This document shows, piece after piece, positions 1 to 63,946 of a stretch of DNA of 63,946 nucleotides (position 1 is the first letter of the stretch; every line of letters starts with the position of its first letter). Origin of the DNA: Negaprion brevirostris (Eukaryota); assembly GCA_030324005.1 (NCBI GenBank), contig JARDVH010000130.1, forward strand, positions 12,980,579-13,044,524. The letters are read 5' to 3'. Under the pieces are notes generated by a model, which searched no databases, had not been told where the DNA came from, and saw only the letters and a program-made list of their open reading frames with translations. Both the position numbers and the translations under genes were made by a program.

Positions 1-372
1 AAAATTTACTTGTAAAATAAGTGCCTTTGCCAAGTATACTTTGGATGAACTATTATAATGCTAATCATGACAAGTACTTGTACCATCCACAAACAGACAG
101 TGTGACAGCAGCAAATTAAATCTAATCTTAATGAACATTTCTCCTGAGGCTAAATAATGTTTGTCTGAGATTTAAGGGCCTCGTGTGCATTGGTCAGCTA
201 TCATTGTCACATATGCTGAACCATTGTTGACGGCAGAGATATGGAAGTACAGGAGACTCAAATGTTGAGACAGACAAATAATACAGCTGAAAATCCCATT
301 CAGAGTTCATCGGGGCAGGGATGTACATGTTTGACCCTTATGATACTGTGCTATTAAATATATTACATGCTT

Positions 373-2185
373 TGTAACAAAAAGGCAGTTTGTCTGGAGG
401 AGTGCAGCAGGTGCCGATAAAACAGGAAAATTACTCAATTTAACCAAGGGTTTATTTAGCAGAAGGCTTAATGGGTTGTTTTTTCTGATGCAAGTAGTAA
501 GGTGAGTTACGTATGCAGGGACAGAGTCATGTGATGTTAGAGGAGCTAAGCTTGTTAGAAATATAAAAGTTTCATTTACATTTTAAAAGTAAAGAGTAGT
601 TACTGCCTGGAGCTGGTAAACAGCTTTCCCCAAAAGTTGTCTCAAAGCTCTAAGACTATTAACAATAGGTTAAAGCAATTATGCCTGGGTTTTAATTAAG
701 TCTATAGAGAGAAATATTGTCTGATTAGAACTGACATTTTGAGTTTTTGAGGTGGTAACTAGGAAGTTGAATAAAGGAGAACCAGTGGATAGGATTTTTT
801 AGATTTCAAAAATGCCTTTGACAAGGTGTCACACAGCAGACTGTTAAATAAGTTAACAGTTCATAGTGTTATGGGAAGATCCTGGCATGGATAGAGGACT
901 GGCTGACTGGCAGGAGGCAGAGAGTGGGAATATAGGGGTCTTTTTCAGGATGGCAACCGGTGACTAATGGTTTGCCTCAGGGGTCGGTGCTGGGATCACA
1001 ACTTTTCACAATACATATTAACGATTTGGAAGAAGGAACTGAAGGTACTGTTGAGGACGATACAAAGATATCTAGAGAGGTAGCATTGAGGAAGCAGGGG
1101 GGATGCAGAAGGACTTGACAGGTTAGGAGAGTGGGCAAAGTGGCAGATGGAATACAATGTTGAAAAGTGTGAGGCTATGCACTTTGGAAGGAGAAATGGA
1201 GGCATATACTATTTTCTAAATNNNNNNNNNNNNNNNNNNNNNNNNNNNNNNNNNNNNNNNNNNNNNNNNNNNNNNNNNNNNNNNNNNNNNNNNNNNNNNN
1301 NNNNNNNNNNNNNNNNNNNNNNNNNNNNNNNNNNNNNNNNNNNNNNNNNNNNNNNNNNNNNNNNNNNNNNNNNNNNNNNNNNNNNNNNNNNNNNNNNNNN
1401 NNNNNNNNNNNNNNNNNNNNNNNNNNNNNNNNNNNTGCTGACCTTGGAAAGAGTCCAGAGGAGGTTCACAAGAATTATCCCTGCACTGAAGAGCTTGCCA
1501 TATGAGAAATGGTCGAGGACTCTGGGTCTGTACTCGGAGTTCAGAAGGATAAGGGGGGGGATCTTATTGAAACATACAGGATACAGTGATTTCTGGATAG
1601 AGTGGATGTGGAGAGGATGTCTCCACTAGAAGGAAAAACTAGGACCAGAGGACACAAGCTCAGACTAAAGGGACAATCCTTTAAAACAGAAATGAGGAGA
1701 AATTTCTTCAGCCAAAGTGGTGAATCTGTGGAATTCTTTGCCGCAGAAGGCTGTGGAGGACAGGCCATTAAATGTCTTTAAGACAGAGACAGATAGGCTC
1801 TTAATAAGGCAGTCAGGGGTTTTATGGGGAAAAAGCAGGAGAACGGAGATGAGAGAAATATCAGCCGTGCTTAAGTGGCAGAGCAGACTTGATGGGCTGA
1901 ACGGCCCAATTCTGCTCTTACGTCTTATGGTCTTATATGGCAAAGTTAGAGCTTAAAATGAAAGGAAACAATTCTAAGTATTGCTCAACTGTCAAAAGTC
2001 AATTCATTTGTTTTGTTAAATTGCATTAAGTAAAGTTTGTTTTGATAAAAGTTCACTTGTTTGCCAGTAGAATCACGCCTGGAGTAAAACACACTATCTT
2101 CACATTTATGCCAAAACAGAAAAATTGTTGGGGTCTAGTCTGGCTTTGTAAGAGACCTGGAGGTTCTGACCTGGCATCCTCAAAC
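373..2185 (+). mobile_element. Solo-LTR-like element interrupted by a CR1 LINE
   Basis: AT-rich segment on both sides of the LINE, ending in a U5-like stretch (taaagtttgttttg...gttggggtctagtctggc...gacctggcatcc). Shares tatgcagggacagag with 60639-60653. Confidence 0.3.
770..1938 (+). mobile_element. CR1-clade LINE (HER1-like), RT to 3' end, decayed
   Basis: Degenerate RT motifs (DF..AFDKV.H; G.PQGSVLG; YINDL; DDTK), MEYNVEKCEAMHFG, LERVQRRFTR, RNFFSQ.VVNLWNSLPQ, and a tcttatgg tail. Confidence 0.9.
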
Positions 2186-3664
2186 TTGAATGAATCAAAT
2201 TGACTCGCCATTAAATCCATGAGGCTTAGAGATGGATTAACGCAAAATATATTTACAGAAGTGAAATGTATATATAATGAACATTTCTGCCACCATTGTA
2301 CATTCAAAACTTGTTAATTTTTCTAACCCTAATCGCTATATTTAGGTGCAGCNNNNNNNNNNNNNNNNNNNNNNNNNNNNNNNNNNNNNNNNNNNNNNNN
2401 NNNNNNNNNNNNNNNNNNNNNNNNNNNNNNNNNNNNNNNNNNNNNNNNNNNNNNNNNNNNNNNNNNNNNNNNNNNNNNNNNNNNNNNNNNNNNNNNNNNN
2501 NNNNNNNNNNNNNNNNNNNNNNNNNNNNNNNNNNNNNNNNNNNNNNNNNNNNNNNNNNNNNNNNNNNNNNNNNNNNNNNNNNNNGGATTTCAGGCTGGCA
2601 CTTTTCTTTTGGTTGCCTGTTTGCCTTTCCTAACTCCATGAGGAGAAGTGTGAACTGGAAGTGGTGCCCTCTCCTCCTCTCGTCAAGTGACTGCTGGAAC
2701 ACACCCATGGTTAGAGAGATGGTGTGCAGATTCAAGTGCAAATCCTGTAGAAACTGCTGTACTAGAGTCTCCAAGAGGACACCACCTTGCCAATGGAGAT
2801 TGCAATGGGCTTACATGCCAGAGCCAGGACATCAGACAGAACACAGCCAGACTCCTCCATCCTTCATCCCAGTTTGCTGATGGCCTCCTGACAAGTCTGT
2901 TGGATGTTCCCCTACCTGTCACCACATATCCAACATTTCTCTCATGGCCAATTTCAGAAATTTAACCTTGGACTCAGACACTGCAAGGGTCTGGTGTCAG
3001 AGACCGAGGCTGTCAGTGCCTCGGCTTGCTGTGGATCATGCCTGTGAGGTGCTCACTAGTTTGTGAACTGGAGCCCAGTCTAGAACTGGATCCCATCAGG
3101 ATGTGTGTATCTGTTTTGGTGAAGGGTGCAGTGACGCACTGGTGAACGCAATGAAGGTGTTTTCTCAGGTGGTAGGTCTGCTTCCTCAGATGGCCTGGGA
3201 GCTGGCAGTGAGGTGAATGTTCTTCACTTTTTCCTGCCAGTACCTGGAAAAGGGGGATAAGAGAGAATTAGTGATTGCTAAGCAGGTTCATACATTACAG
3301 ATCACTCACAGTCAGCTATTGTCTAGATAGTGTCCATGTATACTGGGTGCACCCTCCCTGGTTTGTCAGCAGATGCTCACCTCACCTTTCACACAGGAAC
3401 CATCTCTATCCTTTCCAGCCAGATTGATAACCAATTCCTCAAATGGGGAATGGGTGTATTCAGCTCAGGGGTATCTCTTCCAGTCTTTGCTCTCTTACTT
3501 TTATTGTACAAGGTCTTGTAAAATCTATTTTATTTCAGACATGGGATGATGGGCTTAAAGTGGCTGAAGTGCTGACGTTCTGTCTGCTGATTCTGCAGAA
3601 TTGACATGCACACTCTAATCCTTGATGGGAGTGAGAGTTTGGAGTGAGCAGAAGTTTCATTTAC

Positions 3665-3907
3665 CCTGGCAGAGCAGAGTAGATCATTCATCCTTTTTGG
3701 GCACTGGAGGGCCATCCTTTCTTGTTCGCTACAGACTTTGATCTCCCTGGCCACTTTCTCTCAGGCCATCACCGTCAAGTGGAAGGACCCCTTGCTCCCA
3801 TTCTGAGGAAGGAGGACCTCCCGCCGTTCCTAAGTGGCCTGCAGGAGAATCCCCAGGGAGGCTTCGCTGAAACGTGGTGCTGATAGTTTGGTTCTCCTCA
3901 GCACCAT
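3665..3907 (-). pseudogene. Fossil Myb/SANT-like DNA-binding gene (exon 1) of a PIF/Harbinger transposon spanning about 2586-4165
   Basis: One frame reads MVLRRTKLSAPRFSEASLGILLQAT*ERREVLL...MA*EKVAREIKVCSEQERMALQCPKRMNDLLCSAR, then a GTAAAT donor. Two in-frame stops. Confidence 0.7.
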
Positions 3908-4579
3908 GAATTCTGTGCTACAGAACAGCGGGGCTGCATTGAGTGAATGTCTCTGTGGGTGCTGTTTAAATACGGTGCCAGGACCTTTGATCCTGAGGTA
4001 ACAGCAGGGCAAGTGAATTAATGCCTGCCCTGCCACAAGATCTGCTGAGCTCCTCACTAATAATTAAGTAGGAAAAGAGAGATCGCGAGTGTGCAGTCAA
4101 CTAGCAGAATCATGCTAATTTTCCAGTCCGCCATTGGACTTAGTCTACAGAATGGAAAATTGCATTCCTGAACCATTTATAATGTAACAACAATTTACAA
4201 TGTGTTTGAGGACCATCGAGAGCTTATTGCAATTCAGAGTACTGCAAACGTGCTGCATTGTTATAGTTTCAGTGTGGGAATTTACAAAATGGTTTGCAGT
4301 AAAAGCCTTAAATTGACATGGTAGACCAAAGTGAAAAAATGATAATGTGCAGGTGTTAAGACAGTAACTTGCTGTGGTATCAAATTTTCACTTTTAAATC
4401 AATTCTAGACTCAACAAATTGACTAATTACTTTAGAAAAGTAACCAAAAGATAGATTGTATACTTTGGGGAAGAAAAGATTGAGGGTGACGTTATTCAAA
4501 ATCCTAAAAAGGAGTAGATAAATGAAACACCCTTAATATGGTTGAGATAGTTACAAACTCTTAAAGAAAAAAAACACAG

Positions 4580-4700
4580 AGGCTAGAAATTTCCTGCAGG
4601 GGATAGTGGGCTTGAGAGAAAATTCAGCCGACCGCTAAAAGGTCCATTGACCTCGGGTGGGAATTTCCAGTCTTGGTGCGCACATGACCGGAAAATCAGT
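4580..4700. mobile_element. Short Harbinger-like MITE
   Basis: Ends aggctagaaatttcc / ggaaaatc. Interior resembles 52277-52403 (ggtgggaatttccagt...ggaaaatc). Confidence 0.5.
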
Positions 4701-5552
4701 ATCAGTTTGAGAAAAGGGAACATGCACAGCTTGGAAATAGTCACTTCCTGTCAAGAATGGACTACCTGGACTGCCACTGGAGACAGTGGAGCAGGAGAGC
4801 ATGACAACATTCAAACAGAGAATTGGACAGAGATTTGAGACTGGTCAGACAGCTCTGTACTTTCCAACATTCCAGGGTGATTCGCTATAAATGGAAACTT
4901 GCAAAAGGGCTAGAAATTCAACTTGACCAGTGGTGCAAACCGGGCAGTATTGGGCTGGCTATGCAATATGCACAGTGCCTGATATTCACTTCCATCCCAG
5001 TAGAGATGCCACTGTTCAAGATTAATTTCTATATCACTGAGGTTGAAATATCTACTTGTTTCCATGCATATACTTCCTGTATTAGAGACAAAGCCAACTG
5101 ATTGGCACCGACACCTTAAAATGGCATTTTCTGCAGGCCAGGGCATTGCATCTAGAAGTCTAGGTGACCAGGTGGGCCACCATTCTTTAAAAACAGATAA
5201 ACAGAATTGGACAGCTTTCTTACATTGCAGCTACTGTTAAAGAGTAAAAAGGTAAAGGCATGACCCCTGGTGAATAAAGCACTGGTCATCTTCCTGATGA
5301 CAACAACTTGGTTAACATCACTACTCTCTTCTACTGTGGAAAGATCCAGCAGAGGGTAGTAGTCACTGAGTGCTTCTGGCAACATTCACTCTACAGGAAA
5401 GGTGGCTGCAGATGTTCCTGTTGTATATGGTCATAATCTGCAATATTATACTCATGGCCTCAGAAGTCAGCAATTTCCAGTAATTGCTGGGTCATTATTC
5501 CTAAATCTGCAGGTGCAGTAGGGAGCATAGCAGCAGCCAAGGCAGCACTCAA

Positions 5553-6132
5553 AGAACATTACAGCACAGGAACAGGCCTTTCAGCCCAAGTCTGTACCAA
5601 CCATGCTGTCCATCTTAACTAAAACCCTCTATCCTTCCGGGAAATCATATCCCTCTATTCCTGTCCCATTCATGTACTCGTCAAGGCGCCCCTTAAAAGT
5701 CACCATATCGGCTTCCACTACCTCCCATGGCAACGAGTTCCAGGTACCCACTACTCTGTGTTAAAAATCTGCCTCGTACATCTGCATTAAACCTTGCCCC
5801 TCGCACCTTAAACTTAGGCCCCCTAGGCTTTTTCCCAAGAGTCAATTACAAGCCACACATTAGGCCTTTGGGAAAAAGCTTCTGACTATCCACTCTGTCC
5901 ATGCCTCTCATAATACTGTAGACTTGCATCAGGTCTCCCCTTAACCTCCATCGCTCCAGTGAGAACAAACCAAGTTTCTCCAACCTCTCCTCATAGCTAA
6001 TGCTCTCCATACCATGCAATAACCTGGCAAATCTTTCCTGTACCCTCTTCAAAGTCTCCACATCTTCTGGTAGTGTGGCGACCAGAATTGAACACTATAT
6101 TCCATTTGCAGCCTAAGGTTCTATAAAGCTGC
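5553..6132 (-). mobile_element. CR1-clade LINE 3' fragment
   Basis: ETLKRVQERFARLLHGMESISYEERLEKLGLFSLERWRLRGDL on the minus strand, with CR1-type 3'UTR. Confidence 0.9.
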
Positions 6133-6609
6133 TACTGTTCAAGAGTAAAAGGTAAAGGCATTACCCCTTAGGTAAAGGCATTATTCCTACCTCTATGGCA
6201 GCTCTCCTCTGTTCCTCCTTTCAGTGAAAGGTTGGAAGCAGCTCCGTCAGCAGAACCCAATGGAATAGCAGGAGTTAACTGCAGAATGTCAACAAGGTTT
6301 CACGAAGTCAAAAATCTATTACACACAGAGTGCAAAATTGGCGGACCTCTCTGTTTTGTATCAATTAGCCACAAAGGCCTAATGCATGGCTTGCTTGTTG
6401 CAATATGCTTAAAGCTTACACAAGTAACAATTGCATGGCCCAATGGGCTCTTTGGCTACATGGAATTAATAGAAGTAAAGTGAATGGAAAACTCTGGTTG
6501 CACGTACAGAGAGCTGGTGAAAACGTGGCAGGCTGAAAGGCCTCTGTCTGTGCTGCAACCATTCTGTGAAAAGATCGCTGTACACATTCATAACGTGGAC
6601 CCAATAACA

Positions 6610-7225
6610 AGTGATTTGGATTGTCACATGTATTAACATACAGTGAAAAGTATTGTTTCTTGCAGGTTATACAAACAAAGCATACCATTCATAGAAAAAA
6701 AAAGAGTGCAGAATATAGTGTTACAATCATAGCTAGGGTGTATAGTAAGATCAATGTAATGTAAGAAAGGTCAATCAAAAGTCTGACGGCAGCAGGAAAG
6801 AAGCTGTCCTTGAGTCAGTTAGTACATGACCTCAGACTTTTGTATCTTTTTCCTGAAGGAAGAAGGTGGAAGAGAGAATGTCCGGGGTGCATGGGGTCCT
6901 TAATTATGCTGGCTGCTTTGCCGAGGCAGCGGGAAGTGTAGTCAGAGTCAATAGATGGGAGGCTGGTTTGCGTGATGGATTGGGCTACATTCATTACCTT
7001 TTGTAGTTCCTTGCAGTCTTGGACAGAGCAGGATACCAGATGTAACCAGAAAGAAAGCTTTCTGTGGTGCATCTGTTAAAGTTGGCGAGAGTCATAGCTG
7101 ACATGCCAAATTTCCTTAGTCTTCTGAGAAAGTAGAGGCGGTGGTGGGTTTTCTTAACTATAGTGTAGGCATGGGGGGACCAGGACAGGTTGTTGGTAAT
7201 CTGGACACCTAAAAACTTGAAGGTT
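6610..7225 (-). mobile_element. Rex1/Babar-like LINE 3' fragment
   Basis: LPSIDSDYTSRCLGKAASIIKDPMHPGHSLFHLLPSGKRYKSLR; same family as 61730-62571. Confidence 0.85.
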
Positions 7226-7311
7226 CACTTTCCCTTGAATACTTTTCTCAGACTCAATAGTGACATTTAAAAAAGGAGTCAGTTTAACCAGGATTTCTTG
7301 AGTTAAGATAC

Positions 7312-8342
7312 AGTAAGTAGTCTCACAACACCAGGTTAAAGTCCAACAGGTTTATTTAGTAGTACGAGCTTTTGGAGTGTTGCCCCTTCATCAGGTGAGT
7401 GGAGAGTTCAGTTCACAAACAGGGCATGTAAGGACACAAACTCAAAGTTAATGATTGGAATGCAAATCTTAACAGGTAATCAAATCTTTACAGGTGCAGG
7501 CAACGTGAGTGGAGAGAGGGTTAAGCAGAGGTTAAAGAGGTATGAATTGTCTCCAGCCAGGACAGTTAGTGAGATTTTGCAAGACCAAACAAGTTGTGGG
7601 GATTACAGATAGTGTGATATGAACTCAAGATCCCGGTTGAGGCTGTCCTCATGTATGTGGAACTTTGCTATCAGTTTGTGCTCAGCAATTCTGCGTTGTT
7701 ATATCGTGAAGGCCCCCTGGAGGTGCTTACCCGAAGATCAGAGGCTGAATGCCCTTGACAGCTGAAATGTTCCCTGACAGAGAGGGTACGTTCCTGCCTG
7801 GTGATTGTTGAGCGGTGGCCATCCATCTGTTGTAGCGTCTGCATGGTCTCGCCAATGTACCATGCCTAGAGACATCCTTTCCTGCAGCATATCAGGTAGA
7901 CAATGTTGGCCAAGTCACAAGAGTATGTACTGTACTTGGTGGATGGTGTTCTCACATAAGATGATGGCATCTGTGTCGATGATCCAGCACATCTTGCAGA
8001 GGCTGCTGTGGCAGGGTTGTGTGGTGTCGTGGTCACTGTTTTTATGAAGGCTGGGTAGTTTGCTGTGTTCAGTAGTCTGTTTAAGGTTGCACGGTTGTTT
8101 GAAGGCAGGTAGTGGAGGTGTGGGAATGGCCTTAGTGAGATGTTCATCTTCATCAATGACATGTTGAAGCCTCCAGAGAAGATGTTGTAGCTTCTGCACT
8201 CCGGGGAAGTACTGGACGATGAAGGGTACTCTATCTGCCTTGTCCTGTGTTTGTCTTCTGAAGAGGCCTGTGCGGTTTTTCACTTTTGGGCATCAGAACT
8301 GTCGACCTATCTGTCGGAACTATTCACTTCATCCTGGACCAC
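7312..8342 (-). mobile_element. Penelope-like element, GIY-YIG endonuclease region and 3' end
   Basis: RVPFIVQYFPG...PPLPAFKQPCNLK, YSCDLANIVYLICCRKGCL*AWYIGETMQT (GIY-YIG), terminal repeat with hammerhead motif. Confidence 0.9.
7362..7400 (-). ncRNA. Minimal type-I hammerhead ribozyme motif, decayed
   Basis: Minus strand: actcac CTGATGA aggggcaacactcc AAAAGCT C gta. GAAA is mutated to AAAA. Confidence 0.6.
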
Positions 8343-8441
8343 NNNNNNNNNNNNNNNNNNNNNNNNNNNNNNNNNNNNNNNNNNNNNNNNNNNNNNNNNN
8401 NNNNNNNNNNNNNNNNNNNNNNNNNNNNNNNNNNNNNNNNN

Positions 8442-8690
8442 NGCTGCTTTGCCAAGGCAGCGCAAAGTGTAGATAGAGTCAATGGATGAGAGGCTGGCTT
8501 GCATGATGGATTAGGCTACATTCACGACTTTTGTAGTTTCTTGCGGTCTTGGGCAGAGCAGGAGCCATACCAAGCTGTGATGCAGCCAGACAGAATGCTT
8601 CCTATTGGACATCTATAAAAAAAGTTAGAGAGAGTTGTTGTTGACATGCCAAATTTTCTTTGTCTTCTGAGAAAGAAGAGGCATTGGTAA
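8442..8690 (-). mobile_element. Rex1/Babar-like LINE fragment
   Basis: FLRRQRKFGMS...YRCPIGSILSGCITAWYGSCSAQDRKKLQ. Confidence 0.85.
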
Positions 8691-9747
8691 TAATCTAGAA
8701 GTTTCTGCTTTCTATTCTGGATTATCATAGTAAATTTAGCTATCTAGAGTAACTAATGCAATATAAAGATAATTGTATTGACAGCAGAATGATGATATTG
8801 TTTCCTCACACTATTTCAGGAAGCAATATATTTAGACCTATTCTAAATTTGGACCGATCTAAAGAACAGCATCCTGGTTTCTGTATTCACCCTGAACTGC
8901 CAAATGCACAGAAGCATCTGTTACTAGGGCAGCAGATGGTTGAGTGACTTAATAAGTTTCAGGAAGTCAAGAATTATAGAACTGTTAGCAGGGGTAGAGG
9001 GAATTTCTTACCAATGCAACATTTCTCATGAAGCAGCCCCATGGTGCTGGAAGTTCTGAAAAGTGGATTGCAACAATTTATGTTTCATTGCAGAATTGAA
9101 ATATTCTATAATATTCCAGAGAGGGGCAAGTACATGCTGACTGACCAGATGCACACATGGACATAGCAAATCGCACAATTATGTTTGCAAATATTAATTT
9201 TTCAGTAAAGTCTCACTCTTTAGCCATACAAAACTAGAAACACAATTTGTGTGGGAACTTAAAATCAAGTCATATTGTGAAATGAAAGATTTTAATTTGT
9301 GTTCTCTATTTGAATGTCTGTGTTTTTCAAATTTGAATATTTCTGGTTGGGAATTTCATTTATCTTGTCCCCTGCTTTCATCCTTTGTGTCAAATTTAAT
9401 TTGAAAGCAAGAGGCGAGACTAGCAGAACGGATCTGGGTGATCATGATTACCTTCCAAGCCTTGGCCGCGGACACTCTTGCAGCAGTTATGGTCAGGGAG
9501 GAAATACCAGCATAAAGCCCATGCAGTCACCCATAGAATGGTAGGCTAATACTGGATAAAATACCATGCAAAACTGACAGATTTTTGTGAAAACCTACTG
9601 GTCACTAATGATCTTCAGGAAAGGTCTAGACATCAGTCTCACATTATTCATTGTCACAGCCTCAGGATAAGGGGGCAATTATTTGGTACCAAGGTGAGGG
9701 GAAATTACCTCACTCAAAGGGTTGTTAATCTTTAGAATTTTTTGTTT

Positions 9748-10130
9748 TATTCATTCATAGGACATGGGCTTTGTTGGCTGGTCAGCATTTATTGCCCATT
9801 CCTAAATGCGCTTGTTCAGAGGGCAGTTGAGAGTCAACCATATTGCTATGGGTAAAAGCAAATTACTGTGGATGCTGGAATATAAAACCAAAAGAGAAAA
9901 TGTTGAAAAATCTTTAAGGAGAGAAAAGAGCTGATGTTCTGAGTCCATATGACCCTTTGTCAAAATTGAGATCACTGTGGGTCTGGAGTCACATGTAGGC
10001 CAGACCAGGTAAGGACGGCAGATTTCCTTCCATAAAAGGACATGAGTGAACCAGATGGGTTTTTAAGCCGATCGACAATGGTTTCACGGTCAACGGTAGA
10101 TTCTTAATTCCAGATTTTGTAAAAACTCAA
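9748..10130 (-). mobile_element. SINE with LINE-derived tail, interrupted by a Penelope 3' fragment (~9853-9968)
   Basis: Similar to 33722-34087 and 52840-53140. The insert has the ccagcatccacag end and a degenerate hammerhead-like ttgacaaagggtcatatggactc. Confidence 0.7.
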
Positions 10131-10319
10131 ATTGGCTTGCGTTGCTCGTGCCATGGGTACAACTTACAATGCAACTTGCCTGCATCTGAACAATAAATTC
10201 TTAGTGGTTACCATTACCCACTCATTCTCCCTGCCAACTCTTCGGCCTTCCTATTTATGGTTAGCCCACCTTTAATATAGCTTGTATACAGCTTTATAGA
10301 CTGATAGCCAAGTTCCACA

Positions 10320-10662
10320 CACACAAGTACGGCCTCAACCAGGATCTTAAGATCACGTCACACTATCTGTAACCCCCGCAACTTGCAAAATCTCACTGTC
10401 CTTTCTGGAAACAATACACATCTCTTTAACCTGTGCTTAATGCTCTCTCCACTCACACTGTCTGTACATTTAGGAACTGATTAGCTGCAAAGACTCACAT
10501 TCCAATCATTATTCTGTAAATTGAGTTTGTTTTTTTAATATGCCCTGTTTGTGATCAGAACTCCCCACTCACCTGATGAAGGAGCAGCGCTCCAAAAGCT
10601 AGTGACATTTGCTACCAAATAAACCTGTTGGACTTTAACCTAGTGTTGTGAGACTTCTTACT
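10320..10662 (+). mobile_element. Penelope-like element 3' end (same family as 7312-7650, opposite orientation)
   Basis: Near reverse complement of 7312-7650; ends aaataaacctgttggactttaacctagtgttgtgagacttcttact. Confidence 0.85.
10569..10605 (+). ncRNA. Minimal type-I hammerhead ribozyme motif with core G-to-A change
   Basis: tcac CTGATGA a ggagc agc gctcc AAAAGCT A gtga. Stem I tcac/gtga, stem II ggagc/gctcc, AGCT palindrome. Confidence 0.65.
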
Positions 10663-10934
10663 AGAAATGGCCAGATTGCAGGGATTGGAAGTGGAATTTA
10701 CAACACTCTTTTCCACCCATAACACCAGACTCCAAATGCCAATTTTACAACACCACATCTGCCATAAAGCATTGGAAAATTTGCCCTTATAAAGATCATC
10801 TACATGAAATCTGCTAGTTCAGTTGTAATATTGGTTGCTATTTTGCCTCTTGTTGCTGGTATGAGGTAATATTTTGGTCCTGAATTGACATCCGTGTGTC
10901 GAATTTAGATAACTGAAATTCAATTAATCTGTAT

Positions 10935-12065
10935 CTGAAGCATGCAAGATTCTGAATCGGGCTTGACAAAGAGGTTGCTTCCCAGGCTGAAGAGTCTTGA
11001 ACACAGAGACATAGGGCGGAATTTTAACCCAAATAATCTGTCATAATAGCAAGAATAATGGAGTGATCCTTGCTAGTCTCTCAGACGTGCTCAGTTCTGT
11101 ACTCCTCCCACACTCGATCACTTTTTATAAAAAAGAGTTCGGGGCTTTGTGCTGGTACTGGTGGGGACAGAGAGGGGCTGATAAACATGCTGTTGAGCAC
11201 AGCTTCAAAACGTTTGGACATCTTTTCGCAAGAGCACCCCGATCTTTCAGTGCAATGAAAAGTCCTTCCCTCCCTCCACCCCACAAACATCAGGTTCTAC
11301 CTCCACCGTTGGTGGCATATTCCCCCATCCCTTCCCCGATGTGTCGTTGACATCAGTGCCCTTTCGATGGGTCTTCTGTCTTGATCCCTAACCTGTCCCT
11401 CATCATAACCCCCGACATGGTTCACCCCTGTCCACACCCCATCATAGCCCTCACTCAAGCCCCATCCCCTCATTGCTGCCCCTGGTACATTGGCAGTGCC
11501 CAACTGGCACCAGAATGTCATGTGGCCACTGTCAGGGTGTCCAATGGGCATTGCCAGATGCACACCACCCAGCCATGGCCCTGGGGCCCTCAATGGCCTC
11601 CAACGCTGCTGGCATGACCATCATGCCAGGTCTCTATTAGCCGAGGCCAGTATTGATTCTTGACATTATCGTGCCATGTCCGAAGCTTGGAAGATTCCGT
11701 GTGCTGAGATTTGAACGGGCTATGCAGATTAAAATGCTACTCAATCTGGTTTACATCATTAGAAAGGGGCAGGGAGAATTGCAAACCATTTTGTGCTGAG
11801 CGCAAAACCGTATTTTAGGCCCATACACTATTTTCTCAGATCATACAATCTGCACCAGGCACAGCTAGGTAGGAAAATCACCCATTTAGTTTCACAGTAA
11901 GGAGTAGAATGAGGGGAAATTTCTTCCCCATCATGGTTGTGAATGATGTCCTATTATTGAACATGTTCAAGCCAGGAATAGGTAGATTTTTAATCTCTCA
12001 GGGAATCAAGTGAACAAATGTGAAAATGGAGTTAACACAGAAGATCGGCCAAGACTGTATTGGAT
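10935..12065 (+). mobile_element. CR1 LINE 3' fragment split by a Harbinger-like insertion
   Basis: gggcttgac...ttcccaggctgaagagtc...gacata, resuming after 11883 with gaatgaggggaaatttcttc...gttgtgaat. Confidence 0.7.
11014..11883. mobile_element. Non-autonomous PIF/Harbinger-like DNA transposon
   Basis: Termini gggcggaatttt / aaaatcaccc, flanks ata/att; it interrupts a CR1 fragment. Confidence 0.65.
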
Positions 12066-12076
12066 GATGATGATTT

Positions 12077-12373
12077 GGAGCAGCACAGCGGTTAGTACTG
12101 CTGCCTCACAGCGCCAGGAATGCAGCTTCAATTCCGGACTTGGGTCATTGTGTGCGGGGTTTGTATGTATGGATTTTCTCCAGGTGTTCCATTTCCTCCC
12201 GTAGTCCAAAGATGTGCGGGTCAGATTGATTGGCTACGCTAAATTGCCCCTTAGTGTCAGGGGATTAGCAGGATAAATATGTGGGTTTATAGGAATAGGG
12301 CCTGGGTGGGATTGAGGTCAGTTCAGATTTGATGGTCTGAATGGCTTCCTGCTGCAGTGTAGGGATTTTATGA
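12077..12373 (+). mobile_element. tRNA-derived SINE (V-SINE/HE1-like)
   Basis: cacagcggttagtactgctgcctcacagcgccagg...ttcaattcc (A/B-box region), central ctccgtagtccaaagatgtg core. Confidence 0.85.
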
Positions 12374-13191
12374 CGAAACAGGTTCAAGGGTCCATATGAT
12401 TGCCAATAAGTGGATTGGCAACTCTGCTAAAATAGCAGATCTCAAATGAATGAATTAAGTATTCATACGTTAAAATCCCCCAGATAATTTGCAGACAATT
12501 ACAACAGTGTAATCACTAGTGTTTCAGGAAACTACACATTAACTTATTATTAATACCAATGTGGAATCCATGAACTAATGCCAAAAGGAAATAAAGATCA
12601 AACCATTTCCTCCATCTGAATTCTGGTGGAGTGTACGATTGGAATCAATGATTCTATAATTTCATTAATCAGGCAAACTATTAGCACAAATCCTGAAAAA
12701 ACCTACATAATTATATGTATAATTATACATACAATTTTTCATTATAGCAAGGGAAATTGTGCAGCCAAAGGACACCACGCAACCTTAACAGAAGAGAAGG
12801 AGAAAGTGAAAGGAGGACGAAGAAGAGGATGCTAAAATACAGTCAAGGTGCGTATCGATCATTGTTCAACAGGACTTGCATCATCTATAATGGCAGCCCG
12901 ACATCAGCATTCTGCACGTTCTATTTTCCTACTTAATAGCCCCATGGAAGTAGTCTGCCCCTACCACCAGTAATGCCTGTTTCCTACCAACATTACTATT
13001 AACATTTAGTTCTTGACAATAAGCCTACATCAAGCAATCCAAAGAAAAAACAACCACTTTTTAAATTCTGTGAACACTTGATGTTTCTTTCCCTGATGCT
13101 TGTTTTTAGCAGCAGCTTAGGGTACGTCATCTAACACTTGGTGCTTGATCTTCGAACTTCCAGTGCAGTGGGAGAAAAGTTCTTAAGAAAT

Positions 13192-13605
13192 AAGGATCAT
13201 AAGGCATAGGACCAGAAATAGGCTATTCGATCCATCGAGATTGCTCTACCATTCAATGAGATCATGACGAATCTGAATGACAATCAGCCTCAACTCCACT
13301 TTCCTGCTATGTCCCCATAATCCTGGATTCCCCTACTGATTAAAAATCTGTCCATCTCAGCTTGAACACACTTAATGACCCAGTCTCTATGGTGAAGAAT
13401 TCCACAGATTTACTGTCCACTGGAAGAAATTTCTCTTCCTGTCTTAAAAGGGCAACTCCTTACATTGAAATTATGCCCTCTGGTCCCTGACTCTCCCACA
13501 AGGAGAAACAACCAAACAACCTCTTCACATCCACTGTCAAGCTCCCTGAGAATCCTATATGTGTCAATGAGTTCACCTCTCATTCATCTAAAACTCCAAT
13601 GAATT
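13192..13605 (-). mobile_element. CR1 LINE 3' end
   Basis: Reverse complement of the CR1 3'UTR seen at 1560-1938. Confidence 0.8.
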
Positions 13606-14149
13606 TAAACCTGTGTAGGGGCAGTTCGCGGTTTCTCAGTATGAGCTTTCTGCTTCAGCAATAATGAGTCCACTCATTCTCCTGGATTATGAGATGGCCC
13701 TGAAACTGCTGCCATACGTTTGCCCCACATTACTCATATTTTCCTCTCCTCTCCAATTAGTTGAACTTTTAGTCCCCTGCTAGGGACAGCTGATTTGAGC
13801 ATAGAGAGTAGATTGATGGGAAGAACCTGCCTTATAACAGTCCCTGTATAGCCCTTGAAGTGACCTTGGAATGATGTGCAGAACAGCTTTTGACCACCAA
13901 TAGTTTACCATTTTGGTTACCATGATGGTCCTACCATTACCAGCAGAGTTTACCATTAAAGTTGCTTCAACAGGAGTTTAAGTCTCTCATGAGTGAAAGT
14001 CTGTTGTAAATTGGAGTTCTTCGAATGGTAATCAAAGCATTTAATAGCAAAACTTCATAGGTGATTCCAACCTCTGATTGCAAGGCACCTCCGCAGCTGG
14101 CTGAGAGTTTACTATTCCTCTAATCTAGAGGTATGGATACCAACTACAT

Positions 14150-14460
14150 CGCAGCATGGTGGCACAGTGGTTAGCACCACTGCCTCACAGCACCAGAGAG
14201 CTCAGGTTGAATTCGAGCCTCGGGTGTCTGTCTGCATGGAGTTTGCACGTTCTCCCCTTGTCTGCATAGGTTTCCTCCAGGTGCGCTGGTTTCCTCCCAA
14301 AGTCCAAAGATGACCAGCCATAGTAAATTGACCCTTAGTGCCAAGGAGATTTGCAAGGTAAATATGCAAGGTTTTGGGGATAGGGTTTGGATGGGATTGT
14401 TGTCAGTGTAGTCTTGATGGGCTGAACGACTGCCTCCTGCTCTGTAGGAATTCAATGATT
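14150..14460 (+). mobile_element. tRNA-derived SINE
   Basis: ggtggcacagtggttagcaccactgcctcacagcaccag...ggtttcctccc...gtccaaagatg. Confidence 0.85.
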
Positions 14461-15145
14461 TCCAGAGTTCCACTGCTGTATTTTCTCCACTGTTTCATGC
14501 ATTGAGCTCAGAAGATTCTTAGAACCCGCATGATACGCTTCTGTTACCTGGTTGCTCTGTTTTTCTGCACATACCCTATAAGTGCATGCCTCATGCTAAC
14601 CTTGCCTCTTTCTTGTTGATGCTGTGCTAGCATCTCCACTTCCACCTCCATTGTGTGACATGCTCCACCAAGTGATATCTTTTGACCCTCTCTTTCCAAG
14701 TCCTTTGAGGTGGATGCACGCAAGCTGATGCACGTGGGGCGAGAATGACTGTTGAATGCTCTTATGAGAAGCCAGCTGGCTGATTAATCTATTGTAAATG
14801 TCAGCATCTTGGGAGGCCACTGGTCAAAAAGAGAAAGGAAATGGCAATTAGTGTGGGATATGCGGGAAATGGTTCTGTATACATTAGCGAGGTAAACACG
14901 CTGCTGAAGACATTACAGCAGTGACTGATTAAATGAGCTTGAAAGGCAAGCAAGAAAAAGATGAAGCAAGCTCTTACCTTGCTTGTAAGGATGGTGCAAA
15001 GTCCATAAATCCTAAGTGCCCACGCCACTTATGTTCTCACCTCCAGTGTGACCTCAATTGTGGCTAAAGCAGTGTAGATTGGCTAGGTCACCACAGATTC
15101 TCTCCCCATAGTTATTATCAATTATCTTCTTTCAAAATAGACATC

Positions 15146-16657
15146 AGGCAGAATTTTCCACTCTGGAGACCAAATGCGGGTGGAAAATGTGCCCCGATCT
15201 GTATGAAGGGACAAGTGATGCCATGTTTAGCTTTGTCGATCATTAATGATACATCTGCAAATAGCTCAGTGAACCTTGTGGGTAGCAAGTCAGGGGGTCG
15301 AAGGGCAGGTGTCACGTTTAAAATGCACTTGAACAGACGCTCACTTGTGGCAGGCCAGAAGCTCCATATTGCTCCTATCAAGTACTTGATAGGAGGCACG
15401 GTGGTTAGCACTGCTGCCTCACAGCACCAGGGATCCGGGTTCAATTCCCAGCTTGGGTCACTGTGTGGAGTCTGCATGTTTTCCCAGTGTCTGCACTGGT
15501 TTCCTCCCACAGTCTGAAAGACGTGCTGGCTATGTGCATTGACCCAAACAAGCACCAAAATGTGGCGACTAACGTCATTGCAATGTTAATGTAAGCCTTA
15601 CTTGTGACTAATAAATAAACTTTACTTGCAGCTGAAGCTCATGCTGGAGAAGCTGGCAGATGTGAGCAACTGCATCCTGGAATGCAGAAGGATATCGCAA
15701 ACCTTGCCTTTCCCTCAGATAAGAACTCTTCCAGCAATACACTCACGGTTGGGCCAATATTCGCCATTGCAGTAGTCCACGTTCGTCAGGCTTTACAACA
15801 TATAGAGATATCAATGCCTCATGCCCTTGCTTCTCCCAGTCTGTGCTAACTGCAATGGGCCCTCCTCCTCCTCACCTGGAAGACAGCCTCTGCCAAGGCA
15901 GAGTTGTCTGTCACTTGTGGCATCTAAGCCTCCATGGAAGTGTAAAGTGAAACACTGAGTGACACACATCCTTTACAGGTTTCCCTCCATCTCAAAGTCA
16001 GAAGATCAGTGATAAGCCCTTCACCTGGCCTCCATCTAGACATGGTACCCCCACCCCTTCCAGTAAAGGGCATCCTGGAGGACCAGAGATGGGTGTTCCT
16101 CCCACTTAGACACAAATGTGTCTGGAGACACTGCTGTTTGAACTTAGTGAGAGCCAAGTACAAGAAGCCCACTTTTTTGCTCGTTTCCACTACTCTGGAG
16201 ATTGTATAGAAATCCCTTCACCTTGACAAAACAGAGGGACTTTATCCTTATCAGCCATGACCATTCTCTCAGGAAGATGAAGATTTTGAATGACAAATTA
16301 GCTCCCCTCCACCAGCCGTGCCCCTTCACAATAGGAAGGGGAACACAAGTGATCAGCTTTGGCATCCAGTTGCCTCAATTATTAGAAATGTCCCTTTTCT
16401 CGGCCATGTGTGCCAACCTTGAACTTCATTCCTCTTCCCTCCATCACCCTTGAACCTCCCTCAGTTACCCTGGACTCCATCACGATCCATTTCTCTCCCT
16501 TCAGAGCTGAACCACCTTTAAACTGCCTTGAATGTCGAGAAAATAAAGTTCCAACAATTTATCCCACCATCAGGAAATAGATTCTTTGTCTCTGGGCAAT
16601 TTAAATGCCCCCATCTGCCATGTTTCCAGCAGCTGGCAGAAGCAGAAAATTCTGCCC
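15146..16657. mobile_element. Non-autonomous PIF/Harbinger-like element with nested SINE
   Basis: Perfect 12-bp TIR ggcagaattttc (15147-15158) / gaaaattctgcc (16645-16656); 3-bp TSD ATC at 15143-15145 and 16658-16660. Confidence 0.75.
15392..15625 (+). mobile_element. tRNA-derived SINE (gtaagcc...aataaataaac tail type)
   Basis: ggcacggtggttagcactgctgcctcacagcaccagggatccgggttcaattcc (B box), tail gtaagccttacttgtgactaataaataaac. Confidence 0.85.
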
Positions 16658-18369
16658 ATCACTATTTTGACATGAATGCCATTATCCAGCTAATCTTTCA
16701 ACTTTTATGAAAGGATGACCATGTTTATTTTGAGGCAGCTTTTGAACTTCATAGTAAGACATGCAGAAGTTATGTAAAATAAATAAGGTCTATCCTCTTC
16801 CAGCCATGAATCTTCAACTAAAACATTGTACATCTGCAAACTGCTGTGCCTGCAATGTGACGGACTGAGTGTATCAATATTTTCTGTGCTGTACTAATGT
16901 TGGGGGAATTCAATGCTTGTGTTATGCATTTTACGGTCATTCATATCATCTGATCAGAAAAACCAGAAGTCATTCCACCGCAGGCCAGAGGTCATATCCA
17001 TCTGTTCCCACAACTGATAGGAAACAACTTGTTGCTTGGCTCGAATGTAGATTTCCCCACTGTCCTAAAATTGAAGACACCCTCCATACTGCAATATCTG
17101 AATTAACACATCCAACGTCAACTCATCAAATGGAAAAGTTTTGGCATTTGGTCTCAGCAACACAGATAATGAACGACAGTAGCAGCAGCTCTTCATTCAC
17201 TATCCCCAAGTAGCTAAACTACTTCCAGTGAATACAGAAAGCATAATAAATTGCCAAAGCCAGGTCTCTGTGCACCAGTGAAAATATACTTATATATGTT
17301 ATAATCTTGNNNNNNNNNNNNNNNNNNNNNNTAGAATGTGCCCTGGAATATCTGCTCTTAAGATGAATTGTGAAATTGTATTTGATATTACGATATAATG
17401 TCACCCGCCGGACATGTATTTATATTGTCATCGACCAGGCAGACACGTATTGTACTTATTTTAAAAAAGGGCACTTTTGTCAAGCAAAGGACACTGACTC
17501 TCAGCAGCTATTATGTTGCATCTGTGAAGGGCACAGGCTGTTTTATGGAGACGCCTTGTCTATGGAGCTCTCAGAGAGAGGCCACATGATCCATCTCTTG
17601 GGTAAAAAGATATTGGATTTTGAACAGTCAGACTGTCACTCTGGGGCAGCAATCTAATTGAAGCTCTCTCCTTTCTGCAATCTTTCTCATCAAAGCAGAG
17701 TTATTTGTGATCGGAAGACCCACCAGAAGACCTCATTGCTGCAAACCGAGGGTTCTCAAAAGAAGAATGCCCAATCAACCAGTTTTGATTGCAAACCGAC
17801 TGCCTCACTATGGAAAGGGGCCCTTCAGCTGTAAACAAGTTTTTGAACAATCCGTGAATTACATTTTTTCTGATTTTACTTAATAGTTAACCAAGCTTTT
17901 AGGATTTGATACTCCCCAGTTTTACCTCGTTTTGTGCATGCTTGGTCGGGGGAGGGGGGGAAAACGACTTATTAACTAAAGGAACCTGGCTGACTTATTT
18001 CTTGCACCAAGCTACACACAAATAAGTGTATAATAAATTGACAATATCACCTCCTTTCCAAATTCATTACAAACTCAGGAAAGAGAGGAATCCATTCACT
18101 CTTGCTTTCGTGCTTGTAACCAAATATTAAAAAACCAAGGCAGAGTGGGAGTGGATGACAAAATGTATGTCTGTGAAGGAAGCTACCCAATCTTCCTTTC
18201 ATTAACTTAAGTCGAAGAAAAATTGTGCAATTTGGCATGCAATGCAACATAGCTGATTTGCTAATATTTTATCTGTCCAATAAACCAGTGCTTTTGGATA
18301 TCAGCCCAGGAAGATCTCTATTTCAGCCTTTGAATGAAATTCTAGCAACAAACACATAACTTCCTCCCC

Positions 18370-19430
18370 TCTTCTCGTGTAGTGACTGTTCTCTTTCTGA
18401 CACCCTGGTCCACTCTTCAAAAAGTTCCAACACCTATTCACCTACCTATGGCAGGTGATGCAAAACGGACCATTATATTTCTGACTGTCCCGTTCCTAGG
18501 TGTACCAATGATTTACTTGTACCTACCTCTTTCCAATTTAATATGCTACATTGGAGGTGACAACGCTGTGGACACCCAAGTTGGTACAATCAGACACGGA
18601 TTGGGTGATTGCTTTGCTAAGCAATTCCATTATGGCTGCAGGCATGACTCAGCTTCCAGTCACTTAATCATTTCAACTATCCATCTCACTCACAATCTGA
18701 TCTCTGTCCTCACTCTGCTACACTAATCTAGTAAAACTCAAGGAAGAGCACCTCATCTTTTAATTTGCCATGTTACAGCCTTTCCAATTTAGCATAGAGT
18801 TCAACAATTTCTGATCACAACAACAACTGCACCATTTTTCCCCCTTTGATTGCAGGTGCTGGTAATAATTTGAGTGTTACCATTTGTGCTATTCATAGAA
18901 TGGTCCATCGAGTCTGCACTGACTCTCTGGCAGAGCATCTTATCCAGGTCCTCTCTCCATAACTGCACATTTACCATGGCTGATCCATCTAGGGACACTG
19001 AAGGGCACTTTAGCATGGTCAATCCACCTAACCTGCACATCTTTGTACTGTGGAAGAAAACCGGAGGGCCTGCAGGAAACGTGCACAGACATGGAGAGGA
19101 TGTCTGTGTGGAGTTTGCATAAGTCATCCAAGGCCAGAATTGAACTGGGTCCCTGGAGTTATGAGACAGCAGTGCCAGCCACTATGTTACCATGCTGCCC
19201 TACATGCCACATTGCCAATATTTTTGCCTTGCACCAACATTCCTTCTGTCATCTAAGTTTCCTCCTTTCACACTACCACAGGCCAACCATCCATCCCTGC
19301 CTCTGTACTGACTTAAAACCAGTTTTTGATTCCAGCTCTGTTAAAGGTCCTCAGTGTGAACCACTTACTTTTCTTCCCACAGTGCTGTCCGAGTGACTAT
19401 TTCCAGAATCTGCAATCTTTTGTCTCTGCT
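18370..19430 (+). mobile_element. Second Penelope-like family, GIY-YIG remnant, split by a SINE
   Basis: NLICYIG...LGDCFAK and EEHLIF..LQP...IEFNNF remnants; 3' end after 19200. Confidence 0.65.
18893..19200 (-). mobile_element. tRNA-derived SINE
   Basis: Reverse complement of the SINE consensus (aatccacctaacctgcacatcttt...gagacagcagtgc). Confidence 0.85.
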
Positions 19431-20009
19431 TGCTTATCATGGATTTCTCTCAATATTTCGGCCTTCCCACAACCAAGACCACCAAAGTATACTATCTATT
19501 TAGAGTATTATTTGTGGGACTTTGATATGTGAAAATTGGCAGCTGTGAATATGATACAACAGTGACTGCATTCAAACTAAGAGTGGGTGTAAAGTGTTTT
19601 AAGGATGTGATAAGGATATATTTTTGTTTATTTTGTTCATTTACAACACTTGCAATCTAATTAGCTGAATATTTGCAGTTCCAAAGTCAACAAAGGCTTC
19701 ACTCACCGTACCCTTAAAATTCTGGAGCAAATGGGAGGCATTCATTCATTTTGTCAATATGACAGTTGCACATTACAATTTCTTAACCATATTTACTCAA
19801 ATACGTAACCACAAAATCATGATTCAAATGGATGCTGAAACTACAATTGCATGAACTTAGTTTATACTGTATTCTAGGTAACAAATTAAAAATTAATGAT
19901 TAGTTTTGGAGGAGAATTAACTGTGCAGCAATTTCCTGCCAACTGTAAAATGAAGTTCCCAACTTAATTTGTTAAGCAGACACGCTGAGCTTAATTTTTG
20001 ACTGTGAAA

Positions 20010-20292
20010 AGTAAAAAGTTAAAAAGTTAAAGTTTATTTGTCACAATAGGCTTACATTAACACTGAAATGAAGTTACTCTGAAAATCCCCGAGTCACCAC
20101 GCTCCAGCACCTATTCAGGTACACTAAAGGTGAATTTAGCATGGCCAATGTANNNNNNNNAACCAGAGCACCAGGAGGAAACCCACACAGACACAGGGAG
20201 AATGTGCAAACTCCACACTGACAATGACCCAAGCCAGGAATCGAACATGGGCTTCTGGCATTGTGAGGCAGCAGTGCTAACCACCGTGACAC
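20010..20292 (-). mobile_element. tRNA-derived SINE
   Basis: aaagtttatttgtcacaataggcttac tail and gaggcagcagtgctaaccac head. Confidence 0.85.
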
Positions 20293-21021
20293 CCGCTCTG
20301 TAGTGGCAGATTCCCTGAGGGCAGAAGGCATGAGCCACACAGAATGCTGTAGACAAGGGCAGGCCTGGAAGATTCCTGCCTCTGGTCACCAGTGAACTGC
20401 CTCTGGAAAACATGCCCCGGGGGAGGGGCAAGGTGCTGGGGACTGGAAAATTCCATCCCCCGTTTTCACTTTCAGGTGAACACAAATGATCCCACAACAC
20501 AGTTCAAAAAGCAGCAATGAATTTATCACTGCTGACCTGATAAAAGATTTGCTACTTAACCAATACCTTAAAACAGATTATTTGATCTTGTGCGCAAAAA
20601 TACTGGGACAGTGTTGACAAATACTTCACTGAGATTGAAGCACTTTGATGCATCCCAAGATTATGAAAGCTCTCCCATAACTGTAACCTTTCTTTATTTT
20701 TGTGAGGAGATGGATTTCTCTGGGGATCTTCCACTTCACCACCACAATTTAGGCAAAAACAAAAATCCCTGAGAAACCAGGGATTTCGGGTTTGGCCTTT
20801 CAGCCCCATAGATTATAAACACTTAACATGCTGTTAGACAGGTATTTGCCTTTGGCTTCATTCTGATCTCAATTTTTGGAACCTTGCACATAGATTGCTT
20901 TCACTGGCTTTAAATAAAACTAAGTGAGATATTTTACAAAGAAAGTTGCAGATAATTCTAGCCAAAGAGAAAACTAATCACAAGTGGACTTGGCATTTAT
21001 TAAACATGCGCATAACAGAAT

Positions 21022-21390
21022 AATCAAGATGGCACCGGAGTGTGGCCACTTCTTGCAAGCTGTCCCCAGCGTACCCTCTAATTCTATGCTTTTAAAACTC
21101 TTATGACTGCAACACTACATTCTACACTCTCTCCTTTCCTTCTCCCCTGTGTACTCGATGAATGGTNNNNNNNNNNNNNNNNNNNNNNNNNNNNNNNNNN
21201 NNNNNNNNNNNNNNNNNNNNNNNNNNNNNNNNNNNNNNNNNNNNNNNNNNNNNNNNNNNNNNNNNNNNNNNNNNNNNNNNNNNNNNNNNNNNNNNNNNNN
21301 NNNNNNNNNNNCAGCCATGATCTTATTGAATGGTGGGGCAGGCTCGAAGGGCTAGATAGCCTACTCCTGCTCCTATTTCTTATGTTCTAA
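21022..21390 (+). mobile_element. Short Rex1-like piece (21022-21165) plus CR1 tail (21312-21390) around a gap
   Basis: aagatggcacc start and atgactgcaacactacattct 3'UTR matching ~62440-62485; ctcctatttcttatgttc tail. Confidence 0.6.
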
Positions 21391-21814
21391 TGAATCAGGC
21401 AGTAACCATCATTGAAGGACAAATCGACAGGGAGAGCAAAATACCCTGTCAGTATTTTCATTTGTAAAGCAGTATATATTGTAAAAATGCAATATAACGT
21501 GTCATAGAAAAAATGCTTCTTTTCATACAGGAGACAAATAGAAATGCAAAAGGTGATGATGAAAGTGTATAAGGGGCATCTAGTTAGAAAACAAAAAGCA
21601 GAAAGAATGGAAGGGGAGTTAGAACATGGAGAGTTAAGTAGAAATAGCTTTGGAGTGGGAACAAGCAGAGATAATTGCAACAAACAAGACATATAATTCA
21701 TTTCTTTGTAAAAAAGAGCAGAAGTGGTTAAGTTAAGGACCTAATTTAGAATTATTTGTTTGCACTGTGCATTCCATCCATGCAATTTCTGTTGTTTGGC
21801 ATCATGCTTCAGAG

Positions 21815-22282
21815 TAGCAAGGTGGCTGGTTAGCACTGCTACCTCACAGCCCTAGAAACCTATTTCAATTCTGGGTAACAATTTGGGTAACAAGGCCGGA
21901 ATTGAACCCAGGTCCGTAAGGGTGCGTGAAGTTTGCACGGTGTCTGTGCGAGTGCTTTCTCTGGGTGCTCCAGTTTCAAAGATGTGAGAGTCAGGTGGAT
22001 TAAGGATGGTAGAATTTACTGAAAACACTTAATATCCAGTTAGAAAAAGGTTTGTCTCTGGCTTCAAATGTGTGGGGCTACAAGGATAGGGCGGAGTGAA
22101 GGGCCTGGGTGGAGAAAAGGCAGGAGAACGGGAATGAGAAACATATCAGTCATGATTGAATGGCGAAGCAGACTCAGTGAGCTGAGTGGCCTAATTCTGC
22201 TCCTATGTCTTACGCTCTTTGGAAGATTCGGTACAGAGGTGATGGGCTAAATGACCTTTTCATGCACTCTAGATGTTCTATA
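21815..22282 (+). mobile_element. Rearranged tRNA SINE with nested CR1 tail (~22112-22215)
   Basis: ggttagcactgctacctcacagc head, an internal inverted piece, and CR1 tail ctgctcctatgtctta. Confidence 0.65.
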
Positions 22283-22659
22283 CTACTTATTGTGCTGAAA
22301 ATCAGATGAATATTCTTTAAAATTTTTCTGTACAAGGCAGTATCTAAATTTAGGAGCAAAGCACGAATCAGTCCGACACGTCAATAGTTAGGGTCATGCA
22401 TTTGAAAGGAGACATTCAGAATGCAAAGACATTGAAGACTCTAATGTCCATCGATGAATCTGATCAGAATGTCAAAAGTAAGGACAATTAAAAGAAGAAT
22501 TAATATAGACTGAAGTGATGATACAAGGACTGATATCGTTCAACCATCTCATCAGAACCTTAGCACAAAACTGTAAAGTTTAAAGCAAAAAGGTAGATGA
22601 ATTGTGCGTCAGCCATGTGTTCCAGAGAAAGCGGACCTCAAAATCACATGGCTCCTTGT

Positions 22660-24160
22660 CATATTCAACAGTACTAAGGTCAAGAACAGCAGCAGGACTT
22701 TAAAAATAGCAATGACAACGTCAACAGAAAGAGCAAAAGCAACGAGGACAGCACAATGTAAAATAGTAATAACAATTTTAAAAACCACACCATATGAAAG
22801 GTACTGATTTTTAAATTCTCTATCCTCTATAGCCTTTTTCTTTTTCACCCTAAAAAAGAAAANNNNNNNNNNNNNNNNNNNNNNNNNNNNNNNNNNNNNN
22901 NNNNNNNNNNNNNNNNNNNNNNNNNNNNNNNNNNNNNNNNNNNNNNNNNNNNNNNNNNNNNNGTAATACCTAAATTACGAGAGTGGTGAAAGCAAAAAGA
23001 AATAGCAACACAAAGGCATCAACAGTAATTATCAGAAGTGCGTAACAGCATTAAAATATCAACCAGAATAAATACAATCCATACAATTGCAAAACCAATA
23101 GAAATAACACCAAATAAAATTTAGTACAACAGCACATTCAGCAACATCAAGGATAACAAGTTCCATGCATTAATGTAGCACCTTCAAAATATCAAAATCC
23201 TACAAAGCACTTAAGAACTAAATTGTCAGAGTCTCTCAAAAGAAAACAGGAAGGCGAAGCAGCGGAGGCTTTTGGCAAAGGGAATTGCAAAGCATGGACA
23301 AAGTTGGCACCAATAATCAGGCAAAGGGAGAGAGAGAGTGAACAGGAGAACAGAATCACTGGGAGCACTTTGAGTAGTAGCAGCAGCCAAGATGCAGAGA
23401 CAGGGTTTGGCAAGGTTATACCAAGCAAAAAGGAGGTTATGCTACAGAGTTGGAAGTAGACATTCTTTGTGATGGGGTGGGAGGGGGCATGGGTCAGAAG
23501 CACAGCTTAGGGTTGAGTAAAAGAAAGGTTGGAAACTCCCTCGTTCAGTCAGCAATGATAATCACAGAATGCAATGGAAATCATGGCAAAGGGACAAAGT
23601 TTGTGCCATGGCCTAAAGGCAATTGCCACTTCATTCCAAAATTTAACTGGAGGAAACAATCCATCCAAGATCAAATGGCAGACAAGTAATGTTTCCTTTA
23701 TTCATTTGTTGGCAAGGACAATATCTATTGCCCATCCTTTGGTAGCTGAATGAAGAGAAGTGGGGGAGACGTGGAGTTGGATGTTATCAGTGCAAACACC
23801 AACAGTAGCATAAATAGCAACTGCAAAGCAGCACTGAAAACAGCAAGAACATCTATTGCAACAATAATCACAACAGTACTCGCTGTAGCAAGAATTAAAA
23901 CAATGATAGTAATAAATTCAAAGCACTGTCAACAAAGCAGTACCAACAGCAATATCTGGGGAAGCAATAGCAATGCTAGAGAGATAGCAATAATGCCAAC
24001 AGTAATAGCAACAACAGCAAAGAGCAGCAATAATAATGAATGCAACACAAGTAATTGGTACGCCACCAGCAATCACTGAATCAAGTAGCACCCACAGCAA
24101 TACAAACAAGCACAGCAGCAACATCAATAATTGTATCCATGGCATAAGGAACAACAGTGG
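22660..24160. repeat. Two blocks of degenerate (ACA/GCA/ATA)n low-complexity sequence (~22660-23160 and ~23790-24160) around an L2-like fragment (~23215-23530)
   Basis: A-rich with period-3 aacagc/agcaat/aataat motifs. Confidence 0.6.
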
Positions 24161-24736
24161 TACATTTAGTGTATGCTCCTTGTGTACAGAAAATATCTGA
24201 GTGCTAGATAAAGTGAAAGAATGGGATCAACAAGCAAAGAGCTTTTTTTCATATGGGTGGGGCAGGGGAGGCAAAGAGCATTGTTGGAGAGGAGAGTGAA
24301 TGGTACACAATCATCTCAACACCCTATTTTTACCTGGGTTGTAAGGTGTTGGATAGAAACCCCTTTTCATTTGGTGTGCATTTCCACACACATCTAACTT
24401 CATGTGTAGAAAGTTCAACCCTATTTCAACTTGTACATTAGATGGCAATGCAGGCATGACACCAGAACAGCTCCCTCACCTGTGGTTTGGATGGGCAACG
24501 AACAAAGTAACTGTCAGAAAGAGTGGGAATTAAAGGTTACAACCAGCCCCTTCAGGTGCTGAGAAAATAGGTTTCAGACCTTCAGCTGAACCCAAATTCT
24601 GTCCCACAATTTAAGGCCACCGTCCATCTTCAGGAGGCTGTAGCCACTTCACTGCAAACCAGGCCATACCAATTAAACAAGAAATCCATCAGAGATCAAC
24701 TACACTCTTCAAGCTGATTCAAAATACATTCTGTTG

Positions 24737-24918
24737 CAATGTAACCAATGGAAACATGATGTGATAGTCAGCTGACCCATTAGCCAATGTAACCAATGGC
24801 AATGTGCTGTGGTGATCAGCTGACCAATTGGACAATGTAACCAATGGCAATGTGCTGTGATGATCAGCTGACCCATTAGACGATGTAACCAATGGCAATG
24901 TGATGTGATCAGCTGACC
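24737..24918 (+). repeat. 48-bp minisatellite, about 3.8 copies
   Basis: Units start at 24737, 24785, 24833 and 24881; consensus caatgtaaccaatggcaatgtgctgtgatgatcagctgacccattaga. Confidence 0.95.
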
Positions 24919-26614
24919 TGGTAGAAATAGGGGATTTGGAGGTGTATTTATAGCCCAATTTGTGAGGTAATGAAGGATTGGCATTAAAACTGATGCCTTG
25001 TGAAGTTGTTTTGTCTATTATTGCTTATACTGGAGGAGGTCTAGTCAAGTGAGACTTGAGAAAATGGCCTTAAAGAGGCTTTTCAAGATAGATGGGGGCA
25101 TAAAAAGTTGAAGAGATTTGAAGTAAATATTTCTGGAGATATAGCCACAGTAATGTAAAATACTGTGGAGGGAGTAGTGAATGATCAGTAACCTAGTGTG
25201 ATAGGAATACAAATGACCACTCAGTTAAGTTACTGTGATTCTGTGGAGAAACTTGAGAAGGAGGATCCTGAAGTCTGTTAGCTGTGTCAAAGGGCACCAA
25301 TGAAGATTGAAAGTGTTCTCTTCATTAAGGAGAGAATACAGAATGCCATGACATTTTCCATAGGTTGAGTTTGTGAAAAGTGATGTTGGAGTGGATGTGC
25401 AGTGCTGCCCTGAAAAAGTTAATGAAGTGGATGATAGTTAATGCATTGGTTAAAAAGTGGTCATGTGTAATGGACAATGCTCTAAATGTGCAAGAAAATG
25501 ATTTTAGGAAATAGTCATATTGCAGTGTAGGAAGATCAGTTTGTGGTTAACTCAGGACACTAAAGTTCATCATTGTCTACACTGATAAAGGAGCATGTGG
25601 AAAGGGAATGGAGACCACATCAGCAGACTAGAGGTTGCCTTTAGTATTACTGGTCAAAGCAAATATAAGCATTGCTTTGAAGTTAGTAGCGTAGGAATGT
25701 GAACAAGCTGCAGTCATCAGCTGGTGGGGAATGAAATAACATTTAGCCATGGACACATGACAACTAGCTAGGATCACAATTGTAAGTGTTTTGATGCCTA
25801 TGACAAGCTGTAGCTATTTAAGAACAGGTGAAGTTTCAATATGGGGTATCAATTGACATAGTCTGGCTAAAAGTGAAAGCCAAGAGTAAACTCCTTGGTC
25901 AAAAGCCCAGCAAAAAAAAAACTGAATAAATAGATACATATTAACAAGATGCCAATTTTCTCAATGAAATGATAAGAATCTCTATACAACATTTAGATAT
26001 GAAGTAAGTCAAATTTAGAAGAGAAGGTACCAGCAAATAATGGTAATCCCTAGTGGCAATGAAAGCATATACACAATTTGAACAGCATGAGAAATGGAGA
26101 AAATAAACACTATGCAACACTGTTTCATGAATTGTGAGATTTCATGTACTCTCCAATCTCTCAATATACATAGTAATTTTGTGAAGTGTAGACAAAGTAA
26201 TATGAGTAAAGCAAAGAGAGACTAATGCAAAATAGATCCTGTCATCATTTTACTAGTTTTGTAACATCATGAGGGTGGGCAATTTTCCACATAAAGTGAC
26301 AGTGGAAATTGGGGGTACACATTTGAATGAGGCAACACTGATGCACTGGCATGATAGGAGTGAAATTGGTCTAAGCTATCAGGTATAAAATACACTTGTA
26401 GCAAGCAAATTGCTGGTTGATTTTTCATGTGCTATTTTCTTTTCCATTGACCTTGGGAAAACTACTGCCTTTGTGTAGCCCACACTGATATGAATGGTGC
26501 TGTGCCTTTGTCATAATGGAGGCTTAGATGCCCATTCAGCTCCTAAAGTATGGGCATAACCCCATCAAAACCCCCAACTCTTGTTGGAAAGTAAATTGAC
26601 CTTGAAGACTCAGA

Positions 26615-26925
26615 TTCATAGAATCTTACAGTGCAGAAGGAGGCCATTCAGCTCATCAAGTCTGCACCAACCACATTCCACTGGGCCCTATCCCCATAAA
26701 TTTACCCTAGCTAGCCCCCTAACTTTAACGGGTAATTTAGCATAGCCAATCCACCTAACCCACACATCTTTAGACTGTGGGAGGAAACCAGAGCATCCGA
26801 AGGAAACCCATGCAGACACGGGGAGAATATGCAATCTCCACACACAGTGATTCAAGCTGGGAATTGAATGCAGGTTCCCTGGAGCTGTGAGACAGCAGTG
26901 CTAACCACTGTGCCACTGCACCATG
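26615..26925 (-). mobile_element. tRNA-derived SINE
   Basis: catagaatc...cagtgcagaaggaggccattc tail through gacagcagtgctaaccactgtgcc head. Confidence 0.9.
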
Positions 26926-27479
26926 CCATCCTGCTTTTTACACCATATGAGAGCTTAATAACTCACCTGAAATGGCCAGGCTGTAAATGTTCATGCTTTT
27001 CAGTCTGTCAATTGTGAGACTGAGTTAGTGTTCCTAACCATGGACAGCCTGTCATGAGGAATGCTAACCACTGGAGCTAACTTGATTATTAGAGAGGTGA
27101 AACCATGTCTCACTGATAAACAACTGGCACCTGAACAGTGGTTATTTGGATGTGGATTCAGTTCAGAGCCCCCGTAGGCTTTTCCAGGCTCCAAACGCAT
27201 CACTGGAATAGATCTCCTCGGTGATGGGTTATTGCCCGAGGATCTTATTCCCCAGGGAGGAATATTCGATAGAGGATTATTTGCAGTGGAATAGTCAAGT
27301 ATGTTAGGTGCTTCAACAGGCTTAGATTTATATTGGCTAATAGGACATGCTTACTCAACAATTATTGGCATTATGACCAGCATTTCGCTGATGGACTGAC
27401 TTACGAATTGGGAAATGGTTTTTAACCAGTAGAATCAGGAAACACGCCAGTTCAGAGTCAATTGAAGAAATAGTTTTAA

Positions 27480-27765
27480 AGATTATTCATTAGTAGGCTT
27501 ACATTAACACGTCAATGAAGTTACTGTGAAAATCCCCCTAGTCGCCACACTCTGGCACCTGTTTGGGTACACTGAGGGAGAATTTGGCATGGCCAATGCA
27601 CCTAACTACTAAAACCTTTGGACTGTGGGAAGAAACTGGGGCACGCAAAGGAAACCAACACAGACAGGGAGAATGCACAAACTCTGCACAGAAACCCAAG
27701 CACGGAATTGAACCTGGGTCCCTTTACACTGTGAGGAAGCAGTGCTAATAACTGTGCCATTGTGT
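27480..27765 (-). mobile_element. tRNA-derived SINE
   Basis: gtaggcttacattaacac tail; gaagcagtgctaataactgtgcc head. Confidence 0.85.
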
Positions 27766-29279
27766 CACCCAATACCAGTGGCATGGCATGATTAATGGAA
27801 AAATACCACCTCAGATGTATCAGGAAAAAGATCTTGAGGTAACGATAAATGTCAAGTTTGTGTGCAACTATCAAAAACTGATAGAAAATGGGATGTGTTT
27901 CAGATCAAAGGAAGAAGTTCTATTGCCACCTCAATCATTGGTGAGATCACTGGTCAGAACACCTGGGAGGATTCTGAAGTTCAAGAATTGATAATGCAGC
28001 AAGGGTGTCTTTCAGCAAAATTTTCCGTATGCTGGGATATTGAGGAAGGGGGTGGAGGTGAGGGATAGCACTATCCCAAATGATAGTAGTATTGTCATGC
28101 ACACTCAAAGTCAAAGTTAATAATCCTGGGGAATATTTCAGAAAATTATAAAAGACTGTTCCATCTCAATGATGCTATCCCTGTAAAATTCACCTGGAGG
28201 CCCTTAACAGCATTGAATGCCAGGTATCCTTTGCGATTAGTGCTATAGGACACAAATGGCAGAAAATGTACATCAGAAACTTCCTACATTTGCATGTCAT
28301 CATTACATGTGCATACATATTATTATATGATTGTGCACAAATCAGCCAGAGATTTTAACAGGATCCATCCTGAAATTCCACCCATTGCCCAAATAATGAT
28401 CTTATCTCGCCCTTCAATTGTGGTGCCTGATATAAATCACCTTTTGCTCAAGCACCGGTCAATACCAACATAGAAGCAATATCTGCGCTCTCTCTGCCCT
28501 CAGGCCTCAGGAGAAGGTGATTTCTTTCAGATAATATGTCATCTTGAAAGGAAGGACAAGGCATTAAAAAGGTGCTGGTACTTTAGCTACACGTAATATC
28601 ATTTTCACATTTTCACTATTCTGTTAGAGCAATGTGCTTTACATTTTATGGGGTTTGGCGTCTGAGATTTTGGTTGAATTTCATGTGCAGCCTGTTCTGA
28701 AATGAAAAGTAATGGACGGCAATAATGTTCTTGACCTCTTCAATTGATTCAACTCCAGCTTTGACTAGTGTACTTCAAAACTGACGTACTTCCTTGGTTC
28801 TTTTCAGTCTAGGGTGGCTTAAACCATTGGCAATATTCACCACTACTGCATTTCCTTGCTTGTATTTCATTGCCAGAGTGTAATTCTACAGACATAATAG
28901 ATTTTCTCTGCAGATTTTTGGGTGCCAGTCAGAATAATTGCTTATAAAATGTCCTCCATGGGATTCTGGACAGTCCAAATTCCAACTCCTTTTCCATGTG
29001 CATATTGCTCAAATCATGCACATTCACGCACTGACATTTGCAGTTCAGATACAGCTTTAAGAGATACAAAATAAGATCATTTGCCTATTGCAAAATCAAG
29101 CCTAAATCATGCCAATCACCTTGGCAACCACACCAACTGATATGCTGCCATGTAAATTTCCTTTACAGACGAGTCTACCCATTTGGGATGAATTTGGTAC
29201 TTATTGTCCAGATGAAGCATTTACCCACATTGCTCAATATCATTCAAAGTATATTCTGATGGATCAAAAATCTTATTAC

Positions 29280-29560
29280 ATAGAATTATAGAATTCCTGC
29301 AGTGTACAAAGAGGCCATTAGGTTCATTGAGTATACACCAACACCCCAGAAGAGGGGCAATCCAGATTCTCCTCTCTGCCCCATCTTGCAAACCCATACA
29401 TTTATCATGGCTCTTCTCTGCAACCTACACATCTTTGGACATTAAGGGGCAATTTAGCATGGCCAATCTGCCTAACCTACACATCTTCAGATTGTGGGAG
29501 GAAATTGGAGCACCTGGAGGAAACCAATGAAGACACAGGGAGAACATACAAACTCCTAAA
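29280..29560 (-). mobile_element. tRNA-derived SINE, 5'-truncated
   Basis: atagaattcctgcagtg tail, gcaatttagcatggccaatc core. Confidence 0.8.
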
Positions 29561-29799
29561 AGATATCTGTGTCTCTCTTGTTGTTCACCACTGTGCAACA
29601 ACTCCATGGTATTTTCAATTGTGTGAACTTTCAGTCCTTATCAGTTACTCTTAGTGCTTCCTCAGTGACAGTGCATCTTGGAGGGACCGGGGTAGCCATT
29701 GTCCAAGGGGGACTGAGGCACTTGAGGGAGGCTGGACCTCCTGTGCTAATAATAAGTCTGCCTGGTCCTTGCTGTTTTCCCAAGTATGTCAGTGTCATA

Positions 29800-29904
29800 G
29801 GCCAGAATCTTACTGGCACTGTGAGGCTCGGAGAACAGCATTCTCCATTGGCCTTGAGCGGGATCGTACGAAACTCGGATAGATGTGCCGGCAAAATTCC
29901 ACCC
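29800..29904. mobile_element. 105-bp Harbinger-like MITE
   Basis: Imperfect 20-bp TIRs (14/20) ggccagaatcttactggcac / gtgccggcaaaattccaccc; TSD ATA at 29797-29799 and 29905-29907. Confidence 0.7.
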
Positions 29905-30595
29905 ATAGTCATTTAAGGTGTAGAAGGAGGCCTTTCAGAATATCCTTCCACACGCTGGGATATTGGGGGAGGAGGCTGGAGGTGAGGGAATTCACTTGAA
30001 GCACTATCCCAAATGATAGCATTGTCATACACACTCAGGCCAGCCAGACCACCAGTACTAGATTCGAAATCTGGTTGGTCGTTGATCAACAATCGAGCAA
30101 ATCACTGAAAATTTCAGAGATAGCCTATCCATAGTAACAATCGCAGTTACCATGCCAGAATCTAAGGCTTCACTTAGATCTTCTGTTAGAAGAAGCGCGG
30201 TTGTGAAATTTTGTTCAAGCAAGTATGTGCCTCATGACTAACTGCACCACCATGGTGTCTCAGATGTGAATGGGGGGGCTCCTCCAGCTAAGCCACTATC
30301 CTGTGAAGTTGTCTTCACTGCCTGCTTAATTCTCTGCAGGCATTCTTCTCATAAATGTCGACCTTTGGAGACCTGGAACCTGAGGCTACCCAGCTGAGGA
30401 TATCTATTTCCTGTCCCTTCAGAGAGCAATACATTTCCACTTCATTTCTTCCTGATCACCCACAATTTGCCTGTTTTTATTATGTGAAATTCTTTCCGTC
30501 CAAGTAGCACTCCCTCTTCCTGGAGGACCCAACCATCTCCCAGCCTCCACCACAATCTCCCCCACCGCCCCACCCATCCACCCTCATAACGAAGA

Positions 30596-30640
30596 CAAAG
30601 CTCTGATGAAGAGTCATCCATACTCGAAATATTAGCTCTG
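30596..30640 (+). ncRNA. Minimal type-I hammerhead ribozyme motif with intact core, in a Penelope 3' fragment (to ~30697)
   Basis: caaagct CTGATGA a gagt catccat actc GAAATAT T agctctg, followed by the Penelope-type end ctccacggatgc..gacctgctgag..tccagcattttctgttttt. Confidence 0.7.
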
Positions 30641-31504
30641 TTCTCTCTCCACGGATGCCTTCAGACCTGCTGAGACTTCCAGCATTTTCTGTTTTTCTCT
30701 AGGGCTTCCCATATGGCGAGTCCCCTGCCCACCACTGAGTGAATGTCAGTAATGGTGGGATGAATTCCTTAAATGGACATTAATTGTCCACCTTCAGGGC
30801 CTCAGGGGTGAGAAGGCTGACCATGTGCTTTACCGTCATGGACTTAATCAGTGCAACAGCAGGAAGGTGGATGGTTCCCATACTCTACTTGCCCGTCAAC
30901 TAAATTGCCCTCCCACCACCAAAGCTACCACAGGAGAGGGTGTTAAATGACCTCCACTGAAACACTGCCCCAAATCACTGATGCTGGAAACAGCTTTTAC
31001 ATCCATTTAAATGCTGCAGCAGCGGTGGATTTCTCTTCCCTATGCTCTGTTTTTAATTTCCATTTGGTGGAAAGCCAATAATAAAAAATTACAGAACAAT
31101 CCATCTTTTACTTTTGCAATGCAAGCTAATTTTAATGATATAAAGAGTTGGTGTGTGATCCATTATCAGAAATGGTGAGTGCAGACCCTACATAAAAAAC
31201 ACAATCTGAAACTTCGCTGCATTTGTCCCATTGCAAAATGATCAGTGCTTTGGAAGGATATTCTTGTGCATACCATCTTCATATTCTTCTCAATAGAAGA
31301 TAAACTCTGTCCTTTATTTCACCTAATAAAATTCTACTCTTATTTTTACATAAGACAAGAAGAAATTAAGTTTTAGTTGTAGCTCAATTCCTGTTACTTT
31401 GTTGTACTCCAAGGAACAGAATATGTGCGTTGAAAATACCATTCCATTCTACAGAAGATTCAAAATTGCAGAAAGATCATAGCACTAAGCACACAAACTA
31501 GTTA

Positions 31505-31800
31505 ATTAAGTTTATTTATTAGTGTCACAAGTAGATTTACATTACCAGTGCAGTGAAGTTACTATGAAAATCCCATAGTCAAAACACTCCAACGGCTGTT
31601 CAGTTACACTGAGGAACAGTTTAGCATGGCTAGTCCACCTAACCAGCATGTCTTTAGGACAATGGGAGGAAATCAGAGCACCCAAAGAAAGCCCACACAG
31701 ACATGAGGAGAATGTGCAGACTCCACACAGACAGTGACCCAAGGCTTGAATTGAACCCAGATTCCTGGCGCTGTGAGGTAGCAGTGTGAACCACTGTGCC
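31505..31800 (-). mobile_element. tRNA-derived SINE
   Basis: aagtttatttattagtgtcacaagt tail; ctggcgctgtgaggtagcagtg head. Confidence 0.9.
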
Positions 31801-32834
31801 TTATTTGGAAGGTAGCCTAATGTCACAATATTCAGCAATATATTATCATAAATGAAATCCAGGAACTGCATTTGGTTACTGATTCATTAGTTTGGTGTAA
31901 AGGTTTATGCCTGTTGAGAGTGTGGGGGAAAGCCTTGAAGGTTTTCTTCCTAATCTAAATGTTCACTGTCGTAGACAAAAAGAGCGATGCAAACAAATGA
32001 CAACTTTTCTTAAAAACAAACTTTGACTTGAAAATTCTTCTGTCTCTTTCACCTATTTATGTTTTTTTAAAATCTGGGGCTTCAATTATCTCCCATTAAA
32101 ATTATAGTAAATGGTGAGAAGAAATAATCCGGACTTGTTTTGACCCATGGATTGCATTACTTTCCTTTCTAACTCCTCTCCTATCACCAGAGAACCTTGC
32201 AGCATATTCTGTCTGCCAATGCGACATAATTTACTTTTCTTGCTCAAACTCTATTCCACAGTTGCAACACGTGCCCTGGCCAGAATACACAATGCCTTTA
32301 AAAGACATAGACTGATTTGAAGATGTGCAGGCCAGCTTGATGTAGCACTTGCATTACACAAACTTTTGTCCTCTGCTGANNNNNNNNNNNNNNNNNNNNN
32401 NNNNNNNNNNNNNNAACTATCATGCGATTTTTAACAGGTAGCAATCACAAAGTTGGCATCCTGCCTGCAGCAGGGGCAGAGAGCACAGATTCATTATATA
32501 TTCCGAATCCTGCATCCCTTTGGGCAGGACGAAGGGGGGAGGGGAGGTGTAGGGGATTGGGAGTGAGCATGTGCTGTTTTCTAAAACACCCATCTATGTT
32601 TTGTGACTGGATTACTTCAGTAAACAAACTATCAGAGCAGTTTATATCCATTCTTTATTTTGTTAGTATTTACTGGATTATTAATAGTGATAAATCAAAA
32701 TGTTTATCACTCATGTCAAAATTATTGCACTTTTTCTGCATTGCTGTTGAAATCCAGCTCTTTATTATTACATCAGCTTCACTTAATGCTATGTTTGCTG
32801 ATGTCTTGTTTCACCTTCCACANNNNNNNNNNAC

Positions 32835-33200
32835 AGCTCCAGAATGAAATACCTCACATATTCTACTGGACTAATGCCAACACCTGTATCATCTTTGTCC
32901 TTGCCAAGCTCCACTGATTCAAGTTGGCTCTAAAGTTCTCATTCTCACCTTCAAAATCTCTCATGGTCCCACCTCAGGTGCCATCCCCTGGTGTATTGCC
33001 CAGTCCTCCCACTGGTCTGTCTAAGCTTTACTCTTTAACCCTTCTCCTCCACAACTGGTGACAACTCATCCACCTACTGTCTGGAACTTTTGCCATCAAT
33101 GCCTCTATTGCATCACTTCCCTTTCTCCTTTCAAAAGCACCTGAAAAATGTCTCATTGTGTTGCCACTTTCCCTTCCTGGTCCTCTGTTTATTTGTCGCT
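32835..33200 (+). mobile_element. L2-like LINE 3' fragment, old
   Basis: ctccagaat..., ctccactga..., tctcaccttcaaaatctctcatgg, ctcctttcaaaagcacctgaaaa pattern typical of L2 3' ends. Confidence 0.5.
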
Positions 33201-33721
33201 ATTTTGTGTCCAATGCCCTGCAAAGTTCAGAGCTATCTCCCTTGTACACCAGGAAATATAAAAACTGAACCTGTAAACTCTTCTTTATTTGCCTCTGAAG
33301 TGAACAAATGCTGACATTTAAGTATGCACATTTGTACACTCGGTCACCAACTATATTATTTTGCTTTGCCTCTCCATCATGCAGCATTTCCAGAAATTGA
33401 CAATAAATGATTTAAAGTTTATTTATTTGTCACAAGTAGGCTTATATTAACACTGCAATGAAGTTACTGTAGAAATCCCTGTGGTCCTTTTTAATAAAAA
33501 TAGTCACTACAAGCGTTTTCAGTCTAAGTCTGAAGATTATTGCTAATTTGATTGAGGACAGAATCAAAACAGTTTAGAATACTTCTTGAGTTCAGCCAGA
33601 ATGTCATCTCCATAGAGGGGACACAACAAAGTAGTGCTACATTAACGGAGTTTACAATAATGTGCTTTTTATTTGCTTGTAATTAGCTATTTATTTGATT
33701 TTTATTCCCTGTCTTCTAGGG

Positions 33722-34087
33722 ATACAGTAGCATTGCAGTAACATTACTGGACTAGTAATCCAACCATCTTGATCAATGCTGCAGAGAGGTGTTCACATTC
33801 CACCACAGGGACTGGAGGAATTTCAATTCAATTAATTAATACAGCTGGAAATTGATAAATTAATAATGATCGTGAAACTAGCGGGAGGAAATATGTCACT
33901 ACCCGGTTTGACCTACACCAGACCTTCACCAATCTGGTTAACTTGTAAATGCCCTCCGAAATGGCCTAGCAAGCCACTCAGTCGTAGTTGGCTCACCAGC
34001 ACTTACTCAAGGGCAGTTGCGCTTGGGTAATAAATGCAGGCCTTGCTCACAATGTTCATCTACAGAGAATGAATAAAAGAAAAAAAG
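33722..34087 (+). mobile_element. SINE: tRNA-like head, body, LINE-type tail
   Basis: actggactagtaatcca hairpin and gttcacattcc B-box-like motif; tail ctcaagggcagt...aataaatgc...gaatgaataaaa. Confidence 0.75.
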
Positions 34088-34140
34088 ATGCCAGATGGAC
34101 AACTTGTCGACAATTTTCAGGAGGTTACAGGCCCTACCCA

Positions 34141-34478
34141 GGTGGCACGGTAGCACAGTGATTAGCACTGCTGCCTCATAGTGCTAGGGATCCAGGTTCA
34201 ATTCTGGATTTGGGTGGCCGTCTGTGTGGAGTTTTCACACTCTCCCTGAGTCTGTATGGGTTTCCTCCGGGTGCTCCGGTTTCCCCCCGCAGTCCAGAGA
34301 TGTCCAGAAGTGGATGAGCCATGCTAAGTGAGTAGCTTGGTGTCCCAAGATGTATAGGTTTGGAGAATTTGTGGGGTTACGGGGATAGGGTCTGAGAAAG
34401 ATGCCCTGTCAGAGAGTCGGTGCAGACTTGATGGGCTGAATGACTCCCTTCTGCACTCCAGGGATTCTATTCTATGAT
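34141..34478 (+). mobile_element. tRNA-derived SINE
   Basis: ggtggcacggtagcacagtgattagcactgctgcctc...ggttcaattc; ttctat tail. Confidence 0.9.
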
Positions 34479-34669
34479 TTTACCTAGATGTGACACTCCA
34501 CTTCTCCCTGCTTGATGAGGGTCTGTTGCCATTCAGCAAATCTTTCCTTGACACAATGCACCCAATCAAATGTAAGGCAGACCTGCAGCTGCTTCAGCTC
34601 CCTGGCATTAAACATTAGCATTGAAATGCTCAGTGCCATCTTCTCACCCAGCTCATGATTTTGAGTCCA

Positions 34670-35427
34670 CCTGCAGTGCACTTGGAAAGGACAAACAAGG
34701 CAAGGAAATACATGATGAACGGCTAAGAAGCACTAAAGATCAGAGAGATCTTACTGTGCATGTACATCGGTCCGTTAAGGTAGTAGGACAGACGGACAAA
34801 GTGGTTAAGAAGGCATATGGTACCTTTGCCTTATGGTATCCATGCCGAGGCATGGAGTACAAGATGGTTATGCTGGAACTATATAAACTGTTGGTTAGGC
34901 CACAGTTGGAGTATTGTGTGCAGTTCTGGAATTCACATTAAAGGACGGATGTGATAGCGCTAGAAAGGGTGCAGAGGAGATTTACCAGGATGTTGCTTGG
35001 GCTGGTGAGTTTTAGTTATGAAGAGAGATTGGATAGATTGGGATTGTTTTTCTTTGCGCAGCGCTGACTGAATAATATTGCAAGGGAGATAGATAGGAAG
35101 AATGTTTCCCCTTGGTGGAGGGATCAATGACTCAGAAGCATAGATTTAAGGTAAGGGGTAGGAGGCTTAGAGAGGATGTGAGGGTAAACCTTCCTACCTA
35201 AAGAGTGTGGGAGTCTGGAACTTACTGCCTGAAAGGATGGTGGAGGCAGAGAGCCTCATAATATTTAAGAACTAATTAGATGTGCATTTGTGATGACAAG
35301 GCATACAAGGGTATGGACCAAGTGCTGGGAAATGGGATTAGAGTAACTGAGTGGTTTGTCTTTGACTGGTGCAGATGTGCTCAGCTAAAGGGCTTTTTTC
35401 AGTGTTATATATACTTATGACTCTATG
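34670..35427 (+). mobile_element. CR1 LINE 3' fragment
   Basis: QRDLTVHVHRS...VVKKAYG...MLELYKLLVRPQLEYCVQFW. Confidence 0.9.
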
Positions 35428-37169
35428 CACCGTCAATGAGTGATAATAGTTGCTCATGGATCAGCAAAAAGATAATAAGTAAGCATGGAAGTGTTACAGA
35501 CTGCTCCTCACCCAAGTAGTAAATGTAAGCACATTGCCTGCAGAATAGAGTTTCCCAGTGTAGAGATTAAAGTTTCTGTCAAAACTGTGGAGAAATATAT
35601 GAGAAAAACCAAGACAGGTTTTGTAACAGAGTGATCTGGAGATAGTCTAATGGCAGGTACAAATATGGACTTAATAGTTAGGTTAGTTTCAGTTTTAGTT
35701 TGGTGGTAATTTTATATTTGAGGCTGGCCAACATTAGTGTTTAAAAGATCAAGCCCGAGTAAGTATAAAATTAATTGAAGGAAAGATCAGAATGTTGTAA
35801 AACAATGGGATATAATTCACTAGATTGAAGCATCTTGCACTGTACCTGGCTAGACATTTCTCTGCATTGTTCAGCTCAACAAAATGTTGCTCATTATATT
35901 GCTAGAAATGCAAGCTGATAACAGGACATAAGGGTGACTGGAACTGCTGTGTATCTTCTTAATCAATGGGATTAAGGGACTGAAAATTAAACAGAGGAAA
36001 TATTGAGAAACAGAGTAATTTAAGATGGCAAACTCAATGTCAAATCAGGTACAAAAAGAGAAATAGAGAGAGCGAAAGACAGATTGGTTTGCTGGAGTGG
36101 AAAAAGAGACAGAAAGGAAAAGTAAAAAAATTCTTAACATTGATTTTCTTGAAGAAGTTGCCTACAGCAATTCCCTACCTGTGGAAGAAAAAACTCAACA
36201 CTTTTAGTTCCTCATTTTCTAAGTAAGAAGGATTTATGAGTTATTAACAATAATCACATTGTCAAGAAGGTACTTGTGCTATTAATGACTAGAGTTAACT
36301 TTCTAACGCAAATTAGTGGACAACTAATGAGAAAATGTGGCAACTTCATGAATCTCGCATGAAATTAAAGCCTGTTTTGTGTTGTTGCTAATGGCAGAAT
36401 GGCATAAATCATCCAGAAACTTGTAACAATTCACAAGGCACCTTTCTCACCACATGTTGCTGGATAATTTAAACATTATTAATGGGGTGCATCAGCCACG
36501 TGCCATTATTTCCTTCAGCAGATTCCAGTTCAATACATTCCTGTTAGATTGGCAGTCACCAATTGCATCTATGAATGCGGAGTGATTCAAAAGAATTGGT
36601 TGAGTAAAAGATGTGTCAGGACCCCACAAACCAGAAGGAATTTGCCTGGATTTTACAGCCAATGACAAAGGAATGCTGCTTATCATTTATCCAACTTGCT
36701 GCTGCCCGTGAACATTTTGTGGGCCTTGATTAGCAATTTACAGTTACTAGGGGTCTCTTTTTCTGTGGAGTGGACACTACAGTGGGTCTGGAACCTGTAT
36801 GAGTAGGGCATGCAATGACATGTCTCTTCAATCAATCAAATTGAAAAATTCTTACTGAAATACACAGAGCCTAATCTAGGAAGAGTAAAGTACAACATCC
36901 AATTCATACTCTAGCAATAATTAAATTCTGAAGGAATAAGACTTAATACTTAGTAACTGTTCGGGGTTTGTATTGCAGTAATTAAGACTTATCATACAAC
37001 TTTAAACGAAATCACTTCCAATTGCATTCACCAGCTCTAACCATTCCTAACATGCTGAATAGGCAACTAACAGCTAAGTCCCAAAAGGTAACGTCCTTTA
37101 CATATTTTAACGCTGAATCGAAGGGCAAGGTACCGGTGTAACAAAGCTTGTGGAAGAACAAGGAAAATT

Positions 37170-37456
37170 CATAAGAACATAAGAAATAGGAGCAGGAGTA
37201 GGCCATCTAGCCCTTCGAGCCTGCCCCGCCATTCAATAAGNNNNNNNNNNNNNNNNNNNNNNNNNNNNNNNNNNNNNNNNNNNNNNNNNNNNNNNNNNNN
37301 NNNNNNNNNNNNNNNNNNNNNNNNNNNNNNNNNNNNNNNNGCGGCGACCAAAACTGCACACAGTACTCCAGCTGCGGCCTCACCAATGCCCTATACAGCT
37401 GCAGCAAGACCTCCCTAATTTTATATTCAATCCCCCTCGCTATGAAGGCCAGCATC
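37170..37456 (-). mobile_element. CR1 LINE fragment (young, gapped)
   Basis: MLAFIARGIEYKIREVLLQLYRALVRPQLEYCVQFWSP; cataagaa tail. Confidence 0.9.
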
Positions 37457-38149
37457 AGCTTCCACCTCTTTGCACTTTCTTACATACGTACATACACCAG
37501 AAGTTGCTGTCTTATTTACATCACAATAATGGTGAGCACTGGTGGTCTCACCATTGCTGTCATTGTAAAATCCAATCTTTAACCTGTATTACTTTATTTC
37601 AATTGGCTGATTTGTAAGTGCATTTCATGGGGGTAGGGGCAGAAAGGGATTTACGTGGTGCTAATAGATGCTTTAATGCCTTAATACCAATAAGATATCA
37701 TTACATTCCTGTTTTCATGCAACATGAGCTCATGTCAGCAATTTGAGTATACTGATTTCCATTGACCACACATTGTACAAGCAAGCATCTGCATTTGTAT
37801 TCCCAATGTAAAGTGCTGTTGCAGGAAGCTTTGCACTGACAGCACTAAATCAGAGGCAATGTAGTACTAAACAAATGCAATTAGGCGCAAGATCTTCTGC
37901 AAAGAGCACACGGCATCAAGTTAAGTTTGACCAAATGCATTCTAATTATAATCTAAGATTATGGTTCCATTCCACAGCTGGCACCTTTTGCAATAACACT
38001 GTGGAAGAATGGACATCCACTACATTCATGTGACCACAAGGAAATCATAATAGCTGCTAAACATTGGGCTCTTAACTCATTGGGAATTAACGTGCTCATT
38101 GAATTATTATTTTACCTTTAGTCCTCTATTAAAGTAGTGTCAGATAAGG

Positions 38150-38525
38150 CACATTCTCACTTTGAGGTCAGATGGTTCAAGTATCACACCAGAGAAAGAA
38201 AGAAATTTGAGGTTGGCACTTCAGTGCAGTGCTGAGTGAGTGTTGCACTGTTCAAGCTGCTACTGTTTAGAGGAGACATTAAACTGGGCTTGTTTGCCCT
38301 CCCAGGTTGACATAAAAGAAAAATTTCAAACTGGAATAAGGGAATTCTACCTGTATTCTGGCCAATATTTGTCCCTCAGTAAAGACCACTAAAACATATT
38401 AACTGTTTGTGGGGAACTGTTCAGTAAAATTTGGCTGGCAACTTTGCAAACCTGACTACACTTCAAAAACACTAACTAAAGTGCTTTGAGACATCCCAAG
38501 GTCATTGAAGATGCTTCAGAAATTT
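38150..38525 (+). mobile_element. Deu-domain SINE (SacSINE1/AmnSINE1-like)
   Basis: gagacattaaactggg..tgccctcccaggttgacataaaag...ctggccaatatttgtccctca resembles the Deu core as I recall it; L2-type tail aaagtgctttgagacatcc. Confidence 0.7.
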
Positions 38526-39469
38526 AAAACTTTCTATAACAAACAATTGGGGCAATGCAAGAGCTGCTGTCAGTACATTTTAAAAATATATAAGTATTAC
38601 CAGTTTACAAATTAACAATTTGGTGAATGAGAACCATCAGCAATGCCAGCTATCTACAAATCATGCACATCCATTCATTAAATTTTCTCACATACAGGTG
38701 AAATGCAACAATGGCTAAGCAACATGAACATATAAGTACAAAAANNNNNNNNNNNNNNNNNNNNNNNNNNNNNNNNNNNNNNNNNNNNNNNNNNNNNNNN
38801 NNNNNNNNNNNNNNNNNNNNNNNNNNNNNNNNNNNNNNNNNNNNNNNNNNNNNNNNNNNNNNNNNNNNNNNNNNNNNNNNNNNNNNNNNNNNNNNNNNNN
38901 NNNNNNNNNNNNNNNNNNNNNNNNNNNNNNNNNNNNNNNNNNNNNNNNNNNNNNNNNNNNNNNNNNNNNNNNNNNNNNNNNNNNNNNNNNNNNNNNNNNN
39001 NNNNNNNNNNNNNNNNNNNNNNNNNNNNNNNNNNNNNNNNNNNNNNNNNNNNNNNNNNNNNNNNNNNNNNNNNNNNNNNNNNNNNNNNNNNNNNNNNNNN
39101 NNNNNNNNNNNNNNNNNNNNNNNNNNNNNNNNNNNNNNNNNNNNNNNNNNNNNNNNNNNNNNNNNNNNNNNNNNNNNNNNNNNNNNNNNNNNNNNNNNNN
39201 NNNNNNNNNNNNNNNNNNNNNNNNNNNNNNNNNNNNNNNNNNNNNNNNNNNNNNNNNNNNNNNNNNNNNNNNNNNNNNNNNNNNNNNNNNNNNNNNNNNN
39301 NNNNNNNNNNNNNNNNNNNNNNNNNNNNNNNNNNNNNNNNNNNNNNNNNNNNNNNNNNNNNNNNNNNNNNNNNNNNNNNNNNNNNNNNNNNNNNNNNNNN
39401 NNNNNCCATCAGCGGTGTATTAATGGATCATTAGATATTGGATCTAGGAGGTTTTAGATTTCTACTCTG

Positions 39470-40005
39470 TGTTGCTCAATACATTGATTCCTGGAATGAC
39501 AGTGTTATCCTTTCAGGGGAAATTGAGTAGAATGGGCCATGCTATTCATAGTTCGAAAGAATGTGAGGCAATCTCATTGGAACAAACAGGATTCTGAGAG
39601 GACTTGTGAGGATAGAAGCTGTTTTCCCTGGCTGGAGAGTCTAGACCAAGGTACTTCATCTCAGGACAGAGGTCCAGATTTTCAGACTGAGATGAAGAGA
39701 AGTTTCCTTCACCCAGGATAGAAAGGACCGAGGCTGTTTTCGCTGGCTCAAGGGTCTAGGTTAAGGGATATAGTCCCAGAATAAATCTTTGAATTTTGCT
39801 ATCGCCAAAGATTGTAAATGCTTAGTTGTTGCGTATATTTGAGGCTGAATTTGCAAGTATTTGGACTCTAAGGGGAATCAAAGGATATCTGCCTGTGGCA
39901 GGAAATTGGAGTGAAGGTCAAGGATCAGTCATGATCTTATTGAATGGAAGAGCAGGCTCATGGGACCATATGGCCTTCTCATGTTGCTATTATGTTCTAA
40001 TGCTC
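39470..40005 (+). mobile_element. CR1 LINE 3' fragment with internal duplication
   Basis: The gctgttttcc/cgctggc..gtctag segment occurs twice (~39617 and ~39732); tail ttatgttc. Confidence 0.8.
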
Positions 40006-40304
40006 TGCTAACCAGGAAACATTAAGGGAGAACTACGATTGGGATCAAGGAGAAGTCAAAAGCTCATCTGAAATTTCTGATCATTATCCAGTAGCTGCTA
40101 TTGAGAATAGTGCATGTGCGGGCATCAGAAGGACAAAATGTAATTTCACTGTGGGGGGGAAAAAAAACCCAAGAGTGAATAGCCTAATGCTGCTCACATT
40201 CCTAAATGAAAAATGACTGAGATATAAAGAGCAGAAGCATATCTTTGGAAGAGTGAGCACTAACTGAAGACCAAGGGAGGAAAAGGAAAGAAATCTGCAT
40301 GTGT

Positions 40305-43300
40305 AAAAAAAAAAAAATCAGTACAACATAAGTTGAGAGTTATGAGTTCAACTGGTTGTTTGTTCCGTTGCTGTACAGCAGCTTTTAATGTTATGGTCAG
40401 CAGTGATAATTTTAATGACAGAACTAAGTACTATGTCACACAAGCACTAAAATAATAACTTACACTGGTGATATAATGCTTTTAAATTTCATGCAAACCA
40501 TTTACTTGCACACAAGCAGAATAGGATACATCCATAATGATGTAGAAAATGGANNNNNNNNNNCTCACCCAAGATCGTAACATATTCTGTTTGTTGTCAC
40601 TCACACAAAAGAGCATCAGAGCTACACATGTTCAGCTGTCTTTGCTGAGCTATCCTGCATTTTGTTTTGGAAGGGATGACTTCCAGAGAACAGATTATTT
40701 AATACAGCATTTATTTTAATTAACTCAGAATTACAAGTCAAAGTCAGTAGAAATATGCACACAAAACACATGGTCTTGATCATTTTTGTTCATAAAAGAT
40801 AAAAAGTTTTAAAATCTACCTCAGCCTCCTGAAGGGAGCAGGGGGTGGGAAAAAACTCTCATCGATGTGGACTTGAAGCAGCCCTAATGCTGAATGGATA
40901 CAGATGAATATTCTGTGTGCTTGATGATACATTACTGACAGTTCTTGTACAGTAATGATGAACTGATACATTATTGACATATCCTATTCACTAATGCCTT
41001 TAGAAGCTATATGAAAATAACCAGTCAGGACATAGCTGAATCAGACCTGGAAATTCATCTTTAATTTGTTATTAAGTAGAAGGGGAAGGTAAAGTATTTG
41101 ATACATTGAGCAGATTGCATAGGGCAAGAAACTATGTTTTTAAATAACAATATTTTATAAACCCAAATTATAGGCATGTTTATGACAATAAACAAGCAAA
41201 AAAATAAATAGATTAGAAGATTGAAACATTGTATGCTAATGAGTAGGGATGTCACAATATAAGTTTTGACAGTACAATAGTCTTTCAAAATTAATTCTAT
41301 TTTGAGTAAGGAAAAATAGAGTAATTCTAACCAACACTACCTCTTTTAGAAATATAATCTGTCTTTCACAGTGGCCTTGCCTTGCATCTTCTTTCACATC
41401 ACTATAAGATTTTGGATTATTACGGTGAAAATCATCCTTAATAGAGAATATTAAATGTATGCAGTGTGATTATGGGGGAGCTTGTATATCACAATATGTT
41501 GGCCTATTAAAGTATTATGACATCCCTAAACAGGAAATGAACAAGCCTGTCAACACAAATGTTTTCAAAATGATATCACTGAAAATGACAGAAGTAATAC
41601 TATAGCCATTGAAACTTGGATGTCCTGGACCTGATGGTACACAGGTTGCAGAACCTCTTTTCACTTCAAAGATCTTATACCAGTTAAGGCAATTTGTGCG
41701 GAATTTTAAAGTGCATTTTTACGCTTCATTAAAGTTAATTTTGACACTAGTAATTAAGATTTTTTTCCCCTCCTTCAGAAACCAAATACTTTTCTTTTTA
41801 ACAAGGTGTTAACTATCAATGTGCACAGCCTCAAATATGCCATCTCGGACACACTGGAGAAGCCTGGACCTCATCAGGTGTTAATTCTGCTTTTATGCAT
41901 TCAACTGAAGTGAATTAAAAATCCGAAATGAATAAAATAGAGGATGTTTCTGCTACATCCTCGTACCTGCACAGNNNNNNNNNNNNNNNNNNNNNNNNNN
42001 NNNNNNNNNNNNNNNNNNNNNNNNNNNNNNNNNNNNNNNNNNNNNNNNNNNNNNNNNNNNNNNNNNNNNNNNNNNNNNNNNNNNNNNNNNNNNNNNNNNN
42101 NNNNNNNNNNNNNNNNNNNNNNNNNNNNNNNNNNNNNNNNNNNNNNNNNNNNNNNNNNNNNNNNNNNNNNNNNNNNNNNNNNNNNNNNNNNNNNNNNNNN
42201 NNNNNNNNNNNNNNNNNNNNNNNNNNNNNNNNNNNNNNNNNNNNNNNNNNNNNNNNNNNNNNNNNNNNNNNNNNNNNNNNNNNNNNNNNNNNNNNNNNNN
42301 NNNNNNNNNNNNNNNNNNNNNNNNNNNNNNNNNNNNNNNNNNNNNNNNNNNNNNNNNNNNNNNNNNNNNNNNNNNNNNNNNNNNNNNNNNNNNNNNNNNN
42401 NNNNNNNNNNNNNNNNNNNNNNNNNNNNNNNNNNNNNNNNNNNNNNNNNNNNNNNNNNNNNNNNNNNNNNNNNNCAGATTTTTGCTCCATCCACATTTTT
42501 GTACTCAGCTGTAATGATTATAAATAAACATTACCAAACCCTAACCCATCCCACTGGTTTTCAGAACCTTCATTATCAAAAAAAAAACTGCATGCAGCAC
42601 GCTTCTCAGTCACATGCAGATAAATGTTAACCTAAGGCGCAATTTCCCAAAAACTAGAAACTCAATTGCTAAAATAAGCATGAGCTGCCAGAAGCCACAT
42701 AGATTTTATCAAAGCAGTTCTGCAGCATTGGATCAGTTATTGCTGTTTATTAAGTGCAGTATTAAAGTCATTTAACACAGGGGAAAGTTTTCTCCTACCT
42801 CAAGGTTTATGTGATGCAGAAGGGTCAGGATAACCAGAGTATGGGTGGTTTACATATTCTACATGAAGAAGTTAATGCCCTGTTGCCAACAGCAATTGCA
42901 GTTCATCAAGAGTTACTCAACATTCCTCCATGTAACTCTCACTTATACCCTCAGTTTAGTTGTATCAACGAATTCAGTCAGGTAGCCTTGGAGTAGTTTC
43001 ATTCTTTGTGAAATCTTTTAATCTTTTGCATTCCTTAAATTTCCAAGAAATTACAATNNNNNTCAAGTGCCACCATTCTTTTGGGATTTAATCATGTCTT
43101 AATCTGCCTGTATCAGTCCGCGTTATCCAAGTGTGACAAACCGTCTCTTACAATAATTACATCCATCTCCAGGTAAATCGTTCTGTCTGAAGACTTGCAT
43201 GATGTTAATTACAAAAATGTAACTCTTATTTCTCCAGATCTTTGGGAAATTGCCATATAGTTTTCCAAGCATTGGTGTAATAGTCTCAAGTTGTCTTTTG

Positions 43301-45420
43301 AGAGCTTCTGGCCTTAAGTAGTTTGTCAGAGTGAGCTGTGACAAGTTTCTGCATAACAATTAGGCTAAGGATAATGATAGGCGAAACAAGAGACATTGGC
43401 AACATATTTATATGTAACCACTGAAACTGAGTTGTAGATATGGCTCCAGAAATGAAGATAAGGAATGATATTGATGAAGAACCTGTAATTACATAGCCGT
43501 TTATGCGAATTCAGGGTTACCAAAAAAAAAAGAACTTCCTCAGCCTGGGGCCACAAAATTAAACTGTCCTTTTCATCAATCTAAACTGAGGTAGTCTGCC
43601 GAAGAAACACTGCATTATCCTTTAGATCGGNNNNNNNNNNNNNNNNNNNNNNNNNNNNNNNNNNNNNNNNNNNNNNNNNNNNNNNNNNNNNNNNNNNNNN
43701 NNNNNNNNNNNNNNNNNNNNNNNNNNNNNNTGCATTATCCTTTTTGGTACATTGCAGCTTATGCAGGTGGGCAGAAAGAGACAAAGTTAACATTCTTCAG
43801 TGTTACTGTTTTCAGTCTATCACCTTGATGCCTCATGTCAATGCCATCAACATCTGTGCAATTCCTTAGCAGGTTCTGAGTGCTGATCCCATTGTAGAAA
43901 TTGTGTTCAAATCTTAAGTTGATATGGACCTCAAAGACGTTCTGAGAGCATTCTCACTGGGGTTCTTGTTCAGCTGTAATGTCCATTTGCCAAGGTGTTC
44001 CGGGTTTTCCTTCTCTGTTTTTCTCTTTCTCTCTCTCTCTCTCACCAATCAGTTTAAATCCTGTCATCTTCAGAAGCATGTACAAACTTTTCTATCAACT
44101 TTAAGCCAAGATAACCGTCCATTGGCCTTCACACATAAAAATTTTGTTGGACATAAATGAGGTGCTATACTTTCATGGTGTTACAGATTAAGAGGATTTC
44201 AGTGGACATCAGCTCATTCACCATTCTTTGTACATGGAGGCACTTCCAGCAGTCTGGGAGTGTAAGGATTTAAAAGGCACTAGCAACTAACTAAGTCATT
44301 TGTTGAGTTTCTGCAGTAACATAGAGGGAAGCTAAAAAAAAAAGTCTTGTCTCAATCAGGATAGATTTGGAAATGAACTGCAAATTAGGTGCATAATTTA
44401 CATACACTTTGCACTTACATTCTGCTAAAATGCATGAAAGGCATGCTTTCTTATCTGTTTGATTAGTTCCATTTTTAAATTAAATTGTATCATATATAAG
44501 TATATACATTATCTAGCCTGCTTTCATTTAGCTCACTGAATTCCCAACAGGAACCGGGCTTTTGTTGCATCATATTTTCAGGATTATTAAGGACACGAAC
44601 CAACTCATTTCCCTGAAATTCTGCAGGAAAATCATCAGGTCCCTCAAATATCCGATCACGAGCAGTTCAAATCTCTTTGTGTAACCTGATATCATGCATA
44701 AGTTATAGTGGGTTACTTTTTCTAAAGAGGCCGTAATGTTAAGTAGTTAAAACATGCTATGATCTAAAGTTACTCTGCCCCATACAAGTTTGAACATTCA
44801 GGTCCATGAGTGCTTAGAAGTACTANNNNNNNNNNTTGCACTTTTGGTGAGAGCAAATGAGAACTAACTCTCCAGAATTATAACTGAGAACACAAACTCG
44901 CTTCCTGTTACTTGAGGTAATGTCCAAGGCATGCCACCACTGAAGTGAATGATGAAATATCAAGGCATGCTGTTATTTTAGGGATTTTCTCTCCTTTTTT
45001 TTGAATGATGCTCCTCGCATTTAAATCGGGGAATTGGGTGAATTTTACGTTCAGTCCTGGAAGCAGCTGGATTGCAGCATCTGCAAAACTGCAGCACTGC
45101 AGACGTTTTCAGCAGACTGATTATAAATTTGAGGCAAAAGCAGTCACTTGTTTTCCTTGGTGTAGGGAGCGTCTCGTCACCTCTCGCAATGAAATATTCA
45201 TCAGTGGACCGAAATTGCGGACGCTTGCAAGTTTGACCAGAATCTGGTGCATTTGGTTGTTTTGTTTTGTTGTTGGATGCACGGTGCAGCTTGCAAACAG
45301 AGAATGTACCTTAATACATGCACTGGTAAATGAACTGAGGGAAAACACAGAAGAATATTTCCATTCGAGCAGGTATTAAAAGTCCAAGTTTCAAAGTTGG
45401 CGGGGGGGGGGGGGGGGGGT
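40305..45420 (-). other. Probable long 3'UTR of KCNA1 with distal poly(A) region
   Basis: About 5 kb with no recognisable TE directly downstream of the CDS. Minus-strand AATAAA at 40710-40715 and ATTAAA at 40384-40389 and 40411-40416, followed by a GT/T-rich tract (~40305-40330). TEs resume below ~40005. Confidence 0.55.
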
Positions 45421-46219
45421 GNNNNNNNNNNNNNNNNNNNNNNNNNNNNNNNNNNNNNNNNNNNNNNNNNNNNNNNNNNNNNNNNNNNNNNNNNNNNNNN
45501 NNNNNNNNNNNNNNNNNNNNNNNNNNNNNNNNNNNNNNNNNNNNNNNNNNNNNNNNNNNNNNNNNNNNNNNNNNNNNNNNNNNNNNNNNNNNNNNNNNNN
45601 NNNNNNNNNNNNNNNNNNNNNNNNNNNNNNNNNNNNNNNNNNNNNNNNNNNNNNNNNNNNNNNNNNNNNNNNNNNNNNNNNNNNNNNNNNNNNNNNNNNN
45701 NNNNNNNNNNNNNNNNNNNNNNNNNNNNNNNNNNNNNNNNNNNNNNNNNNNNNNNNNNNNNNNNNNNNNNNNNNNNNNNNNNNNNNNNNNNNNNNNNNNN
45801 NNNNNNNNNNNNNNNNNNNNNNNNNNNNNNNNNNNNNNNNNNNNNNNNNNNNNNNNNNNNNNNNNNNNNNNNNNNNNNNNNNNNNNNNNNNNNNNNNNNN
45901 NNNNNNNNNNNNNNNNNNNNNNNNNNNNNNNNNNNNNNNNNNNNNNNNNNNNNNNNNNNNNNNNNNNNNNNNNNNNNNNNNNNNNNNNNNNNNNNNNNNN
46001 NNNNNNNNNNNNNNNNNNNNNNNNNNNNNNNNNNNNNNNNNNNNNNNNNNNNNNNNNNNNNNNNNNNNNNNNNNNNNNNNNNNNNNNNNNNNNNNNNNNN
46101 NNNNNNNNNNNNNNNNNNNNNNNNNNNNNNNNNNNNNNNNNNNNNNNNNNNNNNNNNNNNNNNNNNNNNNNNNNNNNNNNNNNNNNNNNNNNNNNNNNNN
46201 NNNNNNNNNNNNNNNNNNN

Positions 46220-47143
46220 CTGCAGGCCCTTGGAGTGGCGGGAAAGCTTGAAGATGCGGAAGACCCGCACCAGGCGGATGACCCGGAGGATGGCCAGCGA
46301 GGTGGCCTGCTCCCCGCTCATGTTGCCCTCCTCCTCCTCGGCCAGCTCGGTGCCCAGGGTGATGAAGTAAGGGATGATGGCCACGATGTCGATGAAGTTC
46401 ATGATGTTCTTGAAGAACTCGGCCTTGCTGGGGCAGGCGAAGAAGCGCACCAGCAGCTCGAAGGAGAACCAGATGATGCAGAGGGTCTCCACGATGAAGA
46501 AGGGGTCGCTGAAGATGTTGGCCTTGTAGGGCACGGTGGTGTTGCCCACCTGCATGGTCCTCTTCCTGTCGTCCTTGAGCGGGGGCAGGGTCTCCAGGCA
46601 GAAGATGACGATGGAGATGAGGATGACCATGACGGAGACGATGGCGATGCCCCGGGCTGGCCCCGAGCTCTCGGGGTGCTCGAAGAGGAGCCACACCTGG
46701 CGCTGGTACTCATTCTCGGGCAGGGGTCTCTCCTCCTCCCGGATGAAGCCCTCGTCCTCCCGGAACTTCTCCATGGCCTCCTCGCCCAGCTCGTAGAACT
46801 TGATCTCCTCGGAGAACATCTCGAGGGGCACATTGACCGGCCGCCGGAGGCGACCCCCACTCTGGTAGTAGTAGAGGATGGCGTCGAAGCTGGGCCGGTT
46901 CCGGTCGAAGAAGTACTCGTTCCTCAGCGGGTCGAAGTACCTCATCCTCTTCTTGGGGTTGCCCAGCAACGTGTTGGGGAACTGGGCCAGGGTCTTCAGC
47001 TGGGTCTCGAAGCGCAGCCCCGAGATGTTGATGACCACGCGCTCGCAGCACTCGTGGTCGTCGTTGTCCGGCGGGTAGCTGTCCTGGGGGTGGCCGGGCA
47101 GAGCGGACGCCTCGTCCATGTTGTCGCCGGCGAGCACGGTCAT
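46220..47143 (-). CDS. KCNA1: Voltage-gated potassium channel Kv1.1 (Shaker family). Visible part runs from the N-terminus through T1 and S1-S4; the CDS continues into gap 45422-46219, with the stop expected near 45670 if the length is mammal-like.
   Basis: [96 protein letters not shown] (T1 domain) ... S4 [24 protein letters not shown]. The N-terminus, [12 protein letters not shown] and GEQATSL are Kv1.1-type. Intronless, high GC3, good Kozak (ccaggATG). The ORF-track end at 45311 is read-through of Ns. Confidence 0.95.
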
Positions 47144-48029
47144 CCTGGCCGGGAGGGTGGGNNNNNNNNNNNNNNNNNNNNNNNNNNNNNNNNNNNNNNN
47201 NNNNNNNNNNNNNNNNNNNNNNNNNNNNNNNNNNNNNNNNNNNNNNNNNNNNNNNNNNNNNNNNNNNNNNNNNNNNNNNNNNNNNNNNNNNNNNNNNNNN
47301 NNNNNNNNNNNNNNNNNNNNNNNNNNNNNNNNNNNNNNNNNNNNNNNNNNNNNNNNNNNNNNNNNNNNNNNNNNNNNNNNNNNNNNNNNNNNNNNNNNNN
47401 NNNNNNNNNNNNNNNNNNNNNNNNNNNNNNNNNNNNNNNNNNNNNNNNNNNNNNNNNNNNNNNNNNNNNNNNNNNNNNNNNNNNNNNNNNNNNNNNNNNN
47501 NNNNNNNNNNNNNNNNNNNNNNNNNNNNNNNNNNNNNNNNNNNNNNNNNNNNNNNNNNNNNNNNNNNNNNNNNNNNNNNNNNNNNNNNNNNNNNNNNNNN
47601 NNNNNNNNNNNNNNNNNNNNNNNNNNNNNNNNNNNNNNNNNNNNNNNNNNNNNNNNNNNNNNNNNNNNNNNNNNNNNNNNNNNNNNNNNNNNNNNNNNNN
47701 NNNNNNNNNNNNNNNNNNNNNNNNNNNNNNNNNNNNNNNNNNNNNNNNNNNNNNNNNNNNNNNNNNNNNNNNNNNNNNNNNNNNNNNNNNNNNNNNNNNN
47801 NNNNNNNNNNNNNNNNNNNNNNNNNNNNNNNNNNNNNNNNNNNNNNNNNNNNNNNNNNNNNNNNNNNNNNNNNNNNNNNNNNNNNNNNNNNNNNNNNNNN
47901 NNNNNNNNNNNNNNNNNNNNNNNNNNNNNNNNNNNNNNNNNNNNNNNCGGAATACAAAGGTTAGCATAAAAAAAAACATTCAGCTAAACACAGACGGGAC
48001 AAAATAAAAAGTTTTTTTTGGTTGGAGGG

Positions 48030-49620
48030 GGGAGGAGAGTGTCTGGTTGCAATAACCCCTCTTGTGAGTGTGGCGCTTGCACAGTTCAGAACCAGCCCGG
48101 CGCTCTCTCTCTCTCTCTCTCTACATCTTCGCAAAAAAGACAGCGAGTGCTTTCTGGCGGACACGAAGCCAGCTGCAGTAACTCGGTTAGGAGGAGGAGG
48201 AGGAGGATGGAGGGGGGAGGAGAGAAAGGAGGAGCGGGAACTCTGCAACTGCAGAGGGTTGACTGAAGGGGGTGGGGGAATAAATGAACATGCTTACCTG
48301 CTAACTAAAAGAGGACAGAAATGTACAGGAATGCGACCCAGCCTCGGCGCGATGCACAGCTTCCCCTCCTGTGGACTTCTTTCTACCTCCTTAATATGGA
48401 TATCCTATTACAGCTTTGTGAATATGAGATCTGCTGAAATATTAATAGCCTATATTATGCTGTACTGACACCATTTACCAAGTCACTTGTTCCTGGCGTT
48501 TGTTAGAACGGNNNNNNNNNNNNNNNNNNNNNNNNNNNNNNNNNNNNNNNNNNNNNNNNNNNNNNNNNNNNNNNNNNNNNNNNNNNNNNNNNNNNNNNNN
48601 NNNNNNNNNNNNNNNNNNNNNNNNNNNNNNNNNNNNNNNNNNNNNNNNNNNNNNNNNNNNNNNNNNNNNNNNNNNNNNNNNNNNNNNNNNNNNNNNNNNN
48701 NNNNNNNNNNNNNNNNNNNNNNNNNNNNNNNNNNNNNNNNNNNNNNNNNNNNNNNNNNNNNNNNNNNNNNNNNNNNNGTATCAGCAAAAAAAATGAGGGA
48801 GAGAGAGAGAGAAAGTGCTTTGTTGGAGTGCATACAGGGTACCGTTCTCCGGACATCAACCTTTACAGCTACGGCAAAGCAGCTTCTTCCCCCTCCTCCA
48901 GCACATTGCAGTGAAAACAATAAAAACACACACACACACAATCTACTATTTCTGACATACCAAATCGAGACGTTTTAGACGCAGTGCAGGCAACCCCGGT
49001 AAGATCCTCATTGCTCACGACGCCGTGCACACTCGCAAAAAAAAAATCCGCATCATAAACATCAAAACTGCTGCATCATTTGGTTAGATTTTACGACAAT
49101 GTTCCTTTGACTGCAGCGCAGTGTGGCAATCCTGCGAATCCAATCACTGCGACGCCAGTTCAAACCCGCAGGTATAGTGCTACTGTTCCAGGAGGAAGGG
49201 GCGGTTTATAACTGTGCGGGAAATCTGTACATCTATAAAACAACTGTGCAGTATAGCTCCCATCAACTGTAAACACTTAGTGTTTAATAAATCAACGCCC
49301 CACCCTTTTTTTTGTTTTTGGAAGATTAACCAAAACATTTCACCCCTTCTTTTAAACTATAATAGATTATTTTTTCCTAAATGTTGGAACAACGAGAACC
49401 GCTGGACAGCGCGCTGTTTAATCTTTTAACTGAAACATTGCCACCTTGAGTAACACGATGTTGTCAATGTATTTATATAGATTTTTAAAAAATATATGTC
49501 TTCCCGTTTACGTTCATAATCACTTATGATTTTAACTGAAACTTAAAAGAACAAACGCGCAGTCATGGTTTCTTTATTATAGATATATGTAAACGCGCCA
49601 AAAAGTAAACAAAAATGTGC
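48030..49620 (-). promoter_or_regulatory. CpG-enriched 5'UTR/promoter region of KCNA1
   Basis: Elevated CpG and TE-free, with (TC)n, (GGA)n, (GA)n and (CA)n microsatellites. GC box GGGGCGG ~49198-49204, minus-strand TATAAA 49205-49210, candidate minus-strand splice donor CAG|GTAAGC at 48292-48300. Confidence 0.5.
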
Positions 49621-50399
49621 TGAGCTCCGCTAAACATCCCTCAAATTGAAAGCACAAAACATAAACCTCAAATGGTTATGGGTATCGATCGAAGCTGACA
49701 GCATCCTGACAATTAAAAGGGAAAGGACCGTCACTCGTCTCAGGAATTAATGCATCACCAGTTATGTAATGTGTTTCTTGCCAATCTACGATACCAGAAA
49801 GCACTGTCCGCGGTCCCATTTTCTCCAATGTTGGAATTCGCACCCGAGCACACCTACTTAATTAGCTTATTCTTAATTCCAGGCTACTTACTGGCAAATT
49901 AGTCCTCACCTGATGTAAGACCAGCGGATGGAAACAGCAGAGAAATAAATGGGAATCTGCTGCTGTGCCTCCCCGGTTGCAAATTTGATGGTCAGCCACT
50001 AGGTGTATTTGCACAGAGTTTATTGTGGTCACATTTATGTTAACTCCAAGTGCTCCCACTGGAGCAAAGGCACAAACTATGACATAACTGCGGCCACATT
50101 AATAGATGGGCCTCGGGGGACAGATGCCCTGGGGTCCCCAACCAAATGTGCACAATCTCTGGGGTTCGTGAGCCCTCCGGCAGCCTCTCGGAAGTACTGA
50201 GGGGAAAAAAATCCCCAAACACTGCTGCGGTCAACCCATGAGAAATAGCACTGGGACATTGTTTCTTTTGGNNNNNNNNNNNNNNNNNNNNNNNNNNNNN
50301 NNNNNNNNNNNNNNNNNNNNNNNNNNNNNNCTCAGTCCTGCACCATCATCCTCTTTGCCATCCTTTTTACCCTCTGGACACCCTCTCACAGGCCTTACC

Positions 50400-50650
50400 T
50401 TTCCTGCCCCTTTTCCTGCCTCTGTATTTGCTTAACACTTATTACATCTCTCACTTTCCAGTTCTGACGAAAAATCATCAACATCAAAATGTTTTTCTGT
50501 TTTTCTCTCTCTACAGATCCATAGAGTCCTTTACAGTGCAGAAGGAAACCACTTGGCCCATCAAGTCTGCACCAACTCTATGAAAAAGCATGCTACACAG
50601 GGCCACCCCTTTCACCCTATCCCCACGTATTTACCACAGCCTATCCAGCT
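50400..50650. mobile_element. Penelope 3' remnant (+, ctgacga at ~50464) abutting a SINE tail (-, 50520-50650)
   Basis: ccagttctgacgaaaaatcatc...ctctctacagat; catagagtcc..cagtgcagaagga. Confidence 0.55.
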
Positions 50651-50719
50651 GCACTGAAGGAAGGGAGCTCAAGTAATTTAACTCAGCAATAGTGAAGGAA
50701 CTGCAATANNNNNNNNNNG

Positions 50720-51165
50720 TGAAATTTGCAGGTGTAGGGTTCTTACCTGTATCTGCTGCCTTTGTCCTTCCAGTTGGTCAAGGTCTAAAGTATGGCATGT
50801 GTTGTTGAAGGAGCCTTAGTGGATTGCTCAATTGCATCTTGTTAATGGTACACAGTGCTGCCACTGTGCATTGTTGGTGGATGGAGTGAAGAGATATTGT
50901 GGTGGATGCTCTATTCTGGATGGTGATAAGCTTCCTGAATGTTGTTGGAGCTGCAAGCAAGTGAAAAGTATTCCATCACCGCTGATTTATGCTTTGGAAA
51001 TAGATGGTGGATGAACTTTGGGGAGTCAGGAGGTGAATTATTCACCACAGTGTTCCCAGCCTCTTACCTACTGTTGTGACCACTGTAATTATAGGGCTGG
51101 TCCAGCTCAGTTTTTGTCAATGGTAATACCCAGGATGTTGACAGTGGGGGATTTATCAATGGTAG
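50720..51165 (-). mobile_element. L2/CR1-group LINE fragment (RT C-terminal region)
   Basis: Parallel to 51360-51850 (ccaggatgttgacagtgggggat...). Confidence 0.75.
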
Positions 51166-51171
51166 TTTTCT

Positions 51172-53140
51172 TCTAATTTATTTATGGGATGTGGGCATCA
51201 ATGACTAAGCCATCATATGTTACCCATCACTATTTGCCCTCAAGAAGGTGATGGTGAGCTACCTTCTTGAACTGCTGCGGTCCTCATGGTGCAGATACAC
51301 CCACAGTGCTGTTAAGGAGGGGTTCCAGAATTAGGATCCAGTGACAGTGAAGTTTTCCAAGTCAGGATGGTGAGTGATTTGGAGGGGAATTTCCAGGTGT
51401 TAGTATTCCCATGTTTCTACTGCCCCTATCCTTCTGAATGGTAGCAGTCATGGGCTTGGAAGGCCTTCCAACAGAGCCTTGGTCGTCTTCTGCCGTGCAC
51501 TTGTAGATAGTGCACACTATTGCTTCTGTTGTTTGTTGGCAGGGGGCGTAATTGTTTGTGGATGGGATGTCAATCAAATAGGTTTCTATGTCCTGAACGG
51601 TGTTGAGCTTCTTGAGCATTGTTGGAGCTTCACACATCCGGGCAAGGGAAGAGTGTTCCATCACACTGATGACATGTGTCTTGGAGATGGTCAACAGAAT
51701 TTGGGGAATCAGGAGGTGAATGGTTTGCTGGAGAATTCTGAACATCTGACCTGCTCTTGTAGTCACATTTATATTACTAGTCAAATTAAGTTTCTGGCCA
51801 ATAGTAACCACCAGGATGTTGACAGTGAGGGATTCAGCGATGGTAATGCCATTGAATGTCAAGGGATGATGGCTAGATCCTCTCTTGTTGGGATGGTTAT
51901 TGCCTGATACTTGTGTAGCACAAATCTTGCTTGCTGTGAGTTGTTAGATTCCTTCAATGTGTATCCCCTTTAGCATGCTAGTGGTGCCACACAACATGAT
52001 GGAGGGTATCCTCAATGTGAAGACAGGACCTCATTCATCTCAAACTGTATGGTGATCATTTCTACCAATACTGTCATAGATGCATCTGTGGAAGATAGGT
52101 TGTTGAGGATGAGTATGTGTTTCCCTCTTGTTGGTTCCCTCATCACCTGCCACAGTTTAGCAGCTATGCCCTTTCAAACTTGGCCAGCCTGGTTTGTGGT
52201 GGTGCTAGCACAGCACTCTTGGTGATGGACATTGAAGACCCCACACACAGTGCATTTTGCACCCTTGCCACACTCAAGGGTGATTTTTTCCATCCTGCTT
52301 GCTACGGGAAACGTAGCGGGCGAGAGGCAGACCATGCAAAGCTCTGTGAACTTCAGGTGGGATTTTCCAGTTTTGGGGTGAGCACGGCTGGAAAATCCTA
52401 CCCTCAAATCTTTCCTCCAAGTGGTGTTCAGCATGGAGCATGGTGAGGTAGTACGTGGTAATCAGCAGGAGGTCTCCTTTCCCATGTTTGACCTCATGCC
52501 AAGAGACATCATGGGCTCCTGAGCTGATGTTAAGGACTTGCAGGGTATCTCCCTCCCGACTTCATACCGCTATGCTGCCACCTCTGTTGGATATGACTTT
52601 CCAGTGTGGCAGGACATACCTCAGTGATGGGACGTTATTTGCAAGGTATGATTCCATGAATATGATTATGTCAAGCTATTGCTAGCCTGCAAAACAGCTC
52701 TCATAATTTTGACACAGGCCTCTGATGATAATAAGCAGGGCTTTGTAGGTTGGATTTGCCATTGTCATTTCCAGTGCCTGGGTCAATGCCAGCTGTCAGT
52801 CTGGTTTCATTACTTTTTCTTAATTTTGTAGTAATTTGATGCAACTAAGTAGCTTGCTAGATCTTTTCAGAGGCATCTGAGAGCCAATCACATTGCAGTG
52901 GGTTTTGGGTCACATGTAGGCCAGACCACGTAAGATTTCCTTCCGTAAAGAACATTAGTGAACCAAATGGGCTTTTATGACAATCGGCAATGGTTTCATG
53001 GTCATCATTAAACTTGTAATTCCAGATTTTTATTAAATACAAATGTCACCATCTACTGTCATAGTTTTGAAACCCAGGACCCTAGAACGTGACCCTCAGT
53101 TTCTGGATTACTAATCCAGTGACAACACAATGTCACCACC
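51172..53140 (-). mobile_element. Internally deleted L2/CR1-group LINE with tRNA-SINE-like 5' head
   Basis: APE remnant VCGVFNVHHQE..STTTNQAG; RT C-terminus TFNGITIAESLTVNILVVTIGQKLNLTS...LKKLNTVQD; 3' end at ~51172; head 52840-53140 matches SINE 33722-33985. Confidence 0.75.
52277..52403. mobile_element. ~127-bp Harbinger-like MITE nested in the LINE
   Basis: agggtgattttttcc / ggaaaatcctaccc; TCA on both flanks (52274-52276, 52404-52406). Confidence 0.65.
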
Positions 53141-53449
53141 AACGTGACATTGTGATGATTGGGGAGATGATTGGATTCTCATTTGTTGGAGATGGTCACT
53201 GCCTGGCACTTCTGTGATGCAAATGTTATTTGCCACTTATCAGTGCAAGCCTGGATATTGTCCAGGTCTTGCTGTGGATGTCACAAACTCTGTTTCAGCT
53301 GGCCCCATGATACAGCCGGCAGCACACAGAGGCAGCCAGCAGTGAGGTAGACACTTAGGCTTCAATTGCCATGAAGACAGAGAGGCTCTCTGATATTACA
53401 AACATGGCTGCAGAGAACTGGATCACAAGTCCCACCCTGAACATTTGCA

Positions 53450-54020
53450 CCAGTTAGAATCATAGCTAGCACAAAGAAGATGATTATGGTTGTTGGGGGT
53501 GAATCATCTCCACCTGGAAGGTTGGCATGGTGGCACAGTGATTAGTACTGCTGCCTCACAGTGCCAGGGGCATGGGTTCAATTCTGGCCTTGGGTGACTG
53601 TGTGTGTGAAAATCAGTACATGGTGCTCCCATAATCCAAAAATGTGCAGATTGGGTAGATTGGCCATGCTAACTTATCCCTTAGTGTCCCAAAATGTGTA
53701 GATTAGGGGATCAGCAGAGCAAATATGTGATAGAGCAGGGGGTGGACCTAGGTAAGATGCTCTGTCAGAGAGTCGATGTAGAATCGATGGGCCACAGTAG
53801 AAATTCTATGATTCTATGATCTCAGTCCCGGCACATCACTACGGGAGTTCTTCAGGGTGATGTCCTAGATCCAGTCACTTTCAGATGTTTCATCAATGAC
53901 CTGCCATCCATTATAAGATCAGAAGTGGAGAGGTTCATCAATGATTGCACAATGTTCAGCATCATTCATGACACCTCAGATAGTGAAGCAATACCTGATC
54001 AATATTCAGGCTTGGCGTAC
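53450..54020 (+). mobile_element. LINE RT fragment split by a tRNA SINE (~53525-53820)
   Basis: GVLQGDVLDPVTFRCFINDL...FINDCT; SINE ggcatggtggcacagtgattag...attctatg. Confidence 0.75.
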
Positions 54021-54199
54021 CAGTCTAACATCCTCTTCTCACTAAATCCACATGTCTGTAACTATTTAGCAATGGCCTGAATATCACACAAACACAGCAC
54101 TACACATTCACTGCCAGTCATCTCTCTCTCTTGCAGGACAAGTTTGCCCACAGTAGAAGGAAGCAGAGCGAACTAGTGGGACATAAGGAATACCTACAT

Positions 54200-54520
54200 C
54201 TCCTAATCCCAATGGAGATTATTGTCTGCATCATTACAGGAAGGATGTGGAAGCTATTGAAAGGGTGCAGAGGAGATTTACAAGGATGNNNNNNNNNNNN
54301 NNNNNNNNNNNNNNNNNNNNNNNNNNNNNNNNNNNNNNNNNNNNNNNNNNNNNNNNNNNNNNNNNNNNNNNNNNNNNNNNNNNNNNNNAAGCTGTGATAC
54401 AACCAGAAAGAATGCTTTCTATGATGCATCTGCAAAAGTTGGTGAGAGTCGTGACTGAAATGTCAAATTTCCTTAGTCTTCTGAGAAACCAATGGTGACA
54501 GTGGACTTTCTTAATTATAC
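54200..54520. mobile_element. CR1 (+) and Rex1-like (-) fragments around a gap
   Basis: EAIERVQRRFTRM on +; FLRRLRKFDIS...RCIIESILSGCITA on -. Confidence 0.75.
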
Positions 54521-55604
54521 TTAATCCTTTGGTTGTAGAATTGAAACTTTGACTTCCCCATTCTGGAAACTCCCAGCACCTCAAGGTGGAGGTAATACCT
54601 TTGATAGACTCTAGCTAGCAACCAGCAACGTCAGAACTTTTCATTCCAGGATGGCAAGAAAAACTGCTTCTAATATAGCAGAATTTCCAATACCAGGGAG
54701 AGAGGCACAGTAATTCTGCCTTTCAGCCTGACATCCAAACAACTTCTAGCAGCCAAAACTGAAAGTAAGAACTCTTGGACAGAGTTTAAAAAAAACTGCC
54801 CCAGCAGACCTGTCCCACAACAATTGGACAGTCTTGTTTTCAGGGAGTTGATTCGAGCTGCCCTATGTTGGTGGTGACGGTGAAACCTCTTTGTGATCTG
54901 TGCAGTTCTTTAATCTGTCTGATGGCAGAATGAGTTAAACTAAGCGATGTGAAGCTTGGTTTGAATCACTCAACTGTTTTATTCCACTATAGGACAAGCA
55001 TTCAGAGTAATACTTAGGATAAGGTTCATTTCGTTCAATCAGTGAAACTGGCTTGCTCTATTTAAACTAAGTTGCATTCTGTCCACATTCAGCAATCCAT
55101 GACTGGCAGTAACAAGCGTCCTTTTGTCACGCAGCCTACGATTAGACACAATTTCCAGACTGGATCCTGCTACAGGCAGGAGGGACACAAGCAGGAGGAG
55201 GAAAGGCAAATCCGTAAAGCTTGCTGAGTGGATGCTGTGGGGGAATGGGACATGAAAGGATCTAGATGGTTGGTGTTGTCTAAATGCAAACAGTTAAAGG
55301 TGACCAGCCTTGATACGCCGACTCAAATCCTAGTTAGAGGATTCGATAAGGGATGATTCACAGGCCAGAGGACAGGTCACTGAAGGTGAAGAATGCTATA
55401 ACTGAGTGGAGGCTGGACAGAAGTCAGGCTTTGGCTTCAGACAAGGATCTCTGAGGCCCTGCCTAGCTAAAGATGCTCTGCATCCATTCCACATGAGAGC
55501 ACTGCAAGGACTCATAATATCATCCTCTGTGGCACAATCAGAATGGTTTTTCAACAATTCCAATTCCAATTCCAGTTCCAGGGCATATAGTAGATGTAGC
55601 ACAT

Positions 55605-56055
55605 GTTTCATTAAATCCCTACAATGCAGAAGAAGCCATTCAGTCCATGGTATCTGCACTGACTCTCTAAGAGAATATTTTACTCAGGCCTTCTCCCCCC
55701 ACCCGATCCCGTGAAACCTACACAGTTATTATGGCTAATCCATCTAACCTGCACATCTTTGAACATTAAGGGACAATTTAGTGTGGCAAATCCACTTAAC
55801 CTACGCATCTTTGGAACTAAGGGGCAATTTACTGTGGCCAAACCACTTAACCTACACATCTTTGGATACTAAGAGGCAATTTAGCATGGCCAATCCATCT
55901 AACCTGTACATCTTTGGAGTGTGGGAGAATACCAGAGCACCAAAAGGGAACCCATGCAGACATGGGAAGATCGTACAAACTTCGCACAGTCACCCAAGGC
56001 TGGAATCGAACGAGCTGTGGGACAACAGAACTAACCACTGTGCCACCATGCTGCC
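55605..56055 (-). mobile_element. tRNA SINE with four tandem copies of a ~50-bp internal unit
   Basis: tggc.aa.cca..taacct.cacatcttt...ta.agg..caattta repeated at ~55731, 55782, 55832 and 55885. Confidence 0.9.
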
Positions 56056-57489
56056 CAACATAGGGTATCCTGACACATAACTGTGTATGTTGAGGAATGA
56101 TCTTTGCAGGTGAAGCACCTTGGGGGCTGGATTCATTGCCCTTCTCCAATGAATAAATCAAGAATCTGGGGTTCCTCATGTGGACAAGCATGTTGGAGTC
56201 TTCACCGTCCTTCTGGGAAGATTCTCCAGTCCCAAAGGAAATTTTCAAATAAAAAAAAAGGAAGCCTCCAAAATAAAATGTTGACAAAAGACAAACCCAA
56301 TATACAGCAGAAAAAAACCTTTATCCAATAGTATAAAAAAAAGACGGAAGTTAAACCTATAAGTTTCTGCGATCAGGCTTTCTCATCTACTGGGCTCATT
56401 CTAATGGTGTATAATTCAATGGAATTTCAGAGATTGGACTGAAATTTAGACATTAAATGTTACTCTATCCTAAGCACAGCTAGAACATGCATCTTACACC
56501 TAGCATCGCTTTCAGCAGAGTTTAGGGCTGAACTGGTTATAATTGGCTCCTTGAGTCTCAAATACCAACACATACCTCCACCCAGATAATTCTATCAGTT
56601 TTGCGCCAGAGGAAAATCATGAGATTTTTTGCGGCGGATTAATCACAACTTTGCCGCGTACATTTTTGTGAAATGGCTGGAGAACAACATTTATAGCTCT
56701 GGAGTCTGTATTTTTCCTTACTTCAATATTTCCACTTGCAGTCATTTGCGTGATATATTGCTGCAATAAACATATTGCGCTGTCTGAAAAAAACTGTCAT
56801 AGTTGCAGAAAGATGAATGGTAAAGATCAGGAAAGCACTGCAGCTCCCCCGTTAGCCATCAAAAAGACTGTGGGAGATCGCAAAGACTTTTCTTTAAAGT
56901 ACACGCCACAAATGACACAGAGCTGGAAAATGGCCAATGGGCAATTTCTGTCAATAAAAGCACTTGCTTCACTGTGGATGAAGAAGTATTGCAAGTCTAG
57001 TAGTTGTAGTTACGACAGGAATTATTCCAGTGACAAGCTGCTGAATTCAACAAGTCCCTAGTTGTAGCAGATTCTAATAGATAATTCCAGATGTGTTGTG
57101 TAGTATGAAGGAGAAATTTCCATTCATCAGTGATGTGCTCCTTGTACTTTTTGACTCTTGCTAATCTGTCTTCATTTGCATTTGCAACAACTTCCAACAA
57201 AGCAGTTGTTCTCTATTAAGGAAATTCTCTGCTTTTTTATTCTTCCTGCCCAACTGAACAACTCCACATTTTGGTTTCCACTGCAAACTCCAGGCCTTTA
57301 GTGTAGCTCCAGCTTTTCACCCTCTTTAGCCCAAGAATTTCACTGTTTCAGCATCATTTTCTTAACCATGGGGTCAGAGAATAGTATTGCGCCTGAAGGA
57401 AGCCATTCGGTCTATCGAGTCTGTGCCAGCTCTATCAAAGAGCAATCCAGTTAGTCTACATGGAGATATAATAATGTAATCTCATATTT

Positions 57490-57892
57490 TGAGCTCGGTC
57501 TTTTCTCCTTAGAGAGACGAAGGATGAGAGGTGACCTGATAGAAGTGTATAAGATGTTGACAGGTATAGATCAGGTGGATTCTCAGAGGCTTTTTCCAAG
57601 GGCTGGAATGGTTGCTACAAGAGGACTCAGGTTTAAGGTGCTGGGGAGTAGGTACAGAGGAGATGTCAGGGGTAAGTTTTTCACTCAGAGGGTGGTGGGT
57701 GAGTGGAATCAGCTGCCATCGGTGGTGGTGGAGGCAAATTCGATAGGTCTTTTAGGAGACTTCTGGATGAGTACATGGGACTTAATAGAATTGAGGGTAT
57801 AGGTAAGCCTAGTAGGTATGGATATCATTGGCGCAACTTGTGGGCCAAAGGGTCTGTTTGTGCTATAGTTTTTCTATGTTCTGTGTTCTATG
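57490..57892 (+). mobile_element. CR1 LINE 3' end
   Basis: MRGDLIEVYKMLTGIDQVDSQRLFP...FFTQRVVGEWNQLP; ttctatg tail. Confidence 0.9.
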
Positions 57893-58399
57893 GAGCCAGC
57901 TGAAATGAGTTTACAGTTGATGCTATGTTCCTAACTTATTCTCCTTCTCAACCCTTATCCTGTTATCTGATATACTGAGCAAGCTGCTGAAGTTGTGACT
58001 GTGGACATCTTCTTCCTTCCCATCCCAGCAGTTCTTTCTCAACTAACCTTCTCCCGCCCACTTCCTGCTCTCTGACTCCAAAAATGTCCACCTGCCCAAC
58101 AGCTCATAGAGGAAGATAGACGGCAACAGCACATTATTGATGTAGAGGCACTGGCATTTGATTGGGGACTCCCAGTTATCAGCTCAGATACTGACATACA
58201 GCTTTGAAGCTTGTATAGAGCTGAGATCAGCGTATGGTGAATCATCAGATACAAACTAGCTACAGCAAAATGAGGAGGAATCAATGGTTTGTCAGCTTAC
58301 CAGAAGTTAAGTTCCTGCCGCAAACAATGATCTCAATGGGACAGCATAGAAGAGAGTGTTGAAATATTGGGTGCATTGCTTCACCTTCAAGACAGCCTC

Positions 58400-59385
58400 C
58401 TCTCACCATCATGGAACATTGAGGCATGAGTTTTATGGCAATGGAAGAGACCCTTCTGCCCATCGGATGTGCATTGGCCATCAAGCACCTTTCTATTCTA
58501 ATACCATTTTCCAGCACTTGGTGCATAGCTTTGTATGCTATGGCATTTCAACTGTCCATCTAAATACTTCTTATATGTTGTGACAGTTCCTGCCTCTACC
58601 ACTCTTTCAGGCAGTGAGTTCCAGATTCCCAGCATCATTGGGTGAAAAAAGTTTTTCTCAATTCCCCTCTAAATCTCCTGCCCTTTACTTTAAATCTATG
58701 CCACTGGTTATTGACCCCTCTTTTGGGAAAAGATTCCTTCAAACTACCTTGTCAAGGTCCCTCTAATTTTGTGTTCCTCAATTAGGTCCCTCCCATGCCT
58801 TCTGTACTCTAAGGAGAACAATACCAACCTCGCTTCATAGTTGAAATGCTCCAGCCCAGGTAACATCCTGGTAAGACCATAAGACAAAGGAGCAGAATTA
58901 GGCCACTCGGCCCATCAGTTCTGCTCCTCCATTCAATCATGGCTGATATTTTTCACATCCCCATTCTCCTGACTTTTCCCCATAACCCTTGATCCCGTTA
59001 TTAATCAAGAACCTATCTATCTCTGTCTTAAAGACACTCAATGACTTGGCCTCCACAGCCTTCTGCAGCAAAGAGTTTCATAGATTCACCACTCTCTGGC
59101 TGAAGAAATTCCTCCTCATCTCTATTTTAAAGGATTGTCCCTTCAGCCTGAGGTTGTGCCCTCTGATTCTAATTTTTCCTACGGATGGAAAAATCCTCTC
59201 TACGTCCACGCTATCCAGGCCTAGCAGTATCCTGTAAGATCTCCCCCTCATTCTTCTAAACTCCAATGAGTTACAGACCCAGAGTCCTCAACTGTTCATC
59301 ATATGACACGCTCTTCATTCCAAGGATCATTCTTGTGAATATCCTTTGCACCCTTTCTAGCGCAATCATATCTTTCCTATAATGT
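58400..59385 (-). mobile_element. Older CR1 fragment with a younger CR1 3' end nested at ~58872-59340
   Basis: Two CR1 3' regions; the inner one starts taagaccataagac and encodes EMRRNFFSQRVVNL. Confidence 0.85.
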
Positions 59386-60109
59386 GACGTCAAGAACTAC
59401 GAAGCATGGCAGATGTCATTGTGCAGAGTTTGCCNNNNNNNNNNNNNNNNNNNNNNNNNNNNNNNNNNNNNNNNNNNNNNNNNNNNNNNNNNNNNNNNNN
59501 NNNNNNNNNNNNNNNNNNNNNNNNNNNNNNNNNNNNNNNNNNNNNNNNNNNNNNNNNNNNNNNNNNNNNNNNNNNNNNNNNNNNNNNNNNNNNNNNNNNN
59601 NNNNNNNNNNNNNNNNNNNNNNNNNNNNNNNNNNNNNNNNNNNNNNNNNNNNAGAAGCTCTTATAAATTATCTTACCTACAAGTTGTGTGTCTCACATTT
59701 AAATAACATTAGTGCAGAACCTATTTTGCAACTCAACTCTTGATCTTTATAGATTGATGTGCAAATTTGTTGTCTGGTCTAATAAAATCCACGTTAGGCT
59801 TGGAAGACTGTGTAACATCAGGATATCATTTTTTCTACAGATACTCTGGGATGCACACACAGGTGAACTTCTCAAGATGAGAGGCTAGGCAGTCCATGCA
59901 AGAAACCGTAGCTGCTTTGGAACGAGCACCTCCAGGAGGACACAGGACTTGGGAATGGCAACTCCAGCAGAGATAAAACACTCACCCAAAATTTATGTCA
60001 GCTTAGAAGCTGGCAGTGAAAGTATCACCTGCCCTGACTATCACATCAAAAGGTTACACATTACTCCAGGTACCTGCTTTGCAGCAGGTCTCAAGTGCAA
60101 TTCCTACTC

Positions 60110-60357
60110 ATTGCCCCAGTAAGTTCAATTCTGGCCTTGGGTGACTGTATGAGGATTGCGTGTTCTCACCATGTCTGTGTGAGTTTCCTCCGTGTGCTCT
60201 GGTTTCCACCCACAGTCCAAAGGTAAGATGGATTGACCCTGGTAAAATGTGTGGGTTCACAGGGGAGAGGGCTTGGATAAGATGCTCTGTCAGAGAGTTG
60301 ATGCAGACTCGATAGGCTGAATGGCCTCTTCTGCACTGTAGAGATTCCATGATTCTA
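60110..60357 (+). mobile_element. tRNA-derived SINE (5'-degraded)
   Basis: gttcaattctggccttgggtgactgt...cttctgcactgtagagattccatgattc. Confidence 0.8.
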
Positions 60358-61119
60358 AATGCTTGCTGCACAAGTAAAGTGAGGTCTATTTTCTTCTCAG
60401 GATCCTGTGCTTTTTGTAAGTAACAGAGGGACGAAATTGACAGGTCATCCCCATCAGTAACAAGTTTAGCAAAATTACTAATGCTATTGATAGAAAAGAT
60501 AATGTTTTAAAATCATTAATTAAAAGAAGAAATATGATGCTATAAATAAGCGTTTACACTTTGATTTCCTGTATCTGGTAAAGAACAGATGACTGAATTT
60601 TCAAAAATTCTGTCCATATAGACTTGAGAGCCAATTCATATGCAGGGACAGAGCAATGTGATCTTATCACAAAAGCATAAAGCTTACTAATTGACTGTGA
60701 CAAGATGGACACACTAAAGTTTACACAAATAGTTGCAACCAATACAATTTGTTCAGAAGCAAATTAGAGGCAGTCAGGCCAATTAAAGGTCAGGCTTTCT
60801 GCTGTCCTTCATAAATTAAGATATCCAGGATATAGTTGTTCCAGTACATCATTCCAGTACTTACCTCCATCATTCCTTATAAAAGGTACCAACCCTTGAA
60901 TCATTGAAATCATTAGCCACGGATTATTTTGACAAAAATGAAGCATTTTTATCAATGTAGGATTATGTTTTGGGTTCCTTCTTACTGGTCACAATGCACA
61001 TATGGTAGAGTTAGATCTGTTAGCTGGTTCACCAAGCCACTAAAAATATACCTTCCAGCCTTGTTTACTGAAGGTTTATTGAGAACCCCTTGGTTGCACC
61101 GTTGACAGTAAAGTCCAGC

Positions 61120-62760
61120 ACTTTGCTGATGATTGAGAATAGACTGATGAGGCATTATTTGGCTGGTTTGGGTATTTCCTGCTTTTTTTATGAACAGTAC
61201 ATCCCAGGGCAATTTTCCATACTGTGTTGCAGGTGGAACAGCTCAGCTATGTGTGTGGCTAGTTCTGGAGCACAAGCCTTCTGTATTAGTGCTAGGATGT
61301 TACTGGGGCCCGTGGTGTTTGCCGTGTCCAATGGTTCAACTGTTTCTTGATATCACGCTGAGAGAATCAAATTGGCTGAAGACTGGCATCTGTCATGCCA
61401 GGAACCACAAAAAGAGCTGAAATGGATCATCCATTCAGCAATTCTGGCTGAAGATAACTGCAATTGTTTTAACCTAGTCTTTTATTCTGACCTGCTCTGA
61501 GATCTCCCAACAATTGGGATGAGGATATTTGTGAGATATCCTTCTCCCACTAGTTGTTCATTTGTCACCACCATTCCTAGATGTGGCAGGACTGCAGAAC
61601 TTTGTTTTATTCCATTGATTGTGGGATCACTTAGTTCTCTCAGCTAAGTTGTTGCATCCACAGTTTAGCATGAATGTGGACCCCTGTTGTAGCTTCATCA
61701 GGTTGACATCTCATTTGTATGTGTGCTGGGTGGGTCGGATCTCAAAAGGTGATGAGATGGAATACAGGAAAGAGATAGAGAATCTGGAGAACTAGTGCGA
61801 CGATAATAATCTCTCCCTCAATGTCAGCAAAACAATGGAGATAGTCATAATCTTCAGGATGCGTAGTGGACAACATGTCCCTGTCTGCGTCAATGGAGAT
61901 GAAGTGGAAATGGTTGACAGCTTCAAGTTTCTAGGTGTCCAGATCACCAACAACCTGTCCTGGTCCTTCCATGCCAACATTATAGTTATGAAAGCCCACC
62001 AATGCCTCTAGTTTCTCAGAAGACTATGGAAATTTGGCATGTCAGCTACGAATCTCACCAGCTTTTACAGATGCACCATAGAAAGCTTTCTTTCTGGTTG
62101 TATCACAGCTTGGAATAGTTCCTGCTCTGTCCAAGACCACAGCTACATTGAACAGCTGAAGATGCAATTCAGAGTGTAGTCAGAGTCAATGGATGCAAAG
62201 CAAATCAGCCTCCCATCCATTGACTCCATCGACTCTTCCTGCTGCCTTGGAAAAGCAGCCAGCATAATCAAGGACCTTACACACCCCCGACACACACACT
62301 TCCACCTTCTCCTGTCGGGAAAAAGATACAAACATTTGAGGTCACGTACCAACCGACTCAAGAACAGCTTCCTCCTTGCTGCCATCAGACTTTTGAACAG
62401 ACCTACCCTGCATTAAGTTGGTGTTTCTCTGCACCCTAGCTATGACTGTAACACTACATTCTGCACCCTCTCCTTTCCTTCTCTATGCATGGTATGCTTT
62501 GTCTGTATAGTGTGCAAGAAATAATATTCTTCACTGTATACCAACACGTGACAATAATAAATCAAATCAAAGTGCTGGCATGTTCTCATCCACTTCTCAT
62601 TGAAGCCGGGCTGGTCCCTTTTCTTGATGCTAATGGTGGACTGATGATAGATAATGGTAGGCTGGCCCATGAGGCCATAGATTTTCATTGAATACAATGA
62701 TGCTGCTGTTGATGGCCCACAGCTTCTAGATCTGATCTGAATTGATCCTGTTTCACATAG
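61120..62760 (-). mobile_element. L2/CR1-group LINE fragment hosting a Rex1 insertion
   Basis: Typical minus-strand LINE ORF2 remnants on both sides of 61730-62571. Confidence 0.65.
61730..62571 (+). mobile_element. Rex1/Babar-like LINE, 5'-truncated, with 7-bp TSD
   Basis: CDDNNLSLNVSKTMEIVI.FR...VDSFKFLGVQITNNLSW...FYRCTIES; tail aataaatcaaatcaaa; TSD gtgctgg at 61723-61729 and 62572-62578. Confidence 0.9.
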
Positions 62761-63946
62761 TGGTAGTGTCACCTTGCTGATCTAGGAATGCAGTCCAAAG
62801 AGACAGAATCTGAGCTGAAATTTCCTTATGTTTGCACTGGTTTTGATTGAAGTACGGAAAGAGAGAGAAAGAAGAATTAAACTTATCCACGTTCAAGACA
62901 GCGGCAGCGGATGTCTTTGGAATACAAAATGCGGAGCAGGGGAGCACACTGAATGAATGTCGTCCTTGTTTCTAACACTTTTATTTTTGTACTGTTTGGA
63001 AAGCAACAGCAGGCTAAGCGTGTAACGGACATGACAGCCTTTGCACAAAAGTCCAAAATTTGGAAAAGTGTTCTTAAGCCTTGGAGTCAGTGTATGTCAG
63101 CAATATTTAAGTGGGAAAAGACTGGTCAAGACAAGGTTTATTATAATTGCTTTGCAACTGAATTGAATGGAATTAAATTATTAATGCAGATATTGTAAAT
63201 GTATGTTCTAATTATGTAACTCTATCAGTAAATTTACCAGAGGAGGAGAATTACAATTGGGTTACTGCCTGCTGTACCATTTGGAAATTAGAATTGGGGC
63301 CAACAGTATGTTTACCCACTATATGATTTCTAAAAAATGCTTACTTAAGGTATAAGGAACTCACAAATTTGAAAGGATAATTATGAGAGACGTCTCAGGT
63401 CAGTCAGAGTGTGAATTCAACCCAAGAACAGCGGGGGTGATTTTCCTATCCCCTGTACTGATTTTTTTTTTAGCACAGTGGGTTACGAGATTCAAGTGAC
63501 ATCCAATTCATGCAATCCGTGCTGGCCGTCCAACTCTGAGCATGTTTGCCAGCACCGGATTTTCAGCACGAAGCTGAATAATTTATACAGCTTCCCCTGC
63601 CACACCCTACCCCCGGCAGGAGTATTTCACTCCAGCGGGGTTTACTATAGCTCCCCAGTAACGGGTACACCCCATTGTCCTGGATGCAATAACAAGCCAG
63701 ATTTCTAATTTGGGGCCTTTTAACGAAAAGGTACAATTTAGTAGCCTCAAACTAAAGTTTAAAAATCTACATAGTGGAAGGCAGGAATGCAGCCTTGGGG
63801 ATTGAAGGCTATAGTGAAGGCTGCATCAATTGTGTCATCCCATCAGTGAAGGAGAATCACAGGTTAATGAATACTATTCATCAATGACCTAACGGATTCC
63901 ATTCATTCACCATGAGCAAATGAATGCTAATAGTTATGCCAGGTGA

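What the first reader, a model, noticed from the sequence alone, without database searches (positions are those of the whole stretch)
30596..30640. Minimal hammerhead ribozyme motif with an intact catalytic core, ~10 kb beyond the KCNA1 3' end
Seen: stem I caaagct/agctctg (6 of 7 pairs), core CUGAUGA, stem II gagu/acuc, then GAA-AUAU-U. Known: Penelope-like elements carry minimal type-I hammerheads in which stem III is replaced by a palindromic tetranucleotide (ACGU or AGCU) and which cleave as dimers. Inference: ACGU probably decayed to AUAU at the CpG, which is still palindromic. This copy could therefore still self-cleave (AUU site), unlike the other copies in the window. It lies on the strand opposite to KCNA1.
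Basis: partly seen in the sequence, partly recalled or inferred. Interest (0 to 1): 0.7.

Follow-up and report, generated by a model that had tools for sequence, protein, structure and literature searches.

The report
Fossil Penelope hammerhead near Kv1 gene
This is a real minimal self-cutting-RNA (hammerhead) motif, but it is the end-piece of one old copy of a very abundant Penelope-like jumping gene in a shark-type genome, and its intact core is most likely a chance survivor of ordinary decay with no role for the neighbouring potassium-channel gene.

Summary
The motif is there as described (30599-30637) and is not chance. It is the front of the pLTR of a Neptune-type Penelope-like retroelement: longer copies carry reverse transcriptase and GIY-YIG remnants upstream, and related pieces number about 190,000 (68 hits in 983 kb). 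The family form is the published minimal type I hammerhead: 4-bp stem I, 5-bp stem II, ACGU tetrad. This copy is of median age. It has lost its TATA box and one stem II pair, and its extra stem I pairs come from a short filler, not from the family. An intact core is common (13 of 50 close copies; 28.5% expected from independent decay). At least 113 other copies match a strict 35-letter intact pattern. AUAU is as frequent in copies that lost catalytic G12 (14 of 288) as in those that kept it (24 of 536), so it is mutational, not selected. No same-strand partner for a dimer lies in the window. The Kv1 gene is about 15 kb away on the other strand. Weak in-vitro cleavage as an engineered dimer remains possible; a biological role is unlikely.

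The parts
30573..30588 (+). Remnant of the pLTR stretch that lies just before the TATA box in long copies
   Evidence: 16-nt exact match to L009 and 10-13 nt matches to 6 of 25 long copies, ending where the TATA box begins
30589..30598 (+). 10-nt filler in place of the family's ~31-nt TATA-plus-spacer; likely a short inverted remnant of the element; it supplies the extra stem I pairs
   Evidence: Long copies have a TATA-like hexamer here (23 of 25; in 21 it starts 30 nt before stem I); 30591-30602 matches the reverse complement of 30634-30645 at 9 of 12; 10 of 12 positions can pair
30599..30602 (+). Stem I 5' arm (AGCU), the family's 4-bp stem I
   Evidence: the 3 bases before it in 28 long copies (CTC 9, CTT 8, TTT 4, others 7) do not pair with the 3 bases after the 3' arm (CTA in 22)
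30603..30610 (+). Core C3-A9 (CUGAUGA) plus the extra A between A9 and 10.1
   Evidence: Sequence; extra nucleotide is a hallmark in PMC4209133; U7 is a CpG decay of C7
30611..30625 (+). Stem II, 4 pairs (GAGU/ACUC) with G10.1-C11.1; the family's fifth pair is broken by U30621
30626..30633 (+). G12 A13 A14, palindromic tetrad AUAU (family ACGU) and U17; predicted cut after 30633 in a dimer
   Evidence: Sequence; genome-wide pattern counts
30634..30637 (+). Stem I 3' arm (AGCU)
30638..30697 (+). Rest of the pLTR end-piece, stopping before the optional 3' tail seen in many copies
   Evidence: Alignments; 4 of 56 scored positions differ from the family majority (7.1%; family median 7.0%)
45660..47143 (-). 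Kv1-family potassium channel coding region (context only; the 3' part is masked and the stop position is inferred)
   Evidence: middle gene of three minus-strand Kv1 genes on the contig

Best explanation
The motif is the minimal type I hammerhead at the front of the pLTR of a Neptune-type Penelope-like retroelement, and this copy is an old, truncated insertion whose core most likely survived neutral decay by chance and likely does nothing in the cell. Shown: family membership, the upstream RT and GIY-YIG remnants in longer copies, the TATA box 30 nt before stem I in long copies and its absence here, median divergence, and neutral statistics for core and tetrad. Inferred from the literature: in the active element two tandem pLTR hammerheads would pair through their ACGU tetrads to build stem III and cut after position 17, probably weakly and with help from the element's protein. 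Inferred for this copy: after insertion C7, the tetrad CpG and G30621 mutated; the copy lacks its own promoter, a tandem partner and the element protein, so cleavage in vivo is unlikely. A synthetic tandem dimer might still cut slowly in vitro (my estimate 35-45%).
For: 4,260 first-look candidates in the genome; 68 hits in 983,271 unmasked bases of 120 evenly placed 10-kb stretches, about 186,000 genome-wide (144,000-235,000). Six long copies share up to 1.7 kb upstream; one piece matches 8 proteins among 62 candidates, with PF00078 on 2 and PF26215 on 7; another scores 0.95 to GIY-YIG clusters; a CxCxxCxxC linker is visible. Intact core in 13 of 50 close copies against 28.5% expected under independence. 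Among 824 otherwise pattern-perfect copies, the C11.1-G12 CpG decayed as often to the G12-killing form (277) as to the G12-keeping form (253), p=0.32. AUAU 24 of 536 with G12 against 14 of 288 without, p=0.86. Of 283 copies with C11.1-G12 intact, 169 have a non-palindromic tetrad. Only other near-intact + strand hammerhead in the window (10569) has lost G12 and has a different tetrad. PMC4209133: monomer inactive, dimer low activity. PMC11167929: a PLE hammerhead cut only with protein, and no RNA-seq read ends at the site.
Against: The insertion is shared by at least three other runs (X2, X4, X12) whose flanks differ by about 3%, and the differences inside the motif could not be read out: between 1 and 6 in 135 bases against 17 in 528 flank bases (p 0.14 to 0.44), so constraint is not excluded. 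Non-CpG core positions diverge less than the tail across the family (20 of 442 against 196 of 2693, p=0.033); base composition or subfamily differences could explain this but were not tested. ACGU is kept more often where C11.1-G12 is still CG (104 of 283 against 80 of 288, p=0.025), which age or methylation differences would also give. The filler extends stem I to 10 of 12 pairs, bringing the modelled active dimer from -5.0 to -14.4 kcal/mol, in the range of four other intact copies (-11.6 to -16.7); the gap to two folded monomers is 6.2 kcal/mol, against 3.5-7.1 for those copies, so energetics do not single this copy out as dead.
Confidence: 0.93

Rival explanations
1. The copy was exapted: the filler gave it a long stem I and it now cuts a + strand (antisense or intergenic) RNA in the Kv1 cluster, affecting channel expression.
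For: Only strict match in the window; extended stem I of 10 of 12 pairs; insertion present in three other runs; lower bound of orthologue differences in the motif is 1 in 135.
Against: TATA box gone; stem II shortened; C30601A in the X4 orthologue contig breaks an inner stem I pair unless compensated at a position I could not see; no partner in cis; at least 113 equally intact copies elsewhere; about 15 kb from the stop codon on the other strand.
Confidence: 0.02
2. AUAU marks a subfamily or RNA-level selection for a palindromic tetrad (compensatory change), so this copy descends from an active AUAU variant.
For: TA is 3.6-fold (odds) more frequent at the tetrad CpG (38 of 824) than at the C11.1-G12 CpG (11 of 824), p=1e-4; in the locus sample 5 of 90 against 4 of 221, p=0.13.
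Against: The excess is the same in G12-dead copies (4.9%) and G12-keeping copies (4.5%); the 38 AUAU copies carry every state of the other CpG and both alleles at the subfamily positions; the 10 strict AUAU copies share no diagnostic flank or tail by eye. A tree was not built.
Confidence: 0.04
3. Chance arrangement of letters unrelated to any ribozyme.
For: Loose pattern at chance level; no Rfam hit; monomer fold not better than shuffles.
Against: Full descriptor 0 times in 60 simulations; family-wide anatomy matches the published minimal hammerhead; reversed control patterns give 0 matches.
Confidence: 0.01

Closest known systems
Minimal type I hammerheads (min-HHR) in pLTRs of metazoan Penelope-like elements (Cervera and De la Pena 2014, PMC4209133; parts 1-2 of 4 read, supplements not read)
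   Same: CUGANGA and GAA core, extra nucleotide after A9, G10.1-C11.1 pair, short helix I, no helix III, palindromic 15.2-16.2, location in the pLTR, mostly solitary dispersed copies.
   Different: Helix II is 5 bp in this family and 4 bp here (7-8 bp described for Schistosoma). Sharks are not named in the parts read. This copy has a decayed AUAU tetrad and a filler-extended stem I.
Neptune clade of endonuclease-positive PLEs (Craig et al. 2021, PMC8557442; passages read)
   Same: [quoted passage not shown]
   Different: Only broken remnants were seen; no tree was built; the window copy holds no coding sequence.
Poseidon_Ac hammerhead of Anolis (Frangieh et al. 2024, PMC11167929; parts 1-2 of 4 read)
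   Same: Hammerhead at the pLTR; copies end with or without a short tail.
   Different: Different clade; there cleavage was shown, needed the element protein and was dispensable for insertion in vitro.
Non-LTR retrozymes of animals (bioRxiv 10.64898/2026.07.22.740005; passages read)
   Same: Non-coding, hammerhead-bearing, PLE-related, reported in one chondrichthyan.
   Different: Retrozymes are defined on tandem arrays; this is a single pLTR stub.

Membership tests
PLE minimal hammerhead (PMC4209133) | Conserved core CUGANGA ... GAA, U16.1, H17 | tested here: met
PLE minimal hammerhead (PMC4209133) | [quoted passage not shown] | tested here: met
   A30610; G30611-C30625
PLE minimal hammerhead (PMC4209133) | No helix III; palindromic 15.2-16.2 | tested here: met
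   AUAU here; ACGU in 104 strict copies
PLE minimal hammerhead (PMC4209133) | Lies in the pLTR of a Penelope-like element | tested here: met
   Long copies continue upstream into GIY-YIG and RT remnants
PLE minimal hammerhead (PMC4209133) | Self-cleavage as a dimer | not testable with these tools
   Only nearest-neighbour energies, without tertiary contacts
Neptune-clade PLE (parent element) | C-terminal GIY-YIG with CCHH and a CX2-5CxxC linker between RT and EN | tested here: met
   Motifs read in remnants of L113, L196, L200; atlas 0.95 to GIY-YIG; Pfam itself gave no hit on 9 broken pieces
Neptune-clade PLE (parent element) | RT phylogeny places it with Neptune | not tested
   No tree built
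Rfam hammerhead families | Score above gathering threshold | tested here: not met
Non-LTR retrozyme | Tandem array of hammerhead-bearing units | tested here: not met
   Single copy; other family copies in the window lie about 20 kb away and are decayed
Exapted, conserved vertebrate hammerheads (intronic HH9/HH10 type; recalled, no call) | Stable helix III so that it cleaves as a monomer | tested here: not met
   No helix III
Exapted, conserved vertebrate hammerheads (intronic HH9/HH10 type; recalled, no call) | Conservation across species above the flanks | tested here: inconclusive
   1 to 6 differences in 135 motif bases against 17 in 528 flank bases

The most novel reading that the evidence does not exclude
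An insertion accident gave this Penelope hammerhead a long stem I (10 of 12 pairs), and it has been kept in several sharks as a working ribozyme that cuts an antisense or intergenic RNA inside the Kv1 channel gene cluster: a domesticated transposon ribozyme at a neural gene.
Probability: 0.02. Interest if true: 0.65.

Novelty: new member of a known kind. Interest (0 to 1): 0.1.

Why it matters
As it stands it matters little: it is one decayed copy of a described motif. The useful by-product is a clean genome-wide test that shows genomic copies of this ribozyme family are not under selection for catalysis (G12 lost as often as kept; AUAU as common in dead as in live cores), which tells a scan that an intact minimal hammerhead in a shark-type genome is expected by the hundreds to thousands. 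If the exaptation reading were true, it would be a transposon ribozyme domesticated next to a neural ion-channel gene.

Tried and rejected
Rfam: no hammerhead hit. No RNA holder listed among 24 runs; this says nothing about expression. First read-laying was swamped by paralogues inside the motif and showed 40 of 108 difference rows; the second listed one motif difference and left 5 orthologue differences unlisted, lying either in the motif or near the ends of the stretch. One search covered the wrong side of a copy and returned a neighbouring SINE-like repeat; it gave no coding link. One search crashed and its pooled table was out of register for the small sets; one search replaces it. Pfam and PDB gave nothing useful on broken ORF pieces. 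My extrapolation of about 5,500 structurally complete copies rests on 2 of 35 spanning copies in the random sample (95% interval 660-19,700); one of the two is also among only 114 strict genome-wide matches, a catch with about 5% chance, so the low end (order 1,000) is more likely. The 29 best hits were chosen for likeness to the query and were left out of the neutrality counts. Lunse, Weinberg and Breaker 2016/17 (dimers) was not held; I saw only its title and a review's account (PMC6765202, passages and part 2 of section 11). Literature searches: 'hammerhead ribozyme'+'KCNA1' 0 papers; 'self-cleaving ribozyme'+'shark genome' 0; one search listed no paper with hammerheads in sharks among 25 shown of 1,746. 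Supplements of PMC4209133 were not read and may list chondrichthyan examples. No target-site duplication was evident by eye.

Full report
Observation. Rfam has no matching model. The monomer folds no better than shuffles (z -0.54), as expected for a motif without helix III.

What it belongs to. A search of the own genome with 30560-30705 gave 4,260 candidates, 40 scored, 46 matches, the best at about 89% identity over 100 bases starting at stem I. In 120 evenly placed 10-kb stretches (983,271 unmasked bases) a profile found 68 hits, about 186,000 genome-wide including related subfamilies. Copies chosen on upstream sequence, not on the ribozyme, share 250-1,600 bases upstream; six extended loci share up to 1.7 kb. 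Those bases hold broken RT (8 homologues among 62 candidates, several from rays and sharks, PF00078 on 2 and PF26215 on 7), a CxCxxCxxC linker and a GIY-YIG domain with two cysteines before YIG. By the definitions in PMC8557442 (passages) this is a Neptune-type Penelope-like element; no tree was built. The genome is a cartilaginous fish, likely a shark (inference and the repeats).

Family anatomy. In 50 close copies not selected on the query, stem I is 4 pairs (AGCU with AGCU or GGCU), stem II 5 pairs, the tetrad ACGU before CpG decay, position 17 mostly U. In 23 of 25 long copies a TATA-like hexamer precedes the motif, in 21 starting 30 bases before stem I, so the element's transcript would start at about stem I (inference; agrees with unreviewed earlier notes e1-8639351 and e1-8021936). 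This matches the minimal hammerhead of PMC4209133 in every sequence feature I could test.

This copy. It keeps 16 bases of the stretch before the TATA box (30573-30588) but the TATA box and spacer are replaced by 10 other bases; 30591-30602 matches the reverse complement of the 3' arm region at 9 of 12, which suggests a short inverted remnant, a known feature of these insertions. That filler, not the family, supplies the extra stem I pairs (10 of 12 possible). U30621 breaks the fifth pair of stem II (46 of 50 copies have G). Its tail differs from the family majority at 4 of 56 scored positions, 7.1% against a median of 7.0%: an ordinary, old copy. Contigs of three other runs span the same insertion with flanks about 3% different.

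Is survival of the core unusual? No. 13 of 50 close copies have an intact core, against 28.5% expected if positions decay independently; in the random set alone 5 of 35 spanning copies have an intact core and 2 of 35 also keep both stems and a palindrome. Exact genome-wide counts with one 35-place pattern: 824 copies perfect apart from two CpG sites; 283 keep C11.1-G12; of these 104 have ACGU, 10 AUAU (this copy included) and 169 a non-palindromic tetrad. The C11.1-G12 CpG decayed 277 times to the G12-killing form and 253 times to the G12-keeping form (p=0.32). AUAU occurs in 24 of 536 copies with G12 and 14 of 288 without (p=0.86). TA is more frequent at the tetrad than at the other CpG (38 against 11 of 824, p=1e-4), but since the excess is the same in dead cores it is most simply a mutational context effect. 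Against my reading: non-CpG core positions diverge a little less than the tail (4.5% against 7.3%, p=0.033), and ACGU is kept more often where the other CpG is intact (p=0.025); composition, subfamilies or age would give both, but I did not separate these.

Could it cut? In the published test the monomer was inactive and dimers weak; the Anolis element's hammerhead cut only with its protein and left no read ends in RNA-seq. Nearest-neighbour energy of the active homodimer is -5.0 kcal/mol with the 4-pair stem I and -14.4 with the extended one, against -11.6 to -16.7 for four other intact copies; relative to two folded monomers the cost is 6.2, against 3.5-7.1. So chemistry in an engineered dimer is not excluded. 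In the genome it lacks a promoter of its own and a partner: the only other near-intact + strand hammerhead in the window (10569, another family) has lost G12 and has an AGCU tetrad.

Link to the channel gene. The Kv1 coding region starts at 47143 on the minus strand; its end is masked and the inferred stop is about 15.0 kb from the motif. It is the middle of three minus-strand Kv1 genes 150-180 kb apart; the motif lies between two of them on the other strand, so the channel mRNA cannot contain it in the cutting sense. With a related piece every 14 kb, one at this distance is expected. Orthologue differences inside the motif could be bounded only (1 to 6 in 135 bases against 17 in 528); the one that could be read, C30601A in run X4, breaks an inner stem I pair unless compensated.

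Verdict. Observation confirmed; identification as a Penelope minimal hammerhead confirmed; the idea that this copy is a special, still active ribozyme tied to KCNA1 is not supported. New member of a known kind, interest 0.1. Five paper searches found no report on this family in sharks or on a hammerhead near KCNA1, but unread supplements of PMC4209133 and the unavailable Lunse et al. paper may cover it, and this scan holds 1,054 earlier notes with the same key words.

Noticed in passing
window 9854-9989 (-) and 50460-50530 (+): Two more decayed copies of this or a sister pLTR family; cores broken.
   Followed up: partly
window 10569-10605 (+): Hammerhead of a second Penelope family (AGCU tetrad) with G12 changed to A; two intact examples of that family were in the random sample (L042, L050).
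   Followed up: partly
window 7915-8283 (-): 122-aa frame that looks like the RT-to-endonuclease region of another Penelope family (recalled likeness; Pfam gave no hit).
   Followed up: partly
genome-wide pattern matches: Double decay CG to TA is correlated within copies: 3 of 11 copies with TA at C11.1-G12 also have TA in the tetrad, against 35 of 813 (p=0.012); and TA is 3.6-fold commoner in the AAACGTT context. Possibly a context- or repair-driven mutation route.
   Followed up: partly
L090, L092, L094, L098: The pLTR 3' end abuts the end of an abundant SINE-like repeat tail-to-tail in four unrelated loci, perhaps a shared preference for AT-rich targets.
   Followed up: no
L003, L011, L012, L013, L020, L029, L035, L036: Head-to-head inverted pairs of the end-piece joined near the hammerhead; junctions fall at different places in or near the motif.
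   Followed up: no
window 24737-24907 and 55715-55918: A 48-bp tandem repeat rich in CCAAT and CAGCTG words, and a 52-bp tandem of a SINE-like piece.
   Followed up: no
G000:C143:34110661-34113475: Two Kv1-type T1-domain matches (91% and 68% identity, no stops) only 2.5 kb apart on the same strand.
   Followed up: no
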